Part shown: piece by piece, positions 1 through 64,000 of the stretch
Layout of the letters: the number at the start of each line of letters is the position of its first letter
How positions within the stretch are numbered: the stretch's first letter is position 1
Origin: an uncultured Candidatus Saccharibacteria bacterium
GTDB lineage: Bacteria > Patescibacteriota > Minisyncoccia > Phycocordibacterales > UBA9973
Assembly: GCA_964634365.1 (NCBI GenBank)
Contig: CAZWJU010000002.1
Coordinates: 103,150 to 167,149 of the forward strand
Direction: 5' to 3'
Length of the DNA: 64,000 bases
Translations under genes and position numbers: made by a program
The notes under the pieces: generated by a model
Seen by the model: only the letters and a program-made list of their open reading frames with translations
What the model was told of the DNA's origin: nothing
Databases searched by the model: none

Positions 1-32
1 AGTGCGATGACGAGAAGTCGGTTTTCGCGCAT
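1..32 (-). CDS. N-terminal fragment of a paralogous secreted protein; the gene continues off the window edge. Start codon about 30-32.
   Basis: Reverse complement of 1-32 reads ATG CGC GAA AAC CGA CTT CTC GTC ATC GCA..., encoding MRENRLLVIAL. Nucleotides 1-29 are essentially identical to 1832-1861, which lie inside the signal peptide of the next gene. Confidence 0.4.
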   Translation of the reverse strand, partial: MRENRLLVIA

Positions 33-146
33 TGAAAAAGTGTAGAACTTATTGATTTTTAGTAAAATCTTTTGTCTAAACATCTACAAGCCTATTATAT
101 CTCAAAAAATATAATATATCCTCCTGTATATGTTTAAAACCGAGGA

Positions 147-1895
147 TTATTCTAGTACTGAATATGATTCTTCGGGAATTGGTTCAACTTCAGGTAGAGT
201 CTCTTCTTCTGGGGTGATTATTAATTCAGATTCTACACTAGGTTCTTCGTTTGGCAATTCAATTTCTCCATCTGGGTCTAAATCACCGTCTGGTAAAATT
301 TCTTCTGGAGTAGCTGGATCATTTTGATTTTCATCGGGAACACTATCTTCAGATGGCTGCTGAACAATCTCAGTATTATTATTTTGATTTACTATGTTTA
401 AAAATTCTTCTTCTGTTACACACACTTCTCCAACACATAACTTTTTTGTATGTATTTCACCTGCAAAAAAAGTCTGTACACCATTGGCAGTATCTGCAAA
501 CCACTTGATCATGATACTTGCGAGTGATTTTTCATTTTCAAGAGAAACAGATGAAATGTCTTGAACTGATATATCAAGTTCTTGTATGACCTTAACCAAT
601 TCCCATGTGCTTGGTATTTCAACAGTATAAAAACCATTTCCTCCCATTTTAACTAAATCTGGATAAATTTCTGCAACCTCCTGAGCAACAACTCCAACCA
701 TATGATCTCCTGAAGCACGCACATCATATTCACGAATATTGAATCCTCTAAAATATGGTAACAATGAATCTGCATCAACTATATTCTCTTTTAATCGCTC
801 ATCAGAAGAACATGTTACTGTTTCAGCTCCCGCTTCTGGGTTGTGAAGACATGCTCCATCTGAGTCAGTAAGTGCAAAAATATTTGTGTCTGCACCTGAA
901 TTCTCTACATCAAGAAGATAATCTGGAGTTGTATCGCCTATACCCACCTCGCCTGCTGCATCTATGCGAACACGCTCAGTACTTGCAGTTACTAAACCTA
1001 TCTCGTCTGTTGTCGCTCGATATAGACCATTATTCGTATCACCAACAAAACCAAAACCTGGGGTTGTAACTGAACCTGAACTTGCTTGAACCAAACCACC
1101 AGCAGTTAAAGCAGTGAGAGTGCTTCCACTGTTGTCGGTAACAGTGATAGCATTTGCAGTCTGGCTCGTTGCAAGATTAATCCATAACGGCATGATTCCT
1201 GCGGCACTAGAATAAATAGCCATTTCAACAGTGTTCGCACCTGGAGAAATACCAAGACCATCACCGTCTGAACTCACCACTAAATCAGTACCAGTAGAAT
1301 TATTAATACTTGTTTGACCCCCTGTGAGCATAAATGATCCAGATTCAATTGAAAAATAATAATCTTCTGTTGCCATATCTCCTAAATATATTGCTTCATC
1401 TGTATCTAGTTCAAAACGAGCGTTTGGCCCATCCCACCCAAGTATCGCCTTGCTTGCACTGGCATCCACAAAGTTTATCTGAGCTGTTTTATTCGTTCCT
1501 CCAGTATTAAATGTGAAAAGAGCACCACCACCAGTACCTGTTATGTCAAAAATAGTATCGGGGGTTGTAGTTCCGATTCCAAGTCTATTGTTTGTATCAT
1601 CCCAAAAGAAATTTGAATTATCCTGTGCAAGAATTCCTGATGTTCCTAAAAACAACACTGAACCGAGAGTCCCCGACCCAACAGTCTCCCCGATCGCCAT
1701 AGGTGTAACATAACAGTTTGCGTCACCAGGAGAACATGATGGATCATTTTCTTGGTCAGATGGAACAAATGGAGTTGTTGGATATGTAGCGAAAGCTTTT
1801 ATTGTTATAGAGAATACAAATAGAAAAAGAAGTGCGATGACGAGAAGTCGGTTTTCGCGAAATATATTTTCTTTGAATTTAATAAATTTTTTCAT
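147..1895 (-). CDS. Secreted fibre/tailspike-like protein with a C-terminal intramolecular chaperone (peptidase S74-like) domain and an acidic tail
   Basis: N-terminal signal/TM (MKKFIKFKENIF...LLFLFVFSITIKAFA). Gly/Thr/Ser-rich beta-rich body. The motif SSDERLKENIVDADSLLPYF...GVVAQEVAEIYPDLV...YTVEI...LVKVIQEL matches the S-D-x-R-L-K-x-N-I chaperone-of-endosialidase signature. Acidic C-terminal extension. Confidence 0.7.
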   Translation of the reverse strand: MKKFIKFKENIFRENRLLVIALLFLFVFSITIKAFATYPTTPFVPSDQENDPSCSPGDANCYVTPMAIGETVGSGTLGSVLFLGTSGILAQDNSNFFWDDTNNRLGIGTTTPDTIFDITGTGGGALFTFNTGGTNKTAQINFVDASASKAILGWDGPNARFELDTDEAIYLGDMATEDYYFSIESGSFMLTGGQTSINNSTGTDLVVSSDGDGLGISPGANTVEMAIYSSAAGIMPLWINLATSQTANAITVTDNSGSTLTALTAGGLVQASSGSVTTPGFGFVGDTNNGLYRATTDEIGLVTASTERVRIDAAGEVGIGDTTPDYLLDVENSGADTNIFALTDSDGACLHNPEAGAETVTCSSDERLKENIVDADSLLPYFRGFNIREYDVRASGDHMVGVVAQEVAEIYPDLVKMGGNGFYTVEIPSTWELVKVIQELDISVQDISSVSLENEKSLASIMIKWFADTANGVQTFFAGEIHTKKLCVGEVCVTEEEFLNIVNQNNNTEIVQQPSEDSVPDENQNDPATPEEILPDGDLDPDGEIELPNEEPSVESELIITPEEETLPEVEPIPEESYSVLE

Positions 1896-1901
1896 TTTAT
1901 T

Positions 1902-3791
1902 TTATACACTGAATACATCTCTAATGTGTCCATCCTTCACTTCAAATGCTAGAGAAACAAAAACTTTTGTATATGTAGAATCTGCATTTTTCTTCTCTAT
2001 TGTCACATAATAATTTCCATTTGAAATCAAACAGTAGTAGTGGCCTCTCGCATCAGAAACCTTGTGAGTAATTTCTTGATTATTGGATACAGAATACACG
2101 CGCAGAATTGCATATGATAGAGGTAGTCCTGTTGCTTTGTCTACAATACCTCCAAGTTTATGATTCTTGTACCCTACCTCTCTCAAAATAAACAAAAGTA
2201 TATATAGAGCAAATATAATTATGTTGTATAAAACAGGCGAAACCAAAAAGGCAATAAATGCTATGAAGAAACCGGCAGCAAAAAGAGTGTCTGATATTTG
2301 TCTAAAAATAGCATCGCGTCTTGAATAAAACTTCATCAATTTCTGTTGTTTTTTAGCAAATTCATTCCAATCGAAGTTGATCGGATCCATAGGGATATTT
2401 TTTGTTATAGGAGAATTCTCTGTAACCTCCAAGTCTTCACCAAAATACAAGTCTTGATATAGTTCGTCTTTTTTCTGTCCTGCTAATTTTTCTGAAGGAA
2501 ACTTATAGTTAGTTTTATTGGCAACTATTTTATAAGTCCCACTAGGTACCAAAAATCCAAAACGCCCATCTAGATCGGTTATAGATGTAGAAACTTCAGT
2601 TCCATATTTGTCGTACAAAACAACATAAGCAGGATCAAGTGGCTGCTTTGTTATAGAGTCATATACAGTTCCCCATGGTGGACGACGTTTCGATAGACCA
2701 AAAGCTGCTAGTAGTAGTGACCACAATCTAAAAGGTATGAAAACAAGTTCAGAGAGCGAAAGTGGATTCATAAATAGCAGTGAGGCAATAGATATAACCG
2801 CACTGGTTGTCAAAGCAAAACCAGTAAAAATCTTTGTAGCAAGACCTCCACTTTCGCTGTTTATATAATCCTCTATTCCTCCTGGTATACCATCTGTAAA
2901 ATCAATTCCTCCGTCTGTAATACAATCAATTCCTACGCAAATCTCTGGATCTGTAGGTGGGGGTACACAATCAGCACCGACACAAGTCTCTGGAGGATTG
3001 CACTCTTCACCTACACAACCAATCGGCGCATAATCACAAGGTGATGGACTGCCATAGTTTGTTGCAAACAAATCTTCACAGATATTTTCTTCTTCCGGTG
3101 GATTACAATCTTCACCTACACAGCCAACTGGTGCATAATCACAAGGCGAAGGCCCACCAAAATTTGTTGCTGCAACATCAGAACAGATAGAGATTGTGTA
3201 AGTACAAGGCAGTGCTCCGCCATAGTTTGCTGCATTCGTATCAGAACATAAACTAGGAGGATTACCGCCTCCACCTCCACCCGTAGTATCTCCATCTCTA
3301 GCATCTTTAGGTCTCCAATCAGTTTTCACACAAGCATCAGCGACTCCACAATCAAACTGAATCCAACCATAGTTTTCGCTCCATGCAAAACCTACAAATT
3401 CCCCGTCCATATCTATATAAACTTCTTGTGTAGAACTATTCGAGAAAGGGCCGAAGTTTATCCAGCCAGCAGCCTCACCCCATGCATATCCAGAAAGCTG
3501 ACCTCGAGAAGAATCTGTGTCTGGATCATTCAATACACCTCCTGAGTTAGGATCTAAGTGAATCCATCCTAGACTAGGACCCCAGATATCTCCAGTTACA
3601 GCGTCATCAGTTATAAGAACATCTTCTGCGCCAGCATTGCCAGGAACAAGCCAGTAAATCAATTGGCCGTGTGTGTATATTTTTGAAGTATAACTATCTA
3701 CATCGATAGTACCCTCTTCTTCAGAAGCAACTGCAGAAAAAACATTTAGAAAAAATATTGATATTATAAATAAAAATAAAATTTTCTTCAT
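1902..3791 (-). CDS. Large secreted, membrane-anchored protein. N-terminal repeats AW(G/S)E..GWI.F, tandem Cys-rich repeats about 35 aa long, TM segments, and a C-terminal CarboxypepD_reg-like beta domain.
   Basis: Signal peptide MKKILFLFIISIFFLNVFSAVASE. Repeats GYAWGEAAGWINF / GFAWSENYGWIQFD. Tandem repeats ATNFGGPSPCDYAPVGCVGEDCNPPEEENICEDLF x2-3. Hydrophobic helices. C-terminal GTYKIVANKTNYKF-like beta-sandwich motif. Confidence 0.6.
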   Translation of the reverse strand: MKKILFLFIISIFFLNVFSAVASEEEGTIDVDSYTSKIYTHGQLIYWLVPGNAGAEDVLITDDAVTGDIWGPSLGWIHLDPNSGGVLNDPDTDSSRGQLSGYAWGEAAGWINFGPFSNSSTQEVYIDMDGEFVGFAWSENYGWIQFDCGVADACVKTDWRPKDARDGDTTGGGGGGNPPSLCSDTNAANYGGALPCTYTISICSDVAATNFGGPSPCDYAPVGCVGEDCNPPEEENICEDLFATNYGSPSPCDYAPIGCVGEECNPPETCVGADCVPPPTDPEICVGIDCITDGGIDFTDGIPGGIEDYINSESGGLATKIFTGFALTTSAVISIASLLFMNPLSLSELVFIPFRLWSLLLAAFGLSKRRPPWGTVYDSITKQPLDPAYVVLYDKYGTEVSTSITDLDGRFGFLVPSGTYKIVANKTNYKFPSEKLAGQKKDELYQDLYFGEDLEVTENSPITKNIPMDPINFDWNEFAKKQQKLMKFYSRRDAIFRQISDTLFAAGFFIAFIAFLVSPVLYNIIIFALYILLFILREVGYKNHKLGGIVDKATGLPLSYAILRVYSVSNNQEITHKVSDARGHYYCLISNGNYYVTIEKKNADSTYTKVFVSLAFEVKDGHIRDVFSV

Positions 3792-3801
3792 GAAGATTGA
3801 T

Positions 3802-4419
3802 TTAAAATCCAGTTAATACTCCAAACAGCCACAGTAAAATAGGCGAAACATACTTCCATATAAAAACAATAAAAAATATTAGTATCACTAACGCGAAACG
3901 CTCCATGAAAATTTCAACGTTTCTATATCTGGCTGGCAAAAATGCGAACAGGATCTTTGAGCCATCGAGCGGAGGGATAGGTATTAGATTGAAAATAAAT
4001 AAAACTAGATTTACTAAAACAATAGCTCCTAATATAGATACAAATGTACTACCAAAAACACCCGCTACCCCAAGTATTCTTATGACAATCGAAAATATAA
4101 CTGCTAGCGACAGGTTCGCCAATACTCCTGCAGAAGCCACAAAAACTGTACCCCATTTTTTATCTCGAAGATTGTTCGGATTGTATGGAACGGGCTTTGC
4201 CCAGCCAAACACAAAACCAGTATTTGATATAACTAACAAAAGAGGTATTAGAACTGAACCGATAGGGTCTAAGTGCTTGATTGGATTCAAGGTCAATCTA
4301 CCTGCTAGTCTTGCTGTTGGATCACCCAATTTTTCAGCTGCAAAACCATGAGCCACTTCGTGGACCACTACAGACATCAAAAGTATTAAAACATAAAAAA
4401 TTGCGTCTAGTTCTTGCAT
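3802..4419 (-). CDS. Site-2 protease family (peptidase M50) zinc metalloprotease
   Basis: HEVAHGF zinc-binding motif in the first TM, and a polytopic profile that includes NLIPIPPLDG. Confidence 0.8.
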   Translation of the reverse strand: MQELDAIFYVLILLMSVVVHEVAHGFAAEKLGDPTARLAGRLTLNPIKHLDPIGSVLIPLLLVISNTGFVFGWAKPVPYNPNNLRDKKWGTVFVASAGVLANLSLAVIFSIVIRILGVAGVFGSTFVSILGAIVLVNLVLFIFNLIPIPPLDGSKILFAFLPARYRNVEIFMERFALVILIFFIVFIWKYVSPILLWLFGVLTGF

Positions 4420-4594
4420 TCTATATGGAACAGTTTGCAGTCAATGCATTTTGACTGTTCAAATTAAGTAAATTAATGATTGAATTGATAAAAAGCCAGA
4501 TCTCCCATACCTTGTGACCGCGAACCTGGTACGGGATTGCATATCAATACTATATATGATAACATGCAAAAGCTTATATCTTAAGTGAATATTT

Positions 4595-4840
4595 ATGTCA
4601 AAACAATGCGCAGTCACAAAAAGAAATAGTATTACAGCAGGTAAATACGCGAATCGCACTCGTGCGACGATCTTTACCCCTACCGGCAAAACTCGCCGTT
4701 ATGTAAACCTACAAAAGAAGCGAATTTATGTACCCGAAATTGGCAAGACTCTAAACCTAACAGTATCAACAAGAGGCCTACGCACAATAAACAAAAACGG
4801 TGCATACGCTACTTTGAAAAAAGCTGGAGTAATAAAATAA
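4595..4840 (+). CDS. rpmB: 50S ribosomal protein L28
   Basis: 81 aa basic protein. MSKQCAVTKRNSITAGKYANRTRA...RRYVNLQKKRIYVPE...TRGLRTINKNG matches the bL28 pattern. Confidence 0.85.
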   Translation: MSKQCAVTKRNSITAGKYANRTRATIFTPTGKTRRYVNLQKKRIYVPEIGKTLNLTVSTRGLRTINKNGAYATLKKAGVIK

Positions 4841-4842
4841 AA

Positions 4843-4876
4843 AAACTCTCACTACAAAGTGAGAGTTTTTTTATTT
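4843..4876. terminator. Rho-independent terminator between rpmB (+) and the MBL gene (-). Bidirectional.
   Basis: aaaaaactctcact-acaa-agtgagagttttttt; a perfect 10-bp stem flanked by an A-run and a T-run. Confidence 0.7.
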
Positions 4877-5731
4877 ACACACAAACTCTACCCCGTCGCT
4901 TTGGCAATTTATTGTCCCATCATACATCGTCACAAAATACGGAATATTAAAACTTGTGAGTCTGTCTGTTACATCTTTTTTAGGATGACCATATCTGTTA
5001 TTTAGACCAGCCGATATGATTGCAAGTTTTGGGCGAGCTTCTTCTAAAAGAGGCGTTCCTGTAGAAGTAGATGATCCGTGGTGTCCCACCTTCAATATAT
5101 CCGTACCAGACAAATCACTCCCAGATACTACAATACCCTCAGTCAGTTTAGTCCCATCTCCAGTAAATAAAACTGAAGTGTCATCATATACCAATCTGCC
5201 AACAAGAGAGCCGTCATTTGAAGACCATTTTGATACATCTCTGTCTGGAAATAAAATTTCAAAATATATATTTCTATTTTCGTCTAAAACAACACGGTCA
5301 CCCTTTTTGGCGATTATGTGTGGGATATTTTCATTTTTTATTTTATCTTCAAGCTCTTTGTACATACTTGTACTAGAGCTAGTACCAGCTTCTAAAACAG
5401 CACCAATTTTGTGACTATCGAGCAGTGCTAGAAAACCACTATAATGATCGAGGTCTGGATTGGTAACAACAATCACATCTATAGTCTTATCGCCATACGA
5501 CATAACTTCTGGTAACGCTCGCAAAATAGACTGATTTGGACCACCGTCGATTATCATCTGCTTGCCGTTTGGAGATTCGATATATATCGAATCTCCTTGC
5601 CCTATGTCTAAAAATGAAACCTTTAAAATATCACTCTCCTTCACAGGACTACTAATATAGGATTGTGACCAAACAACTGCACAAAATAAAAATAGGAGTG
5701 CAAATATGGTTAAAATCTGTCTATTTTTCAC
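4871..5731 (-). CDS. ComEC/Rec2-type metallo-beta-lactamase fold protein, stand-alone and secreted/anchored
   Basis: N-terminal TM. LDIGQGDSIYIE...IIDGG and ILKVGHHGSSTSTG motifs are typical of the ComEC C-terminal MBL domain. Confidence 0.75.
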   Translation of the reverse strand: MKNRQILTIFALLFLFCAVVWSQSYISSPVKESDILKVSFLDIGQGDSIYIESPNGKQMIIDGGPNQSILRALPEVMSYGDKTIDVIVVTNPDLDHYSGFLALLDSHKIGAVLEAGTSSSTSMYKELEDKIKNENIPHIIAKKGDRVVLDENRNIYFEILFPDRDVSKWSSNDGSLVGRLVYDDTSVLFTGDGTKLTEGIVVSGSDLSGTDILKVGHHGSSTSTGTPLLEEARPKLAIISAGLNNRYGHPKKDVTDRLTSFNIPYFVTMYDGTINCQSDGVEFVCK

Positions 5732-5804
5732 AGATTAAATTATAACAAAATCAATAAATCTGGATATGGTAGAATAAAAAGTATTAGCAATAAACCTAAA
5801 AAAT

Positions 5805-6389
5805 ATGTTTACACCAAAAACTTTCAATATTCCCGAGCTAAAAGGAATAAGTAAAAAAACTATCGATGAGCACATAAAACTCTACGAGGGGTATGTGAAG
5901 AATGCCAACGCGATAATAGAAAAAATGTCGACTATCGATAGTGAAAAAGATGCATATATCACAGGCGAACTTTTTCGCAGATTTAGTTTTGAATACAACG
6001 GTATGCGAAACCATGAAGTATATTTCTCATCCCTAGAAGCCGGATCAGTCACTTTTAACCCAGAAGGCAACTTAGGTAAAAGACTTGTCGAACTTTTCGG
6101 ATCATATGAGAACTTCGTAAAAGAATTCTCTGCACTTGCACTCACTCGTGGCATCGGCTGGGCGGTGCTATGGTATGACAGAAAAGAAGATAAGTTTCTT
6201 GCCTCATGGGTAGATGAACAACACCTTGGACAACTAAACGGCTGTGCGATGATACTAGGGCTCGACATGTGGGAGCACTCTTATGTTGCTGACTATCAAC
6301 CAAGTGGCAAAAAACAGTATGTTGCAGATTTCTTCACAAATCTAAATTGGAAAGTAATAGAGGAAAATTATTTGTCTGCAGTAAAATAA
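5805..6389 (+). CDS. Fe/Mn superoxide dismutase family protein. The first His motif is partly degenerate.
   Basis: 194 aa. C-terminal LGLDMWEHSYVADYQ corresponds to SOD DVWEHAYY, and GMRNHEVYF to the NHxxFW region. The HHxKHH block appears as DEHIKLY. Confidence 0.6.
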   Translation: MFTPKTFNIPELKGISKKTIDEHIKLYEGYVKNANAIIEKMSTIDSEKDAYITGELFRRFSFEYNGMRNHEVYFSSLEAGSVTFNPEGNLGKRLVELFGSYENFVKEFSALALTRGIGWAVLWYDRKEDKFLASWVDEQHLGQLNGCAMILGLDMWEHSYVADYQPSGKKQYVADFFTNLNWKVIEENYLSAVK

Positions 6390-6400
6390 AAATCTACAAA

Positions 6401-6428
6401 TCAAAAAACCGCTTGTTCACGCGGTTTT
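6401..6428. terminator. Rho-independent terminator after the SOD-like gene
   Basis: aaaaaaccgc-ttgttcac-gcggtttttt. Confidence 0.65.
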
Positions 6429-6467
6429 TTGTATATAGATATAAAATTTAAATAACTATCGACAAAT

Positions 6468-7115
6468 CTATTCCAACCCATCAAATCGAAGGGTCATGGT
6501 TGTGTGATCTTTGAAGATAACACTCACATCAGTCCCTGTTGGTTCGTGGATCATCGAAACATTGAAAGTATATCTTGAGTTGTCTCCTATGTACTCACTC
6601 CACTCTTCCCAAAGTAACTTGTTGGTATTGAAAATAGTTCTCTTTCCATCTTCGTACCAGTAAAATATATCTTTGTAGACGACAGTTTCTCCTGTGTCGG
6701 GCAAAGTGAGATAGAAATCTATATTGTGTAGATCAATAGTTGTTCCTGTTTCTTCTTCAATATACGGAATAATAGTCCGGCGAAATTTTGGTGCGATCTG
6801 GTGGTCAAATATCACTACACCGTCAGCACATTTGAGCGTACCGTCTGGATTGATAAATCTCTCTGGGTGCAAATAGTCGTCAGGTGTACCGTTACTACAA
6901 TCGCGACTAGTGTCTGCACTAGGCGCAGTATCTATTCCTTTTTCAGAAGTTATAATCTCAGCATTTTCAAAAGTTTGCTGAGACAGACTGTTTTTGTTTT
7001 TCTTAACAGAGATATTTTCATCAGAACCTCTAAACAAAACAAAGATCAAAACTAAGGCAAGAATACCTAGAAAGCCTGACAAAATTATTATTATTTTATT
7101 ATGAGAAATTTTCAT
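6468..7115 (-). CDS. Hypothetical membrane-anchored extracellular protein
   Basis: N-terminal TM helix followed by a hydrophilic Cys-containing domain. No recognisable motif. Confidence 0.5.
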   Translation of the reverse strand: MKISHNKIIIILSGFLGILALVLIFVLFRGSDENISVKKNKNSLSQQTFENAEIITSEKGIDTAPSADTSRDCSNGTPDDYLHPERFINPDGTLKCADGVVIFDHQIAPKFRRTIIPYIEEETGTTIDLHNIDFYLTLPDTGETVVYKDIFYWYEDGKRTIFNTNKLLWEEWSEYIGDNSRYTFNVSMIHEPTGTDVSVIFKDHTTMTLRFDGLE

Positions 7116-7117
7116 GT

Positions 7118-8218
7118 TTAACTATTGGTATTTATAAAGCTAATAACTTCATCGAGATAGCGCGCGAGAAGACCCCCGACATGGGCCAAATCTGACGCAA
7201 CATAAATATCACTAGGTACACCCACCACAGAAAGTTTCTGATCTAATGTTGTTGCTTGTATCGTTGGAACACTTCTATCCTTATCTCCATGAAGTATCAA
7301 AAATGGTGAGTCGCCACTTGTGATGTATGTCTCTGCAGATAATGCTTTATATTCATCTTCACATTCTGTACTTGGTACGGGCGAACAACCCACCTCGTTA
7401 CCAATAGAATTTTTGATTCCACCTGACATTGTATCTACAATAGATGCAACATAGCTTCCAGAAATATTTATAACACCAGCAATATTGCTGTTATATCCAT
7501 TGTTCCCACCGATAGTGCCTTCAAGTGTTGTATTTCCTTCTGTTACACCCATAAGTGAAGCGAGTACTCCACCTGCTGACTCACCTAACGTGAAAAATGC
7601 ATTTGGGTCTACATTGTAATCATTTGCATGCGCCTTCATATAGCGAGCAACTCCCTTGATATCGTTAAGTGGCGCCGGGAAAACAGCTGTACCAGAAAGT
7701 CTGTAATCTATAGCCACAACTGCAGTTCCATGTTTGGCGAGCATGAGGGCATCATCTGCAACGCCGTTTTTACTTCCACCCTTAAAACCTCCTCCGTGAA
7801 TATATAAAACCAAAGGTGTTGGATTAGAAACATTGTTTGGAGTATAGATATCAATTTTTAGATTCATTCCACTACCTGTTCCATACACAATATCTTTTTT
7901 GGTAGTAACAGAATAATCTTCACTATATGAAAGAGCTCCAGTAGCTGTAGAGCCGGAACCAGCAGAAATTCCAGAAGAATCGCTTGTTTGCGTATTGTTT
8001 CCAGTATCTGTATCAGTATCTTCTTCCGTTGTGCTATCTACCTCTTCTGTGTTTTTATAATTATCTATTTTCTTCTCTATTTGTCTTGCAATTTTTGCAT
8101 TTGTTACAAAAAGGGCAATTAGTATTCCAATAATTATTAAAAAAATAAAACCAACAATAGAGAGCTTAAGCTTCTTATTGCCTTCAGGGGTTTCTATATT
8201 AGGTGTTATGTTATCCAT
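7118..8218 (-). CDS. Membrane-anchored alpha/beta-hydrolase (esterase/lipase, Abhydrolase_3-like)
   Basis: LYIHGGGFKGG oxyanion-hole HGGG motif, GESAGG nucleophile elbow, and an N-terminal TM. Confidence 0.75.
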   Translation of the reverse strand: MDNITPNIETPEGNKKLKLSIVGFIFLIIIGILIALFVTNAKIARQIEKKIDNYKNTEEVDSTTEEDTDTDTGNNTQTSDSSGISAGSGSTATGALSYSEDYSVTTKKDIVYGTGSGMNLKIDIYTPNNVSNPTPLVLYIHGGGFKGGSKNGVADDALMLAKHGTAVVAIDYRLSGTAVFPAPLNDIKGVARYMKAHANDYNVDPNAFFTLGESAGGVLASLMGVTEGNTTLEGTIGGNNGYNSNIAGVINISGSYVASIVDTMSGGIKNSIGNEVGCSPVPSTECEDEYKALSAETYITSGDSPFLILHGDKDRSVPTIQATTLDQKLSVVGVPSDIYVASDLAHVGGLLARYLDEVISFINTNS

Positions 8219-8241
8219 ACCTACAAGTATATTATAAAAAA

Positions 8242-9735
8242 TTAAAATATGCTCTTTCTATTTATATGCCAGCGGCGCACAAAAAAGAATATGAATGCGT
8301 ATATAAAAATCACAAACAAAAGAGAAAACCTGTTTATGGATATAGAAGAAAAAGGTATTTTCGCCCCAAAGCTAATAACAGAAAGTATAGTATTTAAAAT
8401 CACAGTACTTACAAGACCAAAAGGATAGGCTATAAATTGCCCGAAAAAACCCAAAACCCCTACCAAGAATCCCAAATACATCGCTAGTGGTATAAAAGGC
8501 AAGATAAGTATGTTTATAGGAAAAGATATTATAGACAGGTTCCCCATCGTATATACAATAAATGGCAAAGTTGCAATCTGCGCAGCTATAGTTGAGGCGA
8601 CGATTTCTCTAAACCAACCAAATCTTCTTTTATTTATAAAAGAGAACAAAATCTCAGTTATGGGAGTTATGTATATGATCCCGATAGTAGCTAGGAAAGA
8701 CAATTGAAAAGAAATATCGAAAATCAAAGTTTTTGGATTTACTATTACCATCAGAACTGCAGCCAAAACTAATCCACGATTTATATCATAATTTTTACCA
8801 CTAAAACGAGCGAGTATAACCAACAAAGCCATAATACCTGCTCTGACGGCAGTAGAAGTGGCACCACTCATCAGTACAAATAATGTTATGGATAAACCAC
8901 CAAAAGACAATGCTCCATAGCGAGACAAAAATAGAGTAAAAAATTTTTGAATTCCATTTGCAACTACAGATATGTTGTACCCAGAAAGTGCAACTATATG
9001 TATAGTGCCAGTTTTTACAAATTCATCACGAATATTACTAGGTAAACCAGAGCGTGCACCGAGTGTAATCCCGGACATAAAGGTGCTTGCGGGTGCAGGT
9101 ATTGCACTCTCAATATTTTTTATAATCCTATTCTTAAAATCAAACAATTTTTCTTGTAAAACGGAAGGCGCATCGTGATCTATCACTTCTACCTGACCTT
9201 TTTGTATTAAATAAAATATATTATCCTTACCTAAATACGATATGTAATCAAAGGTATTTCCTTGCTCAGTTTCAAAATTTGTAGGCGATTTTAAAACTCC
9301 TAAAACAGACACTGCATCTCCATATTCAAAAACAGGATAGAGATCTGTGGTTACTAAAATATTTGATTCCAAATCTTCTCCTGCCACCTCTACTGTCTGA
9401 ACTAAAATTTTCTGATTATTCTCTCTTCTGTCTGGCTCATCTACTATGGTTCCAAAAATTTCAACTCTCTCGTCCAAGTATGAGTCTAGATTTTTAAAAT
9501 AATGATTATTTTCATATATTTGAAATCTTAAAATTCCAAAAAACACAGACACGACTAATATAGAAAACAAAACAAAAATCTCTTTTGTATTTTTAAATAC
9601 AAAAGAGACGATCATTGAAACCACTGAAACGAGAACAAAAATAACCAACATATTTGCTGGTATCGACAAAAAAGATTCTATACCTACGCCTAAAATAAAA
9701 CCTAGTGTGACCGTGTAAAATAATCTATCGGGCAT
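8242..9735 (-). CDS. comEC: ComEC/Rec2 DNA internalisation channel protein (OB-fold DUF4131 + competence domain) without the lactamase domain
   Basis: Polytopic membrane protein. Competence-domain pattern: ...GTIHIVALSGYNISVV...ARFSGKNYDINRGL... Confidence 0.7.
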   Translation of the reverse strand: MPDRLFYTVTLGFILGVGIESFLSIPANMLVIFVLVSVVSMIVSFVFKNTKEIFVLFSILVVSVFFGILRFQIYENNHYFKNLDSYLDERVEIFGTIVDEPDRRENNQKILVQTVEVAGEDLESNILVTTDLYPVFEYGDAVSVLGVLKSPTNFETEQGNTFDYISYLGKDNIFYLIQKGQVEVIDHDAPSVLQEKLFDFKNRIIKNIESAIPAPASTFMSGITLGARSGLPSNIRDEFVKTGTIHIVALSGYNISVVANGIQKFFTLFLSRYGALSFGGLSITLFVLMSGATSTAVRAGIMALLVILARFSGKNYDINRGLVLAAVLMVIVNPKTLIFDISFQLSFLATIGIIYITPITEILFSFINKRRFGWFREIVASTIAAQIATLPFIVYTMGNLSIISFPINILILPFIPLAMYLGFLVGVLGFFGQFIAYPFGLVSTVILNTILSVISFGAKIPFSSISINRFSLLFVIFIYAFIFFFVRRWHINRKSIF

Positions 9736-9746
9736 ACTTTAAAAGA

Positions 9747-10568
9747 CTAAATATTTTTGAACTTATTTACTAGTTCATCTTCCTCGTTTTTTGAAAATAC
9801 TTTTTTATATTTTACTCCACTTTTACCTGTAACTCTCTTTTTACACTCATCCCAAGTTTTATCTTTATATATCTTCCCATCTACCAAGCTAACATATGAA
9901 TACGCCGGTTTAGTACTCTTAGATTTAGTTTTTTTACTTTTCAATACAGGATTCAAATCTTTAGCTGCTCTTAGTTCTGTTGGGTGAATACCTAAGTCAA
10001 AACCAAAAAGATTTTCATAATCTAGAAGTGTACCTGTAAACAAAAGTACATGCTCTCCTAGAGCACTCTTTGTGGCGATCTCGTCTACGCGCTCGTTTGC
10101 AACTAGACCTGCGTGACCTTTTACTTTCTGCCAGATTATCTCACGCTCACGAGATAATTTTGCTTTGTATGTAATAGCAAGCAATCTTTTCCAAATTTCT
10201 TGGTTGGCTACATCATTTCCCTCTTTTGTTTTCCATCCATTTTTTTCCCAAGCATAAATCCAAGATTCTATACCTTGTAGTAGATAACTGGAGTCAGTGT
10301 GTAGCGCAATATTGCCTTTAATAGCGCGATTTTTTACTTCTTCGAGAGCTCTCAGGGCACCGGTAAGTTCCATTGCGTTGTTGGTTGTGTGCTCATCTTT
10401 GCCTCCAAGCTCAATTATCTTTACGTGCTTTTTCCAATCTGCAGATTCTGAATTTTCAGACTTAATAATCAAAATAGCCCCCCATCCACCAGGACCTGGA
10501 TTCCCTCTAGATGATCCATCTGTATATATTTCTATGCCGTATTGCATAAAAGCCATTATAATTGACAA
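9747..10568 (-). CDS. rnhA: Ribonuclease HI with a C-terminal hybrid-binding (HBD / Cauli_VI-like) domain
   Basis: IEIYTDGSSRGNPGPGGWGAIL...NNAMELTGALRALE...HTDSSYL...KVKGHAG..NERVDEIA is the RNase H core. C-terminal AYSYVSLVDGKIYKDKTWDECKKRVTGKSGVKYKKV matches the HBD motif (G.Y..W.EC...V.G..GA.YKKF). Confidence 0.8.
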   Translation of the reverse strand: MSIIMAFMQYGIEIYTDGSSRGNPGPGGWGAILIIKSENSESADWKKHVKIIELGGKDEHTTNNAMELTGALRALEEVKNRAIKGNIALHTDSSYLLQGIESWIYAWEKNGWKTKEGNDVANQEIWKRLLAITYKAKLSREREIIWQKVKGHAGLVANERVDEIATKSALGEHVLLFTGTLLDYENLFGFDLGIHPTELRAAKDLNPVLKSKKTKSKSTKPAYSYVSLVDGKIYKDKTWDECKKRVTGKSGVKYKKVFSKNEEDELVNKFKNI

Positions 10569-10712
10569 ACCTAATTTATGCTATGATTTAATAGGATATG
10601 AGATTTTTGACCTTTGGTCTTTGTCACAGAATGAGCAATCATTCGTAATATAGTATGTAAGGTAAAAAGCCTTATATTTAAAAGCATTAATCTTAACTAA
10701 TATAAAATATAT

Positions 10713-11174
10713 ATGAAAAACAAATTAGCAATCGGAGCATTGGCTCTAGCAGTATTATTTACAAGCTCTAGTGCCCTCGCTGCAAAGCCAGAAGGCCTAT
10801 CATCTTTCAAAGGACGTCTAGATAGTCTAGTTGTCCGCATGGATGGAATCCTAGATAGATTCGAAGCTTTCATGGTAAAAGCAGAAGAAAAGGGTTATGA
10901 CACATCAAAAGCTGAAGTAGCTTACGATGAGGTTATAGCAAAGCAAAACACTGCAAAAGCTGAAGTAGAAGCTCTAAAGACTCTAATCGATGAAGCAATA
11001 GCAGGTGGCGTAACAACTCCAACAGTTGAAATACGAACTCAAACTAAAGAAGCAAAAGATGCACTTATGGCTTACAGAGATTCTGTAAAAGAATTGCGTG
11101 ATGAACTAAGAGAAGCGATTGAAAACAAGAAAGGAGAAGCAGAAGACGCACCAGTAGACGAACCAGCTCTCTAA
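10713..11174 (+). CDS. Secreted coiled-coil protein, hypothetical
   Basis: Signal peptide MKNKLAIGALALAVLFTSSSALA, then an alpha-helical, charged sequence. Confidence 0.5.
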   Translation: MKNKLAIGALALAVLFTSSSALAAKPEGLSSFKGRLDSLVVRMDGILDRFEAFMVKAEEKGYDTSKAEVAYDEVIAKQNTAKAEVEALKTLIDEAIAGGVTTPTVEIRTQTKEAKDALMAYRDSVKELRDELREAIENKKGEAEDAPVDEPAL

Positions 11175-11242
11175 TACAATTATCATTAAAAAGTATTAAA
11201 ATTAACAATAGTTATAGAAAATGCACACCGAAAAAAATCTGT

Positions 11243-11506
11243 GTGCATTTCTATTTTAAAAATATGAAATCACAAAAAGGCAATTCAATTATTTGGGTTC
11301 TTGTAGTAATAGTAATACTAGTGGGTGTGTATTTCGTAATGAAAGCAAACAAAGGTGGTGAGTTCAATTATGAAACACAACCAACAAACACTGGCGTTTC
11401 AGGAGGAGGAATAGTAGAAGAAACATCAGATTTATCAGCTGAACTCAACTCTATTGGCGCAGATTTAGATAGTGTTGATGTGGAGGGTGTAGATTCAGAT
11501 TTATAA
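11243..11506 (+). CDS. Small membrane-anchored protein, hypothetical
   Basis: One N-terminal TM (IIWVLVVIVILVGVYFVM) and an acidic tail. Confidence 0.45.
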   Translation: MHFYFKNMKSQKGNSIIWVLVVIVILVGVYFVMKANKGGEFNYETQPTNTGVSGGGIVEETSDLSAELNSIGADLDSVDVEGVDSDL

Positions 11507-11518
11507 TCAAAATATAAA

Positions 11519-11553
11519 ATAAAAACTCGCACATGTGTGCGAGTTTTTATTTT
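11519..11553. terminator. Rho-independent terminator, bidirectional (recJ end / small + gene end)
   Basis: aaaactcgcacatgtgtgcgagtttttatttt. Confidence 0.65.
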
Positions 11554-13199
11554 ATATCAACTATCCGCAGGCGAAGCTCTTCCCTGCCAGCAAAACGAGA
11601 TAGCTCAAATGTTCCGTACAGGTCTATATTAAAACCATCTGACAAGTTGGCGTACTCGCTTGGTGAATCAAAAAAAGATATGGCCTTAATTTTTTTATTC
11701 CCAGTAGACACGGTCAGTTCTAAATGATTTTTTTCTTTGCCAAATTGTTTTGTAGATTCTACTTTTACATTCTTAAATAAAAAAACTGGTTTTGGATTGC
11801 CTAAACCATACGGAGCTAACTGTTCTATAGCCTTATAGTTTTTTTTGTTTATATCATCAATACTCAGACAAGCATCATACGCTACGTCATCTATTTTTAG
11901 ATCCCTCTTTACTGTAGAAAATTTAGATACTAATTTTTCTTCTAGAAAATGTATATGTTCGCTTTTAACACTAAAACCGCCAGCAAGCTCGTGTCCGCCA
12001 AAACTAGCAAAAGATTCAGTTTCTAGTTCCATAAGCTCAACTATGTTTACACTCCCGTCTGATCTACAAGAACCCTTTATCGGAGCGTCGTCTTCTTGAC
12101 TACCCCCCTCTCTACCCCATACAAAAGCTGGGCGTTTATAGGTCTCACATATTTTTGAAGCAACAAGCCCTAGCACCCCAATTCGCCAAGATGGATTACC
12201 GATAACTATTACTGATGAAAGTTCTCTTTTTTCTAAATTCTTGTGAACCTCTTTCATTATGCTTGCGACTATTGTCTTCCTCTCGTCATTTATATTTGTT
12301 AAATATTCAGCAAAACCTTGTGCCTTTGAAGGATCTTTTTCTGCAAGCATCATAAAAGCACTCTTAGGAGAAGCCATACGTGAAGCAGCGTTTAGTCTAG
12401 GTGTTAGAGAAAAAGTTATATCTTCTTCGGTTAAATAGCGCATATTTATTCCTGCGCTTTTAAATAAATGCACCAATCCTGGTCTAGGAGATTTACGCAT
12501 CACATGAAGACCCCAATAGGCAATTGTCCGGTTTTCATCGACAAGAGGAACCATGTCTGAAAGTGTCGCAAGACCCGCCATATCAAGAAGCCATTTTTCC
12601 CACCCAGCTTTTATATTCCAGTATTCTCCATATTTTTTTATCAACGCACATACAACCTTGAACGCAACACCTGCACCGCAAAGTCCACTAAACGGATAAT
12701 CTGTATCGTATTTAGGATTAATAATCGCAAAAGCTCGCGGGACTTCTGCATGTGGTAGGTGATGGTCAGTTATAATCACATCAACGCCAGAAACTTTTGC
12801 ATCCCTAACTTCGTCGACTGCTGTTATACCTAAGTCTACGGTAATAATCAGTGACACACCTTGTCTGATAAATTCATCGACTGCGTTTTTGTGTAAACCA
12901 TAACCTTCGTCGTGGCGATCTGGAATATATATATCAAAATTTTCATAACCAATTTTCTGAAAAAAATCATTGAATATAACCGCCCCAGGGATACCGTCTG
13001 CGTCATAATCTGCGTACACAACTATTTTCTGTTTTTGTTCTATAGCCTCAAATATGCGCACGCAGGCACGCTCCATATCTTTAAATAAAAATGGGTCATG
13101 CAGAGTTTTTTCATAATCTGGTAATAAAAAAGATTCCGTCTTTTCTTCTGTTATCCCTCTGTTTTCTAATAGTTTTCTTAATAGTTCGTCTGCTTGCAT
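11547..13199 (-). CDS. recJ: Single-stranded-DNA-specific exonuclease RecJ. Likely start is the internal Met, 13 codons into the track ORF.
   Basis: DHH/DHHA1 motifs: VYADYDADGIPG, ITVDLGI, IITDHH and the GGH region. Start moved to MQADELL; cat at about 13197-13199. Confidence 0.85.
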   Translation of the reverse strand: MQADELLRKLLENRGITEEKTESFLLPDYEKTLHDPFLFKDMERACVRIFEAIEQKQKIVVYADYDADGIPGAVIFNDFFQKIGYENFDIYIPDRHDEGYGLHKNAVDEFIRQGVSLIITVDLGITAVDEVRDAKVSGVDVIITDHHLPHAEVPRAFAIINPKYDTDYPFSGLCGAGVAFKVVCALIKKYGEYWNIKAGWEKWLLDMAGLATLSDMVPLVDENRTIAYWGLHVMRKSPRPGLVHLFKSAGINMRYLTEEDITFSLTPRLNAASRMASPKSAFMMLAEKDPSKAQGFAEYLTNINDERKTIVASIMKEVHKNLEKRELSSVIVIGNPSWRIGVLGLVASKICETYKRPAFVWGREGGSQEDDAPIKGSCRSDGSVNIVELMELETESFASFGGHELAGGFSVKSEHIHFLEEKLVSKFSTVKRDLKIDDVAYDACLSIDDINKKNYKAIEQLAPYGLGNPKPVFLFKNVKVESTKQFGKEKNHLELTVSTGNKKIKAISFFDSPSEYANLSDGFNIDLYGTFELSRFAGREELRLRIVDIK

Positions 13200-13280
13200 A
13201 GAGATGATTGTAACACACAAGACACTTCTACCGCTCAAAAAGCACTAGCCCAAAAGAGAGTGTTGTGGTATTGTTTTTTT

Positions 13281-13688
13281 ATGGAAAATTGTATCTTTTG
13301 TAAGATAATTGCCGGAGAAATCCCTTGCAACAAAGTATACGAAGATGAAAATAGCTTCGCATTTTTGGATGTCAACCCTATAAATCCTGGTCATACTCTT
13401 CTTATACCAAAAGAGCACCATGAAAATTTACACGAAATGCCAGATCAGTTACTTGAAAAAATAACCCCTGTGGTTAAAAAAATAGCCACTGCTATAAAAA
13501 CAGGAGTTTCAGCCAGCGGAATAAACATAGGACAAAATAACGGCAAAAGTGCTGGACAAGTTATATTCCACTATCATATACACATAATCCCTCGCTTTGA
13601 CAATGATGGCCTAAAACACTGGCCAGGCAAGCCCTATGTACTGGGTGAAGCAGAAGAGATAGCTGAAAAAATCAAAAGTGTATTATAG
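13281..13688 (+). CDS. HIT-family (histidine triad) hydrolase. Start taken at the internal MENCIFCK.
   Basis: CIFCKII...NPGHTLLIPKEH...HYHIHIIP histidine triad motif. Confidence 0.8.
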   Translation: MENCIFCKIIAGEIPCNKVYEDENSFAFLDVNPINPGHTLLIPKEHHENLHEMPDQLLEKITPVVKKIATAIKTGVSASGINIGQNNGKSAGQVIFHYHIHIIPRFDNDGLKHWPGKPYVLGEAEEIAEKIKSVL

Positions 13689-13714
13689 AAAATCCCCCAT
13701 CAAGGGGGATTTAT
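13684..13714. terminator. Bidirectional terminator hairpin of the AAAATCCCC...GGGGATTT family
   Basis: gaaaatccccc-atcaa-gggggatttatttttt between convergent genes. Confidence 0.6.
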
Positions 13715-13718
13715 TTTT

Positions 13719-13991
13719 TCAGGATGTAGTTTTTTCTTCTGGGATTGGGATTAATGGCAGTGCGATTTCTTTCCCTTTTTCGGTGATATTCCATTGTCCA
13801 AGGCGTTTATCACCCTTGGCAATCAATTCTTCTGACTCAAGACCTCTCATAATCTCAGCTACCAATAGGACCTTGGGAGATCTTGGGTCACTTTTAAACT
13901 TTTCAATAATATCGCCAATCTTTAGCGAACCACCATTTTCCTCCAGAATAACAAGGATCAATTCATGATCTTTAAGTTGTTGTTGCGTCAT
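13719..13991 (-). CDS. Small hypothetical protein, possibly a winged-helix type
   Basis: 90-aa ORF with good coding look. No strong motif. Confidence 0.4.
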   Translation of the reverse strand: MTQQQLKDHELILVILEENGGSLKIGDIIEKFKSDPRSPKVLLVAEIMRGLESEELIAKGDKRLGQWNITEKGKEIALPLIPIPEEKTTS

Positions 13992-14050
13992 ATTCAGTTG
14001 TATTTGCCAAAATTATACTTTTTTTATAGAAATTGTCAAAAAAGTATAAT

Positions 14051-15430
14051 TTATTGTATTCTATAGCTCCAAAGAATCCCGTCTTTTTTATTTGTAAAGA
14101 AAATATATTTTTCGCTTCCGTCCAAGAAAAGATTTGTCATATCAATAGTTGTATTCAAAATACTAGCTGGATCAATCAAAGTATAGTAGACACTAGTATC
14201 CAAATTCATACTCCAAAGAGCATCCTCAAAAGATACTCGCCCTTGATACCAGACATCAGGATATGTTCCAGAAGAAAAACTTTTTGGCACAGCACAGAAA
14301 ACAGTAATACTATCTTTTGACCACACACACTTTTCTGGCAAAGTAGACATCCCTAGATCTGTGGTTAATTTTGTATTCAAATCATAAGAATAAAGTCTTA
14401 CTCCATTTGCAACAGACGCACTATATAAAACTTTTTTACCATCAGGGCTCATTTTTGTAGTTAAACCTACGATTCCACCAAGCACCTTATCAAAGCTTTT
14501 TTTGTTTACATCTACAGAATACATATATCCTGCGGTAATTCCTGAAGGCTTTGTAGTAAGAGTTATGGTTGATTGGTTTGGCCAAAATGATAACCATTCG
14601 GAAAGTGAAGATTCAAAAACTTGAGATTTTTTACCACCAAGAAAATCTTCTGTTATACCCACAACTCCACCAACTACAGGCTCGATAGTAAAAAATCTAG
14701 TTTTATCAGGTGAAACTGAAACATCTGTTATTCCTTCGACTAAAAAATTACCTTTCAAATCTTTAATCTCAGATGGATTCTGACTATCACCACCATCTGC
14801 AAAAACGCTAGGAGATGAAAGTGTAGCGAGATAGGTTTGTATCTTATTTGTACCATCTTCTAAATATCTAAATACAACAGATTCTCCGTTTGTGTTCCAG
14901 TAAGTATCATATATTCTAGGTATAGTTGTGTTAGAAACTCTCGTTTCAGTCAATGAGTCAGTATAAGTTTGATATATATGTGCAGTTGATTGCTCCATAT
15001 ATCTTATGGCTGTTACATCTTCTGTTATTGTCTCTTCTGTAGGCGCAGGCTCTGTTGTAAGAGGATCGCCACCAGCATCCCCTTCAATTGGAGCAGGAGG
15101 TATCGGGATTGTGCGTGTTCTTTGTGTTAAAAATGCTGTTGCACCAGAAACAGGAAAAGTTGAAATCTGTCTAAATCTCGGCACGACGACCTCACCATTT
15201 TCATCCACTTCGACTACTCCAGTATCTACAACATCATCATTTGTATCGTTACCTATTGTATTTCCACCCCGATCAGTTAACGATGGAAAAGGAAACAGAT
15301 CTGACAAATTAAAACCATTGCCATCTCCGCTAGGAGTCGTATTTTTATTCTTAAAAAATACAGCTAAAAAAACAATCAAAATGATTACAAATATAGAAAC
15401 TGTAATTAAAATTAATTTATTTTTAGACAT
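14051..15430 (-). CDS. Secreted/anchored protein, possibly a beta-propeller with TolB/PD40-like repeats. Hypothetical.
   Basis: N-terminal TM. MSPDGKKVLYSAS-like propeller repeat. Last gene of the T4SS-like cluster, in the same orientation. Confidence 0.5.
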   Translation of the reverse strand: MSKNKLILITVSIFVIILIVFLAVFFKNKNTTPSGDGNGFNLSDLFPFPSLTDRGGNTIGNDTNDDVVDTGVVEVDENGEVVVPRFRQISTFPVSGATAFLTQRTRTIPIPPAPIEGDAGGDPLTTEPAPTEETITEDVTAIRYMEQSTAHIYQTYTDSLTETRVSNTTIPRIYDTYWNTNGESVVFRYLEDGTNKIQTYLATLSSPSVFADGGDSQNPSEIKDLKGNFLVEGITDVSVSPDKTRFFTIEPVVGGVVGITEDFLGGKKSQVFESSLSEWLSFWPNQSTITLTTKPSGITAGYMYSVDVNKKSFDKVLGGIVGLTTKMSPDGKKVLYSASVANGVRLYSYDLNTKLTTDLGMSTLPEKCVWSKDSITVFCAVPKSFSSGTYPDVWYQGRVSFEDALWSMNLDTSVYYTLIDPASILNTTIDMTNLFLDGSEKYIFFTNKKDGILWSYRIQ

Positions 15431-15442
15431 TATTTTAATAAA

Positions 15443-16684
15443 CTATTTTCCATCAACTGACCAGTGCCAAGGTTCTTTACTAAAATTTATCAAAGTAGGA
15501 TTGTTGCTTTTGTTTGAAAGCCATACAAAGCATGTATTTGATTGACTTGTTATTCCACCTCCGTCACATCTAAAATCAATCGCGAGACCACTTTCATGAT
15601 TTGAATAACCAGGATAGGCTGTTGGTGGCTTACAAATTGCATTTTCATTGTAAATATTTGCTTCTCCACAATTCTCAGCCCGCAGAGCAACTTGCTCTTC
15701 ATGTGTTCTAAATCCACCACCAGATAGTTTTACTCCTTCGCTCCAAGCTTTGTTAATCATAGTCTGCATCGCGGCTGATATTCTTTGACATACATACATA
15801 TTACCACCACTTGTCTCAATATTAACAATTCCCTCAGGACATTGTGCTACGGCACCGGCTGGTATAGGACCAGTATCGTTGAGCTCAAATGGATTATATG
15901 TTTCTTCTTCGTATGCAAGATCAACACCTTTTATCCCAAGATGTAGATTTATAAGGTTCGGATTTATTGTGTTCAATATCAAGTAACTAGCCAACGCAAG
16001 CAGTAAGCCACCGAGTGCATAAGTAATCCGTTCCCTACCCTCACTTTTACCAGAAAGTGCATCTGTAGACATATACTGAATACCTCCTAGCACCATCATG
16101 ATCACAGCCAGTGCTCCAGCAAATCCAATAGTAAATTTTATAATTATATTCAAATAATCTCCTAAGTCGGTGTTTGCTGGATTAACTTCAGATATTCCAG
16201 GTATAGGTGCGAGCAAGCAATATGAATCGCTACCACTTGCACAATTAGTACTTGAAGTTGTTGTTCCAGAACCACTAAGATCGAGAGCATCTTTCCCATC
16301 AACAACGTCAACAGCTACGAGAGGTGTAGTGAAAGAATCTACAGTAGTGAGTTTTATTGTATTATCAGCCCCATCTACAAACTGATAATAGTATGTAGTG
16401 TTTGGTGTGAGCCCTGTTATAGAACCGGAAAAAGATCCATCAGCAGATGGTGTAATAGTAGGACCTGAGTTTGTTAGTGATGTAGAAGTTGTACCCCATT
16501 TAGGAACCATAGAGAAACCAGGCTCTGCTTCTACAACATCCCCTCCAAAAGAAAGAGAAGTTGGGTTTAGGTCTATTTCTCCAGAATCAATAAAAACATC
16601 GACAGCATGTGCACTCTTTGAATAAAGCAATCCTAGAAATAAAATCGCGGATAAGAATATTTTATATTTTTTAAAAATGATCAT
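15443..16684 (-). CDS. Secreted FN3 domain + VirB2/TrbC-like two-helix hydrophobic hairpin + C-terminal peptidase M15 (VanY/LAS-type) cell-wall hydrolase domain
   Basis: Signal peptide. FN3-like GLTPNTTYYYQF. Hairpin IGFAGALAVIMMVLGGIQYMS...TYALGGLLLALASYLIL. M15 region GGFRTHEEQ...YSNHESGLAIDF (SxHxxGxAxD). Confidence 0.6.
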   Translation of the reverse strand: MIIFKKYKIFLSAILFLGLLYSKSAHAVDVFIDSGEIDLNPTSLSFGGDVVEAEPGFSMVPKWGTTSTSLTNSGPTITPSADGSFSGSITGLTPNTTYYYQFVDGADNTIKLTTVDSFTTPLVAVDVVDGKDALDLSGSGTTTSSTNCASGSDSYCLLAPIPGISEVNPANTDLGDYLNIIIKFTIGFAGALAVIMMVLGGIQYMSTDALSGKSEGRERITYALGGLLLALASYLILNTINPNLINLHLGIKGVDLAYEEETYNPFELNDTGPIPAGAVAQCPEGIVNIETSGGNMYVCQRISAAMQTMINKAWSEGVKLSGGGFRTHEEQVALRAENCGEANIYNENAICKPPTAYPGYSNHESGLAIDFRCDGGGITSQSNTCFVWLSNKSNNPTLINFSKEPWHWSVDGK

Positions 16685-16688
16685 AATT

Positions 16689-17723
16689 TTAAAGATTAAC
16701 GTTTAGAGTTTTTTCTGCTGATTGAAAAAGTCTAGGCTTACTTTCAATTGATAAATTGATAAAAGCATTTCCACTAGCTCCAGCAGGTTTTCTGACAACT
16801 AAAGTATTTTTAGGATCTTGATTGTCGATTCTTGTGCCGTTGATTTTCCATTCATAATCAAGATCAGTAGAAAGTGCGTTTTTTGGAGAAAAGAAGTAAG
16901 GTTCCGCGATAATAGTTGTTTCATCTTTTCCTAAAGAAAAATACTCGCCAAGATTTTTCCTATAATTCACACCAGACAAAGGGTTGTATTCATAAAAACC
17001 AATAAATGGAGAATATGTTCTGATCGTAGATATCTTTTGAGCAGACAGACCTCCGCTGATAGCTGTTGCTTTCAGTGAGATAGTCTCTGTTGTGTTCAAG
17101 TAGCTAGATTTAAAAATAAAAGAATCTTTTGAATACCCAGAGAAGTTTGGCAGTGCGTTGAAGTTTCTTTCCCATGAAAAAGTTAAATCATTTTTAGATA
17201 GCTTAGTACTCCCCAATTTCATATCTGGTATGCCGACGACTTTAATTACAGCCTCAGAAGACGGCAACGCTTTGCCTTTATAAAAAGGTGGAGTGTATGA
17301 ATCTACCGCTTCCCATATCAAATCAATAGTCGAAGGTTCAATTGATATTGTCTTAACTAAAGTTGACCCTCTAAAAACAATTACTGCTTCTACTGCAGTT
17401 TTAGAACCACTAGCTCCAGAATTTAGAGTATATGAAGTAGCACCATTTCTTGATAAAACAGTTTTACCTGAAACTTTCCATGTAATTAGTGAGCTATTTA
17501 AATCTATAGCGTAGCTAGTGAGTTTGATTGTAACTTGTTCGTTTGGACCAGGTATTTCTGGTGTAATTTCTGCTATAACATCACTTCCGACAAGTGCTTC
17601 TGAGTAAAGTGGTGCAGAAAACATAATCACAGAGAAAATTGTGACTGAAAAAATAGAATAGAGTAGGCAATATCGCTTTTTATTCATTAAAACTATTATA
17701 AAATAAGCACCTATTGTATACAA
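16689..17723 (-). CDS. Secreted hypothetical protein. By position a possible VirB8-like or accessory T4SS component.
   Basis: N-terminal TM/signal and a beta-rich body. Sits between the VirB4 and hydrolase genes. Confidence 0.45.
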   Translation of the reverse strand: MYTIGAYFIIVLMNKKRYCLLYSIFSVTIFSVIMFSAPLYSEALVGSDVIAEITPEIPGPNEQVTIKLTSYAIDLNSSLITWKVSGKTVLSRNGATSYTLNSGASGSKTAVEAVIVFRGSTLVKTISIEPSTIDLIWEAVDSYTPPFYKGKALPSSEAVIKVVGIPDMKLGSTKLSKNDLTFSWERNFNALPNFSGYSKDSFIFKSSYLNTTETISLKATAISGGLSAQKISTIRTYSPFIGFYEYNPLSGVNYRKNLGEYFSLGKDETTIIAEPYFFSPKNALSTDLDYEWKINGTRIDNQDPKNTLVVRKPAGASGNAFINLSIESKPRLFQSAEKTLNVNL

Positions 17724-17726
17724 GGA

Positions 17727-19553
17727 CTAACTAGAAGCTTCCTCCAAATCCTTTTTAGCCTTTTGTATAGCCAGAACCTGGGATGGATCAGAAGTTATAA
17801 TCTGGTCTTCGGTATATGAAGCAATAACCTTTATAGCTACGTGCTTCAATCCAGCAAAGAATATACCCTCTCCCACTCCACTCTCTAGGAGCAAATACTT
17901 TTCTTCATCGGTTAAGTTAAAAGTCTTCTGTAATACATCTATTGAACTAGGAGATTGTTTCAAGAGTAGCTGGATGGACGAGTTTGTAACAATCGGTAGT
18001 CCATATGGACTCTTCAAGAAGTCTCCTACGTCTTGAGTAATAGTCATCAATCCTAAATAGTATTTTCTTCCACGTTTTGCGATTGAGTACAGGAAAGATG
18101 CTGTGTCTTCACTTTTCATCATCCACCAAGCCTCGTCCACCACAAGCAATCTCTTGCGAAGATTCTTACGCACAGCGTTCCAGATATAGTGAGTAACTAT
18201 ATACATTGCTACAGGCTTAAGTTCGTCTTCCATATCGCGCACTGAAAACACCACAAACTTTTTGTTGATATCTACGTTTGAAGGTTGGTTCAAAAATCCT
18301 GCCCAGCTACCTCGAGTATATTTTTGCAACTTCTGAACTATAGACTCTGTGTTCTCCATACCAGAGAGAACCATTTCAAAGTCAGACAAAAGTGGTGGCT
18401 CAATATTTGAAAAGTCAGAATTTGCAGTGATATCTTTGATAGCATAAGTTTCAGTTATTGCTCTGTCGATAATCGCATCTTCTTCTGGAGTAAGACCTCC
18501 GAGCATTATACGGAAAAGACCTACTAGATTGATTGTGTTTGATCTTAGGACATCACTAGCGGTTTCATCTTCGCGAGGTATAGGTAAGTCAAAAGGGTTT
18601 ATGTGGTGGTCAGATGATAGAGATATATTGAAATATCTTCCCCCTACTGCTTCTGCCAAATATTCGTATTCACGCTCTGGGTCGATTACAATCACCTCTG
18701 TATCAAACATGAGTGTACGGATAAGCTCTAGTTTTGTTGCATAAGATTTACCAGAACCAGACTTAGCAAAAGTAATAGAGTTGTAGTTTTCTAGAGAAAA
18801 GCGATCAAATATAACTAGACTAGAATTGTGACGGTTCACGCCGTACAAAATCCCCTTGTCACTAGTTAGGTCAAAAGAAACAAACGGAAAAATACTAGAA
18901 AGAGGTTCGGAGTTTAATTTCTGATGAACACCGAGTAGGTCTGTACCTATTGGAATCACACTCTTGAAGCCTTCTTCTTGTTGAAATAGTGCTGGCTTTA
19001 GATACACGAGCTTAGCATCCAGGATTGATTTGATTTCATTTTCTAATTTGAAAAGTTCGTCTTCGTTGTCAGCGTACATGGTTATATACAAACCAACATC
19101 GAACATCTTTTCTTGGGCTTGTTGTAGACTATCGCGCAAAGACTCAAGATCTCTGTAAGCAGTATCAAGCATCGGATCACGCACAAGACCGCGACTCTCT
19201 CGCATATTTATCTGACTCTGCACTTCAGCAACCTTTTTCTGAAATTGACGCAATATAGTAGCTGTATCAATCGGATGCACGAAAAATGAAACGTCGAATA
19301 TTTTGTCTAGATTGATTATAGGAGCAAACCAGTTGTCTGTTAGATATCTTGGATAAGATATAACAAAGAAAGTTCTCGCTATTTTATCTCCCAGGTGCAA
19401 AGCTTTTGGTTCAATTTGAAGTGCTGAAGGTGCAATAACATCCTGAAGTTCGAGTGTTGCAGCTTCATATATCTCGCCTGGCAAAACAGGCAAAACTTGA
19501 TGTTCGTTCGCCTTCTTGCTTGATTTACCTAAAATTTTATCTAAAAGTCCCAT
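17727..19553 (-). CDS. virB4: VirB4/TraC/PrgJ-type conjugative ATPase, C-terminal ATPase portion
   Basis: Walker A FAKSGSGKSYATK, Walker B LLVVDEAWWMM, and TITQDVGDF. 608 aa. Confidence 0.75.
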   Translation of the reverse strand: MGLLDKILGKSSKKANEHQVLPVLPGEIYEAATLELQDVIAPSALQIEPKALHLGDKIARTFFVISYPRYLTDNWFAPIINLDKIFDVSFFVHPIDTATILRQFQKKVAEVQSQINMRESRGLVRDPMLDTAYRDLESLRDSLQQAQEKMFDVGLYITMYADNEDELFKLENEIKSILDAKLVYLKPALFQQEEGFKSVIPIGTDLLGVHQKLNSEPLSSIFPFVSFDLTSDKGILYGVNRHNSSLVIFDRFSLENYNSITFAKSGSGKSYATKLELIRTLMFDTEVIVIDPEREYEYLAEAVGGRYFNISLSSDHHINPFDLPIPREDETASDVLRSNTINLVGLFRIMLGGLTPEEDAIIDRAITETYAIKDITANSDFSNIEPPLLSDFEMVLSGMENTESIVQKLQKYTRGSWAGFLNQPSNVDINKKFVVFSVRDMEDELKPVAMYIVTHYIWNAVRKNLRKRLLVVDEAWWMMKSEDTASFLYSIAKRGRKYYLGLMTITQDVGDFLKSPYGLPIVTNSSIQLLLKQSPSSIDVLQKTFNLTDEEKYLLLESGVGEGIFFAGLKHVAIKVIASYTEDQIITSDPSQVLAIQKAKKDLEEASS

Positions 19554-19555
19554 AA

Positions 19556-20200
19556 TTATATTTTTATATTTTGTTCAGTCTCACCTGGGTTAAATACCTT
19601 ATAAAAAAGCTCTATAACCTCTTCGGTTCCAAGTTTTGTACTACGAACACCGCAACGATTTAAACCCTGCTGCACAACAGATATACGTTGTTCAAGCTGA
19701 GTTCTCTTTTCTTCGAATAGAGAGAGGGCGTCGTTTTTCTGGCTAACTTTGTCGCCGGCGCCAGTAAGGTCAGAAAAAGCTTTTGTTATACTACCCTGTT
19801 TTGATAGGGGCGCTGCAGAATAAGGTACTACTATAAAAAAGTTTTTGGTCATTATGTTAACTTGCTCTGTGAAAGATCTTATGAATTCTATGTATTCTTT
19901 TGTCTGCACCTTGAGCAGAGGCTCAACCTGATCCTTCATGCGATTTTCGAGAGTAAGCAGATACGGCTTTATATCCAGTCTTCGTGACTGGACGATGATC
20001 TGTGTTGAAAATTCTAGGGAGTTTAGAAATGTTTGAAATTGCATTATTATAGCCTGCTGTTCGTCACTTGATTTTAAAGATAGGTTTACAGAAGAAGCCA
20101 TGATCACAGCACGCAAACCTCCGTCTTTAAGCACAACAACACCATCCCGAACTTCTTTGATCGGTACGAATGATTGTGTTGAGCGTGCGTTGATTGCCAT
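19556..20200 (-). CDS. virB4: VirB4 N-terminal domain encoded as a separate ORF. Split or frameshifted VirB4.
   Basis: FVPIKEVRDGVVVLKDGGLRAVIMASSVNL..SDEQQAIIMQFQTFLNSLEFSTQIIVQSRRLD matches the N-terminus of Gram-positive VirB4 proteins. The stop TAA is 2 nt before the ATG of the ATPase ORF, in another frame. Confidence 0.65.
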   Translation of the reverse strand: MAINARSTQSFVPIKEVRDGVVVLKDGGLRAVIMASSVNLSLKSSDEQQAIIMQFQTFLNSLEFSTQIIVQSRRLDIKPYLLTLENRMKDQVEPLLKVQTKEYIEFIRSFTEQVNIMTKNFFIVVPYSAAPLSKQGSITKAFSDLTGAGDKVSQKNDALSLFEEKRTQLEQRISVVQQGLNRCGVRSTKLGTEEVIELFYKVFNPGETEQNIKI

Positions 20201-20222
20201 AGAGTTTAGTATATCAAATAGT

Positions 20223-20627
20223 TTACTTTTTAGAGTTCACATCGAGCACATCTAGACTCCAAGATATGTCTTTGAGCTTACTTTCTGATAATCTGGGTAC
20301 AATCGGTGCAGGGAGTACATCTTCACTCTTTTTAATTTCCTTTTTATTTGGATCTTTTTTCCAAATATACAATTTACCTTGAACGAGAAATCTGATATAG
20401 GATTCTAGTATTGCAATAAAAGGCTTGTTGTTGACTTTATAAAAAGTCAGAGCAAGAGAGAGACCTGCTATAGGAACAATAAGTAAAACCGCAAAGAAAA
20501 ATGGCAGTAATTTGTAAATAATAAAACAAATACCTGCTCCACCAGCTAGGTAGACAAATTGCTTGAAAGTAAAAGGTCCAAATATTTTGTCTTCAATATC
20601 AATAAATTGAGGGACACTAAATCGCAT
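20223..20627 (-). CDS. PrgI/TcpE-like small two-TM protein (VirB3 analogue)
   Basis: MRFSVPQFIDIEDKIFGPFTFKQFVYLAGGAGICFIIY fits the PrgI-family N-terminus. Two TM helices. Immediately upstream of VirB4. Confidence 0.6.
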   Translation of the reverse strand: MRFSVPQFIDIEDKIFGPFTFKQFVYLAGGAGICFIIYKLLPFFFAVLLIVPIAGLSLALTFYKVNNKPFIAILESYIRFLVQGKLYIWKKDPNKKEIKKSEDVLPAPIVPRLSESKLKDISWSLDVLDVNSKK

Positions 20628-20680
20628 ACAAGTATTATATCAGAACTTTTTAGGATTTTAGGCACATTATATACACAGCA

Positions 20681-20731
20681 AAAATCCCCTAGTCTACTTT
20701 ATGAAAAGTGAGCACAACGGGGATTTTTGCT
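20681..20731. terminator. Long-loop inverted repeat using the same arms as the terminator family (gcaaaaatcccc ... ggggatttttgc)
   Basis: 12-bp arms separated by a 29-nt loop, downstream of the 299-aa gene on the minus strand. Confidence 0.45.
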
Positions 20732-20742
20732 GTATTTTATTT

Positions 20743-21642
20743 TTAGATTGGCTCTCTATATGGATCGCCTTGAGTTTTCTTTTCTCCCAAACCAGGGACT
20801 GTGTAATTGCTTACCTCTTTTGGAATTTTAAAAGTTGCCTGTAACTTACTTCCTACTATACCTGCACTAGGAACCTCTGGTGTGGTAGAAACCCCTTTGG
20901 ATTGTGCAAGTTTTTGGATTGGTGAGATTGAGGTGTTGCCTATAACTGGTGTTTCTAATTTTTCTACAACCTTAGGTGCTGGTGGGACAATATTTGTCGG
21001 TACTTTTATTTTTTGTAGACCAGTGTCTTCTATTTTTCCTATAATTAGAGGTTTTACAACTTCTGGATTCTTTATAGAAGTCTCGCTTTTAGGAGGATTC
21101 TCAAGTGTTCTGAGTAGCTTGTCTCTATCTAGCCTCTTTGCATCTACATCTTCTAATGCTTCTCGGACTTGCTCTCCAGGGTCTTCTTCTATTTCTATAT
21201 CAGTACTACGAAGTATTGCGCTATCATTTTGCTCTTGTTTATTTGGAGTACTTGGAAAGTTCAACTTTATTGGGGTATTTTCTTTCACTGCTTCCTCGCT
21301 TTCCAAAACCTCTTCTGACTCAGGTTCGTACGAAAAGGCGATCATGGCTTGTCTATATGGAACAAAAATCTTTTTGTTTATCTCATCGACAATTTTTATA
21401 AGCACATCGTCTGGTAGGCCTGTAATAGATTTAACTGAGTCATAGAATTCACTAGCCTTCTCTAGGCCAATAAGTACAAATGTAACTTGTCCAGATATTT
21501 GAGACATTTTATCAAGTGACACTTGATGTGTTCCTGCAATACCTTGCATGACTTTATCAACAGAGACTATACTCATAGCTTTACGCCCTGCTTCACTCAT
21601 TGATTCAAATGCTTTATTTATTTGTTCAACTGTATATGCCAT
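20743..21642 (-). CDS. Hypothetical soluble protein within the T4SS-like cluster
   Basis: 299 aa with no TM. Acidic middle and Pro/Lys-rich tail. Confidence 0.5.
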   Translation of the reverse strand: MAYTVEQINKAFESMSEAGRKAMSIVSVDKVMQGIAGTHQVSLDKMSQISGQVTFVLIGLEKASEFYDSVKSITGLPDDVLIKIVDEINKKIFVPYRQAMIAFSYEPESEEVLESEEAVKENTPIKLNFPSTPNKQEQNDSAILRSTDIEIEEDPGEQVREALEDVDAKRLDRDKLLRTLENPPKSETSIKNPEVVKPLIIGKIEDTGLQKIKVPTNIVPPAPKVVEKLETPVIGNTSISPIQKLAQSKGVSTTPEVPSAGIVGSKLQATFKIPKEVSNYTVPGLGEKKTQGDPYREPI

Positions 21643-21647
21643 ATATT

Positions 21648-24600
21648 TTAACTAGATAATTTTTCTTGAGCTTCAGACTTATTGTTTTGTTGCTGAGCTT
21701 TATCGTTAAACAATGTCTTATAAGAAGCAATTTCTCCTTTCGTTTTATCATATTGCGACTTAACTTGTGCATATTGTTGAGCTGTTATAGTGCCGTCTGC
21801 AACATCTTTTTCTGCTTTTTTCAATTGTGCTTCGTATATAGCCAAGCTAGACTGACCTTCATTCATAGCGAATTCAACATGATCAAACGATACATCTGCA
21901 GCAGTAATTTGATTTCCTGCATTCGCTGGATCCAAATTCCAAGTATCTGCAATATCTTGTAAATGTTGGTCAATTTTCTTGAGCTCATAATTAGCCCGTG
22001 TAAGCTGATCTTCTGCTTTCTTTTTCTCTTTTCCACTAATAGGTTTATTTTCTTCACCAGCTTTTTTACGTGTATCGGTAGTAAATTGTTTTTCAGATCT
22101 AGACATATCAGTTCTAGCTTCAATATTTTGTGCCTTTCTCCATTCCACTTCATTGAATACTTGACCTTGTGCGAGAGCTTGTTCACGTGCTTCGTTTCGT
22201 TTTTGTGTGTATCCATTGCCATATTCAACTTCATTTGCCTGATCATGCAATCTCTCTGAATTAACCTCTTTTGCAGTTTTTTCTTTTGCTCTACCGTTGA
22301 TAGTTTGTACTTGTCCAGAAGCATCTGTGTATGTAGTAGAAGTTTGACCTCTTTCAAATCTCTTTCTGAAATCAACTTCATCAAGATTAGGATTTTGTTT
22401 TCTTTCTTCTTCAAGAGCCTTTTCAAGATCAGCCTTCCATGCACCTGCCTTTTTATCTTGCTGGTTAGCCTCATATCCTTTGAGCAAGTATGTATCTGCT
22501 TTATCTGATTTTTCTTTTGTTTTACGTTCGTTTGCACCTTTTGCTCCACCTTCAGAACTTAGATCAAAGCGACCTGTTCCTCCAACCATATTGCCAAGAT
22601 TTTGTGCAAATTTTGCACTACCCTTTGTATCCATATCCCAACCTGTATTTTTACCAAATGCAGCACCAGCCTTTGTCTTTCGAAAATCAAATGAACTTGC
22701 TGCACCGTAGTTTGCAAGAGCAAGTTTTCTCTGTGCACTTTTATCTCCTGCCGCAGCTGCTGCCTGAAGTTCTGGATTAGCTGCTTGTCTAGCTGCATAA
22801 GCACCAACAGTTCCTCGCATAGCAAGTGCTGCTCCGCCAGTTGCTGCTCCCACCGCAAAACCTCCGACTTTATTCATAACTGACATAGATTGTTGTCCAA
22901 TTTCCCCAGACAAATCTATCGCTAGTTTTTCTGCCTTCATAAGAAGTGTGTAGACAATTGCAAAAGGAAGTAACACATACAAAAGATTTGCTCCGGCAGA
23001 TGCAGTGTCAGATATAGCAAGAGTTTTTAAATCCAAAAACAAAACTATCAAATACAAAAAGAATAAAAATACCGGTGCCAGAAATGCAGTTTTAATAAGC
23101 TCGCTAGACCAGTTAGACCAACCAACATTTTTCCAACTCTTCATACCCGGGACTATCATAGATATGAAAGCCATAGGAGAAAAGATCATGGCAACCATCA
23201 GAGATATAACTCTACCAACAAACAAAATACCAATCTTCAGAAACATCATTATCAAGAGGACGTTCATTACGACAGCTACTAAAGTAACAATGATATACAT
23301 ACCGATATCATTGTTTGCGTCTATTTCACTCTTTGAAAAAAGTGTTTGTGGGTTAAACTGACTAACCAAAGCTCCTGAAATAGTTTTCTCGTCGCCAACA
23401 CCATCCCCTCCACCGACCGATATAGTACTGTACATCAAGTTGGCTAAGATATTTGAAGTATCGACAACTATTTTAGTAAAAAATAAACTGAAGTTTATAA
23501 GTAGAGCCACAACAACAAGTGTGCCGATCATCTTCTTTGCATCAACAGAAGGTAGTCTGAGAATCGTTCCTATGGCTATGTATAAGAGTATGAAAATAAA
23601 TACTATGTTTGATATATCGCGCACAAGTGACCAACCTTGTGATATAAATTCAGATTCACTATATGTAGAGCTCTGTATTGAAAAGTGCATAAACCAGTCC
23701 AAAAACATAGCTGCGAGCCCAGCCAAGAACGCTGTTGGTTTATAGAAAACATAATAAAGTAAGTTTGCAAAACATCCAGGAAAATTTATACCAGTTGGCA
23801 CACCAAGATCATTAAACCTTATACATTCTGGTCCATTATCTGAATTTTCTGTTGCTGTTGTGCCCGTAGAAACAAGCTCAACAGTATCTCCAGTTGTTGC
23901 AGATTCATCTACACCACTAGCATCAGTTGTAAATTTAATAAATTTACTATATCCAGTTTCAGTACCTCCTGCTGAATGAAAAGATATGCGAGCATAGTAG
24001 GTCTGACCTGGCTCTAATCCATTGTTTATTATCTTAATCTTTGTATCAGCCTGGGTTGTTGCTTCAAAATTTATAAATGGGTCTAATTTTGTCTTTAAAA
24101 ATCTATCTGACAAATCTGGGGCAAGCGGTGGCGTGTCAGTACCCTCAAGCGCACCTCCTCCTTCATTTGTCCCTGTACCAATTTCTAAAAACATACCTCG
24201 ATCAGAACCGTAAACCGCACCACTAAAACTCTCAAGTGGTATTCCATCATCTTTTGTATTATATATAGCAGCCCAAGAACCAATATCTTCTATGTCATCA
24301 CCTATTATTGTATTACCGTCTCTATCTGCAGCTGCATTTGTACCACCAGCCATAGTAAAGCCGAAATTTACATCAACCCAGTTTGAACCGACATCACTTA
24401 AAGAGAGTGTTACATTGTTTGTTATGAATAAATCTCTAGATCCCAAAAATTCAGTACCAAGCAAACCAGCAGTCTGCCCTTCGTAGAGACCAGTAGGCCA
24501 TTCATCATCTAATCCTGTAGAATTAGCATTTGCTGGAAATAGGTCAGTTAAATCATTTGGATCAAAATCTGCCAATACGGTCCCTTTTGGCAAAAACAAA

Positions 24601-24659
24601 AAGGAAAAAGAGCTCATCACTATAGCGAGGAGTAGTGTCGATGCGCAAATATTCTTCAT
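21648..24659 (-). CDS. VirB6/TrbL-like polytopic membrane protein with an N-terminal secreted FN3-like domain and a long C-terminal charged/coiled-coil tail. Start at the internal MKNICAS.
   Basis: Signal peptide. FN3-like GLEPGQTYYARISF. About 8 hydrophobic helices. C-terminal 400 aa Lys/Glu/Gln/Ala-rich. Confidence 0.55.
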   Translation of the reverse strand: MKNICASTLLLAIVMSSFSFLFLPKGTVLADFDPNDLTDLFPANANSTGLDDEWPTGLYEGQTAGLLGTEFLGSRDLFITNNVTLSLSDVGSNWVDVNFGFTMAGGTNAAADRDGNTIIGDDIEDIGSWAAIYNTKDDGIPLESFSGAVYGSDRGMFLEIGTGTNEGGGALEGTDTPPLAPDLSDRFLKTKLDPFINFEATTQADTKIKIINNGLEPGQTYYARISFHSAGGTETGYSKFIKFTTDASGVDESATTGDTVELVSTGTTATENSDNGPECIRFNDLGVPTGINFPGCFANLLYYVFYKPTAFLAGLAAMFLDWFMHFSIQSSTYSESEFISQGWSLVRDISNIVFIFILLYIAIGTILRLPSVDAKKMIGTLVVVALLINFSLFFTKIVVDTSNILANLMYSTISVGGGDGVGDEKTISGALVSQFNPQTLFSKSEIDANNDIGMYIIVTLVAVVMNVLLIMMFLKIGILFVGRVISLMVAMIFSPMAFISMIVPGMKSWKNVGWSNWSSELIKTAFLAPVFLFFLYLIVLFLDLKTLAISDTASAGANLLYVLLPFAIVYTLLMKAEKLAIDLSGEIGQQSMSVMNKVGGFAVGAATGGAALAMRGTVGAYAARQAANPELQAAAAAGDKSAQRKLALANYGAASSFDFRKTKAGAAFGKNTGWDMDTKGSAKFAQNLGNMVGGTGRFDLSSEGGAKGANERKTKEKSDKADTYLLKGYEANQQDKKAGAWKADLEKALEEERKQNPNLDEVDFRKRFERGQTSTTYTDASGQVQTINGRAKEKTAKEVNSERLHDQANEVEYGNGYTQKRNEAREQALAQGQVFNEVEWRKAQNIEARTDMSRSEKQFTTDTRKKAGEENKPISGKEKKKAEDQLTRANYELKKIDQHLQDIADTWNLDPANAGNQITAADVSFDHVEFAMNEGQSSLAIYEAQLKKAEKDVADGTITAQQYAQVKSQYDKTKGEIASYKTLFNDKAQQQNNKSEAQEKLSS

Positions 24660-24750
24660 TCTTTTTGATATTTTTTGCACAATAATATTGTACGTATATT
24701 GTACCACGCAAATACACAGTAAATACAACAAAAAAAGTGAATTTCTATAG

Positions 24751-24778
24751 AAAATCCCCCACTCGGGGGATTTTCTAA
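24751..24778. terminator. Terminator hairpin of the AAAATCCCC...GGGGATTTT family
   Basis: gaaaatccccc-actc-gggggattttc. Confidence 0.55.
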
Positions 24779-24786
24779 ACTATTTA

Positions 24787-26901
24787 CTAAAAAGAATCAC
24801 CTGTATAATCACTTATTGTACCTCTATACCAACTACTACAATCGAATTCAAATTTTTGATCTGTGTTATAACCTCTTGTCTGTGTATATAGAGTACCCCA
24901 TGATGTTTCCCAACCACAAAATAAAGTTTGTCTTATATCGTCAGTTGCAATATGCCAAGCATCTGAATACATAGGCGCTGCTGCAAAGTCTAATACTTCT
25001 GATTTACACTGGGAAAATAGAGATTCTGGATTAACTGGATCAAATATATCGTAATCTTCGTTTTGATATTGCTTGAGCTCCGCATCTGCGTCTGCGATCG
25101 TGTCCGGGCGACCAATTTGTGATTTTATCGAAGTATATTGTGATGCCAATTTATTTTTAAGCTCTATGTTTTCTGGAGAATCTTCTACTGATGGATCTAT
25201 AGGTTTTGGGTGAGCTATGATACTAGCTTTTATGCTTTGAAGTAGGCCTAGAGTTCTAATCTTAGAAGATATCTTTGCATCAAGCGCTCCAATATCATCG
25301 TTGTATTTTGAAATTCTATTTACTTGATCATATATAAGTGGAGCAGATGGAATATTTTTGATTGGAAAATTAACATCTTCAAAAGGAAGCCCCCCTGTGC
25401 AACTTGATATATCTGACTGCGCTATCGCAGGAGCATCGCGTTCAGTTCCTGCTGTAAGCGCCAATTTTATATTTGATATGAGCTGAGACATGAAACCATC
25501 GAAACATTTTATTTGATCTTGAGCTTCGTCTCCATTTTCAGAATTGTTGTCTGATTTATTTTGGATCTTTTTTGATTCAAGTAAATATTGTTCACGCATT
25601 CTGGTAGTAAATTTATAATCTGGACCTGGTAGGCACTGATCTAGCTCCATAGTTTTTTGAGGAAAATCTCTAAGAATTTCTTTTGTATCCATCAATAAAT
25701 CAAACTCTGCTTGAGTATCTTCTATAGAAGTTTCAAGTAATTCACTTGGCACGCCAGTTAGCACTCCGCCTATATATACAGGAGAGGCTTCTAGGTCTAC
25801 AGTATCAACTGTATTCCACACAAAAGTATCGCCACTTGATTGGAAAGCTGAGTTATTACCTGGACCACCAGCAGTAGGATCTTCTGGATCGGCAGTAGCT
25901 ATGTTGCCTATAAGTTCTGTAATACCATTTGTAATAAGACCTGCAGCCAAATTTGAAACAGCATCGAGAATCGGACTTCCAGAACTAGCATCAGTAATCG
26001 CCTTTTGTAAAGGAGCTTCGACTGTTTGTTGTAGTTGTGCTGCGATCAGTTTACCAGGGGTAACAGTTTCGTATCTTGCACAATCGTCACTAGCATCAAA
26101 CTCTATATCACTACCGAGACTTATACTTAGACTATTCAAATACTCTTCCATGTCCTCTCCTATTGGTGCAAGACCAGATGCATCTACACCGTCTTTGTAT
26201 TGAACACATTTTTTCATAGAAAGAAAACCTCCACTTTGAGTAAGTTCTGTTTTAGTAGTACCCTGGACAGAATCTATTCTGCTTTCCAATTCCTCCGCAG
26301 ACCTCAAATACGCACCAACTGGATTGTTGGCATCATTTTGTGTGTAATCCATCCAAGCATCCCAGCCACCAACATTAAAATCATCTTCAGTAAAATCTTG
26401 CCAATTAGGTCCAATAGTTTCATCGAGAGAAAAATTCAACTTACTTTTAAAAGTATCACTATTTCCAGAAACCTGATCGGTGATCAAGTTCATTGATATG
26501 TTTCTAGCATAAGGAAAAGCACTCTCATCTGCACTAATTTCATTTACAAAAGCTTCAACTTGTTCATCTGCTACACTTTTGAAAAAACTTTTCTCGTCTC
26601 TTACAAAAAATGGGTCGCCCTTGAATCCAGTTGAACCCCAGTTTATAACCTGCTGAGTCATATTGAGTGCTACTTGTGAACCAATCTTCTTTAGCATTTT
26701 ACCCAAGACTGACTCATTGAACTCTTTGACTGTTGTTGCAGCAGTTTGAGCTGATTTTATAGCATTACCAATATTTACGGGTAGATTTGCAAGGTCTATT
26801 GTAGGCAATCCTGTAGCTTTGGCCTGATTGACATTAAAAACAAAAATAAAAGCCAGAACAAGAATTATTTTGCCGATTGATTTTAGATTCTTAGATTTCA
26901 T
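24787..26901 (-). CDS. Large secreted hypothetical protein in the T4SS-like cluster
   Basis: Signal peptide MKSKNLKSIGKIILVLAFIFVFNVNQAKA. 704 aa. No recognisable catalytic motif. Confidence 0.55.
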   Translation of the reverse strand: MKSKNLKSIGKIILVLAFIFVFNVNQAKATGLPTIDLANLPVNIGNAIKSAQTAATTVKEFNESVLGKMLKKIGSQVALNMTQQVINWGSTGFKGDPFFVRDEKSFFKSVADEQVEAFVNEISADESAFPYARNISMNLITDQVSGNSDTFKSKLNFSLDETIGPNWQDFTEDDFNVGGWDAWMDYTQNDANNPVGAYLRSAEELESRIDSVQGTTKTELTQSGGFLSMKKCVQYKDGVDASGLAPIGEDMEEYLNSLSISLGSDIEFDASDDCARYETVTPGKLIAAQLQQTVEAPLQKAITDASSGSPILDAVSNLAAGLITNGITELIGNIATADPEDPTAGGPGNNSAFQSSGDTFVWNTVDTVDLEASPVYIGGVLTGVPSELLETSIEDTQAEFDLLMDTKEILRDFPQKTMELDQCLPGPDYKFTTRMREQYLLESKKIQNKSDNNSENGDEAQDQIKCFDGFMSQLISNIKLALTAGTERDAPAIAQSDISSCTGGLPFEDVNFPIKNIPSAPLIYDQVNRISKYNDDIGALDAKISSKIRTLGLLQSIKASIIAHPKPIDPSVEDSPENIELKNKLASQYTSIKSQIGRPDTIADADAELKQYQNEDYDIFDPVNPESLFSQCKSEVLDFAAAPMYSDAWHIATDDIRQTLFCGWETSWGTLYTQTRGYNTDQKFEFDCSSWYRGTISDYTGDSF

Positions 26902-26925
26902 AAATATATTCCAATTGTAACATGA

Positions 26926-27855
26926 TTATTGTGTCACACTAGCACTTCCGCTAGTAGCGTCTATAATATCCTGATTTAAAGTTTCAAGATTTTTAAGCAT
27001 TTCATTGACTATAGAGTCTGCTTGGTAAGCACTCGCAAGAGCAGGTATGGGGTCTATTGCATACCTCGATATATCTCCAAACATTTCTGAAGTTGAAATT
27101 ATGCTATTTATGAGAGCTAGGTGCACCTCACTTTCTCCGATAACAACTGGAGTTAGAAGTAGGGCATTTGCTAGTGATTTATACTTATCAGAAACTGCTT
27201 TTAAGTCTGCATTTACTGTATTTGTATTTGGTGTAGTTACAACTGTATCAAAAAGTATAAAATCATCTACTTTTATAGGATATTTTGTAAAAGCACTATC
27301 TACTGATTGTATATACGCAATTGCATTTGCACTAGTATCAGCAACGGTTTTTATATCTTTCATATAATACACAGTCCCAGCAGGTTTATTTTGTATAAAA
27401 GCTGATATCTCGGCTATGATACTTGACTCAGACTGGTCTGTTAACTCCCCGTTTTCTTGTAGTGCAGATATGAGCGAAAACAATTGCTGACTAAATGCTT
27501 CAGTTTGAGTAAGTGTCTCTAACTCACCAGAAGAAGATGCATTTGTGTTATCTATTGAGTTCTTTATATTCGAAACCTCCACTCCATCGCTTACACCATC
27601 TCCATTAGTATCACTATTCTCTGGATCCATACCCCACAAACCTTCCTCCCAATCTTTTAGACCGTCAGCGTCGGCATCTTGCTCAACAAGCTCCCCCACC
27701 TCAAGAACAGCAAAAGGTTCTTTTTCTGCTTCCTGTTTTTTAATTATGTCTGGAATTTTAGATACCAAAAACAATATTACTAGAGCCAAGATAACAGCAA
27801 AGATAGCTTTCTGAAAATTCTTGCTAGGAAGATACTTGGAAAACTGAGTATTCAT
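26926..27855 (-). CDS. Membrane-anchored protein with Ca-binding-like DxDxDG repeats, hypothetical
   Basis: N-terminal TM. DADADGLKDWEE and DTNGDGVSDGVE resemble thrombospondin-type-3 / dockerin-like Ca loops. Confidence 0.5.
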   Translation of the reverse strand: MNTQFSKYLPSKNFQKAIFAVILALVILFLVSKIPDIIKKQEAEKEPFAVLEVGELVEQDADADGLKDWEEGLWGMDPENSDTNGDGVSDGVEVSNIKNSIDNTNASSSGELETLTQTEAFSQQLFSLISALQENGELTDQSESSIIAEISAFIQNKPAGTVYYMKDIKTVADTSANAIAYIQSVDSAFTKYPIKVDDFILFDTVVTTPNTNTVNADLKAVSDKYKSLANALLLTPVVIGESEVHLALINSIISTSEMFGDISRYAIDPIPALASAYQADSIVNEMLKNLETLNQDIIDATSGSASVTQ

Positions 27856-27892
27856 ATGAAGACATTATACACTCTGTATGATTTTATGTAGA

Positions 27893-28705
27893 TTAACTCC
27901 TGTTAATATCTAAAACAGCCTTGCTGAGCAAAATCCAGTCTTTTAAGTTTAAGTCTTCGGCTCGAATCTCTGGATCAATCGAAATTGAGCTTAAAATAGA
28001 ACGCCATTGTATATCTTTTGAATAATCCTTTAGATTACCGGCTAGTTTCTTCCTTTTATGAGAGAAGCCTATTTTTAACAATCTAAAGAAAATAGACTCA
28101 TGGTCAAAGTTTTCAAAATTCTTGCGGGAAATATTTTTGACCGCCAAAATAGCTGAATCAACTTTTGGAATTGGGAAAAAAGAACCTTTGACAACCTTCT
28201 GTGCATATACAGGATCTCCGTAGGCTTTTATAGAAATCGATAAAATACTCTCTTTACCATCTTTGGCAACCACTCTCTTTGCGACTTCATCTTGGATAAG
28301 TAACACAAGTACAGAAGGCTGATATTTGGCAGACAAAAACTTTTCAAAAATTGCACCTGTAATATTGTACGGAATATTTGCGATTAGCTTATATTCTAAA
28401 TCTTTATAAAAAGATAAATTTTCTGGATCAAAATCTAAAGCATCGCCCTCTATAACATCTAGCTTCCCCTCTCCAATCTCGGTCTTGAACTCATCTTGTA
28501 AAAACGATGCTAGCTCATGATCTTTTTCTATTGCGACTACTTTACCTGCAAGTTTTAAAAGCGAACGTGTGAGCACGCCCTTGCCTGGACCAATCTCTAG
28601 TACAACATCCCCTGCATTTACATCACTCACATCTATCATCTTTGAAATTGCCCCGGGTGAGTTCAAGAAATTTTGTCCTAAAGATTTTTTAGCAATGTGT
28701 TTCAT
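27893..28705 (-). CDS. rsmA: 16S rRNA (adenine1518/1519-N6)-dimethyltransferase
   Basis: SLGQNFLNSPGAISKMIDV...VLEIGPGKGVLTRSL SAM motif. Confidence 0.85.
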   Translation of the reverse strand: MKHIAKKSLGQNFLNSPGAISKMIDVSDVNAGDVVLEIGPGKGVLTRSLLKLAGKVVAIEKDHELASFLQDEFKTEIGEGKLDVIEGDALDFDPENLSFYKDLEYKLIANIPYNITGAIFEKFLSAKYQPSVLVLLIQDEVAKRVVAKDGKESILSISIKAYGDPVYAQKVVKGSFFPIPKVDSAILAVKNISRKNFENFDHESIFFRLLKIGFSHKRKKLAGNLKDYSKDIQWRSILSSISIDPEIRAEDLNLKDWILLSKAVLDINRS

Positions 28706-28708
28706 ATA

Positions 28709-30625
28709 CTAATCTAGAAAAATAGTTTTTAATATTCCGCTTTGGCCATCCTGCTCAAATTCAACTAGATGCTCGGGTATATCTTCTATAAAACTAGATC
28801 TGCTGTTTACTTGGCGCATACCATATATTGTACGAGTTGTCGCATAAGTTAGATAGAGCTTCTCTTTTGCGCGAGTTATCGCCACATAGAAAAGTCTGCG
28901 CTCTTCTTCGGCTTCTTCTGTTTTTTTATATTGCCCGGAACGCTCATGCGGGAAAAGACCTTCTTCTAGTCCAACAATAAACACAACCTTAAATTCAAGA
29001 CCTTTGGCTGCATGCACTGTCATAAGTTTTACACCAGCACCGGCTCCCTCAAGTGTGTCTTGATCGCTTGCAAGTGCCGCACTTGTAAGAAGAGCGTCTA
29101 GTCCCTCCTCTGGACCAAGTGGATCATAGCGAGTAGCGAGAGTAACAAGCTCTTTTATGTTTTCTAGTCTTTCTTGCTCTTCTTCTGTACCTGTTTTATA
29201 AGCATCTTCTATACCAGATTCTGAGAGAGTAAACTTTACAACCTCGCTCGGTATATTAGATTTTGCAAAATTATTTATTTTCTCGAGTTTTTCATAAAAT
29301 ACTTTTATCTTGGCTTTCATCGCAACTGGGAGATTTTCTGTATCACCTGCCATAATCTTCAGCACAGTTGTCTTACCTATGCCACGAGCAGGAGTATTGA
29401 TTATGCGTTTTATATCTGAAAGTGAATCGTTGTTTAACGCAGCTCTAATATATGAAAGAATGTCTTTGATTTCTTTTCGGTCAAAGAATTTCGTACCGAG
29501 CACCTGATAAGGCAGGCTAAGATCGAGCATGGCTTCTTCTATAACACGAGACTGAAAGTTTGCCCGATATAGCACAGCGATATCACTAGCGTCTACACCA
29601 TCGCGAATATAAGATGAAGCTGTTTCAGCAACAAAATTTGCTTCGTCTATTTCTCCAAAACATTCTTTTAGAGTTATTTTTTCTCCTCCATCTTTCAGAG
29701 TGAAAAGATTTTTAGGAACGCGAACAGTATTTTTCTCTATAACACTATTTGCGGCTTCGAGGATTATGCTAGTCGAACGGTAATTTTGTTCAAGAAAAAC
29801 TATTTTTGCATTTGGATAATCTTTTTCAAATCTAAGCATGTTTTTTAAATTTGCTCCACGCCAAGAATATATATTTTGATCTGTATCCCCCACAACACAT
29901 ATGTGCCTATCTGTACCAACTAGAAGCTTAGAAAGTTCGTATTGAACCTGGTTTGTATCTTGGTATTCATCTATATGAATATATTTCCATCTAGATTGGT
30001 AAAATTCCTTTATCTCAGGATTTTTTTTCAACAACAAAACACTTTTCAAAAGTAAGTCGTCGAAATCTAGAGCGTTTTCTTTTTTCTTTTTTATTTCATA
30101 TCTAGCCCATATACGCGCATACAACTCTTCGGCGGCACTGCCGACCTTTGCTGCATATTCTTCTTGGGTAAAAAATTCTCCTTTTTCTTTTGAGATTACA
30201 TATTTATATTTTCTAGGCTCGTGCTCTTTTGGATCTAGGCCTTCTTCGCGAATAGACTCTTTTATCATAGAGATAGCATCGGATTCATCGAGTATCGTGA
30301 AATGTCTAGTTATACCAACCTCACGAGCATTTTCTTTTAAAATATGAACACCTAGCGCATGAAAAGTAGATATAAAGGGCTTAGAAGAGAGTCTCATATC
30401 AGAAATCGCATGCATTACTCGCTCTCGCATCTCACTTGCAGCTTTGTTTGTAAAAGTAATAGCTAAAATTTTATCTGGATCTATGCCTTTGTGTATGAGC
30501 TCGAGAATTCTGTGAGTTATAGTTTTTGTCTTACCGGCGCCAGCACCAGCGACAATCATCAAAGGTCCTTCAGTTGCTAAAACTGCTTCCGTTTGCGCTT
30601 GGTTTAGACCTTCAAGATGTTTCAT
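28709..30625 (-). CDS. UvrD/PcrA-family ATP-dependent DNA helicase
   Basis: LNQAQTEAVLATEGPLMIVAGAGAGKTKTITHRI Walker A, DEYQDTN motif II, and a C-terminal helicase domain. Confidence 0.85.
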   Translation of the reverse strand: MKHLEGLNQAQTEAVLATEGPLMIVAGAGAGKTKTITHRILELIHKGIDPDKILAITFTNKAASEMRERVMHAISDMRLSSKPFISTFHALGVHILKENAREVGITRHFTILDESDAISMIKESIREEGLDPKEHEPRKYKYVISKEKGEFFTQEEYAAKVGSAAEELYARIWARYEIKKKKENALDFDDLLLKSVLLLKKNPEIKEFYQSRWKYIHIDEYQDTNQVQYELSKLLVGTDRHICVVGDTDQNIYSWRGANLKNMLRFEKDYPNAKIVFLEQNYRSTSIILEAANSVIEKNTVRVPKNLFTLKDGGEKITLKECFGEIDEANFVAETASSYIRDGVDASDIAVLYRANFQSRVIEEAMLDLSLPYQVLGTKFFDRKEIKDILSYIRAALNNDSLSDIKRIINTPARGIGKTTVLKIMAGDTENLPVAMKAKIKVFYEKLEKINNFAKSNIPSEVVKFTLSESGIEDAYKTGTEEEQERLENIKELVTLATRYDPLGPEEGLDALLTSAALASDQDTLEGAGAGVKLMTVHAAKGLEFKVVFIVGLEEGLFPHERSGQYKKTEEAEEERRLFYVAITRAKEKLYLTYATTRTIYGMRQVNSRSSFIEDIPEHLVEFEQDGQSGILKTIFLD

Positions 30626-30663
30626 AAGTCCTTAGACTATAACATGTAAACAACATAACAGTA

Positions 30664-31052
30664 AAAATCTACAACCCGCCTCTGGCGGGTTTTTTTCTAA
30701 TCATTACTTTTTCAAAAAAGTAATGCAAAAATTTCTTTGCGTATAACTCTGTGTATATTCACGAAACTCGGACTCACTAAAAGTATTAACTCGGCTACCA
30801 CCTCAAACAGAATACTTTTTCCTAACGGAACGTTCGTCCTCGTTTGTTCATATATACACAGAGTTATAAGGCAAAGCTAGGGCCCAAATACACCAATCCA
30901 TACTTTTAAAAAGTCTTGCGCAGCCGGGCAGGCGAGCAGAGCAAAAATCTAGCAAGATTTTATGCGTGCTTTTTAAAAGTTATGGATAAAAGAAAGTTTT
31001 CCGGAAACTAGGCTCTGAGTTACTGTAGACGTGATGTGGGTTACAAAAACAA
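30664..31052 (+). repeat. Copy A of a multi-copy structured non-coding element of about 390 nt. It starts with an A-run + cccgcc-tctg-gcggg hairpin. Strand uncertain.
   Basis: About 80-90% identical to 38181-38580 and 56392-56760. No ORF. Compensatory base changes between copies; see findings. Confidence 0.75.
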
Positions 31053-31083
31053 TAAAAAATCCCCAGAGGGGATTTTTTATTGT

Positions 31084-31389
31084 TTATCCTATTTGATTCA
31101 TTACTGACATACTTTCTCTTTGAAATTTTTCTGCTTCTTCTTTTGCAATATTTTCGAAATCAGAAACATTTTCTCGCAAGAATCCAATTATCATCTCAGG
31201 AGATGCGTCTTTGTCTAGCATCTCTTCAAATTCTGACTGGAGATTCTCTGGCATACCATCCATAACTCTCATCAATATCCCTTGAAATATTAGTGAGCCA
31301 ATCCGCTCAATAATATCATTTTGCTCGTCTTCTGAAAGGGAGCTGAGATTATATGCATTTATAATTGTTTGACGTAATTTTTGATCCAT
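31084..31389 (-). CDS. Small acidic hypothetical protein
   Basis: 101-aa ORF followed by a terminator hairpin at 31058-31083. Confidence 0.5.
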   Translation of the reverse strand: MDQKLRQTIINAYNLSSLSEDEQNDIIERIGSLIFQGILMRVMDGMPENLQSEFEEMLDKDASPEMIIGFLRENVSDFENIAKEEAEKFQRESMSVMNQIG

Positions 31390-31411
31390 ATTTTTTAGTT
31401 TAAATTAATAA

Positions 31412-34400
31412 TTATTTTGCATTTTGTATCTCAGCTTTTTCCAACAATTCTATGTATTGTTGCAATCCCATACCAGACTGTGGAGGAATATCATATTTAT
31501 TTGCGATCTTTTCTATAGCATCCAACATTTTATTGATTGAATTTGTATCAGCTTTTGAAGCAGTTTCAATTATCTTTCCAGAAGCATCTTGGTAATTTCC
31601 ATCAAAATTTATTGAGTGATTAATATTACCCAATTCATCTGTTTCATATATTGAATCTGCTGGATAATTCTTCCAAATTTCCCATGTTCTTGTGTTAACA
31701 CCTTCAACAGAACTGTTATCTAGGTATTTATTTATGAAATCAGTAGTATTTTGTTGCACTTCTATAGATAGTTGGTCTGGAGTTACTTCTGGTGCATTTG
31801 GCGCACTTGCATCTACTGATACATCTGGTGTTTCAGGTGTATTTGCATCTGGGGCAGAAGCATCTATTGTTCCGCTACTGCCACCCATCTGACCTCCAGT
31901 ATTAGTATTTAAATCTATAAGCTTTCCTCCAGATAAAGGTGTGTTGTCTAGACCAGAAGCTCCCATTTGATTTTGGCCTATACCTGTAGCCGCATCAATA
32001 CTTCCACCCATCTGTCCAGAACCAGAATCTACTGTATCTGCAACACTTGGCTCTGCTTCTAGTGTTCCACCACTTTTTGTTCCGCGATAAATATACTCTG
32101 TATCATCTGGAGTTGCTTCAAACGGAGAACCTGCACTATGAGTTTCAATCAATTTTCCATCAATAAATTCTCTTACACCAAAACTTCCGTCTGGCATCTT
32201 TGTTATAACGTATGAAGAGTGTCCGATTGTGTCATATCCAAGTCGAAGTTCTGTACCATGGTTGAAATATCCTGTGCTGATAGCTAGTCTATGAGCTTCA
32301 CCTTGTGCAAAAGTATGCAAACTAGAACTTCCATCCCATCCCATAGAACGAGCCAAGTCTGGATCTGCTTCAATCTGACGTATAAACAAGTGCTCCACAC
32401 CATCTCCAGGTCGTACAGTAGCAAGAGGGTTTATAGTCTCAATCTCTGGCTCTGGTGGTGGAGTGTGATCAACAACTGGACCTGTGCTCTCGTTTGCATT
32501 TTCAGCAGCAAAGTGTCCCGCCATAAGACCCGCTCCAATGCTTGAACCCATTCTTATGCCGGCATTTATATAGCGATTTACTTTTTCCAATTTTTTCTTT
32601 TTCTTCAATTCTGCTCCAAATCTATCTTCTTGAGCCTTCAGCCATTCTTCGGAGAATTCTCCCTCTCCTGTGCCTTGGCCTAGTGCCTTTTTATTTTTCT
32701 CGAATCTCTTATCGATCTTTTTCTGACTAAAGAATAGACTTTTTAGTCCTATACCTGCCTCTCCTGCTAGTGCACCACCTACTACACGTGCACCAACACC
32801 AACCGCCACTCCTCCAAGTGCTGCCAAGCTTCCAGCAGAAAATGCTGCAACACCTGTTCCTATGGCAATAGATAGAGCTACGCGCTTGTATCTAGGTTTT
32901 ACCTTGCCGTACCATTGTAGTGCTTTTAGGAGCACACCCTGTTCTCTCTTTGGAAGTGCTTCTATTTTTTCCTGGGCTAGTATATCTCCTTCGTCTAAGA
33001 TAATTTTTCTAAACAAAGTACCGGATTTATATTCAGCGAGCGCTTGTGCCTTTTGTTCATCTGTTTGATTTGTCTTTTCAAGCCGAGCTTTTTCTCTTGC
33101 ATACAATTCATTACCAAAAATAACTTTAGCGCCTTCGTAATTCTTTTTAGCTTCGTTGTATGCTATTAGCTTTGCATTGTCTTCTGGTAAATCTTCGGTA
33201 GAAATCTTTTCACCGCCAATTTTTGCCCACATTTTTTGGAAGATATTACGCTTGCTCTTCATCACACTTTGTCGTTCAGAGAGCATCTCCTCATATGCTT
33301 TCATGTATGCATCACGTGAAGCATCAAGATTTTGTGAAGGTGACATTTCTTTCTCTTTATTCTTTTTCTCTGTATCTTCTAGAGGAGTTTCATCTTTTTC
33401 TTCTGACAAAATATCTTCTGGTTTTTGATCTTTAGATTCTTCTGTACCAGATGTTGATACAATCTCAAATGCATCACTTCTGAGCGCGCCCACCATCTCT
33501 CTTTCACTCTCTGATCTCTTTTCTCCAGTTTTGTTATTTTCAAATTCAAAAATCTTGTTACCATTTTTATCAGTAACAACTCTGATTAGAGTATATTCAT
33601 CTCCACTATCTCTACCTTTTACAACTGCTCCTATATCGAGGTCGTTTATAGTGTTTTTTATTGCTCCAATATCAATCTCTGGTCTTTCTATCTTTCCAAT
33701 ATTTTCACTTGGAGAATCTATAGCAACCTTGCCGAGACTAAACATACTAGCTAACTCTTTAGCAGAATATGTCATAACCTCACCATTTGCACGTTTTTCA
33801 AGTGTATATATTTTTTGTTTTTTCTTGCCTTTACCTTTGGTTTCAATATTTACAATATTTGCATATTCATCCTTTTCAACTCCGTATAAAACATCTCCTA
33901 TCGCAAGACCCTCTACACGAGCATCTGCACCCTCCTTTGTCATAGAAATGGAACTTTCTACTGGAGTTTTTTCTGTTTCTTCTTCTAAGTCAGGATTTTC
34001 AGTTTTATTAATTTCCCAAGTTTGACCAACAAGCTCTACGTTTGGATTCGATTCAAAAAACTTGCGAGTATCTTCTTCGTTCATAACTACAGGCGTCTTA
34101 CTCTTACCAGCTCTATATGAAACTTTTCCATTTTCTACTTTAACAATCTCGTATTTAAAAGAAGGTTTATCAGTATCTGCATACTCTTGGCCAGCCATAA
34201 TCTTTATTCCATTTCCAAGATCTAAAACATTTTCTGCTTTTATATCTTTATCTTCGTTTTTAGGTGCAGTTTTTTTGTTTATAGATTTTTTATCTATACC
34301 TAAACCAACTTTTCCAATCGCTCTTGCATAAAAAAGCTCTTTATCATTGTGAGAAGACCCATCGTCCAGATTGAAAGTTCTTACACCTCTTTTGCTTGTT

Positions 34401-34756
34401 GTGATACTTTGCACGATTCTTGTCTCTTTTGTCTGATTGAAATATAGAGGAGTGCCTTCTGTGATCTTGTCCAAAAATTTATTGGCTTCTTCGCGCACAG
34501 ACTCAGGTATAGCTTCTCTATCCTGTGTAGGCTTATCATCTTTTGCTTTTGTCTTTGCAGTAGACCTTGCTGAAGGTTTTTTACCAGACCCCGCTTTTGG
34601 TTCTGATTTTTTATCCTTTTCTAAAGCTCCAAGTATTTTATTTTTTAGATCACCCAACCCAGCTGAACTTTTTTCTATATCAACCTCAAGTTTTTTTGCT
34701 TGTTCCAAAAGCTCTTCATCAGTTAGTTTTTTTATTTCTGGCTCTTTTTCACTCAT
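31412..34756 (-). CDS. Very large hypothetical protein (1114 aa). Charged N-terminal half, a Gly/Ala-rich TM segment, and a GGQMGGS-repeat C-terminal region.
   Basis: Long uninterrupted ORF. Hydrophobic block ALSIAIGTGVAAFSAGSLAALGGVAVGVGARVVGGALAG. No catalytic motif recognised. Confidence 0.6.
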   Translation of the reverse strand: MSEKEPEIKKLTDEELLEQAKKLEVDIEKSSAGLGDLKNKILGALEKDKKSEPKAGSGKKPSARSTAKTKAKDDKPTQDREAIPESVREEANKFLDKITEGTPLYFNQTKETRIVQSITTSKRGVRTFNLDDGSSHNDKELFYARAIGKVGLGIDKKSINKKTAPKNEDKDIKAENVLDLGNGIKIMAGQEYADTDKPSFKYEIVKVENGKVSYRAGKSKTPVVMNEEDTRKFFESNPNVELVGQTWEINKTENPDLEEETEKTPVESSISMTKEGADARVEGLAIGDVLYGVEKDEYANIVNIETKGKGKKKQKIYTLEKRANGEVMTYSAKELASMFSLGKVAIDSPSENIGKIERPEIDIGAIKNTINDLDIGAVVKGRDSGDEYTLIRVVTDKNGNKIFEFENNKTGEKRSESEREMVGALRSDAFEIVSTSGTEESKDQKPEDILSEEKDETPLEDTEKKNKEKEMSPSQNLDASRDAYMKAYEEMLSERQSVMKSKRNIFQKMWAKIGGEKISTEDLPEDNAKLIAYNEAKKNYEGAKVIFGNELYAREKARLEKTNQTDEQKAQALAEYKSGTLFRKIILDEGDILAQEKIEALPKREQGVLLKALQWYGKVKPRYKRVALSIAIGTGVAAFSAGSLAALGGVAVGVGARVVGGALAGEAGIGLKSLFFSQKKIDKRFEKNKKALGQGTGEGEFSEEWLKAQEDRFGAELKKKKKLEKVNRYINAGIRMGSSIGAGLMAGHFAAENANESTGPVVDHTPPPEPEIETINPLATVRPGDGVEHLFIRQIEADPDLARSMGWDGSSSLHTFAQGEAHRLAISTGYFNHGTELRLGYDTIGHSSYVITKMPDGSFGVREFIDGKLIETHSAGSPFEATPDDTEYIYRGTKSGGTLEAEPSVADTVDSGSGQMGGSIDAATGIGQNQMGASGLDNTPLSGGKLIDLNTNTGGQMGGSSGTIDASAPDANTPETPDVSVDASAPNAPEVTPDQLSIEVQQNTTDFINKYLDNSSVEGVNTRTWEIWKNYPADSIYETDELGNINHSINFDGNYQDASGKIIETASKADTNSINKMLDAIEKIANKYDIPPQSGMGLQQYIELLEKAEIQNAK

Positions 34757-34783
34757 ATATTTTAGATAAAATTGATAATTGTT

Positions 34784-36700
34784 TTATAGACCTCTTTTTT
34801 TAATCTCTTCTTTTAATTTTTCCAACAAATCTTTCTTCTCTTTGAGATTCTCTTCCTCTATCTCAACTGTTTTTAAAAGTATACCAAGATATTCCCTTTT
34901 TGTGACTCTGTCTTCTGTGATATCTTCGGATTTGTATTCTCTACGTTCGGAATATTGAAAATCTTTTAATTTGTCTTTTGGGATATCTCTAGGGGGATTG
35001 TCTTTGTTGTATCGTGTCTTTTTATAGTGCGTATAGGTATACAAAGTTCGTCCTTCAAATACAGTAAAAGGGTGTTTGATTATAAATTCATTTTCTCCTC
35101 TTACAGGCAAGATAAAATCACCCTGCTCAAAAGAAATTTGGGCTTCTTCTATAAAACGCTTTATTTGAGCTTCAATTATACTTTCTTTGTTTTCATATTT
35201 TAAAAGATCCTTGAGTTTATTTCTTTTATCAAAAATTTCTTTTTGTAAATTATCCTTCAGGGCATGCTCATCTCTTGTTTTCGGTGATTTCAAACCTCTA
35301 AGTTGCTTTTCCAGTTCGTCTATATCATCTGCCAATGAATCTATGAATCCCTGAGACTCTCTTTTTATTTCAGGATTTTCATCTGTAGTAGGGATAAATT
35401 CTCCAGAAGAAATCATTTCCCCAAACTCTTTATTGCTTATTTTTTTAACCACATTTTTACCTGTAGCGTAATTAAAAGGCCCTTCTAGTAAGACAAAGTC
35501 TTTGTTTTCATAAAAATCAAACCCCTCTTCTTTATTTAAATCTACAGGTTCTTCTTCAGAACGGATCGAATCAACAACTCTAAATATTGTTCCAGTTTTT
35601 TTATCTAAAAATTTTTCTCCTCTATATACTTTAATATCAGAATCTTTATATGGACTATTTTTTTCAAGAATAGATGTCAACTTATCAAAAATAATATCTG
35701 CATTTAATCCAATACCTTTGTCATCAGAGACAATATCTTTGAATTTTGAACTGTTTTGATTCTTTTCTCCTTTTCTAATTATTTCTTGCTTTCTATCTTT
35801 TGATAGACTCTTGATTTGCTTCTTTGTCCAACCAAGTTCCATAAGCGCATTGACCTCTTTCATTGCTTCAATCTGTTCGGTATTTCCTACACCTTGATCC
35901 TCTTGGTTATCGTCATCCTCTCCTATAGAATCCAAATTTAAGTCTTCTAAATTTTTAATCACCTTTGTAGGTTTTTTATTTTTTACAGATGCACGAATAC
36001 TTTTAACTGATGGTTTTTCTTCAACAGACTCTTCTGTTGATACTTCTTCTCCAGAATTATCTTTGTCTATTGTATTTCCATCCGCAACTTCATCTGCAAT
36101 ATCTTCCGACGCACTTTCTTTTGTTTCAATACTGTGTGTTTTCATGTATTTATCTACAATAGAAACAATAGAAGATATCATGGATTCGTCTTTTGTATGT
36201 ATTTCATTTTGAATTTCTTTTTGAATTGAAGATATTTGACCTGCCTCAAAAGACTCAATTATCTTCTTTATCTTTTTACGATCAGCTACTTTTATTTTTT
36301 TTGAAGAAGCTTCAATCTCTTCAATCAATTCACTAGCATCAAAAATCCCAACTGGGATTTCTGTGTCTTCTTCTTGTTCTGGGCCAGAGATATTTTCTGC
36401 TCGTTCTATTGAACCATTCATATCAATAGAGCCTACTATATTATGACTTCTCATATATTCATTGAACGCATCTGCAATCAGCGAAGCTTCATCTTTTGTA
36501 AGCTTTCCGGAATTTCGAAGTATCACAAGAATTCTTTTTATAGATTCTGGGTCTTTGTTTTTAGAAAATAAGGCTATAGGCTTCTCTAGTCTTGATTTGA
36601 TAAAAAGATAGTTTGAAATATCCTTTAAAATTTGCTCGTCCAAATAGGCTATGATTTGAATAGGGTTAATATCTGAAACCTTTGGGGGTTGTTCTGACAT
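34784..36700 (-). CDS. Large acidic hypothetical protein (638 aa)
   Basis: Long ORF of Glu/Lys-rich, low-complexity segments. No motif recognised. Confidence 0.55.
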   Translation of the reverse strand: MSEQPPKVSDINPIQIIAYLDEQILKDISNYLFIKSRLEKPIALFSKNKDPESIKRILVILRNSGKLTKDEASLIADAFNEYMRSHNIVGSIDMNGSIERAENISGPEQEEDTEIPVGIFDASELIEEIEASSKKIKVADRKKIKKIIESFEAGQISSIQKEIQNEIHTKDESMISSIVSIVDKYMKTHSIETKESASEDIADEVADGNTIDKDNSGEEVSTEESVEEKPSVKSIRASVKNKKPTKVIKNLEDLNLDSIGEDDDNQEDQGVGNTEQIEAMKEVNALMELGWTKKQIKSLSKDRKQEIIRKGEKNQNSSKFKDIVSDDKGIGLNADIIFDKLTSILEKNSPYKDSDIKVYRGEKFLDKKTGTIFRVVDSIRSEEEPVDLNKEEGFDFYENKDFVLLEGPFNYATGKNVVKKISNKEFGEMISSGEFIPTTDENPEIKRESQGFIDSLADDIDELEKQLRGLKSPKTRDEHALKDNLQKEIFDKRNKLKDLLKYENKESIIEAQIKRFIEEAQISFEQGDFILPVRGENEFIIKHPFTVFEGRTLYTYTHYKKTRYNKDNPPRDIPKDKLKDFQYSERREYKSEDITEDRVTKREYLGILLKTVEIEEENLKEKKDLLEKLKEEIKKRGL

Positions 36701-37055
36701 ATTGTACTTTAATTATACTAAAATTTTTAATTTTGTCAAATTTTAAGAATTTTCTGTAATCCACAGGGTGTGGATATAGTTCGTTGACTGGACTGCCAGT
36801 ATCGGATACCCTCTAATATGTAGGGTTCATATAGATAAGTATACCTTATTTTATATAATCCCTAATACAGATATCCCCATAAAGCTATATTTTGATAGAT
36901 TTTCCGGACGATTGTAACCCCAAAACAGTCAAAAAAGCTTGTAGTTACTACATTTTTGGTCACCTACATGCGACTAGTGGAGGGAAATAAAACAGCCTAT
37001 AAAACCTCAAATAAAAGATTCCGGCCTGAAAAACACAGATAATTCAAGGGGTCAG

Positions 37056-38120
37056 ATGAAAATAGCCTTATATAATAAGCTTCCTACCAAAGAAGTTTGT
37101 TTTTCTATATCTATAATAGGAGCTTTTGTAATGTTCCCGCTTAGAACAGAGGCCAACATATTGTCGATTTTTGGTCTTGGTTCTACCACAGAAGTATATG
37201 CCGAAACTAGTAACGCAGAGCAAAACTCACAAACAATGCCTATTTTGATGGCTTATCATAGCCCAGATCCTACTCAAGTTCTTATAGAAAAGACTGTAAC
37301 TATAGACGACGGGGCTCTTCAGTCTGAAATTGGACCACTTGGTACACTTGCAGACGTTGTAGAATACGACTTCCCAGAAAGCGACGAGATCAGTCTATAT
37401 GTTGTAAGATCTGGAGATTCTATAGGGGCAATTGCTGAAATGTATGGTGTTTCTGTAAACACAATAATGTGGGCAAATGATCTCAAAAAAGGAGACAGTC
37501 TAAAGGAAGGTCAAATGTTGACAATACTACCAATAACAGGAGTTAGACACGTTGTTAAAAAAGGAGAAACAATTTTTAGTATTGCAAAAAAGTTTAATGC
37601 TGATGCAAAAGAAATAGCCCAATTCAATGGAATCATAGAAACAGCCTCTTTAAGAGCAGGCGAAATACTTCTTATACCAGATGGAGAAATTGCAGCTCCA
37701 AAAGTAACCAAGACCACTAAAACATCATCGTCTGGTAAAAAAGAAAGAACCTGGGGAACAAATGCACCTGAACAAAAAGGTTATTATATAAGACCACTAT
37801 CTGGAGGAAGAAAATCTCAAGGGCTTCATGGTTTCAACGGCATAGATATCGCTGCACCAATTGGAACACCAATATATGCATCAGCAAGTGGAACAGTGAT
37901 CGTCTCTAGATCAGGCGGATGGGGTGGAGGCTATGGAAGTTATGTAGTTATAAGACATGCAAACGGTACACAAACTCTATATGCACACATGTCTAAAGTA
38001 TCCGTACCTCTAGGAGCAACAGTTACACAAGGACAAGTTATCGGTGCTGTAGGAAATACAGGAAGATCAACTGGCCCACACTTGCACTTCGAGGTTCGTG
38101 GAGCAAAAAATCCATTTTAA
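37056..38120 (+). CDS. LysM-domain M23-family peptidoglycan DD-metalloendopeptidase
   Basis: N-terminal TM, two LysM-like repeats (YVVRSGDSIGAIAEMYGVS; HVVKKGETIFSIAKKFNAD), and M23 motifs GIDIAAPIGTPIYA ... HLHFEVR. Confidence 0.85.
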   Translation: MKIALYNKLPTKEVCFSISIIGAFVMFPLRTEANILSIFGLGSTTEVYAETSNAEQNSQTMPILMAYHSPDPTQVLIEKTVTIDDGALQSEIGPLGTLADVVEYDFPESDEISLYVVRSGDSIGAIAEMYGVSVNTIMWANDLKKGDSLKEGQMLTILPITGVRHVVKKGETIFSIAKKFNADAKEIAQFNGIIETASLRAGEILLIPDGEIAAPKVTKTTKTSSSGKKERTWGTNAPEQKGYYIRPLSGGRKSQGLHGFNGIDIAAPIGTPIYASASGTVIVSRSGGWGGGYGSYVVIRHANGTQTLYAHMSKVSVPLGATVTQGQVIGAVGNTGRSTGPHLHFEVRGAKNPF

Positions 38121-38129
38121 ATAAAAAGA

Positions 38130-38580
38130 TTCGAAAGAAAAAATCCCCTCCGGGGATTTTTTCTTTTATTTAAAATAAAAATCTACAACCCGCCTCTGGC
38201 GGGGTTCATTTTTTAATCATTACTTTTTTAAAAAAGTAATGCAAAAACTTCTTTGCATGTATGAAAAATCTAGCTCACAACACGATAGCTCGTTAAAAAT
38301 ATTAACTCGCCCCGCAGGCTCAAAGCGGGGCTCAAACAGAATATTTTTTACTCCGTAACACTCGCTCTCGTGTGTTCACTTACGATTTTTCATGCAAGGC
38401 AAAGCTAGGGTTCAAATACACCAATCCATACTTTTAAAAAGACTAGCGAGTGTGGCGACACGAGCTCGAGGAATTTTCTAGCAAGAAAATATCCGTGCTT
38501 TTTAAAAGTGATGGATAAAATAAAGTTTTCCGGAAACTAGACTCTGAGTTACTGTGGACGTGATATGGGTTACAAAAAAC
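38130..38580 (+). repeat. Copy B of the structured non-coding element. Includes a shared upstream terminator hairpin.
   Basis: ttcgaaagaaaaaatcccctccggggattttttc + atctacaacccgcctctggcgggg... Collinear with copies A and C. Confidence 0.75.
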
Positions 38581-38598
38581 AAAAACCCTTACGGGTTT

Positions 38599-39708
38599 CT
38601 ATTTCAAAGCTTTTATTCCAGGAAGCGTCCCTTTAGCCAAAAATTCTAAAGTAGCACCACCACCAGTAGAAACAAAAGTAAATTTATCTTCCATTTTCAT
38701 CTTGGACACAAGCGCAACCGTATCACCACCACCAATTATTGTCTTCGCTTTTGATTTAGCCAAGATTTTCAGTAGAGCAACAGTACCGTGATCGAAACCT
38801 GCTTCGTACTCTCCTGTCGGACCGTTCCATAGGACAAATTTTGATTTTTTTATTAGTATTTCAAACTCTCTTATTGTTCTATCTCCTATATCTACAATCT
38901 TATCCATCTTGCCCACCTCATCTATGCCTTTGGTTAGTCTTCCCCCGTCTTTACCAGTAACCACAACATCGACAGGTAACAGTAGTTTTGGATTGTTTAT
39001 TATTTTACTTATTCCATATTCTCCTTTTTCTACGAGAGATCTACCGACTTCAAAAGAAGCTTCTTTGAAAAAGTTGTTCATCAGCGCACCTGTAACCACT
39101 ACTCTATCTGCATCCTTTAGAAACTTTTTTATGAGAGGCATCTTTGTATCAAACTTTGCTCCACCTAAAATAAATAAAAATGGTCTTTTAGGTTTGTCTA
39201 GAACAATTGATAAGTTTTTAATTTCTTTTTCAAATTGAAATCCAACATATGATGGTAAGTATTTTGGAATCCCGACAATAGATGCGTGTTCTCTATGTGA
39301 AACCGGGAAGGCTTCATTTACATAAATATCAGCAAAACTAGCTAGATGTTTTGCAAATTTAGAATAATTTTCTTTTTCACCGATTTGTCGACGAATATTT
39401 TCTAGCAAAACAATTTCCCCTTTTTTTAGATCAATAGATTTTGGAACAGGTCCATCTATAAACCTAACTTTTATATGTTTATTTAAAAATTTTGCGACAG
39501 GTAAAAGTGTCTGTGCATCTTTTTGTAAATCAGAATGAGATACGAGTATTATCGAAGCTCCTTTTTTTTGTAGATACTGTATTGTAGGAAGTGCTTTTAA
39601 TATTCTAGTAGAATCTATTATTTTATCTCCTTCGATCGGAACATTAAAATCTGTTCTCAATAGAACTTTTTTACCTTTTAAATTTTTAATACTTTTTACT
39701 GATTTCAT
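38599..39708 (-). CDS. pgk: Phosphoglycerate kinase
   Basis: KGKKVLLRTDFNVP N-terminal motif, and the GGGA/GGGD C-terminal domain motifs. Confidence 0.85.
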   Translation of the reverse strand: MKSVKSIKNLKGKKVLLRTDFNVPIEGDKIIDSTRILKALPTIQYLQKKGASIILVSHSDLQKDAQTLLPVAKFLNKHIKVRFIDGPVPKSIDLKKGEIVLLENIRRQIGEKENYSKFAKHLASFADIYVNEAFPVSHREHASIVGIPKYLPSYVGFQFEKEIKNLSIVLDKPKRPFLFILGGAKFDTKMPLIKKFLKDADRVVVTGALMNNFFKEASFEVGRSLVEKGEYGISKIINNPKLLLPVDVVVTGKDGGRLTKGIDEVGKMDKIVDIGDRTIREFEILIKKSKFVLWNGPTGEYEAGFDHGTVALLKILAKSKAKTIIGGGDTVALVSKMKMEDKFTFVSTGGGATLEFLAKGTLPGIKALK

Positions 39709-39724
39709 CCCAAAATTGTAGCAT

Positions 39725-39752
39725 AAAACCCGCCAATTTTGGCGGGTTTTAT
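39725..39752. terminator. Rho-independent terminator after tpiA (minus strand)
   Basis: aaaacccgcc-aatttt-ggcgggtttt. Confidence 0.6.
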
Positions 39753-39755
39753 GCT

Positions 39756-40520
39756 CTATATAGAATCTATTGCCTCTATTATTTTTTCAAACTCTTTTGG
39801 ATTCAAACTCGCCCTACCAACCAGAAAACCATCTACACCCCCGTTCATCACAAAATCCCGAGCGCCTTTTGAGTCTACTGAACCACCATAGATTATCTTA
39901 GGTGCTTGAGTATTCTTTGCACCGAACTTATCGGACAAAACTTTGCGTATATATATAACCATTTCTTCGCATTCGCTTGGTGTTGCCACACGCACCGCAT
40001 CTTTCCCAATTGCCCACACAGGCTCATAGGCTATGATTATTTTTGATAGATCACTTGGTCGCAAGCCTTCGAGAGATGCATCTACTTGAGTTTTTACCGT
40101 ATGCAAATACCATGCATCTCCTGTTCGCTCTTTCTCTCCCACACATAGTATTGGTGTTATACCAGATTTTATAGCCATCTTAATCTTCTGATTTATAAAA
40201 GCATCATCTTCACCCATCGCTCTACGTTCAGAGTGACCCACAATAGTATATGAAACTTTAAAATCCTTGAGCATTTTTACTGATATCTCCCCTGTAAAAG
40301 ACCCTACCTGGTCAGAGTGAATATTTTGAACACCGAGTGAGCATTTTGTAGAAGAAGATTTGTATAGCGCCGACAAAAAAACAAACGGCGCACATACAAC
40401 TACAGAGGTTTTTTTATTTTTTTGAGATACAGATTTAGTAAGAGAAAATAGTTTTACTGCGTCTTTTAAGTTAGACGGGTTCATCTTCCAATTCGCAATT
40501 ACAATTTTCTTGATTATCAT
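39756..40520 (-). CDS. tpiA: Triosephosphate isomerase
   Basis: IANWKMN, VVGHSERR and AYEPVWAIG motifs. Confidence 0.9.
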   Translation of the reverse strand: MIIKKIVIANWKMNPSNLKDAVKLFSLTKSVSQKNKKTSVVVCAPFVFLSALYKSSSTKCSLGVQNIHSDQVGSFTGEISVKMLKDFKVSYTIVGHSERRAMGEDDAFINQKIKMAIKSGITPILCVGEKERTGDAWYLHTVKTQVDASLEGLRPSDLSKIIIAYEPVWAIGKDAVRVATPSECEEMVIYIRKVLSDKFGAKNTQAPKIIYGGSVDSKGARDFVMNGGVDGFLVGRASLNPKEFEKIIEAIDSI

Positions 40521-40557
40521 AAATTATATTATAACAGAATATGTTTTATGATAAAAA

Positions 40558-42036
40558 TTATTTCTGTTCTTCCCAAAAAACAGTGGAATATTTATCTGAA
40601 GTAAGCGGAAATGATGGTGGTGGTCCATAAAGTAAGTTCGCATCGTAATTTAAATAACGTAGATCGTATCCTGTTCCATCAGTGAAAGCAAAACCATAAC
40701 GAAGATTTGTTGCTATCATACCAAACAAGGTCAGTATGTCTCTTTGGGCTGTAGAACCACAGTTTCCTGCAGACCCTCCGTTTCCATAATAATATCTACC
40801 TGCACGTCCATTTTGCGCAACTAAGGCCGCATCTATACGCAAATCATCTTCAGAAATAAGTCCGACATTGATATTTTTCTGAGCTATAAGACCAATAACG
40901 TCTTGTCCATCATAATTTGTATAAATAAGATCGTTGTTTATAGTTATGCTTCTTCTACTTGCAATTATATCTGGAAAGTGACCAGCGGTAATGGTTAATC
41001 TAGCTGTGTTTATTTGACCATCAACCCAAACGTTATCGTCTAAAAATATAATCCCATTATTAGGAAAAGTATAATTTCCAAGCAATGTCTGCCCTCCAGA
41101 AGATTTTATACTCCAAGTACCCCATCCGTCTTCATTTAATTTATTCTTACATCCATTAGGAACAGCTGTAAGACTTGTAACTTTGTACAAATCATATGTA
41201 TCATTAGTTTTTAATACTATATGATATCCAAGTGAGCCTGAAGGATTGTAGTAATGCCCATCTGACTGAGCATCTGTTTTCATCTGCGATATATTCGCAG
41301 TGATACCAACGAAATCTGCAGTTGGGTATGGAAAAGACCTGCCTGCCATAAAAACATCAGATCTTTCATTTATGGTATTTGGTGGGGTTTCAGCAGAAAC
41401 ATAATTAGTATATGTACCAGAAGATGGAGGGGGTTTCACGTGAGTATGTACTCCAAATTCTAGCTTCTCTGAACCAGAATCTTCGTGATCCGGATCATCG
41501 TAAGAAGAAACAGCTGATGTTACTAAATTATGAGCAAGACCATCAAAACGAACACCTCCATTTGCGTGAATAGGGCCAAATGTTTCAGTTCCCTCACCAA
41601 AACGCATAACATCATTTGCCACAACGGCATATTTTGCCAAAGAAGGTATCGCTAAGTGAGTCATTATTGTACGATATACGCCTGGATTTGATACAACAGT
41701 ACCTGTGGATTTAATTTTTATTAGAGTAGAACCTGTAATAGGGGGGGTTATAGTTAGGCTGTATTGACCTATTATATTACCGTCTTTATCTTTAAAATCA
41801 TGTATATATGGACCTGGAGATCCTGTGCCGTCTTGATAATCTGTGGGGGAATGTGCCAAATGCCATCTATAGTAATCTATCCCCGCTTCTGCAATCTGAA
41901 AAGCCTGCTCTCTTGCAACAAGATGTCTAGTGGCCTTAAGACTTGTGTTAGCCCAACCAATAAATGCATACACAACAGTAATTGCAATTGATGAAAAAAT
42001 AATTGTATTTAAAAGTATAAAACCTCTTTTTTTCAT
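40558..42036 (-). CDS. Large pilin-like / minor pilin-type secreted protein with an N-terminal hydrophobic anchor
   Basis: MKKRGFILLNTIIFSSIAITVVYAF is a prepilin-like leader lacking Glu5. Sits in the T4P cluster. Confidence 0.5.
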   Translation of the reverse strand: MKKRGFILLNTIIFSSIAITVVYAFIGWANTSLKATRHLVAREQAFQIAEAGIDYYRWHLAHSPTDYQDGTGSPGPYIHDFKDKDGNIIGQYSLTITPPITGSTLIKIKSTGTVVSNPGVYRTIMTHLAIPSLAKYAVVANDVMRFGEGTETFGPIHANGGVRFDGLAHNLVTSAVSSYDDPDHEDSGSEKLEFGVHTHVKPPPSSGTYTNYVSAETPPNTINERSDVFMAGRSFPYPTADFVGITANISQMKTDAQSDGHYYNPSGSLGYHIVLKTNDTYDLYKVTSLTAVPNGCKNKLNEDGWGTWSIKSSGGQTLLGNYTFPNNGIIFLDDNVWVDGQINTARLTITAGHFPDIIASRRSITINNDLIYTNYDGQDVIGLIAQKNINVGLISEDDLRIDAALVAQNGRAGRYYYGNGGSAGNCGSTAQRDILTLFGMIATNLRYGFAFTDGTGYDLRYLNYDANLLYGPPPSFPLTSDKYSTVFWEEQK

Positions 42037-42038
42037 AT

Positions 42039-42641
42039 TTATAAGTTATCTTTTAAATTACGAAAAGATACTTGTGTACTAATTGTAGTTGCAGGTGGTA
42101 ATTTATTCAAATCAGAGTCAATTATAAAATTGATTCTGATTAATCTTATGGACGATATAGATACTGGCTCTGGTAATGGATCTGTAGATCCATCATAATA
42201 TGCGTCGTAATAAGAAAATATGGGCACGCCACCGTTTTGTATATTATGAACAATATTCGTATTAACCTCAGACGCAGTAGGATAAACAGCTGGATTACCT
42301 GATGGATTTATAACCCCCTTCTTTAATGTTGTGCCTGATAAATAGTACCTAACACGATCCTTATCTCCATCACTATCTATATCAGAGAAAAAAACAAAAG
42401 ATGTTGCCGTAGCACTTTCTATTGGATAGGCACCTGCAGAAGACGGGGAAGCTGAACGGATTTCATTTGCTATTGGTCTTAATATCTTTCTGGCCTCATC
42501 TGCTGTATTTAAACCGGATTGAAATATTCTACTAAATACAATTGTGTCTTTATCTACCGAACTTGATATAACAACAACCAAGCCTATAACGGCAACAGTC
42601 ACTAAAATTTCTGTAAAAGTAAAACCTTTTTGTTTATTCAT
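42039..42641 (-). CDS. Type IV prepilin-like protein with an N-terminal cleavage/methylation domain
   Basis: MNKQKGFTFTEILVTVAVIGLVVV is the classic G/FTxTE prepilin motif. Confidence 0.75.
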   Translation of the reverse strand: MNKQKGFTFTEILVTVAVIGLVVVISSSVDKDTIVFSRIFQSGLNTADEARKILRPIANEIRSASPSSAGAYPIESATATSFVFFSDIDSDGDKDRVRYYLSGTTLKKGVINPSGNPAVYPTASEVNTNIVHNIQNGGVPIFSYYDAYYDGSTDPLPEPVSISSIRLIRINFIIDSDLNKLPPATTISTQVSFRNLKDNL

Positions 42642-42645
42642 GCAG

Positions 42646-44442
42646 TTATTGAGATATTGCTATCTCTTCTTTTTGCCAATCTTCTGATAAATTGATTGAT
42701 TGTATATAATCCTGATATCCGGACTTGGTTACCGTTATTGTATATTCACCATAAGTAAGACCAGAAAAAGAAACTTGCCCGGGTGGAGTGCATTCAGTTG
42801 TGAAAGTAAATGATATATCAGAAACATTTGGTGTATACAATGAATCTTCAGTATTTAAATATATTTTGTATCTAAAATACCTGTTACCACTTATAGAAGA
42901 ATTTATATTTGTATTTGATACAGTATAGTATGTCCCATCTGTGCCATCAGGTCCAGAAAAATTCCAAGTTATACCATCATTATTGGCGGCAACTTGTATT
43001 TTAACACTATCAACACCTGTCAATAAAGGCTGACTATTTGGACTCCATAATATCTGATGGAAGTTACTAATACTATTAGTATCAAAAGTAGAGGATTCTA
43101 GCCAACCTCCTTCTATATATGAACCAAATACATCTTCAATCTTTATAGATCCAGGAACAGAGTTTGTATCTATACGTCCACCAATATTCATATATTTAGA
43201 ATAAGAACCTACAAGTTCCTGACCAGCACCATCAGACCAATCTGTTTGTGTTAGAGATCCCCGGCCAGTAATTAAAGTGTTATCATAACCCGAAGGACCT
43301 TCTAGACGCACAGAGACATCAGTTAGAGGTAAGCCCGTAGATTGATCTCTAATTACAACAAGTATTCTTGCTGGATCTTTGGGAGCAACTATTAAATCTA
43401 AATCTTGAGAAGAATCAGGGACTAGACCTAAAGTTAAAAGTGGGTTTGTCCCTATTAAATCATATGAGCTATCAGTTAAATTTATATTATAAGTGTCCCA
43501 TTCAAGATTTGATATATTTTTATCTCCAAAAGAATCCGTTGTAAAATATGAATCGTATTTGAGAACATCTGGTAATGTACCTATTATTTTTGACCCATTT
43601 ATTTGAAAATCAATATTTTGTGCAGTTGTACAATCTTCAAAAATTGTATTGGCTTTTATTGTACTTACCTTATCTATAAAAAAGCTTACTTGGGTTATTT
43701 GCTGTACTATAACAGTTTGGTTGGGTTTAGTTGGGTTAGGATTTTGAAGATCACCAATAGGATAAGTCTCTTCACTTGAGTATCCATCCTTAGAAACTTT
43801 TATTTTATAAGAATCTATAGAAGGCGGTGCATCTACTATATTTAAAGTACCGTCTACGCCAGAAAAATCATCTATATGAATCTCTGGTGATAGTTCAGTA
43901 TTGTCAATCTCAATTAAGGCATCTGGGACAGGTAATCCGTTTGCATCGTACACTCTTATTACAAGAACACCGTTAGTAGAAGCTGTCTCTAGGTTTTTAG
44001 GTGCTATGTGTGTTGTATATTCGACAGGTATAAAGTTTTTACAAGTAGAACAATTAATTTCAATTGCTACTAATTTATTATCCGCTGGAGATAAATCATT
44101 CGGCATTCCTCCTAGTGTACCGTCAAAAGGATCATCTATGTTTCTTATTGTAATAAATACATCAAAATTTATATTATCCCTTGTTAATGTTTGTGATTGG
44201 AGAAGTGTACCGGAGGGAATACCTCCGACTGTGCCTATATTCTCGTAGGGCATATTGCGTATTATTTCAAATTGTTCGTTTGCTAATGCTGCTGCTATTT
44301 GTCTTTTAGATAAAACAGATGTGGTTTCAAGTATTTTTGAATACACATTAAATATAGCGATAGAAAAAGCCACTATAAAAGCTACAGCCACCAAAGTTTC
44401 AATTAATGTAACCCCATTATTATTTTTTTTAATTGAAATCAT
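42646..44442 (-). CDS. Very large type IV pilin-like protein (598 aa) with a prepilin N-terminus
   Basis: MISIKKNNNGVTLIETLVAVAFIVAF prepilin motif, followed by a large beta-rich domain. Confidence 0.7.
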   Translation of the reverse strand: MISIKKNNNGVTLIETLVAVAFIVAFSIAIFNVYSKILETTSVLSKRQIAAALANEQFEIIRNMPYENIGTVGGIPSGTLLQSQTLTRDNINFDVFITIRNIDDPFDGTLGGMPNDLSPADNKLVAIEINCSTCKNFIPVEYTTHIAPKNLETASTNGVLVIRVYDANGLPVPDALIEIDNTELSPEIHIDDFSGVDGTLNIVDAPPSIDSYKIKVSKDGYSSEETYPIGDLQNPNPTKPNQTVIVQQITQVSFFIDKVSTIKANTIFEDCTTAQNIDFQINGSKIIGTLPDVLKYDSYFTTDSFGDKNISNLEWDTYNINLTDSSYDLIGTNPLLTLGLVPDSSQDLDLIVAPKDPARILVVIRDQSTGLPLTDVSVRLEGPSGYDNTLITGRGSLTQTDWSDGAGQELVGSYSKYMNIGGRIDTNSVPGSIKIEDVFGSYIEGGWLESSTFDTNSISNFHQILWSPNSQPLLTGVDSVKIQVAANNDGITWNFSGPDGTDGTYYTVSNTNINSSISGNRYFRYKIYLNTEDSLYTPNVSDISFTFTTECTPPGQVSFSGLTYGEYTITVTKSGYQDYIQSINLSEDWQKEEIAISQ

Positions 44443-44444
44443 TT

Positions 44445-45662
44445 TTATATAGAATCCATCAATGAATACATAGGAGATATCATCGATATGGCAAAAAAAC
44501 CTACAGCTGCTCCTATAAGAATCATAAGTACAGGCTCAATTATTGTAGATAGATCTTTTGTTTTACTATCGACCTCAGCTTCATAAAAAACTGCTACATC
44601 TACCAGCATACTAGATAGCTTACCTGTCTCTTCTCCAACCTCTATCATTTCCCCTACCATTATTGGATATAAATCTACTCTCTCTTTAAAAACTGATGAT
44701 AGTGCGACACCTTTTTGAATATCGACAACAGCTTTTTGTATTATATCTTTATAAAATTTATTTTGTAAAACTTCTCCTGTAATAGTAAGGGCTTTTGTCA
44801 TGTCGACACCGGAAATCAGTAGAGATGAGAGGGTTCTTGTTGTGCGAGCAGAATTAACTTCTTTAACTATTTGACCAACAACTGGAATACGAAAAACTAA
44901 AAAATCAAAATATTTCTTCAAAAATTTGGCTCTGAATAGAAAAAATAAACCTATAAAAAATATAAATATAAACAGTAAAGACAACAAGGGATTTTTTGAT
45001 AATGAATCACTAATAAAAATAATAAATTTTGTACTAGCTGGTAAATCTATGTTCAATTCCTTAAAAGTAGACGTTAGTACAGGAACAACAAAAATCATCA
45101 TAAAAATACCTATTAGAAATATAGCCCCTACTATTATAGAAGGGTACATAATTGCACCTTTAATTTTCTTATTTAGATCATAAGTTTTTTGAAGATTTTG
45201 GCCAATCTCTTTAAGAGAATCCGACATGTTTCCAGACTCTTCTCCAGCTCTAACCATCGATACAAAAAGAGTTGAGAATACTTTTGGATATTTTGACATA
45301 CCATCAGACAATGTTCCGCCCTGATCTATCTCTTTTAGTAAAGAATTTAAAATATTTCTAAATTTTTCATTTTTTGTTTGTTTTTCTAAAACTGTGAGTG
45401 CTCTGTAGAGTGAGAGCCCAGCATTCAACATACCACTCAAGTTTTTTGTAAAAATTATTTTTTCGTGAAGTTTTATTTTTCCAAAAATAGAATCTAGATA
45501 TGGTATGGTCAATCCAGATTTTTTGTTTTTTACTTCAGATATAGATACTGGCACTCCGCCATCAGCACGCAAAGACTTTGCTGCAGCAAATTTATCTGGG
45601 GACTCTATTTCTCCAGTTTTTTCCAATCCATCTTTTGTTTTTATTTTATATGCATATTTCAT
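44445..45662 (-). CDS. pilC: Type IV pilus assembly platform protein PilC (GspF family)
   Basis: 405 aa with three TM. Duplicated GspF cytoplasmic-domain pattern. Confidence 0.85.
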   Translation of the reverse strand: MKYAYKIKTKDGLEKTGEIESPDKFAAAKSLRADGGVPVSISEVKNKKSGLTIPYLDSIFGKIKLHEKIIFTKNLSGMLNAGLSLYRALTVLEKQTKNEKFRNILNSLLKEIDQGGTLSDGMSKYPKVFSTLFVSMVRAGEESGNMSDSLKEIGQNLQKTYDLNKKIKGAIMYPSIIVGAIFLIGIFMMIFVVPVLTSTFKELNIDLPASTKFIIFISDSLSKNPLLSLLFIFIFFIGLFFLFRAKFLKKYFDFLVFRIPVVGQIVKEVNSARTTRTLSSLLISGVDMTKALTITGEVLQNKFYKDIIQKAVVDIQKGVALSSVFKERVDLYPIMVGEMIEVGEETGKLSSMLVDVAVFYEAEVDSKTKDLSTIIEPVLMILIGAAVGFFAISMISPMYSLMDSI

Positions 45663-45674
45663 TGTGAAATATTT

Positions 45675-47432
45675 TTATTCTGAAACCACACGCAAAACCT
45701 CTTCGGTTGTAGTTAAACCCTGAACCGCCATATAAAGACCATCTTCAATCATAGTCATCATACCTTCCTTTTTTGCCTGAGCTTCTATTACATCCTCTGA
45801 TGCACCTTTTAAAATAAGCTCTTTGATCGTCGGTGTAACTGTCATAACTTCATGTATTCCAAGTCTTCCACTGTAGCCACTCTCAGACTCTTCTGAAGCT
45901 TTTGTTTTATAAAAAGGTATTGTCTCCCAAGTTGCATCTTTTGGTACAACCCCCTCGCCCTTCAATAGATCGAGCATCCTATCTAGATCAACTATTTTTG
46001 AAAGTGCAGATATCTCTTCTTCTTCTAAAAAATATTTTTCTTTTGTATTTGTAAGTCTACGCACAAGTCGCTGGGCTATTATAGTTTTGACTGTAGACAC
46101 AATCAGAAAAGGCTCAGCTCCCATATCTATCATACGAGGTATCGCTCCTGCAGAAGAGTTGGTATGGATTGTAGACAATACCAGATGTCCAGTTAGGGCT
46201 GCGTTTATAGCAAGAGAAACTGTTTCCGTATCTCGAATCTCCCCAACCATTATTATATCTGGGTCTTGGCGAAGCAGTGTTCTTAGTCCATTTGCAAAAG
46301 TTAGACCTATTTCAGATTTTACTTGAGTCTGATTTATTCTCTGCATTTGATATTCAATAGGATCTTCTACTGTAGAAATATTTACATCTGGTGTGTTTAA
46401 GATATCGAGCATTGTATAGAGAGTTGTTGTCTTACCGGATCCAGTTGGTCCTGTTGCTAGCATCATTCCTGTTTTCTGTTTCATTCCATTGTGTATTCTC
46501 TCCAGAGCTTCTCCGTGAAAACCTAATCCTTCGAGTGTATAACCTTTGGAATTTTCTTTCAAAATACGGATAACTGTTTTTTCTCCATAATAAGTCGGTA
46601 ATGTAGACACACGAAAAGATACTCTGTCCCCAGATTCTGTTGTGATTTTAAATCTACCGTCCTGAGGAAGTCTTTTCTCGTCCAGCTTTAGATTAGACAA
46701 AACTTTTATACGCGCAGTTATACCTGCTGCTGCATCACGCGGCAAAACCATCGCATCACGGAGTATTCCGTCTATTCTATAACGAACTAGGAGCTGTTCT
46801 TCTTCTGGCTCAATGTGAATATCAGAAGTATTTTGCAAAATAGCGTGAGATATCAGCGTGTCTACGATTTTTACTACAGGCAGATCCTCGGCCATTTCTT
46901 TTAGTTCTTTTTCAGACAAAGCTCCTTCTCCACTATCCTCTGAAACTGCTTTCAAAGACGCAGATTCTTTTTTTATAATATCGTCAAAATCTGCTTTCAA
47001 ACTTTTTTTGTATTGAGATAGTGCGTGCTTTATTGAATCAGAATCAGTAAGTCTAGGAGATATTTTAAGCTCAACTTTTTTCTTTATAAAATCTATAACT
47101 GAGAGATCGTCTATATCGAGCATTGCTACCTCTAGTTCATGAGGTCTTTTCTTGTATGCGATTATATTATGTTTACGAGCAATGGTCTCAGGAATCATTG
47201 ATAGAGTTTCAAAATCAATTTTTTCTGTTGCAAGAGATATAAACGGTATACCAAGTACATACGCTTGCATACGCTTGAGATCAATATCAGTAATTTTCCC
47301 AAAAGAAACTAGCACATCACCAATTGACTGATCACTTTCCTTTGCTGTTTTTTCAGCAAGTGCAATATCTGCTTTGGCTACAAGCCCAGATTCAATAATA
47401 AACTTTTTTAATTGATCTTCTTTGATCTGCAT
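45675..47432 (-). CDS. pilB: Type IV pilus assembly ATPase PilB (GspE family)
   Basis: Walker A LATGPTGSGKTTTLYTML, Asp box / His box, and an N-terminal GspE N domain. Confidence 0.85.
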   Translation of the reverse strand: MQIKEDQLKKFIIESGLVAKADIALAEKTAKESDQSIGDVLVSFGKITDIDLKRMQAYVLGIPFISLATEKIDFETLSMIPETIARKHNIIAYKKRPHELEVAMLDIDDLSVIDFIKKKVELKISPRLTDSDSIKHALSQYKKSLKADFDDIIKKESASLKAVSEDSGEGALSEKELKEMAEDLPVVKIVDTLISHAILQNTSDIHIEPEEEQLLVRYRIDGILRDAMVLPRDAAAGITARIKVLSNLKLDEKRLPQDGRFKITTESGDRVSFRVSTLPTYYGEKTVIRILKENSKGYTLEGLGFHGEALERIHNGMKQKTGMMLATGPTGSGKTTTLYTMLDILNTPDVNISTVEDPIEYQMQRINQTQVKSEIGLTFANGLRTLLRQDPDIIMVGEIRDTETVSLAINAALTGHLVLSTIHTNSSAGAIPRMIDMGAEPFLIVSTVKTIIAQRLVRRLTNTKEKYFLEEEEISALSKIVDLDRMLDLLKGEGVVPKDATWETIPFYKTKASEESESGYSGRLGIHEVMTVTPTIKELILKGASEDVIEAQAKKEGMMTMIEDGLYMAVQGLTTTEEVLRVVSE

Positions 47433-47470
47433 GTTGATTTTATTATAGCAAATTAAATAAAATTACTTTG

Positions 47471-47500
47471 TGCAAAACAAAAAACCGCTCGCGCGGTTTT
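47471..47500. terminator. Rho-independent terminator after the Gly-rich secreted protein gene
   Basis: aaaaaaccgc-tcg-cgcggttttttgtttttt. Confidence 0.6.
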
Positions 47501-47515
47501 TTGTTTTTTAAATTT

Positions 47516-48919
47516 TTACCAAGTTACAACAACCATTCCTTTTGCTCCATCTGCACCCGCAGAAGTAGATCCCCCTCCATCACAATCCGGGCTTCGGTCA
47601 TATGTACCTCCACCTCCGCCTCCGCCAGGAATATTACCAACCTTAGCAGTTGCACCTAATATTTGTGGCAAACCTCCAGCGCCACCACTTGGCGCATCAC
47701 CACCTTTACCACCGAAACCTTGTTTTTCATAATTTCCTCCTCCGCTTTTATTTAAACATGCATATGCTTCAGATTGTTCGGACTGACCACCTATTATTGA
47801 ATATCCTGTAACTGTTTTACCATTTATAGTACCAGATACTGCATTCACTCCTCTTGATGCATTTGTTAGATATGCACTACTATGTAAGCCATTTTCTGCT
47901 CCATATCCTCCCGCAGCTTTAATAGTAACCCCTCCACCAATCACACTACTCTGTTCTCCCGGGGCACCATCATAAGTTGTTATACCCCCCACTGTCTTAC
48001 CACCAAGACCACCTGTTCCTACTACTACAGTGTACTCATTTGCAGTATTATTCTCTGGTAATATCGCAACAGTGTAACTTCCAGCTGCTCCTCCGCCTCC
48101 GCCAGCGCCAGCGCCAGAATCTGTAAAGGCTCCACCTCCACCTCCACCCCAAACTTCTATCATTACAGGCACTCCATAAGGAATATCGTTACCGTAGAGA
48201 GTTCCATCAGAAGTGAAAACTTTCATACCATGCTCATCTGCAGGACCAGAAACAGTTATACCGACACTTCTAGTAACACCTCCACACTCTAAGTTTAATA
48301 ACTTATAACCATTTGTCGCAAAGTTAATTATTTCAACACCTGAACCTGCTTTTGTACCTGACCATAAAATCGGCAAACCACTTGCAGTACAAGAAGCACT
48401 ATCTGAAGACCATGTTACCGTAACACCAGTAACTCCGGGATATAGATCATTTGGATAATATGTATTTGTTGCTCCGTCAGCTAAAAATACAAAATCGTCT
48501 CCGGCGCCATCACAAATTATTAAATTACCATCTGTGCCTGTACAAATTGGCGCAGGATAGGACACGTTTGTTAAGTTATCTTCAAACAACTGGCGAAAAG
48601 CATCCAATCCAACATCTCCATATACAAACAAATTCTTTGGTCCAACAAGACCAAATCCAGAAGGAGTTCCAACTTCTAAATTTCCCCAAAATGAACTAGT
48701 TGATCCGTCTCCTCCACCCAAAAATGCATTTACTGACAATCCTCCGTCTTTTACTTGATCATACGCACCAATATTTACCGGTGCTGCAACGTTACTACCA
48801 GGAGCAGGTGCTGTTGGCCCAACGAAAGCCATAGCATAGTTCATACCCATTGCAACAAACAAACCGAGTACGATTATCTTTGCGGTGCTTATTATTTTTT
48901 TTATAGAATTCTCTTTCAT
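47516..48919 (-). CDS. Secreted Gly-rich protein, hypothetical; possibly pilus- or surface-associated
   Basis: Signal peptide followed by poly-Gly tracts (GGGGGAFTDSGAGAGGGGGAAGS). Confidence 0.5.
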   Translation of the reverse strand: MKENSIKKIISTAKIIVLGLFVAMGMNYAMAFVGPTAPAPGSNVAAPVNIGAYDQVKDGGLSVNAFLGGGDGSTSSFWGNLEVGTPSGFGLVGPKNLFVYGDVGLDAFRQLFEDNLTNVSYPAPICTGTDGNLIICDGAGDDFVFLADGATNTYYPNDLYPGVTGVTVTWSSDSASCTASGLPILWSGTKAGSGVEIINFATNGYKLLNLECGGVTRSVGITVSGPADEHGMKVFTSDGTLYGNDIPYGVPVMIEVWGGGGGGAFTDSGAGAGGGGGAAGSYTVAILPENNTANEYTVVVGTGGLGGKTVGGITTYDGAPGEQSSVIGGGVTIKAAGGYGAENGLHSSAYLTNASRGVNAVSGTINGKTVTGYSIIGGQSEQSEAYACLNKSGGGNYEKQGFGGKGGDAPSGGAGGLPQILGATAKVGNIPGGGGGGGTYDRSPDCDGGGSTSAGADGAKGMVVVTW

Positions 48920-48982
48920 AATTTATTTAAATCTACTAATAATAAAAGTTTTTATATATCTAATATCATATCACAATATATT

Positions 48983-50818
48983 TTATGGATTGATATCTTC
49001 CTGTCTTTGCTCATTAAATATTGGTCTTACTCCACCTGAAGCTGTACACCAAGGATCTACTGCCGGATCACAAGGAGTACAGGTAGGATCAAGGTCTGGA
49101 TCACATCCTGTAGGTGTGCAAGTTTCTCCAATTGGCAAATACCAAACACTTGCAACCTCTGTATCAGAACCGGTATCGTTTTCACACTCTATCTCATATT
49201 CATATGGAGATGTTGATGGGCTGAGTGTTGCCACAGAATCATATCCAGATGCATCACCTCCTGTATCAAAGTTTGCTCCAGATAGAGACTCACAAGATAC
49301 TGCATCACTTGAACTCCAGCTTACATATGGATCAAGACCTGTGACTGATTCAGTACAGCTTCCTGTAAATGTTACTGATGGCTCACCTACTTCTGTTTTG
49401 TTTATGATTACAAGATTAGAACTTACCAATGTTCCGTTTGTAGCAGTACAAGTTATTTTAAAATATGTAGGATCGTTTGGAACATTCATGCCGTATTCAG
49501 TATAGTAAGTTCCCGCAACTGTAGGTACTGCTTCTGCGTCTGCGTCCCATCCTGCAATCACAACTCCAGTTTCATCTGTCTGTGATCCAGTACAAGATAT
49601 AGCTGGATTAAAGTTTGGACTATCTGATTTCCAAGATAGATCTATTTCATAAGGACTAAATACGGACCCTATAGTGTTTGTGGTTCCAGCTATGTATAGA
49701 TCAAGTGGAGGTAACATATTTTCATCAACATTTACAATTGCAGTTGAACTTACAGGAGCGCCTCCATCAGCTGGAAAACATTGTATTGTAAACATATTTA
49801 CACCTGTTCCTGTAACTAAAGGTATACTTTCTTTGTATTCAAACGCTGGAGCCATAGGTGGAAGATTTGATGCTGTGGCATTTATGATCGTACTATTCCA
49901 TGTAGGATTTACCGGAGAAGATGTGGGTATACAATTGTTATATACAGTTCCATCTGGAGAGTTCCAGTTTAGTACCACAGGTCCACTAGGAACTGTAATC
50001 GTATTTGGTAATCCTGTTATAGAAGTAGGCACTGTTGTAGTTGGTACAAACTTGAGACTACCAGTATCGGCGATTGCATTTACATGTACATCTGTAAATT
50101 GAATCCATCCTGTTGCAACAGATCCCCAAGCATAACCACTCAAGACACCTGTTCCTGGGGTATAAGAAACTCCGTAAGCAAAAGGTGATGTGTTTATGCC
50201 TGTAGCAATAAAGTTATGATCATTTGAATCATTCAAACTTATCCATCCATCAAATCCATCAGTAGCGATATCATCTCCAGATAAAACTTTTGCAAAACCT
50301 GCAAGTTCATTTGTCACCAAATCTAATTTAGCGCTACATTGACCTGTTGTACCCGCTGGACATCCAGCGTCAAATTTTACCCAACCATAGTTTTCACTCC
50401 ATGCATTACCAGTCATTAAACCAGTTGCCATGTCTATATTTACACCATAGTCTACAGCGCAACCATAAGGAGCAGTGCTACAGTTAAAAGACAACCATCC
50501 CATACCCCCAGCTTTATCATCTCCGTCTTCTGCTCCTGGAACATCGTCATAAAAAGCTAAGACTTGTTTAGCTAAAATATCTGTAATATTTTTTAAATAA
50601 AAATTATCTATTAGACCTATTTCATCTCCAACCCCACCATCATCTGGATCTCCTGCGTATATTGACCAATCTATATAAGCCTCTCCCCATGCCCAACCAG
50701 AAACATTTTGTCCGGCAGAAGCTGTAACCTGATCTGGCTTGCTTAATCCACCAATACATAGAGCAATCAGCACTAGGCTAAAAATTAGAACGATTTGTTT
50801 TTTAAGTTTATTAAACAT
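48983..50818 (-). CDS. Secreted protein whose N-terminal AW(S/G)E..GW(I/V).F repeat domain is shared with the 1902-3791 product
   Basis: Signal peptide. GWAWGEAYIDW, GNAWSENYGWVKFD and GYAWGSVATGWIQF repeats. Cys-rich C-terminus. Confidence 0.55.
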   Translation of the reverse strand: MFNKLKKQIVLIFSLVLIALCIGGLSKPDQVTASAGQNVSGWAWGEAYIDWSIYAGDPDDGGVGDEIGLIDNFYLKNITDILAKQVLAFYDDVPGAEDGDDKAGGMGWLSFNCSTAPYGCAVDYGVNIDMATGLMTGNAWSENYGWVKFDAGCPAGTTGQCSAKLDLVTNELAGFAKVLSGDDIATDGFDGWISLNDSNDHNFIATGINTSPFAYGVSYTPGTGVLSGYAWGSVATGWIQFTDVHVNAIADTGSLKFVPTTTVPTSITGLPNTITVPSGPVVLNWNSPDGTVYNNCIPTSSPVNPTWNSTIINATASNLPPMAPAFEYKESIPLVTGTGVNMFTIQCFPADGGAPVSSTAIVNVDENMLPPLDLYIAGTTNTIGSVFSPYEIDLSWKSDSPNFNPAISCTGSQTDETGVVIAGWDADAEAVPTVAGTYYTEYGMNVPNDPTYFKITCTATNGTLVSSNLVIINKTEVGEPSVTFTGSCTESVTGLDPYVSWSSSDAVSCESLSGANFDTGGDASGYDSVATLSPSTSPYEYEIECENDTGSDTEVASVWYLPIGETCTPTGCDPDLDPTCTPCDPAVDPWCTASGGVRPIFNEQRQEDINP

Positions 50819-50821
50819 ATT

Positions 50822-51154
50822 TTATTTTTGATTCAAAGCTTCCATAGCTTTTAACTTTTCAAATGTAGAGATTTGAACTGTGCCACTGCCTTCTGCGTTT
50901 GATATTGCATTGTATCTGTCTTCAACTGTTGAAGCTGGTTCACCAGTATTACTAAGTCGCAATAACTCTGCATATCTTGCATCTATAGAATAGGGTTCGA
51001 TTCTGTCTTTTCTGATCAATACTATGTAAACAATAGACAAAAACACAATTACGGAAAGTAGTATATATAGTATGTGTTTATTTCTGTTATGGCTTAAACC
51101 AGGGTAGTTTATTGTAGATTCAATATCCATATTATGTAAATAATAATACCACAA
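50822..51154 (-). CDS. Small membrane protein, hypothetical
   Basis: One TM (ILYILLSVIVFLSIVYIVLI). Confidence 0.45.
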   Translation of the reverse strand: MWYYYLHNMDIESTINYPGLSHNRNKHILYILLSVIVFLSIVYIVLIRKDRIEPYSIDARYAELLRLSNTGEPASTVEDRYNAISNAEGSGTVQISTFEKLKAMEALNQK

Positions 51155-51273
51155 CCTAGTTTTTGAGCTTATTTTAAATAGATTTATGGTGTGGATAACT
51201 AGCTAGACATTTGACATAATCTCTGCTCTAATGTGTTATATAGTGTTTTTTTGAAAAACGAAAATCGTTAAAT

Positions 51274-52566
51274 ATGAGAAAGTTATATACTTTTCTTCTT
51301 ATTTTGGTAGGTTTGGGATTAAATGCCCAAACAGAGGAACTTATCCCATTGGAATATGTTCCCGGAACCATCTATGCACTGTCAGCAGATGAAACTACTG
51401 GCAAGATCATGGTAGGTGGCTCATTTAACGAAAGCGCCGGCTTCCCTTTTGCAAAGTTTGCAATTATGGAAGATGATGTTTTTGTAAATCCAGGAACTGG
51501 ATTGCCTGAAGATGGAAGTGAAGGCATTATGACTTTCGCCAAATCAAAAGGTATCTTGTATTCTGGCTCTGCATCGGATGACCCGACGTGGAGGCTTGCA
51601 AAAAAAGAACCAGCCAACGGAAATTGGGAAGGTACAATTAGTATAGACGGGCCGGTTTACGCGCTCGATACACTTAGCAATGGAAACTTGCTTGTGTTAG
51701 GAGATTTTACAACTCCTTATGCTGGTGCATTTATCTATGACGGAGAAAACGCCCTACCGTTAAACGGTTTTGAGGTAATAGGAACTCCAACCGGAGTAAC
51801 TAAATTTGGCAGTAAATACTTTATCAACTACATCTCGGCGCCTCAGGATTATAAAAACATCTTCATATGGGATGAGACTTGTGAATGCGAGAGTGCAGAC
51901 GAAACAAATCTGCCAACCAACTTTATAGTTTATGCAGTTGAAAAATCAGAAGAAGAAAAACTTTATCTTTCCTTGTGGAATTTTGAAGGAGGCGATAAAG
52001 AATTTTATCAATCTTCTGATGGTATAAACTTTGAAGTAATAGGTGAATTAGATGGCACAGTCATAGGGATAAAATCTCACGGTGAACTCATTTACTTCTA
52101 TGGAGATTTGTTCGAAGTAAACGGAGAGGAGGTCAACCCTATTGTTACCTACGACCCAAATACTAGTGCCTGGGAATCTGTAGGCGGAACAACTTGGGCA
52201 GGAACAGGAGTCGCACGAGCAGTCGATTTCATGGACGATAAATTATATGCGGCCATAGGATCTTGGGTGTTCGTGTATGAATATGAAACTCCAGTAGATA
52301 CTACCGAGGATACTGTAAACATCTCAGTGTTCGATATTGAAAAAAATATCAATATCTACCCGAATCCAACAGCGAACTATGTAACACTCGAATTCGATAA
52401 CGTATTTTCTCAAAATGTGACAATCTACAACTCACTCGGAGAAATTATGTCCTTAATCGAAATTTCACGGTCAGAGGAAAAAATCGTGTTCGATGTTTCT
52501 AGCTTACCAGCTGGAATATATTCGGTAAAATCCGAAGAATTCACTGGAAGATTTCTGAAACTTTAA
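51274..52566 (+). CDS. Secreted beta-propeller-like protein with a Bacteroidetes-type signal peptide and a C-terminal T9SS (Por) sorting domain
   Basis: MRKLYTFLLILVGLGLNAQ. C-terminal IYPNPTANYVTLEF...VTIYNSLGEIMS...FDVSSLPAGIYSVKSEEFTGRFLKL matches the Por_Secre_tail/TIGR04183 pattern. Confidence 0.7.
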   Translation: MRKLYTFLLILVGLGLNAQTEELIPLEYVPGTIYALSADETTGKIMVGGSFNESAGFPFAKFAIMEDDVFVNPGTGLPEDGSEGIMTFAKSKGILYSGSASDDPTWRLAKKEPANGNWEGTISIDGPVYALDTLSNGNLLVLGDFTTPYAGAFIYDGENALPLNGFEVIGTPTGVTKFGSKYFINYISAPQDYKNIFIWDETCECESADETNLPTNFIVYAVEKSEEEKLYLSLWNFEGGDKEFYQSSDGINFEVIGELDGTVIGIKSHGELIYFYGDLFEVNGEEVNPIVTYDPNTSAWESVGGTTWAGTGVARAVDFMDDKLYAAIGSWVFVYEYETPVDTTEDTVNISVFDIEKNINIYPNPTANYVTLEFDNVFSQNVTIYNSLGEIMSLIEISRSEEKIVFDVSSLPAGIYSVKSEEFTGRFLKL

Positions 52567-52814
52567 TTACAACCCCCTTTATAGGGGGTTTTGCTTTGGG
52601 CGAAACCCCGTGAGATATATAAAATAAACTTTTTAAACAAATTTGCAGTAATTATCTCACGGGGTATACTATATATATGTCTACAGAAGAACTCGAAAAA
52701 TTAGCTAGAAAAATAATCTTTGGAACTACAACCGACGAGGAATACGCCCGCTTTATCAAAGAAAGCAAGCGCCTCATAGCCGACGCAGAGGTTGTGTTCG
52801 CTTCTTAAATATAT

Positions 52815-53228
52815 ATGTTTGAAAAACCAGAAATAAATTTAAATAAAGTAGAAAAAATAAACCCAAACGAGGAAGGCTTGTCTTTACTTAGACGAATTCA
52901 CAATCTAAAAAATCGCATCGGAGAACTTCCTCCGGAACTCGCAAATTCAATTAAAGTGATAATCCCTGCGATTGTGTTTATGACTCTTTCTAAAACTGGT
53001 ATGGCTCAAACAACACCAGAGGCAGATACTACTGGAACAAACACAGAACAACCGGGTATTTTCCCATCTTTTGAAGAAGACAAGCCACTTCTAACAGAAG
53101 AGGAAAAAGAAGAAGCCAAAGAAAAAGCCGACGATGTGATAGGTGTCGTCCTAGATGACACAAAGTACGAAGATATGTACGAAGTTGCAAAAGACGTTGT
53201 AAAAATCTTCAAAAAAGATGACGAATAG
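52815..53228 (+). CDS. Hypothetical acidic protein with one TM
   Basis: 137-aa ORF with good coding appearance. Confidence 0.45.
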   Translation: MFEKPEINLNKVEKINPNEEGLSLLRRIHNLKNRIGELPPELANSIKVIIPAIVFMTLSKTGMAQTTPEADTTGTNTEQPGIFPSFEEDKPLLTEEEKEEAKEKADDVIGVVLDDTKYEDMYEVAKDVVKIFKKDDE

Positions 53229-53235
53229 TCTATTT

Positions 53236-53264
53236 GCGCAATACGAAGCTTTGTGGTAATATGT
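53236..53264 (+). promoter_or_regulatory. Candidate sigma70-like promoter upstream of nusA
   Basis: ttgcgc - 17 nt - taatat. Confidence 0.3.
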
Positions 53265-53389
53265 GTGTATTAAGTTCGCTGTCAGCGGGCTTTTTTTAAT
53301 AAAAATTTAATAACAATTTAATATATTGGTTATCTTGTATTTGATTTGGCCCTGCCTATCACCTACAACCTAAAACCTAAAACCTATTT

Positions 53390-54622
53390 ATGTTAGATCT
53401 AAAAGTATTACGTTCAGCTCTTGAACAATTAGAAGAGGAGCGCAAAATTCCAAAAGAAAAAATAATCGAAGCCATAGAACAAGCCCTCGCTGCAGCGTAC
53501 AAAAAAGAGTACGGTAAGCGCGGACAAATTATCCGTTCAAAATTCGACCTAGAAGATGGTACTACTCAATTTTTCCAAGTAAAAAAAGTTGTTGATGAAA
53601 CAACTGTTCGCATAGTACCTGAGGGTACTCCAGAAGATGAAGATGTTGTAGAAGAAGGCGACGAGAGAGTTCGCTACAACGAAGAGCATCATATTTTCTT
53701 AGAAGATGCTCAGAAAATTAAAAAAGGTATAGAGCTCGATGAAGAAATCATATTCCCTCTTGAAACAAAAGATGATTTCGGACGCATTGCAGCACAAACT
53801 GCAAAGCAAGTTATAATCCAGCGCATCCGTGAAGCTGAGAGAGGCTCTATCATGGATGAATATGGAACAAAAGAAGGTGATATCGTATCTGGAATCGTTC
53901 AAAAAATCGAACGAGGTATCGTGTATGTAGACTTCAACCGTGCAACTGGAATACTTCCTTTCGAAGAACAAATCCCAGGCGAACAATACCGTCGCAACGA
54001 ACGTATCAGAGCATACCTATACATGGTAGAAGAGTCTCCACGTGGAATCTCTCTGAAGCTATCACGCACTCATCCAAAATTCTTGTCAAAACTATTTGAA
54101 CTAGAAGCACCAGAAATTGCAAACGGAATAGTAGAGATAAAATCTATAGCTCGTGAAGCTGGAAGTCGCTCAAAAATCGCAGTATTTTCAAACGACGATC
54201 ACGTAGACCCAGTTGGTTCATGTGTTGGTCAGCGCGGTGTTCGTGTAACAACTGTTATGAACGAACTAAATGGCGAAAAAATCGACATCATACCTTGGTC
54301 AAAAGATGCAAAGACTTTAGTTTCAAACTCTCTATCACCTGCAAAAGTACTTGATATTGAAATAGATGAAGACGAACACAAAGCAGTAATAGAAGTTGCC
54401 GATGATCAGCTATCTCTTGCAATCGGTAAAGGTGGACAAAACGTACGCTTGGCTGCAAAACTTACTGGATGGAAAATTGATATCAAAGGTGTAAAAGGTG
54501 AAACTATCGGAAGCTCAGAGGATGAGTCTGACGAAGGCTACATATCTCTAACAGATCTTGGCGCAAAAGAAACTCCTGAAGTTGCAACAGAAGATACGAT
54601 AGAAACAGAAGATTTGGCTTAA
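53390..54622 (+). CDS. nusA: Transcription termination/antitermination factor NusA
   Basis: N-terminal domain, S1 (GDIVSGIVQKIERGIVYVDF) and KH motifs (GSCVGQRGVRV; LAIGKGGQNVRLAAKLTGWKIDI). Confidence 0.9.
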   Translation: MLDLKVLRSALEQLEEERKIPKEKIIEAIEQALAAAYKKEYGKRGQIIRSKFDLEDGTTQFFQVKKVVDETTVRIVPEGTPEDEDVVEEGDERVRYNEEHHIFLEDAQKIKKGIELDEEIIFPLETKDDFGRIAAQTAKQVIIQRIREAERGSIMDEYGTKEGDIVSGIVQKIERGIVYVDFNRATGILPFEEQIPGEQYRRNERIRAYLYMVEESPRGISLKLSRTHPKFLSKLFELEAPEIANGIVEIKSIAREAGSRSKIAVFSNDDHVDPVGSCVGQRGVRVTTVMNELNGEKIDIIPWSKDAKTLVSNSLSPAKVLDIEIDEDEHKAVIEVADDQLSLAIGKGGQNVRLAAKLTGWKIDIKGVKGETIGSSEDESDEGYISLTDLGAKETPEVATEDTIETEDLA

Positions 54623-54665
54623 AGACTATTCCCTATTATCGTTTATTACTAATCAATAAAATATT

Positions 54666-55250
54666 ATGGCAAATATAAACCTACCCCCATCAAAGTTTAT
54701 GTACAATCTGCAACACACTATCCCTTCATTTGCAGATGAAGACAAAGGTATTGTAAACGGACTTGTAGAAATAAACGCAAATTCAATAAACAAATATGAA
54801 TTCATAACTGAAAGCGGACAGCTAAAACTCGACAGAGTCGGATACTCATCGCTCGCATACCCGGTAGCTTATGGACTTATCCCACAAACATGGGATCAAG
54901 ACAACGATTTGATAGATTTCGTAATCGCAAATGTTACAGAGCCACTTGTGCCTGGAACACTCGTAGAATTGCGTGTAATCGGAGTTATGAAATTTGAAGA
55001 CGGAGGAGAGCGTGACGACAAGATCATAACAGTTATCGCCGATGACAAGAGAATGGATCATATAAAGTCTTTTACTGATCTTGGTGAGCACTGGCAAAAA
55101 GAAGTCGAACACTATTTCGAATTCTATAAACACCTAAAGAAGCCTGGTACATGTAAGCCTCTTGGATTCTTCGATAAAGACGAAGCAATCAAAATAATCA
55201 AAGAGTGCCAAGATAGATACAAAACTGATTACGCACCTAAATTAGACTAA
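54666..55250 (+). CDS. ppa: Inorganic pyrophosphatase (family I)
   Basis: YPVAYGLIPQTWDQDNDLIDFVI and VIGVMKFEDGGERDDKII motifs. Confidence 0.85.
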   Translation: MANINLPPSKFMYNLQHTIPSFADEDKGIVNGLVEINANSINKYEFITESGQLKLDRVGYSSLAYPVAYGLIPQTWDQDNDLIDFVIANVTEPLVPGTLVELRVIGVMKFEDGGERDDKIITVIADDKRMDHIKSFTDLGEHWQKEVEHYFEFYKHLKKPGTCKPLGFFDKDEAIKIIKECQDRYKTDYAPKLD

Positions 55251-55264
55251 TAAAAAATAAAAAT

Positions 55265-56329
55265 ATGATTATAAAAGTTACAAAGCTAGAAAAAAGCCAA
55301 GTTGAAATAGAGGGCACTATACCAGAAGAAAAATTGTTGAGCTATGAAAAGAGTATTGTGGATGCAATGCTGAAAGATTTTGAAATACCAGGTTTTCGAA
55401 AAGGTAAAGTCCCTGAAGCAATGTTCCGAAAAGAGATTTCTGATATGACAATCCTAGAAGAAATGGCAGAGCGCGCTATCGGCGATGAGTACCCGAAAAT
55501 ACTAGAGAGTGAAAAGATTGATGCTATTGGCCGCCCTGAAGTCATAATCACAAAACTTGCTCGTGGAAATGCACTCGAATTCAAGATCAAGACTGCAGTA
55601 CTCCCAGAAATAAAACTTCCAGACTACAAAAAGATTGCTCGTGAAGAGATGTCAAAAAGTGAGAGCGTCGATGTAACTACAGAAGAAGTAGACAACGCTC
55701 TACTAGAACTTCGTAAAATGAAAGCTCACCAGGCTTTACATGAAAATATGAAAGAGGGAGAGGAGGCTAGCCACGATCACAATCATGAAGAGCTAAATGA
55801 TGAAAAAAATCTTCCAGAACTAAACGATGAATTTGCAGCTTCACTAGGAGATTTTAAAACAGTCGCAGAGCTTCGTGCAAAAATAGAAGAAAACATGGCT
55901 TTAGAAAAAGCAAACAAAGCTCATGAAAAGAAACGTATCGCTGTTATGGAGAGAATAATCGATGAGGCTAAAATAGATGTTCCAGAAGTATTTATTGAAG
56001 CAGAGCTTCGAAAAATGATGTCTCGTATGGAAATAGATATCGCAAACATGGGTCTAAAAATAGACGACTATCTAGCTCATGTAAAAAAGACTCGCGAAGA
56101 TCTTATGAGTGAATGGAGAAAAGACGCAGAGCGTAGAGCAATCTTAGAATTATCAATAAGTGAGATTGCTAAAATTGAAAATATAAAATCTGAAAAAGAG
56201 GAACTTGATAGAGAAGTGAAAAAACTTCTTGAAAACTATCCAGACGCTGACCCACTTCAAGCAGAATTGTATGTAGACAATGTGCTTAGAAATGAAAAAG
56301 TATTTGTGTTTTTTGAGAATCAAAAGTAG
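55265..56329 (+). CDS. tig: Trigger factor (short form, 354 aa)
   Basis: N-terminal ribosome-binding domain with GFRKGKVP, then a PPIase-like region. Confidence 0.8.
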   Translation: MIIKVTKLEKSQVEIEGTIPEEKLLSYEKSIVDAMLKDFEIPGFRKGKVPEAMFRKEISDMTILEEMAERAIGDEYPKILESEKIDAIGRPEVIITKLARGNALEFKIKTAVLPEIKLPDYKKIAREEMSKSESVDVTTEEVDNALLELRKMKAHQALHENMKEGEEASHDHNHEELNDEKNLPELNDEFAASLGDFKTVAELRAKIEENMALEKANKAHEKKRIAVMERIIDEAKIDVPEVFIEAELRKMMSRMEIDIANMGLKIDDYLAHVKKTREDLMSEWRKDAERRAILELSISEIAKIENIKSEKEELDREVKKLLENYPDADPLQAELYVDNVLRNEKVFVFFENQK

Positions 56330-56335
56330 AATCAG

Positions 56336-56820
56336 TTCGAAAGAAAAAATCCCCTGGAGGGGATTTTTTCTTTTATTTTAAATAAAAATATACAACCCGC
56401 CTCTGGCGGGTTGTATTGTATTTTAAATATTACTTTTTCAAAAAAGTAATGCAAAAACTTCTTTGCATGTATCAAGAAAGACACTCACAAAACTCGGACT
56501 CACTAAAAGTATTAACTCGGCCACTACCTCAAACAGAATACTTTTTCCTGTCGGAACGTTCGTCCTTGTTTGTTCGTGTATATTTCTTGAAACAAGGCAA
56601 AGCTAGGGCCCAAATATAACCAATCCATACTTTTAAAAAGTCTTGCGCAAGGTCGACGGGCCGAGCAGAGCAATTCGCTAGCAAGCGAATATGCGTGCTT
56701 TTTAAAAGTTATGGATAAAATAAAGTTTTCCGGAAATTGGACTTTGGGTAGCCAATAAAAAAGATGAAGTTGTTTTGAAAAAGTAATGATTAAAAAAATG
56801 AACCCCGCCAGAGGCGAGTT
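56336..56820 (+). repeat. Copy C of the structured element. It carries terminal inverted repeats; the 3' end mirrors the 5' hairpin region.
   Basis: The 5' end cccgcctctggcggg...attactttttcaaaaaagtaat and the 3' end gaaaaagtaatgattaaaaaaatgaaccccgccagaggcg are mutually reverse-complementary. Confidence 0.75.
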
Positions 56821-56864
56821 ATTATTAACTATTCCCTTATCCCTTATCACTATTCCCTAAAATA

Positions 56865-56905
56865 AAAACCCCGTAGATTACTCTACGGGGCCGGGCTGGC
56901 AAAAG
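56865..56905 (-). terminator. Rho-independent terminator for the lipoprotein gene
   Basis: On the minus strand: ccccgtagagtaatctacgggg followed by tttttatttt. Confidence 0.6.
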
Positions 56906-56918
56906 CCCTAACCAAATA

Positions 56919-57584
56919 TTATTCTCCGGCGTCCACTGACGGCTCCGGACTCGATGCATCTACCACATCTCCGAGATTGGTTGTGGTCTCTGAAACCACT
57001 TTTCCTTTCTCTTTGATGATGGTGATTACCTCGTAATCCTTTGCCGTGAAGCAAGGGTGGAGATCTTTGGCTGCAATCTCCTTCTTTGCCGGCTTCGGCT
57101 CATCCTTTACTACAGGAGCCGGTTCAACTTTTTTTACCGGTGCCGGGTTTTCAACCACAGGAGCGGGAGGAGTTGATTCCTCCTTTTCGCAATCACACGG
57201 AGCGGGCTCCGTTTTTGTGATCACTCCGAACTCTACGATTTCAAACTCTGTGTGCTGGCCGTTGTACCATATTGGATGGATTAGACGCACCTTAACCCAA
57301 ACCCTGTTGTGGTTAGCAACAAGATTATTAAGTTTGGTGGCACGATCTTTGTCTTCATCCTCCATACGGGCATAACTTACTTTATTGTCCCCGCACAACT
57401 TAAATGGCATACTCAGCTCATCAAATGCAATTCCGTACATTTCACCGGAAAAATTAGCAATATTAGCATTTGATGTTGAGGGCTGATTATTCATTTCTGC
57501 AGAATCCCTTTTACCGGAATCCCCACAAGAGGTCAGCACAGCCATAAATAAAACAGTAAATAAAGAAATGAAACCTATCTTCAT
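56919..57584 (-). CDS. Lipoprotein with a Pro-rich linker. Hypothetical. Markedly higher GC than its surroundings.
   Basis: Lipobox LTSCG. Local GC about 48% against about 35% for the neighbourhood. Inserted between tig and clpP. Confidence 0.6.
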   Translation of the reverse strand: MKIGFISLFTVLFMAVLTSCGDSGKRDSAEMNNQPSTSNANIANFSGEMYGIAFDELSMPFKLCGDNKVSYARMEDEDKDRATKLNNLVANHNRVWVKVRLIHPIWYNGQHTEFEIVEFGVITKTEPAPCDCEKEESTPPAPVVENPAPVKKVEPAPVVKDEPKPAKKEIAAKDLHPCFTAKDYEVITIIKEKGKVVSETTTNLGDVVDASSPEPSVDAGE

Positions 57585-57763
57585 ATTTATTGGTTTTATT
57601 GTGAATTCAATATAGAACTTTTACTCACGTAGTATAGCACATATACCCCCCATTTGTCAAGCCCTCCCGTACCCCCTATTTTTCTGTTATAATCTCAATA
57701 GTTTATAGGATTTCTTTGTATTTTTACTAAAACCTAACACCTATAACCTTAAACCTATCCAAT

Positions 57764-58348
57764 ATGTTAATCCCAACAGTCCTCGAAAAATCCCAATTTG
57801 GCGAACGCGCATACGATATTTACTCTCGCCTGCTAAAAGAGCGTATTATTTTCCTAAACGATGAGGTGAACGACTACACTGCAAACTTAGTTATTGCTCA
57901 GCTTATCTTCCTTGCTCACGAAGATCCAAAAAAAGATATTCAGCTATACATAAACTCTCCAGGAGGATCAGTTACAGCTGGTATGGCGATATATGACACA
58001 ATGCAATTCATAAAACCAGACGTTACTACTATATGTGTTGGTATGGCAGCATCTATGGGAGCAGTGCTTCTCGCTGGTGGTGCAAAAGGCAAACGTTTTG
58101 CTCTTCCAAACTCTCGCATGATGATCCACCAAGTACTCGGTGGCGCTGAAGGTCAGGCAAGTGACGTTGAGATTCGTACACGCGAACTATTACGTATGAA
58201 AAAAATGTTGAACGAACTTCTTGCAAAACACACAGGACAAAAACTAGCAAAAGTTGAAGCCGACGCTGACCGAGACTATTTTATGACAGCCGACGAAGCA
58301 AAAAAATACGGTCTTATAGATGAAGTAATCACAAAAGCTAAGATATAA
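57764..58348 (+). CDS. clpP: ATP-dependent Clp protease proteolytic subunit
   Basis: [27 protein letters not shown] Ser site, and MIHQ His. Confidence 0.9.
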
Positions 58349-58365
58349 ATACAATATCAAAATAA

Positions 58366-58392
58366 AAAACCCGCCTAGCGGGTTTTTTATTT
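58366..58392 (+). terminator. Rho-independent terminator after clpP
   Basis: aaaaaacccgcc-tagc-gggttttttat. Confidence 0.65.
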
Positions 58393-58410
58393 AATTGGTG
58401 TATTTAGAAT

Positions 58411-58620
58411 CCTTGGAGCCTAACTTTGCCTTGTAGATTTACATATCTAGACGAACGCAAATAGTGTTTCAAAAGACTCTGTGTAGTGCGACGGCGCGAA
58501 ACAAAGAAAATTTATAGCAGTAAATTTTCGTGTCTTTTGAAACACTATTAAGTGAGTTGTTTTTTGAAAAAGTAATAGTTAAACAAGTAAAGAAAAATTC
58601 CGCTTTGCGGAATTTTTCTT
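58411..58620 (+). repeat. Partial, diverged copy D of the structured element. It holds the conserved three-way-junction core plus a 3' hairpin.
   Basis: tagtgtttcaaaagact...aaaatttaTAGCAGtaaatttt...gtcttttgaaacacta aligns with the core of copies A-C, with compensatory changes. Confidence 0.6.
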
Positions 58621-58763
58621 TGAATTTTTAATACATAAACTACCGAGCGTATTCTATTACTCTCGCCTCTCGAATCAAGGTTACCCCGGTACGAAAATTG
58701 CACAGCGAATGCCTGTGCAATTTCATACGGGGCGAGACGTGGTAAATTTATTTTTTGTGATTT

Positions 58764-60290
58764 CTATCTTGCATACTCAATTACCCGAGTTTCTCTAATC
58801 AGGGTGACTTTTATTTCACCTGGATATTTCAATTCAGACTCTATTTTCTTTGCTATCTCACGAGCCATCTCTTTTGCTTCTACATCACCGACTTTTTCAG
58901 GAGTTACAAAAAGTCGTATCTCGCGACCAGCTTGGAGTGCATAAGATTTTTCTACACCTTCAAACTGATTTACAAGAGCTTCAAGTTCTGCAAGTCTGCG
59001 CAAGTAGTTTTCGACACTATCACGTCTTGCACCAGGTCTTCCGCCAGATATATAGTCTGCTGTTTGTACTATCACAGCTTCTAGTGTTTCGTGTGGGCAG
59101 TCATCGTGGTGAGATTTCATAGCTTGTATAACGCGTGGATCAGCACCAAATTTCTGCAAGATTCTGATACCGATATCTATGTGTGTACCTTGAACCTCAT
59201 GGTCTAGGGCCTTACCTATATCATGTACAAGCGCACCAGCTTTTGCTATCTGCACATCTGCACCGAGCTCTTCGGCTATCATGCCCGCGATGTGAGTCAT
59301 CTCAATTGAGTGTTGAAGTACGTTTTGTCCATAACTTGTTCGGAAATATAGACGTCCGATTATGGCTACTATACGAGGATCGAAGTTGAATATTCCACAT
59401 TCGTACACTGCTTGCTCACCCTTCTCTTTGATAATTTTATTTATATCTTCTTTTGCCTTATCTACCATTTCTTCGATCTTTGCAGGTTGGATACGTCCAT
59501 CGAGGATTAGGTTCTCAAGTGCAAGTCTTGCTATCTGTCTCCTAACTGGATCAAAACTAGATATTACAATAGTTCCAGGTGTGTCATCTACGATTAGCTC
59601 TACTCCGGCTGCACGCTCAAACGCTCTGATGTTTCGTCCTTCCTTTCCAATTATCTTTCCTTTGATTTCATCGTTTGGAATAGAAACGTTTGTCGCCATC
59701 AGTTCAGCTGCAGTAGAAGATGCTAGTCTTTGGATTGATGTTGCGAGTATTTCTTTTGCGCGTCCATCGAGTTTCTCCTGACCTGATTGTTCGAGCTTCT
59801 GGATTCTAACAAGTAAATCTTCTTCATAATCTTTTTCGATAGTAGTCATGAGCTCTGCTTTTGCATCTTCGCGAGTTAGTCCGGCTACACGCTCAAGCTC
59901 TTTGTGTTTTGTTTCTTCTAGCTCAACTGTTTTTTCTTTGATTTTTTTGATCTCTTCAACTTTGAGTTTTATATTCTCAACCTCTTTGTCTATTTCGGTT
60001 TGGCGAGCATCTAAAAGCTCCTCTTTTTTGATAAGGCGCTTTTCAGTTTCTTTGAACTCTATTTCGCGATTTTTCTCTTCCCTTTTTAGTTCTTCGTCAC
60101 GCTCCTCAGCTTTCTTTTTTGCTTCGTCTATTATTCTTTGCGCTTCCTCTTTTGCAGAGATCAATATCTTTTTGATCTCAAGCTCCATTGAACCCTTTTG
60201 TCCGAGGGCTATGATTAGTCGGAGATAATATCCGACTGCAACACCTACGACTAGTGCTAGTCCTAGGAATGCCAATAAATGTAAATTCAT
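58764..60290 (-). CDS. rny: Ribonuclease Y
   Basis: N-terminal TM, coiled coil, KH domain (GKIIGKEGRNIRAFE) and HD domain (HSIEMTHIAG...LVHDIGK). Confidence 0.9.
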   Translation of the reverse strand: MNLHLLAFLGLALVVGVAVGYYLRLIIALGQKGSMELEIKKILISAKEEAQRIIDEAKKKAEERDEELKREEKNREIEFKETEKRLIKKEELLDARQTEIDKEVENIKLKVEEIKKIKEKTVELEETKHKELERVAGLTREDAKAELMTTIEKDYEEDLLVRIQKLEQSGQEKLDGRAKEILATSIQRLASSTAAELMATNVSIPNDEIKGKIIGKEGRNIRAFERAAGVELIVDDTPGTIVISSFDPVRRQIARLALENLILDGRIQPAKIEEMVDKAKEDINKIIKEKGEQAVYECGIFNFDPRIVAIIGRLYFRTSYGQNVLQHSIEMTHIAGMIAEELGADVQIAKAGALVHDIGKALDHEVQGTHIDIGIRILQKFGADPRVIQAMKSHHDDCPHETLEAVIVQTADYISGGRPGARRDSVENYLRRLAELEALVNQFEGVEKSYALQAGREIRLFVTPEKVGDVEAKEMAREIAKKIESELKYPGEIKVTLIRETRVIEYAR

Positions 60291-60562
60291 GTAATCTTCG
60301 TCTGCTTACGATAGTAGTTTCGCTTTTTGAGTGATTTCTATTTGAATTTTAGTATTTTGATGATTCATATCAGAGCTTTGCAGAAATATTTTCTCACACA
60401 CTTCGCGTCTAAAATCTGGTAAGTAGGTAAATTGTTTATAAGTTCGATGTCTCCATATTAGCACACCTTTTTCATTGTGTCATTGATATTCTTGACATAG
60501 TACATATTCAGTTATACTTTATAGACATTAAAAATCCGCCTCGTTAGCAAGAGGCGGATTTT

Positions 60563-60943
60563 TTAATTTGTCTGAGATTCGTCTTCTTCCTGCAAGACTT
60601 TTTCTATCTTTGCACTATGAGTTCCCTTGTCTATACCAAGTATTATCATACTAGCACCCATACCAATCATAGATACTGCTAGTATTCTATATGCTATTAA
60701 AATTTCTTTTATTGTCTCTGGCGGAAGACTGTCTATATTTTGCGCTAGAGTAGAATGTTCACCAAAAACTCTTTTTGCTACAAATGAACCAGCAATTACA
60801 GCAAAAACACCCGCCCATGTTGCTGGTTTTTTTAAGATTTCTTTTATTTTTAAAATAGTTTCTGGTTTTGCATTTTCAACCTTTTCCATGAAAATATCTT
60901 TCTCGCTTTTTTCTATTGGTGTATTTATATTTTCTTTTTCCAT
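60563..60943 (-). CDS. Small membrane protein, hypothetical
   Basis: Two TM helices. 126 aa. Confidence 0.5.
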   Translation of the reverse strand: MEKENINTPIEKSEKDIFMEKVENAKPETILKIKEILKKPATWAGVFAVIAGSFVAKRVFGEHSTLAQNIDSLPPETIKEILIAYRILAVSMIGMGASMIILGIDKGTHSAKIEKVLQEEDESQTN

Positions 60944-60945
60944 AT

Positions 60946-61105
60946 TTTACTTGTTGTCTTCATCTAATATATTTTCAATCTCTTTCATTGCATTTAGAGC
61001 AAGTTCCTCTATCGCAGCCTTTTCTGATTCGGTCGCAGTACCCTGCTTTATCTTTTCGACCATAGCTTCGTATTCTTCTTTTGTGTATTTTATTTCGTCT
61101 TGCAT
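60946..61105 (-). CDS. Small acidic protein, about 52 aa. Hypothetical. Approximate coordinates.
   Basis: ATG...MQDEIKYTKEEYEAMVEKIKQG... read from the minus strand; too short to appear in the provided ORF track. Confidence 0.3.
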
Positions 61106-61140
61106 ATTTTTTATTTTACCATATTTAAAAAAATGAAATA

Positions 61141-61440
61141 AAAAAAACCCGCAGAACTATTGTCTGCGGGGCGGGTCCACGGCGTGGGACCCTGTTTTTT
61201 GCCGGGGGGGGTCATGACTTCCTCCTGGCTCTCTTTTTTGGCCCAGTCGCTTCCGGTTATGGAAGTCTTCCTTTCGAAAGACTTCGGCGTAGTGCGACGG
61301 ATCGGGCCTCTGTTGTGCCCCGGCTCTTGGCCTAGCCCCTATCCTTTCGGTAGGGGGGCGGGCTCTGGCACGGGGGCTTCCGGCGTTTTAGACGTCCTTT
61401 ATCGACGCATAGGTAGTATAGCACAGTGACTAATCTTTGT
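61141..61440. ncRNA. GC-rich structured non-coding segment. It appears to be a divergent fifth member of the repeat-element family; strand uncertain. A minus-strand terminator sits at 61141-61175.
   Basis: GC far above the local background. GNRA-capped hairpin gaagtcttt-c-GAAA-g-gaagacttc. Shares tttcgaaagact + tagtgcgacgg with copy D and ccgg...tagacgt with copies A/B. No credible ORF. Confidence 0.45.
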
Positions 61441-61600
61441 CAAGCCCCTTATGCTTATCCTTCCGAGTATACCTGGCTTTATCTTTATGTGTCTTCCCTT
61501 TCATGTTTACTCCTGCAAATACATTTCGAGACATCTCTCTGCTTTCCTTTGCGAGATCATGTTTCACAACAATACGGATATTTTTCTTTTTCTTGCTCAT
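61430..61600 (-). CDS. Small Lys-rich basic protein (56 aa), hypothetical
   Basis: MSKKKKNIRIVVKHDLAKESREMSRNVFAGVNMKGKTHKDKARYTRKDKHKGLDKD. Not in the ORF track because it is under 60 aa. Confidence 0.35.
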   Translation of the reverse strand: MSKKKKNIRIVVKHDLAKESREMSRNVFAGVNMKGKTHKDKARYTRKDKHKGLDKD

Positions 61601-61659
61601 AATTTTTTATTTTAAAAAATTAAACGAAAAAAGAAGGGATTACTCCCCTCTTTAAAAAA

Positions 61660-61974
61660 TTAATTCACCCAGTCATTCACGAGGGGTATTCGTGCTTGTT
61701 TGAAATATTTTTTCAAACCTACACAAATACTCTTTTGAATGTGAAGTGACACATTAAAACCAGTTACAGAAGCGAAGACCTTGTGGTCATACGCCCACGA
61801 AGTTTGATCAAGAATTTCAAGAATCTGATGGTTCATCGATATTGTCCGAAATATTCGAAGTACAATATCATCCAAAGATTCCCTGCCTCCCCAGAGAAAT
61901 AATTCGGTATGAGGCTCTTGATATCCTTCGTGGGGCACTTCTACTGCCAATGTAACTACAACAATTTTTTCCAT
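61660..61974 (-). CDS. Small hypothetical protein
   Basis: 104-aa ORF. Confidence 0.45.
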   Translation of the reverse strand: MEKIVVVTLAVEVPHEGYQEPHTELFLWGGRESLDDIVLRIFRTISMNHQILEILDQTSWAYDHKVFASVTGFNVSLHIQKSICVGLKKYFKQARIPLVNDWVN

Positions 61975-62080
61975 ACGTTTACGTTTTTTGGTTTATTTTT
62001 TGTTTCGTGTAACGTTTAAAATTTATTCTTATTTTTACTTGTGAAACTGACTAAACGTATGGATATACTTAGGCAATATA

Positions 62081-62386
62081 TTACTTTTTCTTCAGATTTT
62101 CCGGAGTCGAACAGCCGACAAAATTAAAATCAATCCCATCACTTGTGTTCGACTGGTACGGAAGCACTGCACCAAGCAGCTTTTTCATGCCATCAACAAA
62201 ATTATCAACCTCATTTGGAGCGGCTTTCTCAATTTCATCCCACGCCACATGTAAGGTCACGGTTTTACCACGCTTGTCATCTTTTTGTGAAACAAAGGTA
62301 TATTGCATATATTTATTTTTTAAAGGTTTAAAGAACAAACGCGCGGCACTGCTGTGCCTGTGCAATGTCGCATGTTCGTCCTTCAA
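62081..62386 (-). CDS. Small hypothetical protein (possibly starts at the internal MQYTFVSQ)
   Basis: 101-aa ORF. Confidence 0.4.
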   Translation of the reverse strand: MKDEHATLHRHSSAARLFFKPLKNKYMQYTFVSQKDDKRGKTVTLHVAWDEIEKAAPNEVDNFVDGMKKLLGAVLPYQSNTSDGIDFNFVGCSTPENLKKK

Positions 62387-62831
62387 TCTCTCTACAGAAC
62401 TCCGAATATTTCAGAATCCTGATAAAGGGAGCGAGTTATACTCGCCCTTTTTACCTTTTGATACCCATTGGTGTCATCAAAATCCTTTTCTCAAAAAAAT
62501 TCTGGGCTTTGCAAAGTTTTTGTTTTTTCTCCCCTGTAGGAAGAAATCCATTTTTCTTTAAAAGCTTGCTAGCTTCTTGTTCAAGTCTTTTTTGTTCCAA
62601 TGTTGTTTTTTCCATAAGATTATTTTTTCGACACAGAGTTTTTCTGAACAGACTTGTTGCATTGATCACAACACAGCAAGTCTTTTTATTTCCAAGGAAA
62701 ACTTGATGGGAGAGACGCGCCTCTCTTGCATCGCTAAACCTACCAGTCCGGCTGGCTTCGCATCTTTAGCAGACGCGATCACGTGGTCTTCGACTGTTCA
62801 TCGAGTTTTTGTTTTTGGGTGAAAAAATATT

Positions 62832-63245
62832 TTAAAACCAGATTACATGAGGCTCATACCCGAGTGGGAGTGTGAATTCTTTTTTGTAATCATCGAGGGC
62901 TTTCGAAAAATCCTCGCGACCATACCACCAGCCGGAGATACACTCACCTTGTGGATGTTTCTCAAACTGCAGAAATGCGCGATTGGCCTCATCTTGTGTT
63001 TCAAACACAAAGGTGTTTTCGCACATCATAGTAGTTACGGCGATAGGTTTATAACCAGCCGATTTCAAAATTTCAAGATCAAAATAAAACTTCTGTAAAT
63101 CTTTAGAGATATTATTTTCTTCCATCCATCTTTGACGTCTTTCAATTTCTTCAAACCATTCGTCCATTTCTTTTGCAATTTTTGGGTCGATTGGCCCTAA
63201 AAGATCATCGAGTTCTTTCAGATAATTTCTTCTTATAGATTTCAT
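62832..63245 (-). CDS. Hypothetical protein (137 aa)
   Basis: ORF with a coiled N-terminus and Trp-rich C-terminal region. Confidence 0.45.
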   Translation of the reverse strand: MKSIRRNYLKELDDLLGPIDPKIAKEMDEWFEEIERRQRWMEENNISKDLQKFYFDLEILKSAGYKPIAVTTMMCENTFVFETQDEANRAFLQFEKHPQGECISGWWYGREDFSKALDDYKKEFTLPLGYEPHVIWF

Positions 63246-63556
63246 TTATTATTTTTTAGAATTTAAAGAACTATATTCATTTTGAAAACTCAACCTAAGT
63301 TCAGTTCTCAAAAATCAGGACGAAAAAAATAATACTGTCGTCCGGCAGTCGTTCGATATGAACTCCCACTTGCAATACGCAATTTACTTTACGCTCGTGG
63401 TATAACGCAGCTAGAGGCAACAACCTACTTCCTTCAGTTTTGCTTTATTTAGACTTTTCCTAGGTTGATCCAAGCTCAATCAATTTTCATCCCTGTAAAG
63501 GGATATATGATGAGAGCGTGAACCAGAGCCTTCATGAATCTGGACACCATTTTGTT

Positions 63557-63877
63557 TTACAAAATACAATAAATAGGAAGGAGAAGTTTTAATTTCATCT
63601 CCTCAACTATCTCTTCATTTGTTGCTTCGGGTTTTACAATTACTCCGATCCACAACGTATTTGCATCACTTGGGTATCTGTTAAAAATATAAGCTTTTTT
63701 TATATCAACATTATTTGTTTTTACGGCTTCCATAATATTTACAATTCTTCTAGCACATACAGAGCAATGCCCTTCTTCGGCAACTTCAAAATATGCCCTA
63801 CCATCATCACAAATACGAATTTCACGCTTAGTTGACCAGCCATTTAAGACTACAAAAAAAGATTTTATAACGTTCAT
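63557..63877 (-). CDS. Small Cys-containing hypothetical protein (106 aa)
   Basis: C..HC..C cluster (CDDGRAYFEVAEEGHCSVCARR). The start is overlapped by a 19-bp inverted repeat. Confidence 0.45.
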   Translation of the reverse strand: MNVIKSFFVVLNGWSTKREIRICDDGRAYFEVAEEGHCSVCARRIVNIMEAVKTNNVDIKKAYIFNRYPSDANTLWIGVIVKPEATNEEIVEEMKLKLLLPIYCIL

Positions 63878-64000
63878 GGTGATTCATTTGGTGAAATGGG
63901 GTTTCTAGAATTACCCCGTTCCACCAAATGAATTATTTTTATAAAGAACTTACTTTCTACCAAGCCGCAATCGAAATTGTAGTCTGGATAAAAAGGGCAA

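Follow-up and report, generated by a model that had tools for sequence, protein, structure and literature searches.

The locus raises the question of what an ultrasmall bacterium of the Paceibacteria (candidate phyla radiation) does with a chromosomal gene set that is related to the conjugation machinery of Gram-positive bacteria and next to which no DNA-processing genes were found. [quoted passage not shown] ORF analysis of the window (the whole stretch of DNA analysed, 64 kb) places it at 14051-27855 on the minus strand and yielded ten same-strand genes, all of them intact. The preliminary description had counted eleven and had set the start at 15443, a boundary that excludes the 459-aa gene of its own list; the presence, strand and length of all listed genes were confirmed. 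From 27855 to 14051, the cluster contains:

26926-27855, minus strand: 309-aa protein; one membrane helix at the N-terminus, then a short TSP3-like (Ca-binding) repeat (ORF, weak match)
24787-26901, minus strand: 704-aa protein, predicted to be secreted, Cys-containing (signal-peptide-like N-terminus)
24756-24770, minus strand: terminator-like GC hairpin between the 704-aa and VirB6-like genes (consensus scan, pattern match only)
21648-24731, minus strand: putative extended VirB6-like channel subunit, 1027-aa ORF (predicted fold)
20743-21642, minus strand: 299-aa cytoplasmic protein (ORF)
20223-20627, minus strand: PrgI/VirB3-like small membrane protein, 134 aa (PF12666)
19556-20200, minus strand: TrsD, free-standing homologue of the VirB4 N-terminal domain, 214 aa (profile matches)
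17727-19553, minus strand: VirB4 ATPase of the TrsE type, without the N-domain, which is carried by TrsD, 608 aa (profiles and motifs)
16689-17723, minus strand: 344-aa protein, probably membrane-anchored, with Ig-like beta-sandwich domains (three in tandem), at the TrsF/TraF position
15443-16684, minus strand: 413-aa fusion protein (VanY profile and orthologue domains)
14051-15430, minus strand: 459-aa, probably membrane-anchored extracellular protein, last gene of the block (ORF)

The 309-aa gene, the first of the conserved block, lies 37 nt downstream of RsmA. The hairpin at 24756-24770 possibly marks an internal transcript boundary; a second one with the same consensus was found at 13684-13712. 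A promoter-like site (12/12 match) at 14039-14012, after the 459-aa gene, probably serves the next gene.

The motor is encoded by two genes. VirB4 had been reported to be present in two pieces, of which the homology to VirB4 was borne out, but TrsD and VirB4 are two conserved genes in the ancestral TrsD plus TrsE-type arrangement, neither a split gene nor a pseudogene. TrsD is a separate ORF in 76 of 76 relatives, with varying spacing and frame, and shares 50-69% identity with its counterparts. In the window, the junction reads TAA, 2 nt, ATG and the reading frames differ. The TrsD ORF matched NCBIfam VirB4_plasma (48 bits, profile positions 101-285) and the TrsD/TraD model NF041427 (35.5 bits), with scores of 35-48 bits falling below the full-length cut-offs of these N-domain models, and has a precomputed match to the TraC-like family PF26593. 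VirB4 scored 378.8 bits against NCBIfam conju_CD1110 (cut-off 325), 92 bits against P-loop_TraG and 36.6 bits against AAA_10, and intact Walker A (SGSGKS) and Walker B (LLVVDEAW) motifs were read in its sequence. It aligns end to end with TrsE of pSK41 (13-576 vs. 13-623, 23% identity), whereas the alignment with PrgJ of pCF10, the best BLAST match (25% identity, E 5e-41), is confined to the part from residue 233 on. TrsD with a TrsE-type VirB4 is the commonest arrangement among Patescibacteria (PMC12102498).

The PrgI/VirB3-like assignment was upheld by PF12666 PrgI (39.1 bits, cut-off 27), next to a TcpE match of 20 bits. This protein has a hydrophobic hairpin at residues 24-51, and its gene was found in 76/80 loci with 44-64% identity. 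For the VirB6-like protein no sequence profile gave support (Pfam TrbL was not matched), and the assignment now stands on the predicted structure, which compares to the VirB6 family with modest TM-scores of 0.30-0.37 and a Foldseek E of ~0.01. This fold argues for an extended VirB6-like channel subunit. A database copy with 100% identity starts 24 codons later, and the true start is likely 24659 (1003 aa). The protein combines a signal/anchor helix and an FN3-like ectodomain with a conserved Cys pair, a strongly conserved membrane core (~6-7 helices, at residues ~320-640) and a charged tail of ~390 aa at the C-terminus. The 299-aa protein is soluble, as previously described: it showed no TM segment and no family match. 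Its N-terminal ~100 aa are conserved and the rest is low-complexity, acidic and Pro-rich. By tblastn the gene was detected in 7/80 loci, while an iterative profile search recovered 63 ORFs between the VirB6-like gene and PrgI, drawn from the 54 loci holding both.

An M15 peptidase had been placed at the position of PrgK, and the VanY profile was indeed matched with 38.1 bits (cut-off 25), with the catalytic motif SxHxxGxAxD present; the proposal had, however, missed that the peptidase is fused to a VirB2-like pilin hairpin. The order within the 413-aa protein is signal peptide, FN3-like domain (~70-120), VirB2-like hairpin of two helices (~175-240) and C-terminal VanY/M15 domain (297-409). Residues 174-240 gave weak matches to T4SS_pilin (16 bits, Pfam cut-off 26.6) and to an Mbov_0395 pilin-like model. 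Since its own match is below the cut-off, the hairpin is called VirB2-like because of the orthologues, which carry T4SS_pilin in 33/36 and TrbC/VirB2 in 11/36 cases. The C-terminal modules of these 36 orthologues include NlpC/P60 (8), VanY (7), YkuD (4), Amidase_5 (4), SLT (2) and CHAP (2). Public homologues pair PF18895 with PF02557, PF01464, PF00877 or PF13539, and the N-terminal part is 81% and 63% identical to proteins bearing other C-terminal modules. Judged by its sequence, the 413-aa protein is a VirB2-like pilin hairpin joined to a peptidoglycan hydrolase module that varies among orthologues. Its hairpin is the sole VirB2-like pilin hairpin of the window and is set inside a larger protein in 71 loci.

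The 309-, 344- and 459-aa proteins had been described as secreted. Each has one N-terminal hydrophobic helix, which makes anchoring in the membrane more likely than free secretion. In the 309-aa protein, the helix (17-35) is followed by the TSP3-like repeat at residues ~59-104 (CglD/TSP3-like stretch of 24 bits, TSP3_bac in one orthologue); the gene holds the same position in 35/80 loci with 23-35% identity, and no PDB sequence relative was found. Secretion of the 704-aa protein agrees with its signal-peptide-like N-terminus. Orthologues of this protein in 42/80 loci (21-36% identity) share conserved motifs and the invariant Cys232/Cys274. Neither a Pfam nor a PDB match was obtained, and the sequence suggests a fast-evolving extracellular component. 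Its N-terminal stretch GLPTIDLANL is, as we assume, similar to the N-terminus of TrbJ/VirB5. The likely start of the 344-aa protein is 17687; a VirB8/NTF2 fold, which had been considered for this protein, was ruled out by the three Ig-like domains found instead. The 459-aa protein (helix 6-24) occurs in 68/80 loci with 27-45% identity and is without a PDB sequence match. It had been called propeller-like, and weak TolB matches (16 bits) and PD40 in 2 orthologues are consistent with a possible beta-propeller.

Conservation was assessed by synteny, a comparison suggested in the preliminary description. By its relatives, the window belongs to Paceibacteria/Nomurabacteria-like Patescibacteria. From 560 relatives found, 80 species-level genomes were kept, all of them Patescibacteria MAGs. 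The ten-gene order recurs across these 80 Paceibacteria genomes, with detection per gene ranging from 7/80 to 80/80, which far exceeds chance. The cluster is located next to RsmA in 31/80 and next to UvrD in 18/80 genomes. VirB4 is 77-86% identical in the 80 relatives, compared to 33-62% for the neighbours UvrD and RsmA and 21-57% for the extracellular parts. This pattern fits an essential motor combined with a rapidly adapting host interface.

No Pfam family match to a relaxase or type IV coupling protein (T4CP) was obtained in 40 ORFs of the window; apart from the RsmA- and UvrD-like genes, this set contains every plausible ORF of at least ~200 aa. A tblastn search of the window and 84 loci (1.49 Mb), in which two T4CPs and three relaxases served as queries, yielded zero matches, while the PrgJ control matched 82; in the relatives it covered ±10 kb around virB4 in 80 genomes at BLAST sensitivity. 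The ~4.3 kb past the right end of the window are likewise free of DNA-processing parts. The earlier statement that no relaxase or VirD4/TcpA ATPase is encoded within 64 kb is thus sustained. The absence of a coupling protein holds for the searched regions only, as VirD4-like genes are located elsewhere in most Patescibacteria genomes, and relaxases occur in 103 genomes (PMC12102498).

These genes located elsewhere would be in line with an ordinary integrated conjugative element or its remnant, with relaxase, coupling protein and oriT located beyond the window. Every recognisable part is homologous to Gram-positive conjugation genes, and the order resembles PrgH-I-J-K of pCF10 and TrsC-D-E-F-G of pSK41. 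However, neither an integrase nor tRNA genes nor att-like repeats were found in the window, its composition is uniform without a GC shift, and the relatives keep the cluster in the same place by RsmA or UvrD, with no T4CP or relaxase in the searched surroundings of virB4. VirB4 is also better conserved than its housekeeping neighbours, the published VirB4 tree forms a single phylum-specific clade tracking taxonomy (PMC12102498), and a decaying remnant is at odds with ten intact genes. A conjugative element is therefore very unlikely. Conserved order with RsmA/UvrD, uniform composition, the lack of tRNA genes and att repeats and the lack of a nearby T4CP or relaxase support a chromosomal, vertically inherited and non-mobile cluster. 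The preliminary description had arrived at the same reading, a repurposed and non-mobile T4SS, and a repurposed T4SS without relaxase has already been stated for the phylum (PMC10633639; PMC12102498; PMC12857230). We consider it very probable that the cluster is an MPF-FATA-derived (monoderm conjugation) T4SS of Patescibacteria, kept without DNA-processing parts.

One use of such a system would be DNA uptake as in Helicobacter pylori ComB or archaeal Ced, with host or environmental DNA pulled through the wall, moved across the membrane by ComEC and processed by RecJ. As in ComB, VirB2-, VirB3-, VirB4- and VirB6-like parts are present without relaxase or T4CP. Pfam scans confirmed the following genes, already listed earlier for the same window:

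8242-9735: ComEC
4871-5731: MBL-fold protein
11547-13238: RecJ
45675-47432: PilB, type IV pilus
44445-45662: PilC, type IV pilus
42039-42641: pilin, type IV pilus

Genes for competence and recombination are found together with the T4SS in the class ABY1 (PMC12102498). ComEC is 6 kb from the cluster, but RecJ and ComEC are outside the conserved neighbourhood (0/80 loci). A weak match to the CedB model (32.9 bits) stays far under the cut-off of 700; the fold common to VirB4 and HerA accounts for it. Natural competence of Southlakia epibionticum needs type IV pili and ComEC (PMC12857230, PMC10633639); its ΔcomEC mutant is without competence yet viable, while the T4SS is essential (PMC12857230, summarising Wang 2023). 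The essential role of the T4SS is thus not exerted through ComEC. DNA uptake, which the preliminary description had offered as one variant, consequently appears unlikely.

In Saccharibacteria the T4SS is essential for growth as an epibiont. The essentiality of the T4SS genes was found by Tn-seq in S. epibionticum, whose system is without recognisable relaxase or T4CP (PMC10633639); this species belongs to Saccharimonadia, another class than Paceibacteria, and its cluster has free-standing pilin arrays. For the cluster studied here, we favour a role in protein export, directed to the host or the host surface. TrsD and VirB4 would bind to VirB3 and VirB6 at the cytoplasmic membrane and supply the energy for assembly and transport, with VirB6 as membrane channel or stalk base. 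The VirB2-like hairpin may keep the peptidoglycan-cutting domain at the outer face, either at the machine or within it, where this domain would open the symbiont wall and possibly also the host wall. The Ig-like, propeller and Cys-rich proteins, which evolve fast, would make up the extracellular part in contact with the host cell. Such a machine would then link episymbiont and host as a contact-dependent conduit and would not serve conjugation. Protein or effector export, or breaching of the host envelope, is put at slightly less than an even chance; import of host molecules, DNA included, is doubtful, a role in pilus formation or adhesion only is improbable, and true conjugation is highly improbable.

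An organelle for attachment and cell-wall remodelling would need no substrate passage: VirB4 would serve solely to build a short VirB2-based fibre or a hydrolase-bearing stalk, which glues the symbiont to the host and opens the wall. In favour of this, VirB4 drives pilus biogenesis (PMC12102498), a wall hydrolase is attached to the sole VirB2-like element, the cluster encodes several surface proteins of Ig-like or propeller-like type, and no nearby T4CP would recruit substrates. However, a hairpin with ~170 additional residues on either side would hardly polymerise like a canonical VirB2 pilin, and the VirB6-like channel subunit is kept with its strongly conserved membrane core. T4SSs that secrete proteins without a T4CP also exist, e.g. 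Ptl and Brucella VirB (PMC12102498, PMC12857230). We regard such an organelle as quite unlikely.

Among known systems, H. pylori ComB shares VirB2/3/4/6-like parts, the lack of relaxase and coupling protein, and ComEC in the same organism. ComB is, however, of diderm type and contains a VirB7-10 core, and for the patescibacterial T4SS the published ΔcomEC data speak against an essential role coupled to ComEC (PMC12857230). Sequence similarity to the VirB6 family (R388 TrwI, Legionella DotA, 'extended VirB6') is undetectable, at 9-15% identity; to the plan of this family the VirB6-like protein appears to add the FN3-like ectodomain and the charged tail.

The order VirB6, VirB3, VirB4, hydrolase matches Prg/Pcf of pCF10 (Enterococcus faecalis, PrgH-PrgI-PrgJ-PrgK-PrgL), as the preliminary description had recognised, and PrgJ is annotated under conju_CD1110, whose cut-off the window VirB4 passes. 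PrgJ includes the N-domain, whereas the window has a separate TrsD gene. PrgK, a hydrolase of the LytM/SLT/CHAP type, has a plain TM anchor, and PrgL is VirB8-like, a fold not found in the window cluster. pCF10 further has the T4CP PcfC, the relaxase PcfG and the adhesin PrgB. The order VirB3-like protein, TrsD, short VirB4, membrane protein and wall hydrolase is that of pSK41/pGO1/pIP501 (Firmicutes TrsB-C-D-E-F-G, MPF-FATA subclass with TrsD), where pSK41 TrsB is annotated as CagC/VirB2-like; apart from VirB4, pSK41 proteins were undetectable by BLAST against the window. pSK41 is a plasmid with T4CP (TrsK), relaxases and topoisomerase, while the window cluster is without T4CP and relaxases. 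The VirB6 of pSK41 (TrsL, 305 aa) is short and distal, and its TrsF is polytopic rather than Ig-like.

The system itself was described for the phylum in 2023-2025 (Wang 2023; Quiñonero-Coronel 2025) and is thus biologically important, but not a new discovery. A T4SS of the same kind was reported in 2,407 of 3,035 Patescibacteria genomes; TrsD is the component encountered most often, VirB2-like pilins are encoded close to virB4, and KsgA/RsmA is also in the vicinity (PMC12102498). The cluster shares with this clade (S. epibionticum SEML1_0006-0019, PMC10633639; survey PMC12102498) the monoderm VirB4, separate TrsD, PrgI/VirB3, VirB6 and a VirB2-like element, as well as peptidoglycan hydrolases downstream of virB4, the lack of an adjoining relaxase or T4CP, the chromosomal location with KsgA/RsmA nearby and wide conservation in the phylum. 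No mention of a hairpin-hydrolase fusion was found in the phylum-wide survey (PMC12102498). S. epibionticum has six free-standing VirB2-like pilins in an array and separate peptidase and lysozyme genes, whereas in the Paceibacteria lineage a single VirB2-like hairpin is embedded in one protein with a variable C-terminal hydrolase module.

The T4SS region was read from the window as ten ORFs, all on the minus strand and separated by short gaps, which are named here by protein length. With the two genes that precede them, they follow each other in this order:

28709-30625: UvrD/PcrA-like helicase gene, preceding the RsmA/KsgA-like gene
27893-28705: RsmA/KsgA-like gene; the T4SS block begins 37 nt downstream
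26926-27855, minus: 309-aa ORF
24787-26901, minus: 704-aa ORF
21648-24731, minus: 1027-aa ORF (VirB6-like)
20743-21642, minus: 299-aa ORF
20223-20627, minus: 134-aa ORF (PrgI/VirB3)
19556-20200, minus: 214-aa ORF (TrsD)
17727-19553, minus: 608-aa ORF (VirB4)
16689-17723, minus: 344-aa ORF
15443-16684, minus: 413-aa ORF (C-terminal VanY/M15 domain)
14051-15430, minus: 459-aa ORF

The cluster recognised in the preliminary description was thereby confirmed with minor corrections. Eleven genes had been counted, whereas its own list held ten, and the start at position 15443 left out the 459-aa gene that it described. Past the end of the block lie a small gene preceded by a strong promoter-like site of its own, then a HIT-family gene and RecJ; the number of sites in the promoter scan was not above that in shuffled sequence. 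Two copies of a 29-nt GC hairpin motif (TATAGAAAATCCCCC...GGGGGATTT), which are 79% identical, were observed at gene ends (13684-13712 and 24746-24774) and look like bidirectional terminators of a common consensus. The rest of the window contains housekeeping, competence and type IV pilus genes. Pfam scans of the ORFs bore out the context described earlier (ComEC, an MBL-fold protein, RecJ and a type IV pilus with PilB, PilC and a pilin) and further yielded RNase H, SOD, PGK, TIM, NusA, trigger factor, pyrophosphatase and RNase Y.

Other regions of the window with unusual features are the following:

147-1895, minus: 582-aa protein with a Peptidase_S74 intramolecular chaperone domain
1902-3791: gene next to the Peptidase_S74 gene, with CarboxypepD_reg-like domains
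31412-36700, minus: two large adjoining proteins of 1114 and 638 aa, encoded shortly upstream of the UvrD-RsmA-T4SS block
51274-52566, plus: 430-aa protein matching Por_Secre_tail (45 bits, cut-off 27)
61150-61430, minus: GC-rich island (0.54-0.62 against a background of ~0.37) with no convincing ORF

Peptidase_S74 domains are typical of phage tail fibres and endosialidases, and the proteins encoded at 147-1895 and 1902-3791 are probably surface fibres or adhesins. The 1114- and 638-aa proteins matched no Pfam family. Por_Secre_tail is a C-terminal sorting signal of type IX secretion, a system not expected in monoderm Paceibacteria. The minus strand of the GC-rich island forms more stable folds than shuffled sequence does (z -3.09); at its end a stem precedes U8, as in an intrinsic terminator. 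No Rfam match to it was obtained even at E<=1, and it is probably an unannotated structured RNA.

Relatives of the locus were collected by searching a set of GTDB genomes, one for each species, with VirB4 as the query, and 560 were confirmed. The best 80 of these 560 come exclusively from Patescibacteria MAGs, which bear labels such as Paceibacterota, Nomurabacteria and Parcubacteria, and their VirB4 proteins are 77-86% identical to that of the window. Their common gene order is (UvrD)-RsmA-309-704-VirB6-like-299-family-PrgI-TrsD-VirB4-3xIg-pilin/hydrolase-459, in which 3xIg and pilin/hydrolase denote the 344- and 413-aa proteins; this order is kept in the loci of 80 species. Sequence identity decreases stepwise from VirB4 (~80%) to TrsD (~62%) and PrgI (~52%), with values of 21-57% for the envelope proteins. 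The adjoining housekeeping genes of the 80 relatives are also less conserved than VirB4 (UvrD 45-62%, RsmA 33-56%). This gradient indicates a motor under unusually strong constraint and surface parts that change quickly; judged by these identities, few genes of the locus are as constrained as that of the secretion ATPase. A 231,850-bp NCBI contig and Logan contigs of run SRR12487045 carry proteins identical to those of the window.

The 608-aa protein matched conju_CD1110, the NCBIfam model for the CD1110 family of VirB4-like conjugal ATPases, with 378.8 bits, a value above the curated cut-off of 325. P-loop_TraG (92 bits) and AAA_10 were matched as well, and Walker A (SGSGKS) and Walker B (LLVVDEAW) motifs are legible in the sequence, all of which identifies it as a VirB4 ATPase of the monoderm (MPF-FATA) type. 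The 134-aa protein exceeded the threshold of Pfam family PF12666 (PrgI; 39.1 bits, cut-off 27), and a PrgI/VirB3 homologue is kept in 76 of the 80 related loci. The VirB4 and PrgI assignments made in the preliminary description thus both lie above curated cut-offs. The 214-aa protein matched TrsD/TraD models and models of the N-region of full-length VirB4 with 35-48 bits, and has a precomputed match to PF26593 (TraC-like). Between trsD and virB4, the junction consists of TAA, two bases and ATG, which places the ORFs in different frames. The two genes are separate ORFs in all 76 of 76 relatives, with varying spacing and frame, and the 608-aa protein aligned end-to-end with TrsE of pSK41 but with PrgJ of pCF10 only from PrgJ residue 233. 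We therefore conclude that the locus has the TrsD + TrsE architecture of pSK41. The VirB4 "in two pieces" reported earlier does consist of two ORFs, but is not a broken gene. An in-frame stop or recoded VirB4 was ruled out by the same differing frames and separate genes.

For the 1027-aa protein, Pfam searches with the window protein and 25 orthologues gave nothing significant for VirB6/TrbL. Its profile matched neither PDB sequences nor, in hhalign, PrgH of pCF10 significantly, and when its HMM was compared with the ORFs of pCF10 and pSK41, the top match was TrsL at an E value of only 0.097. In contrast, Foldseek of the predicted model ranked two TrwI/VirB6 chains at the top of 350,542 (E ~0.01, probability 0.99). 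The VirB6 link proposed in the preliminary description was thus recovered by fold and not by sequence profiles, and the protein is predicted at fold level to be a VirB6-like polytopic membrane protein. Its modelled FN3-like ectodomain and long charged tail fit the "extended VirB6" type (PMC12857230).

At its C-terminus, the 413-aa protein matched VanY/M15 above the cut-off and contains the Zn-binding motif SxHxxGxAxD. The M15 peptidase named in the preliminary description is therefore present as a domain, but the conserved core of the protein is a VirB2-like two-helix hairpin (residues ~175-240), and the enzyme module differs among orthologues (NlpC/P60 in 8, VanY in 7, YkuD in 4, Amidase_5 in 4, SLT in 2, CHAP in 2 and M15_4 in 1). 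Of 36 orthologues, 33 matched T4SS_pilin (PF18895) with the hairpin and 11 matched TrbC/VirB2. The window copy alone reached a sub-threshold 16 bits against T4SS_pilin; an HMM built on the hairpin segment gave it 126.7 bits, partly by construction, as the window protein is part of the underlying alignment. Proteins that are 81% and 63% identical in the N-terminal part bear another C-terminal module, and public databases hold many proteins that pair PF18895 with PF02557, PF01464, PF00877 or PF13539. This hairpin is the sole pilin-like hairpin in the 64-kb window, where no extra free pilin genes were found (none of the small ORFs at 60.5-64 kb encodes a pilin), and it sits inside a larger protein in 71 related loci. 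In this window the VirB2-like pilin element near virB4 is part of a larger protein and not a free pilin. The same protein can be assigned to the VirB1-like functional class, as a predicted membrane-anchored wall hydrolase encoded beside virB4, although VirB1 itself is an SLT enzyme to which the VanY/M15 hydrolase of this genome is not homologous. No mention of the hairpin/hydrolase fusion was found in the survey paper PMC12102498.

A doubtful reading is that the VirB2-like hairpin is not a pilus subunit but a docking module for interchangeable wall enzymes, the frequent exchange of which, even where the remaining sequence is 81% identical, would track the wall chemistry of the respective host. 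VanY, NlpC/P60, YkuD, amidase, SLT and CHAP modules may then be attached to the secretion machine at either its tip or its base. If this were the case, host range could be read off from the hydrolase type, and the T4SS would be a host-wall-breaching device.

When the Paceibacteria hairpin HMM was compared with all ORFs of pCF10 and pSK41, the two best matches, both weak, were TrsF (E 0.011) and TrsB (E 0.018). The ORFs of pSK41 noted in this comparison are:

25115-25432: TrsB, annotated as CagC-family (VirB2-like)
28614-29894: second ORF noted with the hairpin HMM

Because of the CagC annotation of TrsB and these weak matches, VirB2-like hairpins may go further back in the TrsD-containing Gram-positive subclass than usually stated.

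The predicted structure of the 344-aa protein (pLDDT 92.7) comprises an N-terminal helix and three Ig-like beta-sandwiches, and its structural neighbours are generic Ig/FN3 only. The VirB8/NTF2 fold considered in the preliminary description therefore fails for this protein, as the NTF2-like alpha+beta fold of the PrgL, TraM and TcpC type does not occur in the prediction. The model argues for a triple Ig-like protein rather than a "missing" VirB8. The 299-aa protein is cytoplasmic and fast-diverging, and iterative searches recovered same-position copies in relatives. By sequence, the 704-, 309- and 459-aa proteins are envelope or extracellular proteins that could be placed in no family; Pfam searches of their orthologues and profile searches against PDB sequences returned nothing usable on their roles, and the propeller-like nature ascribed earlier to the 459-aa protein stays tentative.

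After its signal peptide, the 704-aa protein carries the stretch GLPTIDLANLPVNIGNAI (residues ~30-50), of which xPVxD is common to several orthologues. We take this stretch to resemble the N-terminus of TrbJ/VirB5 pilus-tip proteins, a likeness that profile and PDB sequence searches did not support.

Relaxase, T4CP (VirD4/TcpA-type coupling protein) and integrase families had no match in the 40 window ORFs scanned against Pfam. Over the window and 84 loci (1.49 Mb), tblastn gave zero matches with the T4CPs PcfC of pCF10 and TrsK of pSK41 and zero with the relaxases PcfG, Nes and MobV, and 82 with the positive control PrgJ. Neither the window nor the ±10 kb around virB4 in the 80 relatives encodes a coupling ATPase of the VirD4/TcpA type, and the ~4.3 kb beyond the right end of the window contain TrmB, HU and hypothetical proteins, with neither relaxase nor T4CP. 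The search for an oriT-like inverted repeat, the recognition of which needs a relaxase family, returned terminator-like hairpins only. The window contains no att-like direct repeats, tRNA genes or Rfam families, and its GC content (0.32-0.40) is even throughout. Integrase, flanking repeats or tRNA, atypical composition and patchy distribution thus all appear to be lacking at the locus, and in the window as in the related loci a chromosomal cluster stands apart from any detectable relaxase or T4CP. These results, together with the conserved chromosomal position, exclude an ordinary ICE at this locus and leave an ICE with distant DNA-processing genes highly improbable. They support the repurposed, non-mobile T4SS of the preliminary description, which had likewise seen neither relaxase nor coupling protein. 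A VirD4-like gene may still lie elsewhere in the genome, as such genes have been reported in most Patescibacteria, and as non-essential in Southlakia epibionticum (PMC12102498).

DNA import of the ComB or Ced type would be another use of such a cluster, and we consider it unlikely. The scores for CedB (32.9 bits, cut-off 700) and CedD (12.8 bits, cut-off 600) fall far below the cut-offs of the archaeal Ced system, and no other Ced or ComB family (CedA, ComB7-10 partners) matched the cluster proteins. RecJ and ComEC belong to the conserved neighbourhood in 0 of 80 loci. In addition, a ΔcomEC mutant loses competence with its viability unaffected, so it is not by way of ComEC that the T4SS is essential (PMC12857230).

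Our analysis establishes which parts the cluster contains, their predicted topology, and that the cluster is chromosomal and non-mobile. Rather than DNA conjugation, we favour a contact-dependent conduit through which proteins or other macromolecules would pass between episymbiont and host; an organelle for adhesion or wall remodelling only is very unlikely. In such a conduit, assembly and transport would be energised by TrsD and VirB4, which would dock on VirB3 and VirB6, with VirB6 as the channel in the membrane or the base of the stalk. The VirB2-like hairpin would set the peptidoglycan-cutting domain on the outer face, and the fast-evolving extracellular part in contact with the host would consist of the Ig-like, putative propeller and Cys-rich proteins.

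Systems of this kind have already been described. The T4SS of Southlakia epibionticum is essential, closest to Gram-positive conjugative systems and without recognisable relaxase or coupling protein, and its pilin genes are among those essential (Wang et al. 2023, PMC10633639). That the system is required for epibiotic growth was shown by Tn-seq in this species only (PMC10633639). In a survey of 3,035 Patescibacteria genomes (Quiñonero-Coronel et al. 2025, PMC12102498), a monophyletic VirB4 clade nested in MPF-FATA was found in 2,407 genomes. TrsD was the most abundant component accompanying it, PrgI/VirB3, VirB6 and VirB2-like pilins were found near virB4, often with KsgA and replication genes, and relaxases were rare (PMC12102498). 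A 2025 review places these systems on a new branch of the T4SS superfamily and describes the patescibacterial T4SS as the first shown to be essential for the survival of its carrier (PMC12857230).

Taken together, the cluster agrees in every testable defining feature, as judged from sequences and models, with the chromosomal, MPF-FATA-derived T4SS of the Patescibacteria clade, and the window holds one more Paceibacteria copy of a cluster catalogued in ~2,400 genomes. The patescibacterial T4SS bears on an important open problem, namely how a large part of bacterial diversity makes its living on other cells. The additions made here are incremental: a fold-level extended VirB6, a triple Ig-like protein where VirB8 is expected, a split VirB4 corresponding to TrsD/TrsE of pSK41, a pilin-hairpin/hydrolase fusion with differing modules, and the conservation gradient. 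They could guide experiments and leave the picture unchanged, with no new kind of system. Among conjugative prototypes, pSK41, pGO1 and pIP501 (TrsC-D-E-F-G) are the closest in local order and in the TrsD/TrsE split; in having VirB6 upstream of VirB3, the cluster resembles PrgH-I-J-K of pCF10.

Follow-up and report, generated by a model that had tools for sequence, protein, structure and literature searches.

A secreted fusion of an FN3-like domain, a T4SS pilin unit and a VanY-type peptidase in the pilin slot of Patescibacterial secretion operons

Introduction

Among type IV secretion systems (T4SSs), that of Patescibacteria alone has been shown to be indispensable for the growth, here epibiotic, of its owner. 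In one such bacterium, a 64-kb stretch of DNA (the window) contains a T4SS operon with a gene whose product was initially annotated as an exported FN3-like domain, a pilin-like membrane hairpin and a peptidoglycan peptidase joined in one polypeptide, and was assigned the position of the cell-wall hydrolase. We ask what such a protein is: a hydrolase with an unusual membrane anchor, a pilin that carries an enzyme, or an enzyme whose place beside the T4SS genes is fortuitous. We conclude, with a probability of about 0.55, that it is the VirB2-like subunit (PF18895) of a monoderm T4SS of the Paceibacteria type with two extracellular additions to the subunit, and that it serves as a T4SS-docked, pilin-anchored wall-remodelling enzyme.

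Results

The gene and the layout of its product

The gene occupies window positions 15443..16684 on the (-) strand, stop codon included; all other coordinates given here refer to the same strand. In the list of open reading frames it has an ATG start and encodes 413 amino acids. A public protein encoded on a 231,850-bp contig (P0001) is identical, and orthologues of 415 aa are 81–83% identical, from which we conclude that the reading frame is a genuine gene and did not arise by chance. The proposed four-part fusion (signal peptide, FN3-like domain, hairpin and M15B/VanY peptidase) was confirmed in the 413-residue protein, and every string quoted earlier was found there: IGFAGALAVIMMVLGGIQYM at residue 186, TYALGGLLLALASYLIL at 221 and, in the peptidase, GGFRTHEEQ at 323, SNHESGLAIDF at 361 and EPWHW at 404. 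The initial annotation had announced four parts and listed three.

The protein begins with a Sec-type signal peptide (residues 1–27, ending AHA|VD; 16604..16684). By inspection, the n-region of MIIFKKYKIFLSAILFLGLLYSKSAHA|VD is basic, its core is hydrophobic and its cleavage site is of the AxA type; hydropathy peaks over residues 1–20, and homologues have an equivalent N-terminus. The domain that follows (residues ~40–122; 16319..16567) was modelled by AlphaFold2 as a confident seven-strand beta-sandwich (pLDDT 83–91) like those of FN3 modules. Foldseek matched it to FN3 modules, the N-domain of purple acid phosphatase and the RsgI4 sensor domain (E 1e-3 to 1e-2); taken with monobody matches, the FN3 and purple acid phosphatase matches span E 1e-3 to 2e-2, with a TM-score to the target of about 0.5–0.65, and Pfam gave sub-threshold matches to PF16656 (E 9e-5) and PF16655. 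An FN3 domain had been thought common to this protein and the VirB6-like protein of the operon. This found no support in sequence: BLASTP gave E>1, a profile of 60 N-domain sequences had no match in the VirB6-like protein at E<=10, and we rejected the proposal at that level.

An S/T/G-rich disordered linker (residues 123–149; 16238..16318; pLDDT <50 over model residues 125–145) leads from the FN3-like domain to the pilin unit, and a flexible tether (residues 251–279; 15848..15934; pLDDT <50 over model residues 248–263) leads from there to the peptidase. The first junction of the unit reads SGSDS-YCLLAP and the second NPNLINLHLGIK.

The membrane hairpin is part of a complete pilin unit

Residues 150–250 (15935..16237), from YCLLAPIPG to LNTINPNL, correspond by homology with stand-alone pilins to a complete mature T4SS_pilin (PF18895) unit. 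Hydropathy places its first hydrophobic helix at residues 180–205 (16070..16147), predicted to run from outside to inside, and its second at 220–238 (15971..16027), predicted to return from inside to outside; AlphaFold2 gives the two hairpin helices at model residues 173–205 and 209–239, or about 174–206 and 210–240 of the protein, with a pLDDT of about 90. The charged loop between them, STDALSGKSEGRER (residues 206–219; 16028..16069), contains a Lys that is near-invariant in alignments A1 and A2. Given a signal peptide and two transmembrane helices, this loop would be cytoplasmic, or would face the lumen if a pilus forms.

With the unit alone as query, 38 stand-alone pilins were found, nearly all of them with PF18895. 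Alignment to stand-alone pilins of 100–170 aa covered ~95% of the unit at identities of up to 56% (E 1.6e-23), and the invariant columns GGI.Y and A..GL.L are common to both (alignment A2). The two kinds of protein differ in what precedes the pilin start, which directly adjoins the signal peptide in stand-alone pilins and is separated from it by ~120 residues (FN3-like domain and linker) in the fusion. PF18895 matched all 35 pilin-unit sequences, and many orthologues of the fusion pass its gathering threshold of 26.6 bits, which the fusion itself misses (16.2 bits for the whole protein, 19.8 for the module alone). Against PDB sequences, the pilin-unit profile found nothing.

The hairpin, which might have been an ordinary signal-anchor, is instead homologous in full to the T4SS pilins of PF18895. 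In that respect the earlier description of it as pilin-like stands, but its resemblance to canonical VirB2/TrbC pilins is marginal. TrbC (PF04956) matched 17 of the 35 relatives, all below threshold (best E 5.4e-4), and scored 14.9 bits against a threshold of 27.9 for the unit (E 0.031); hhalign placed 63 columns of A2 in register with a VirB2/TrbC profile of our own, built from only eight alphaproteobacterial sequences, at a P/E of 0.048 and a probability of 1.1%. We regard this link as weak yet consistent. The family NF045849, which describes a pilin-like subunit of Mycoplasma integrative and conjugative elements (ICEs), matched 34 of the 35 sequences (best E 1.3e-7, all below the 40-bit cut-off; 18.4 bits and E 1.2e-3 for the target module). 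These matches suggest that the unit is also related to the Mycoplasma subunit, and agree with the MPF-FATA ancestry reported for the Patescibacterial T4SS. Two different profiles detected neither a second pilin-like unit nor a stand-alone paralogue in the 64-kb window.

The C-terminal domain is an M15B/VanY-type zinc peptidase

Residues 280–413 (15446..15847) form an M15B/VanY-type zinc peptidase with six conserved cysteines. Pfam VanY (PF02557) matched residues 297–409 with 38.1 bits (cut-off 25; E 1.6e-9). The AlphaFold2 model of the domain (pLDDT ~96) matched the VanXYc structures 4mur/4oak in Foldseek (E 6e-6, probability 1.00), and phmmer matched structures of VanY-type carboxypeptidases at E 1e-7 and of LdcB/YodJ at 3.5e-6. 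The SxHxxGxAxD zinc-binding motif (S361-N-H363-E-S-G-L-A-I-D370; 15575..15604) aligns to VanY structures and, like the ExxH motif (E404-P-W-H407; 15464..15475), is found in homologues. The Zn ligands H363, D370 and H407, the last of these contributed by ExxH, are intact, as is the general base E404; together with S361, R326 and Q331 they are kept in at least 90% of 74 homologues, in whose alignment the numbering is that of the true residue minus 1. Pfam, Foldseek and the zinc motifs therefore agree with the LAS/VanY assignment made at the outset, and no M15 zinc ligand is missing from the C-terminus.

The scores fall far under the NCBIfam equivalog cut-offs (25 against 250 bits for vanXY, 23.6 against 400 for vanY_BG and 21.5 against 275 for LdcB), and the domain is therefore neither a resistance VanY nor a bona fide LdcB. 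Its six cysteines would fit an extracytoplasmic site. VanY/LdcB-type enzymes are usually stem-trimming carboxypeptidases and not wall-opening enzymes, and a 'hole-punching' role is not guaranteed. Some VanY-family domains of phage endolysins are L-Ala-D-Glu endopeptidases.

The gene lies in a conserved pilin slot of the T4SS operon

The fusion gene is tightly packed in an operon with genes for VirB6-like, PrgI, TraC-like and VirB4 proteins, within which a scan for promoters and terminators gave nothing above shuffled expectation. The 'VirB6-like' protein (21648..24731), polytopic and 1027 aa long, has no Pfam family match and is so named by its conserved position and its architecture of many transmembrane helices. 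It is followed by a PrgI/VirB3-like protein (20223..20627; PF12666, E 1.1e-9) and by a TraC-like/TrsD-like protein (19556..20200; NCBIfam VirB4_plasma 3.8e-13, TrsD 8.5e-9) that corresponds to a split-off VirB4 N-domain and, in orthologous loci, has PF26593. The VirB4-like ATPase (17727..19553; PF19044 TraG P-loop, E 3.8e-26) is encoded two genes upstream of the fusion. Between the two lies p344 (16689..17723), a conserved, membrane-anchored protein with no Pfam or NCBIfam match that is an obligate neighbour of the pilin slot, and immediately downstream of the fusion lies p459 (14051..15430), also conserved in position, with an N-terminal transmembrane helix and weak similarity to TolB propellers.

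Related loci were gathered with the pilin-unit alignment A2. Across 80 species-representative loci, the order VirB6-like, PrgI, TraC-like, VirB4, p344, pilin with or without enzyme, p459 is near-invariant: at almost every locus the gene directly upstream of the pilin encodes a p344 homologue, and the slot between p344 and p459, downstream of VirB4, is kept in 79 of the 80, each from a different species. The slot contains a bare pilin in ~20 loci and an enzyme-fused pilin in ~60. As about a quarter of the species have a bare pilin, we describe it as a pilin slot that usually bears an enzyme rather than as a hydrolase slot. The initial annotation was right to place the gene in a T4SS cluster, and the region contains wall hydrolases in the experimentally studied locus of Ca. 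Southlakia, but the position is better described as that of the pilin. Because the bare-pilin loci also have no recognisable hydrolase within 7 kb, the enzyme appears to be an accessory that the machine does not strictly require.

Enzyme cassettes are exchanged on a conserved chassis

The appended domains, classified by BLAST clustering and Pfam, fall into about 28 clusters across the 80 loci. They include VanY, YkuD, Hedgehog/DD-peptidase-like, SLT-like, NlpC/P60 and M15_4 domains as well as unknown types, and all that could be identified have peptidoglycan-active folds. Within these loci, cassette families are essentially never found apart from the pilin unit. The point of exchange is sharp: at the start of the tether, after ...NPNLxNLHLGI, identity to P0004 and P0005 collapses, and VanY, YkuD and Hedgehog-like cassettes are borne by chassis that are 75–100% identical to one another. 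Close relatives such as P0004 have the Hedgehog-like cassette on the chassis of the target. Cassette class is decoupled from pilin phylogeny, being the same in only 23 of 89 nearest neighbours. The largest cluster, clu0 (alignment A4), has no sequence match in Pfam or the PDB, hhalign did not connect it with VanY or M15_4, and its motifs might be read as those of a LAS-like metallopeptidase. Tandem polypeptides with 2–9 complete pilin units also exist, one of them with a C-terminal SLT-like domain.

The fusion is widespread, not unique: hundreds to thousands of genomes of Patescibacteria contain the same architecture. It had been presented as an architecture not recognised from described T4SSs. 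In the freely accessible literature searched, we found no published description of a pilin–hydrolase fusion, so that this part of the claim holds. The fusion is not a one-off, however, and databases already show it in their domain annotations (PF18895+PF02557), some examples being named 'VirB2 component (pilin)' by JGI.

Discussion

A proposed pilin-anchored wall enzyme

We propose that the Sec signal peptide is cut off and the FN3-like domain exported, and that the pilin helices then enter the membrane as a hairpin whose two ends face outwards, which would place the M15B/VanY peptidase outside as well, on a flexible tether of ~30 residues. The unit probably docks into the T4SS or into the membrane pilin pool, since it is subject to the same sequence constraints as the stand-alone pilins of the same slot; for the fusion as a whole, genomic context points to docking in the T4SS. 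Held at the machine, the peptidase would edit or cleave peptidoglycan stems and so allow the apparatus to cross the cell's own wall, and it may also attack the wall of the host where the two cells touch. For the FN3-like domain, the probable ligand is a polymer of the wall or the cell surface. The enzyme would be an exchangeable cassette, the chassis bearing other enzyme domains in other genomes, and VirB2-like and VirB1/PrgK-like roles would be combined in one polypeptide.

Such rapid exchange of cassettes is no less compatible with an effector directed outwards than with a housekeeping assembly factor, and perhaps more so. A host-directed weapon displayed on a pilus is the alternative that we discuss at greatest length, and we consider it somewhat unlikely. 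The fusion would polymerise, alone or with bare pilins encoded elsewhere, into an extracellular T4SS pilus, on whose surface or tip an FN3 adhesin and an interchangeable 'warhead' able to degrade walls would meet the cell wall of the host, much as polymorphic toxin systems work. The recombination breakpoint after the pilin unit, the three cassette types on chassis of 75–100% identity, the decoupling from pilin phylogeny and the number of cassette clusters all speak for it, as does the requirement for the T4SS and its pilins in epibiotic growth of Ca. Southlakia. In established pilus structures both termini of VirB2-type pilins lie on the filament exterior, and appended domains are topologically possible on a pilus. 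No pilus has been seen for Patescibacterial T4SSs, however; a homopolymer would be crowded by two folded domains per subunit, and the 64-kb window contains no bare pilin gene; VanY and YkuD cassettes do not belong to the classical lytic enzymes; and no immunity-like gene is evident beside the cassette, p459 being kept whatever the cassette type. A broader and more speculative version, to which we give a little less credence still, is an 'enzymatic pilus', a Paceibacteria-type T4SS filament or stalk built from, or studded with, pilins that bear swappable wall-degrading enzymes and adhesins. Its warheads would diversify as those of polymorphic toxins do and breach or remodel the host wall during epibiosis, and the tandem poly-pilins would be processed or concatenated building blocks.

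We are more doubtful that the pilin unit is an export or targeting module, cleaved before Y-x-L-L-A-P-x-P-G and/or after L-N-T-I-N-P-x-L so that the pilin, a wall enzyme in soluble form and perhaps also the FN3 domain would be set free at the T4SS. The unit boundaries suit this proposal: stand-alone pilins have their signal peptide cut exactly before Y..L.PLPG and end soon after LNTINPxL, disordered linkers flank both boundaries in the fusion, and the tandem pilins of 2–9 units look like polyproteins. C-terminal processing or cyclisation occurs in canonical TrbC/VirB2 pilins, which we also count in its favour. The conserved operon, on the other hand, contains no identified protease, and signal peptidase I is an unlikely candidate because no hydrophobic, signal-peptide-like segment precedes the internal pilin unit. 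It is very improbable that the protein is a housekeeping D,D- or L,D-carboxypeptidase (LdcB/VanY-like) with a two-helix anchor that lies beside T4SS genes by chance. Its source annotation is plainly 'D-alanyl-D-alanine carboxypeptidase family protein' and its best PDB sequence matches are VanY-type carboxypeptidases and LdcB, but its anchor consists of an entire PF18895 pilin unit, the slot between p344 and p459 is all but invariant (79/80 loci), and on this chassis, in this slot, VanY gives way to unrelated enzyme folds in other loci. A phage lysis module, in which a holin-like hairpin is joined to an endolysin, is scarcely credible, despite the superficial likeness of a two-helix hairpin plus peptidoglycan hydrolase to holin/endolysin logic and a weak match of the peptidase to a peptidase-bearing phage tape-measure family (phrog_16823, E 4e-5). 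The signal peptide and exported FN3 domain are not holin features, the neighbours are chromosomal housekeeping and T4SS genes with no phage genes among them, and we rejected this reading on the PF18895 homology, the conserved T4SS locus and the failure of the hairpin to match any PHROG family.

If the protein is, as we favour, a T4SS-docked wall enzyme anchored by a pilin unit, the fusion bears on a reported gap. In a 2025 survey, CONJScan VirB1-type profiles failed for the most part to detect VirB1 homologues where a genome has VirB2 homologues; the fused enzyme, together with the exchange of cassettes between close relatives, offers a concrete explanation for this 'missing VirB1'. In a large share of Patescibacteria, the cluster has a single VirB2-like gene, whose product is covalently linked to an enzyme active on peptidoglycan, and this raises the question of whether the PF18895 unit forms a pilus or serves as a membrane docking module. 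The soluble enzyme domains and defined junctions are testable reagents for studying envelope contact between ultrasmall episymbionts and their hosts, and two abundant, unannotated cassette families are flagged here, one Hedgehog/DD-peptidase-like and the other with an H-x2-H...D...H pattern.

Comparison with known systems

By analogy only, the fusion family resembles polymorphic toxins in having a conserved N-terminal chassis, a sharp breakpoint and unrelated C-terminal enzymatic cassettes; it differs from them in that no immunity gene is evident and the identified cassettes are wall-active, not nucleases or pore formers. Its peptidase shares with VanY, VanXY and LdcB (DacB, YodJ) the fold, the SxHxxGxAxD and ExxH zinc site and the conserved Arg and Gln, and is set apart by six extra conserved cysteines, the pilin anchor and the T4SS context.

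The peptidoglycan hydrolases encoded in T4SS operons, namely PrgK (pCF10), TraG (pIP501), CwlT (ICEBs1), TcpG (pCW3) and the VirB1 of diderms (PMC12102498), are, like the fusion, membrane-tethered and modular, with enzyme domains that vary between systems. They rely on SLT, lysozyme, CHAP, NlpC/P60 or LytM domains and are anchored simply, by the N-terminus, whereas the fusion has an M15B/VanY peptidase anchored by a VirB2-like pilin unit. It thus has, as the VirB1/PrgK/CwlT class does, a peptidoglycan-active domain encoded in a T4SS operon, without the SLT, lysozyme, CHAP or NlpC/P60 catalytic domains of that class; SLT-like or NlpC/P60 domains are present in sister fusions that occupy this slot. 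In Ca. Southlakia epibionticum ML1, the essential SEML1_0007 (1113 aa) is encoded directly downstream of virB4 and has a C-terminal Hedgehog/DD-peptidase (LAS) fold, and the next gene encodes a lysozyme/cysteine-peptidase protein. Compared by description, SEML1_0007 and the fusion both end in a LAS-superfamily zinc peptidase and are encoded just downstream of VirB4; SEML1_0007 is much larger, has no reported pilin unit, and its pilins are separate genes.

Canonical TrbC/VirB2 pilins (PF04956) have in common with the fusion a signal peptide, two hydrophobic helices, a short loop and a T4SS operon, but no appended folded domains. The Mycoplasma ICE proteins Mbov_0395 and MMCAP2_0565 (NF045849) are likewise small two-helix subunits, of monoderm conjugation of the MPF-FATA type, and differ in being about 80 aa long and without an enzyme. 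The closest relatives are the stand-alone Patescibacterial pilins, among them the PF18895 pilins SEML1_0014-0019 of Ca. Southlakia epibionticum ML1, which are essential for epibiotic growth. These share with the fusion homology over the full-length core, the Y..L.PLPG start and LNTINPxL end, the T4SS neighbourhood and the operon slot in Paceibacteria-type clusters; the fusion departs from them in the FN3-like insert after its signal peptide and in the 134-residue zinc peptidase at its C-terminus.

A complete pilin unit is joined to an M15-type peptidase

The fusion gene (15443–16684, minus strand) is an open reading frame with an ATG start encoding 413 residues, in which all sequence strings quoted in the initial annotation were found. 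A protein identical to its product is recorded on a 231,850-bp public contig, and orthologues of 415 aa are 81–83% identical, one being annotated 'D-alanyl-D-alanine carboxypeptidase family protein [Candidatus Pacebacteria bacterium]'. Among named relatives, the one nearest to the chassis (signal peptide, N-domain and pilin unit) comes from a Candidatus Nomurabacteria genome. True residue numbers are used here; the full-length homologue alignment and full-length model lack Met1, so that their numbering is the true residue minus 1.

An AlphaFold2 model built from a 74-sequence alignment (mean pLDDT 79.8) contains three confident modules with disordered linkers between them: a beta-sandwich (residues ∼40–122; pLDDT 83–91), a short beta-hairpin leading into two long helices (∼174–206 and 210–240; pLDDT ∼90), and an alpha/beta domain (residues 280–413; pLDDT ∼96). 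In Foldseek searches of the PDB, the sandwich resembled FN3 modules, the purple-acid-phosphatase N-domain and the RsgI4 sensor domain (E 1e-3 to 2e-2), and the C-terminal domain resembled VanXYc (E 6e-6). By inspection, the protein starts with a typical Sec signal peptide that ends AHA|VD. Once this peptide is cleaved off, the two membrane helices would leave both the FN3-like and the peptidase domain outside the cytoplasm, a predicted topology with which the conserved cysteines agree.

When residues 150–250 were used as the sole query, 38 stand-alone proteins of ∼56–173 aa were recovered, nearly all with PF18895 (T4SS_pilin); identity to the module reached 56% over ∼95% of its length (E 1.6e-23). 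In their alignment, these pilins have a signal peptide cleaved just before Y-x-x-L-x-P-L-P-G, two helices with invariant GGI-Y and A--GL-L columns, and an LNTINPxL end followed by a short P/S/T tail. The whole mature unit, from YCLLAPIPG to LNTINPNL, is present in the fusion, with the FN3-like domain placed between signal peptide and pilin N-terminus and the peptidase added C-terminally. The earlier proposal of a pilin-like hairpin is therefore borne out by homology to PF18895, although resemblance to canonical TrbC/VirB2, which had also been suggested, is weak. The score against the PF18895 profile (16–20 bits) lies below the cut-off of 26.6, which is why databases annotate the protein with VanY alone. 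Two different profiles revealed no second pilin-like unit in the 64-kb window.

The peptidase passes the Pfam VanY threshold (38.1 bits against 25), and phmmer matched it to structures of VanY-type carboxypeptidases at E 1e-7 and to LdcB/YodJ at E 3.5e-6; its GxRTxxEQ and PGxSxHxxGxAxD motifs align in register with them. The M15 site is intact, as initially claimed: S361, H363, D370, E404, H407, R326 and Q331 are kept in at least 90% of homologues, as are the six C-terminal cysteines. VanY/LdcB-type enzymes usually trim stems rather than opening the sacculus, a caveat for every reading of the fusion; some VanY-family domains are endopeptidases.

The gene occupies a conserved slot in a T4SS operon

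The gene had been assigned correctly to a T4SS cluster. In the window this is a tightly packed minus-strand run with gaps of 2–115 bp, mostly below 25 bp, transcribed in the order VirB6-like polytopic protein (21648–24731), p299 (20743–21642; this and similar names give length in aa), PrgI/VirB3-like (20223–20627), TraC/TrsD-like (19556–20200), VirB4 (17727–19553), p344 (16689–17723, just upstream of the fusion gene), fusion, and p459 (14051–15430, just downstream). The FN3 domain that the fusion was thought to share with the VirB6-like protein is without sequence support.

Five loci reached via individual homologues have the gene order of the window. We then compared 80 Patescibacterial loci taken from different GTDB species representatives and spanning Paceibacterota, Nomura-, Zambryski-, Campbell-, Taylor-, Vogel-, Wolfe- and Adlerbacteria, plus Saccharibacteria-labelled assemblies. 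In 79 of them at least one conserved cluster gene (VirB4, PrgI, TraC-like, VirB6-like, or a p344 or p459 homologue) lay within 7 kb, and the order VirB6-like, PrgI, TraC-like, VirB4, p344, pilin or pilin–enzyme, p459 was almost invariant. The pilin slot was enzyme-fused in ∼60 loci and without a substantial C-terminal domain in ∼20. In a few loci one cluster has two enzyme-fused pilin genes, such as an SLT fusion after p459 in addition to a YkuD fusion in the usual slot; these are L002/L016 (Ca. Paceibacterota, contigs DALYEG010000001.1 / DALYDX010000005.1), L044, L068, L085, L091 and L095.

Almost all related loci have homologues of p344 and p459 on either side of the pilin slot. Neither protein has a family assignment; p459 starts with a TM helix and is weakly similar to TolB beta-propellers. 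Both are candidate unrecognised structural components of the T4SS, possibly VirB8/9/10 analogues. The 214-aa TraC-like protein (19556–20200, minus strand) aligns with TrsD and with the N-terminal part of VirB4-family ATPases, and VirB4 therefore appears to be split over two genes in such clusters. Just upstream of the VirB6-like gene, also on the minus strand, lie genes for a 704-aa secreted cysteine-rich protein (24787–26901) and for one of 309 aa that has a TM helix at its N-terminus (26926–27855). Neither has a Pfam match, the sole match of the latter being a weak CglD-like (thrombospondin-type) repeat, and a terminator-like hairpin (24756–24770) separates the VirB6-like and 704-aa genes.

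The cluster is surrounded by ordinary chromosomal genes (recJ, comEC, RNase H, ksgA, uvrD; window GC ∼37%), and the stretch is therefore Patescibacterial (CPR) chromosome, not plasmid or phage. In several relatives (L001, L004) the T4SS cluster, including the pilin–enzyme gene, adjoins yidC-rnpA-dnaA-dnaN in the replication origin region, as reported for Patescibacterial T4SSs in a 2025 survey; in the window, recJ and ksgA/uvrD flank it instead. Elsewhere, positions 32001–36000 are strongly skewed (GC skew ∼−0.22 to −0.24, AT skew −0.23 to −0.26); a 1114-aa ORF in this region (31412–34756, minus strand) has no Pfam match and adjoins a DUF5663 gene (31084–31389). Two large proteins (147–1895 and 1902–3791, both minus strand) resemble tail/surface fibres, one with Peptidase_S74 (intramolecular chaperone of endosialidase) and the other with CarboxypepD_reg domains.

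The enzyme domain is an exchangeable cassette

The pilin unit is present in 106 of the best 120 full-length homologues, ∼75 of which have a VanY-like C-terminus and 31 another; Pfam matches on homologue C-termini include SLT, NlpC/P60, Peptidase_M15_4 and YkuD. Among 89 pilin ORFs in the 80 loci, 69 continue into a C-terminal domain of 100 aa or more, 6 end in a short tail and 14 are bare. Their C-terminal domains form ∼28 BLAST clusters, several of them SLT-like by hhalign, and cassette families detached from the pilin unit were essentially never seen in these loci. N-terminal extensions range from a signal peptide alone to ∼390 residues.

Exchange is clearest in two public homologues, P0004 (81% identical over the aligned N-terminal 65%) and P0005, which are 75–100% identical to the fusion through signal peptide, FN3 and pilin unit to ...LNTINPNLxNLHLGI and then unrelated, continuing as a Hedgehog-like and a YkuD cassette respectively. 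The class of a cassette does not follow the relatedness of the pilin units: of 89 nearest neighbours, only 23 have a class in common, and bare and fused forms are intermixed.

The largest cluster and most common cassette, cluster 0 (e.g. L021:6842-7816, L022:1137-2798, L026:6878-7948, P0082), comprises ∼170 aa with an invariant H-x2-H-x7-D ... H and two conserved cysteines. It matched nothing in Pfam or among PDB sequences, and probably represents a metallopeptidase family that has not been described and occurs only in pilin fusions. Cluster 1 (e.g. L037:6887-7957, L054:6857-7942, P0004, P0104), second most common among the top pilin-unit matches, likewise has no Pfam match; it resembles the Sonic/Indian hedgehog N-terminal signalling domain (E ∼1e-6; 9e-7 for Sonic hedgehog) with the zinc motif aligned, and is therefore a Hedgehog/DD-peptidase LAS domain.

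An exhaustive profile search with the pilin unit returned 50,138 representative clusters at E ≤ 1e-3 and 19,625 at E ≤ 1e-10. The best 150 comprise 74 enzyme-fused, 39 with tails of 30–99 aa, 18 tandem multi-pilin, 18 bare and one with an N-terminal extension only. Five public proteins from outside the window (P0165, P0171, P0180, P0181, P0169) contain 2–9 tandem complete PF18895 units per polypeptide and look like pilin polyproteins, or polytopic membrane proteins made of pilin hairpins; in P0165, four complete units follow a signal peptide and precede an SLT-like domain at the C-terminus (GRESGG..GLMQIT..AYNCG).

Possible roles of the fusion

The analysis shows directly which domains make up the protein, that its active site is intact, and that its T4SS slot is conserved and holds interchangeable wall-active cassettes. 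The initial observation is confirmed, its interpretation as a whole being partly supported. We favour, with a probability of roughly 0.55, a pilin unit docked to the T4SS with a tethered peptidoglycan-remodelling enzyme. The pilin unit would probably dock the protein to the T4SS or to a membrane pilin pool, and the enzyme would remodel peptidoglycan where the T4SS crosses the wall. VirB2-like and VirB1/PrgK-like roles would then be fused in one protein, which would explain the apparent lack of VirB1.

Cassette swapping favours the main rival, in which an extracellular filament would present the enzyme-bearing pilin as a diversifying warhead aimed at the host. We nevertheless consider it doubtful, given the steric crowding it implies, the non-lytic nature of VanY and YkuD, and the fact that no pilus has been observed. 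A processing or carrier model seems less likely still; it draws on the conservation of the module boundaries and on the existence of poly-pilin polypeptides, P0165 among them. A housekeeping carboxypeptidase is poorly supported and improbable, and a phage lysis module, also poorly supported, is very improbable. The protein can be described as a T4SS wall hydrolase with a pilin unit for an anchor, or as a T4SS pilin to which an exchangeable enzyme has been added. It offers a concrete, testable lead on how the essential Patescibacterial T4SS handles cell walls, and also bears on whether Patescibacterial T4SS 'pilins' are truly pilins.

Comparison with described systems

The architecture was initially not recognised from described T4SSs. 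Our literature searches found no description of a pilin–enzyme fusion, but the fusion is no isolated case: its family is widespread, and the domain pair already occurs in database annotations, where JGI labels some proteins 'VirB2 component (pilin)'. Databases thus already display the architecture, which is undescribed as far as the literature is searchable. The 2025 survey sought VirB2-like pilins with PF18895 and PF04956 in 1,948 assemblies; its text and accessible supplements make no mention of VanY, M15 or a pilin–enzyme fusion. A 2025 FEMS review calls the possible pilus of monoderm T4SSs an open question.

The survey also notes that Ca. Southlakia ML1 depends on homologues of peptidases and lysozymes encoded downstream of virB4, these being essential. 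In supplementary tables published by Wang et al. (2023), the gene that immediately follows virB4, SEML1_0007, encodes a C-terminal Hedgehog/DD-peptidase fold, SEML1_0006 has two lysozyme-like domains and a cysteine peptidase, and SEML1_0014-0019 are stand-alone PF18895 pilins, all of these being essential. The cluster 1 cassette has its ECOD fold class (template 6n7g) in common with the C-terminus of the essential SEML1_0007 of Ca. Southlakia.

Follow-up and report, generated by a model that had tools for sequence, protein, structure and literature searches.

Two-gene VirB4 systems and the locus in the window

The closest described counterparts of the locus reported here are the TrsD–VirB4 gene pairs of Patescibacteria (Quinonero-Coronel et al., Microb Genom 2025, PMC12102498). 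According to the available text of that study, TrsD is remotely homologous to the N-terminus of VirB4, and no component of type IV secretion systems (T4SS) is more abundant in Patescibacteria. It usually adjoins virB4, with 1,664 of 2,272 homologues being VirB4-associated, and the TrsD homologue of the cultured species Southlakia epibionticum is essential. The same text lists TrsD as a component; as far as it goes, it does not term the pair a split VirB4 or describe the breakpoint and the variation of the spacer. The wording 'split VirB4' is also absent from the literature that we searched, and the name TrsD does not occur in the main text of Guglielmini et al. 2014 (PMC4027160).

Similar arrangements are found on plasmids of Firmicutes. 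The staphylococcal conjugative plasmids pSK41 and pGO1, which belong to the MPF-FATA class, encode TrsD/TraD together with TrsE/TraE. In pSK41, a gene for a small membrane protein is followed by trsD (~227 aa), a 14-nt spacer, the gene for a ~672-aa VirB4-like ATPase, and those for a membrane protein and a cell-wall hydrolase. A Pontibacillus plasmid with a 274-aa protein and a 621-aa ATPase of the CD1110 family has the same architecture, as does pJFP838A of C. perfringens, with PrgI, a 312-aa protein and a 641-aa protein. The two-gene architecture of VirB4 is, in other words, already known and published. The other point of reference is the single-chain VirB4/TraC/CD1110 ATPases, e.g. TrwK of R388 (PDB 7O41) and the Thermoanaerobacter VirB4, represented by its C-terminal domain (4AG5).

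In the window, the whole 64,000-nt stretch of DNA that was analysed, two neighbouring genes are comparable with these systems; we refer to them as N-ORF and C-ORF (Table 1). We consider it very probable that they form a normal, conserved two-gene VirB4, made of a TrsD-like protein of ~214 aa and an ATPase subunit of ~608 aa. Like the Patescibacteria pairs, which come from the same lineage as the relatives of the window, the locus is chromosomal and combines a stand-alone homologue of the VirB4 N-terminus with virB4 and a PrgI/VirB3-like gene; we see no substantive difference from what the available text of PMC12102498 describes. The gene order also matches that of pSK41. Residues 13-576 of C-ORF align with residues 7-617 of pSK41 TrsE, that is, end to end, and the breakpoint is therefore the same in both, even though the two ATPases are very distant (23% identity). 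As a conjugative plasmid, pSK41 carries a relaxase and VirD4; neither was found in the subset of window ORFs that was scanned against families. Compared with the single-chain ATPases, N-ORF and C-ORF are collinear with the one polypeptide and share with it P-loop motifs and significant structure matches, including a fold match between N-ORF and TrwK. What differs is a break in the chain, which comes after about residue 200.

Table 1. Features of the locus, with positions in the window
Feature	Position	Strand	Size	Description
VanY-domain protein	15443..16684	minus	413 aa	VanY-type D-Ala-D-Ala carboxypeptidase domain (Pfam VanY, 1.6e-9)
344-aa protein	16689..17723	minus	344 aa	no Pfam/NCBIfam match; one N-terminal hydrophobic segment
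C-ORF	17727..19553	minus	608 aa	VirB4-family ATPase subunit
Junction	19551..19558	minus		TAA 19558-19556, TT 19555-19554, ATG 19553-19551
N-ORF	19556..20200	minus	214 aa	TrsD-like stand-alone protein homologous to the first ~200 VirB4 residues
PrgI/VirB3-like protein	20223..20627	minus	134 aa	small membrane protein; Pfam PrgI 1.1e-9, above cut-off
Large membrane protein	21648..24731	minus	1027 aa	polytopic, ~9 hydrophobic segments; no Pfam/NCBIfam match

Homology of the two products

The first-pass annotation had described C-ORF as a Walker A/B ATPase, and its translation bears this out, with AKSGSGKSYA as Walker A (containing GSGKS) and LLVVDEAWW as Walker B (containing VVDEAW). The Pfam family P-loop_TraG covers residues 254-556 (3.8e-26). 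Against NCBIfam conju_CD1110 (NF045971) C-ORF scores 378.8 bits (E 5e-113), above the curated cut-off of 325. The match runs from position 183 to 733 of the 752 in the model; C-ORF is not a single polypeptide spanning the whole of it, including the N-terminal ~180 positions, and it is the separate N-ORF that matches positions 2-147. Among the PDB structures, C-ORF matches the VirB4 C-terminal domain 4AG5 (2e-41), which is aligned from C-ORF residue 232, and TrwK, where residue 446 aligns with C-ORF residue 258. Judging from the alignments, the rest of the VirB4 N-terminal domain sits in C-ORF residues ~36-250.

Three VirB4 models, a fused VirB4 and fold matches indicate that N-ORF is homologous to the N-terminal part of VirB4. 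The models are CD1110, NCBIfam VirB4_plasma (positions 101-285 of 894, 3.8e-13) and TrbE (positions 53-221 of 852). The NCBIfam TrsD/TraD model (NF041427) also matches at positions 16-145 of 201 (35.5 bits, 8.5e-9), a score that misses the curated cut-off of 200 bits by far. The Pfam family PF26593 (TraC-like) is present in the precomputed annotation of an identical protein and of all 120 homologues listed. Our own hmmscan does not report it for N-ORF, and the same scan misses it in the fused relative P0240, where the precomputed annotation has it. In a fold search with an AF2 model of moderate quality (pLDDT 68; TM ~0.4 to TrwK), the top 14 PDB matches were all TrwK/VirB4, and high-probability matches were to TrwK/VirB4 chains only. 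A sequence search of N-ORF against solved structures gave nothing significant, and the link to TrwK comes from the fold search alone.

The layout is that of TrsD, with a stand-alone protein of ~200-230 aa encoded directly upstream of a VirB4-like ATPase of ~600-670 aa. When the N-ORF alignment, which is shallow (Neff 1.9), was compared by hhalign with the single sequence of pSK41 TrsD, the match had a probability of 2.5% and was not significant; this result speaks neither for nor against orthology. As judged from sequence, what is established is that N-ORF and the staphylococcal TrsD are both homologous to the VirB4 N-terminus and have the breakpoint in common, not that they are orthologues. 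N-ORF had been labelled at first as the conserved VirB4 N-terminal domain. The homology in that label stands, given the matches to the three VirB4 models; the extent does not, since N-ORF is only about the first half of the domain (~190-215 residues). We propose that this 214-aa 'hypothetical protein' should be annotated as a TrsD-like VirB4 N-terminal-module protein.

The relation to a single chain is seen most directly in the fused relative P0240 (797 aa). N-ORF residues 1-210 align with its residues 1-214 (38% identity) and C-ORF residues 36-601 with its residues 230-796 (56% identity), leaving a linker of only ~15 residues between the two parts; the first ~35 residues of C-ORF, a conserved extension, are unaligned in P0240. 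The total of 822 aa given by the first-pass annotation is likewise correct, being the sum of 214 and 608 in the ORF list of the window, and is collinear with a full-length VirB4.

The window belongs to a chromosome of Paceibacteria (Patescibacteria/CPR) with a Gram-positive-type T4SS cluster, in which the N-ORF product corresponds to the first ~200 residues of canonical VirB4, and the C-ORF product to the remaining N-terminal domain and the RecA-like P-loop motor. Start and stop codons are separate for each gene. Because N-ORF and C-ORF are collinear with fused VirB4, we infer that the two proteins associate non-covalently and so rebuild a VirB4-like protomer. This protomer may dock on the PrgI/VirB3-like membrane protein that is encoded just upstream. 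The motor of Patescibacteria would then consist of two chains, with the same breakpoint as in staphylococcal pSK41-type plasmids. Sharing this breakpoint supports the published view that the system originated from monoderm conjugation machinery.

The gene boundary in the window and in related genomes

Across the junction the minus strand reads ...AAA ATA TAA TT ATG GGA..., a stop, two nucleotides and a start in a different frame, exactly as first reported. The frame of C-ORF is -1 relative to that of N-ORF; it is closed upstream by TGA at 19577-19575 and is open from 19574, ~8 codons before the ATG. Very short spacers are common here: of the 31 spacers between same-strand genes of the window, 9 are ≤5 nt, and three besides this one measure exactly 2 nt, so the spacer is unremarkable. 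TAA-TT-ATG is an ordinary tight gene boundary, one of many very short spacers in a compact genome.

Related genomes share the two-ORF arrangement, which is the outcome that had been named in advance as the mark of a genuine split. In all 78 analysable related loci, which come from Paceibacteria and Nomurabacteria MAGs, the N and C genes are separate. Their spacers range from 1 to 497 nt (median 7) and are ≤10 nt in 41 loci. All three relative frames are present (33, 23 and 22 loci), and the N gene ends with TAA in 59, TAG in 16 and TGA in 3. The two closest relatives, which are 91% and 83% identical, likewise have separate genes, with a 1-nt spacer and hence a different frame relation. In 8 loci the spacer exceeds 100 nt, in four of these it contains an inserted gene, and in one locus (L011) the N gene is inverted. 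Every one of the 78 C genes begins with ATG, and their products have in common the N-terminal motif M-G/S-I/L-F-D/S-x-L-F-G-K; in 64 loci there is a stop in the C frame ≤60 nt upstream of this start. The stand-alone form also dominates among N-ORF homologues: the best 120 clusters are all 209-236 aa, and the best 150 representatives at 50% identity comprise 148 stand-alone proteins (116-443 aa) and two fused ones, P0240 and P0270 (898 aa). Together with the pSK41 precedent and the published pairs, these observations strongly support a genuinely split VirB4.

It had also been suggested that the junction is the trace of a frameshift pseudogene or of a sequencing or assembly indel, i.e. that the loss of one A from a run of six before the stop broke a single 822-aa virB4. 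The homopolymer that the first-pass annotation proposed to look for is there, as ATA AAA ATA TAA TT ATG holds a run of five A (19561-19565) just before the stop; with one more A the translation would become ...N I K N I I M G..., the C frame being open from 19574 on, and fused relatives do exist. A lesion of this kind is nonetheless scarcely credible in view of the split in every related genome, with varied spacers and frame relations and with the nearest relatives included. An assembly indel is ruled out by these relatives and by the junction region itself (121 nt), for which two independent Logan assemblies, each made from a different sequencing run, give the same sequence. Decay after a frameshift is refuted in turn: no close relative has an uninterrupted gene, the C-ORF start codon and N-terminal motif are conserved, and neither half shows relaxed constraint, with 65 invariant columns in the alignment of N-ORF with 51 homologues and 77-86% identity for C-ORF. 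The same run of A could in principle serve programmed -1 frameshifting of the dnaX type on A_AAA_A, which would produce, besides the separate N product, some full-length VirB4 in fused form. A tRNA-Lys slip is possible from AAA 19564-19562 to AAA 19565-19563, after which translation in the -1 frame would continue as N I I M G L... and enter the ATPase ORF. The slippery motif that was looked for is absent, however, since A AAA ATA does not fit the canonical heptamer pattern X XXY YYZ. Only 8 of the 78 loci have a run of five or more A in the 15 nt at the end of the N gene, and the frame relation of most loci would call for a different shift or for none. The RNA downstream of the junction shows no stimulatory structure, its predicted fold of -15 kcal/mol (z = -1.2) being equalled by 22 of 200 shuffles, and C-ORF has a conserved ATG of its own. 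We reject this mechanism, whose probability we regard as very small.

A different possibility is that the small protein is an independent accessory descended from the VirB4 N-terminus, which might, for example, regulate or recruit the ATPase at another stoichiometry. It evolves faster than the ATPase (50-69% against 77-86% identity across the same genomes), its gene can be inverted or parted from the ATPase gene by another gene, and a conserved N-terminal decapeptide is present on split C-ORFs and absent from the fused relative. We nevertheless consider this reading unlikely. The two ORFs are collinear with fused VirB4 throughout, no segment being duplicated or missing, and without a contribution from the small protein the VirB4 N-terminal fold of the ATPase subunit would thus be incomplete; the two genes are adjacent in 77 of the 78 loci, and 41 loci have the spacer of ≤10 nt noted above. 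More tentative still, and in our view decidedly unlikely, is the idea that the split is functionally exploited rather than neutral, by way of the separate N module and of the conserved peptide M-G-I-F-D-K-L-F-G-K, with which only split ATPase subunits begin. If it were, the cell could set a ratio other than 1:1 between the membrane-docking module and the motor. Assembly of the motor on the PrgI/VirB3 platform could come under regulation as well, and the secretion system concerned is essential for the epibiotic lifestyle.

Returning to the two-gene VirB4, ribosomes that terminate at the TAA probably restart at the ATG of C-ORF, given the 2-nt spacer and the lack of a Shine–Dalgarno-like sequence. 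Translational coupling is plausible at this junction. It cannot be general, because of the loci with spacers above 100 nt or an inserted gene and the one with an inverted N gene. Few of the 78 loci have a Shine–Dalgarno motif ahead of either gene (7 and 8 loci), and such motifs are therefore uninformative on coupling. For annotation pipelines and readers, the practical consequence is that such a junction should not be flagged as a pseudogene or an assembly error.

Neighbouring genes

The PrgI-like gene is the first of a trio, followed by those for the N subunit and the ATPase, and its product has two hydrophobic, TM-like segments, at residues 24 and 43. A PrgI-like neighbour lies upstream of the pair in the loci inspected (L085-L089 and L082), and also upstream of the fused gene at L090.

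Downstream, the gene for the 344-aa protein starts 3 nt after the ATPase gene, and from its position it probably belongs to the same operon; in pSK41 a membrane protein occupies the equivalent position after trsE. The VanY-domain protein may assist the secretion system as a partner that remodels the cell wall, a functional link suggested by analogy with the Pontibacillus plasmid and pSK41, where peptidoglycan hydrolases come after the ATPase. Further upstream in the same string of genes, the 1027-aa protein is, by its position, a candidate VirB6-like channel component. The same large gene lies ahead of the trio in three of the related loci (L085, L086 and L089).

The two ORFs and what they encode

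A VirB4 encoded as two ORFs, parted by TAA and 2 nt and summing to 822 aa, was proposed by the first-pass annotation, and both the arrangement and the length are accurate. At the boundary the minus strand reads ...GAA CAA AAT ATA AAA ATA TAA TT ATG GGA CTT..., with the ATPase ORF in the -1 frame relative to the small, TrsD-like ORF; a TGA at 19577-19575 closes that frame, which is open only from the next codon on. Closely packed genes are usual here, e.g. spacers are 5 nt or less in 9 of the 31 same-strand gene pairs of the window.

Features of the window around the VirB4 genes and elsewhere
Feature	Position	Strand	Source or remark
ComEC	8242-9735	-	competence channel
ATPase ORF, 608 aa	17727-19553	-	ORF table
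ATG of ATPase ORF	19553-19551	-	window sequence
TT spacer	19555-19554	-	window sequence
TAA stop of small ORF	19558-19556	-	window sequence
Small ORF, 214 aa	19556-20200	-	ORF table
PrgI/VirB3-like two-helix membrane protein, 134 aa	20223-20627		just upstream of small ORF
Large ORF, 1027 aa	21648-24731	-	no Pfam or NCBIfam match; about nine hydrophobic segments
Large ORF, 704 aa	24787-26901	-	no Pfam or NCBIfam match
Large ORF, 1114 aa	31412-34756	-	no Pfam match
Large ORF, 638 aa	34784-36700	-	no Pfam match
PilC	44445-45662	-	type IV pilus
PilB	45675-47432	-	type IV pilus

The ATPase ORF scores 378.8 bits against the NCBIfam CD1110 family of VirB4-like conjugal transfer ATPases (curated cut-off 325), covering only positions 183-733 of the 752 in the model. 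It contains a TraG-type P-loop domain (residues 254-556) and the GSGKS and VVDEAW motifs; residues 232-588 match 4AG5, the Thermoanaerobacter VirB4 C-terminal domain of known structure (2e-41), and residues 258-562 align to 446-741 of R388 TrwK. The small ORF matches N-terminal positions of three VirB4 models (CD1110, 2-147 of 752; mycoplasma VirB4, 101-285 of 894; TrbE, 53-221 of 852), as well as the stand-alone TrsD/TraD model (8.5e-9). Its AlphaFold2 model, with 51 homologues as input, is of moderate quality (pLDDT 68). TrwK/VirB4 chains make up all 14 of the best PDB fold matches of this model (probability 0.96-1.00, TM about 0.4), with no other high-probability match in that search. Because of these model positions and fold matches, we identify the small ORF as corresponding to about residues 1-200 of a VirB4. 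The proposal that it encodes the VirB4 N-terminal domain therefore holds in part, but the remainder of that domain is found at residues about 36-250 of the ATPase ORF.

The two genes are separately delimited, conserved and collinear with VirB4. In P0240, a fused single-chain relative of 797 aa, residues 1-214 align with 1-210 of the small ORF (38% identity) and residues 230-796 with 36-601 of the ATPase ORF (56% identity), leaving a linker of about 15 residues. By these alignments, no VirB4 segment is missing at the break.

Conservation of the break

A scan of related genomes, with one genome per species, returned 80 loci with ATPases 77-86% identical, labelled mainly Paceibacteria/Nomurabacteria, with some Saccharibacteria or plain 'bacterium'. 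In the 78 loci that have the two parts on one strand and inside the fetched DNA, the small gene always has its own stop (TAA 59, TAG 16, TGA 3) and the ATPase gene its own ATG. The spacer ranges from 1 to 497 nt (median 7) and the relative frame is +1 in 33, +2 in 23 and 0 in 22 loci, a variety that no single frameshift or indel can explain. The protein databases agree: the best 120 clusters of small-ORF homologues are all 209-236 aa and, at the 50% identity level of 1.8 billion proteins, 148 of the 150 best representatives are 116-443 aa, the two others being fused forms of 797 and 898 aa. Furthermore, sequencing runs SRR12487045 and SRR12486993, each with its own assembly, give the identical 121-nt junction region. 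The nearest relatives, with small proteins 91% and 83% identical, are also split, with a 1-nt spacer, and thus the frame relation differs from that of the window even there. By these four independent lines the break is real and general.

The same lines exclude both a pseudogene and the loss of 1 nt from the A5 run in assembly. Of the three readings first offered for the junction, the genuinely split VirB4 is right; the frameshift pseudogene and the sequencing or assembly indel are wrong. A programmed -1 slip on A_AAA_A at the end of the small ORF is formally possible. A slippery motif had been suggested as a check, and the A5 run is indeed present, but the canonical heptamer is absent, a run of A5 or longer occurs in only 8 of the 78 loci, and the downstream RNA structure is no better than random (z = -1.2).

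The two-gene arrangement is already described, since an association of TrsD with VirB4 was reported by Quinonero-Coronel et al. (PMC12102498), and the pair in the window is an ordinary member. That paper describes TrsD as remotely homologous to the N-terminus of VirB4. From Patescibacteria TrsD was recovered more often than any other T4SS component (2,272 homologues across 2,221 assemblies, 1,664 of the homologues associated with VirB4), Southlakia epibionticum has a TrsD homologue beside VirB4 that is listed as essential, and TrsD is given no function. The phrase 'split VirB4' was not found in the literature searched. Less probably, the small product is an accessory protein that has a role of its own and may act in sub-stoichiometric amounts.

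Probable coupling, plasmid relatives and fused forms

We propose that the two products would associate non-covalently and so build, on the PrgI/VirB3 platform, a protomer like that of VirB4. In the window genome the ATPase ORF is probably translated by termination-reinitiation at TAA-TT-ATG, as the spacer is 2 nt and the ATG has no Shine–Dalgarno-like motif in front of it. Neither gene often carries one in the lineage (7 and 8 of the 78 loci). Coupling is not obligatory across the family, because spacers exceed 100 nt in 8 loci, another gene is inserted between the halves in four and the small gene is inverted in one. In the last (L011) a full-length TrsD-like gene (5288-5923, minus) diverges from the ATPase gene (6001-7821, plus), hence an inversion can uncouple the pair with both genes intact.

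The inserted gene encodes 123-132 aa and lies in spacers of 445-497 nt (L020, 2975-3419; L041, 5504-6000; L062, 5515-6000; L070, 1498-1978). The three products scanned (L020, L041 and L062) hit PF05635, the family of 23S rRNA-intervening-sequence proteins, at E 2e-19 to 2e-38; that of L070, outside the scan, resembles them by look. Inverted repeats of 27-33 nt flank the insert in L041 and L062, where the left repeat overlaps a hairpin spanning the stop codon of the small gene. The insert resembles a small cassette bounded by inverted repeats, which apparently came to this one intergenic site more than once.

The ATPase start is ATG in 78 of 78 loci, with the common motif M-G/S-I/L-F-D/S-x-L-F-G-K, and its frame is closed by a stop within 60 nt upstream in 64. 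In the window this motif lies in the first 35 codons (19449-19553, minus), and this start of approximately 35 residues does not align with P0240. The conserved peptide might serve as a helix for docking or membrane binding that only the split form has.

A tblastn search of plasmids with the small protein gave about 100 records, mostly Bacillus, Clostridium and Geobacillus megaplasmids with some haloarchaeal plasmids, and usually landed on a short 'hypothetical protein'. In a Pontibacillus plasmid the gene for a 621-aa 'VirB4-like ATPase, CD1110 family' starts within that for a 274-aa protein, and a peptidoglycan endopeptidase comes after the ATPase; C. perfringens pJFP838A has PrgI, a 312-aa protein and a 641-aa DUF87 ATPase; a Myxococcus plasmid carries a fused form of 858 aa. 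In Staphylococcus aureus pSK41 a spacer of 14 nt separates trsD (227 aa) from the gene for a 672-aa ATPase, after which come a membrane protein and a CHAP hydrolase; the window parallels this order with its PrgI-like protein, small subunit, ATPase, single-pass 344-aa protein and VanY-type peptidase. Residues 13-576 of the ATPase ORF align with 7-617 of the pSK41 ATPase (E 3e-34), and thus the two chains share their starting point in the VirB4 fold.

In a haloarchaeal (Haloglomus) plasmid (L084, 3986-7953) N-module-like sequence starts a 541-aa protein, with a 781-aa DUF87 ATPase after it; Archaea may therefore have a two-gene arrangement that is partitioned differently. P0240, one of the rare fused forms, adjoins a PrgI-like gene and lies beside rnpA and yidC, about 2.4 kb from dnaA/dnaN (locus L090, features at 544-2937 and 5301-6665), in agreement with the published observation that secretion clusters of Patescibacteria are often near the replication origin.

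Surroundings of the secretion cluster

The cluster is chromosomal, as it is surrounded by housekeeping genes (RecJ, RNase H, KsgA, UvrD-type helicase, PGK, NusA and trigger factor). ComEC, PilC and PilB share the window with it, in line with the set of envelope machines published for such bacteria. The 1027-aa ORF directly precedes the secretion genes and, given its hydrophobic segments, is a candidate VirB6-type channel by position only.

A Por_Secre_tail domain, the type IX secretion C-terminal sorting signal (E 1.3e-11), ends a 430-aa protein at 51274-52566 (plus). A monoderm Patescibacteria genome should have no type IX system, and the domain is unexpected there. Within 50800-56500 the gene orientation switches from minus to plus at about 51 kb, and the GC skew of the window is positive for 52-56 kb only; this change could reflect either a local inversion or some landmark of replication.
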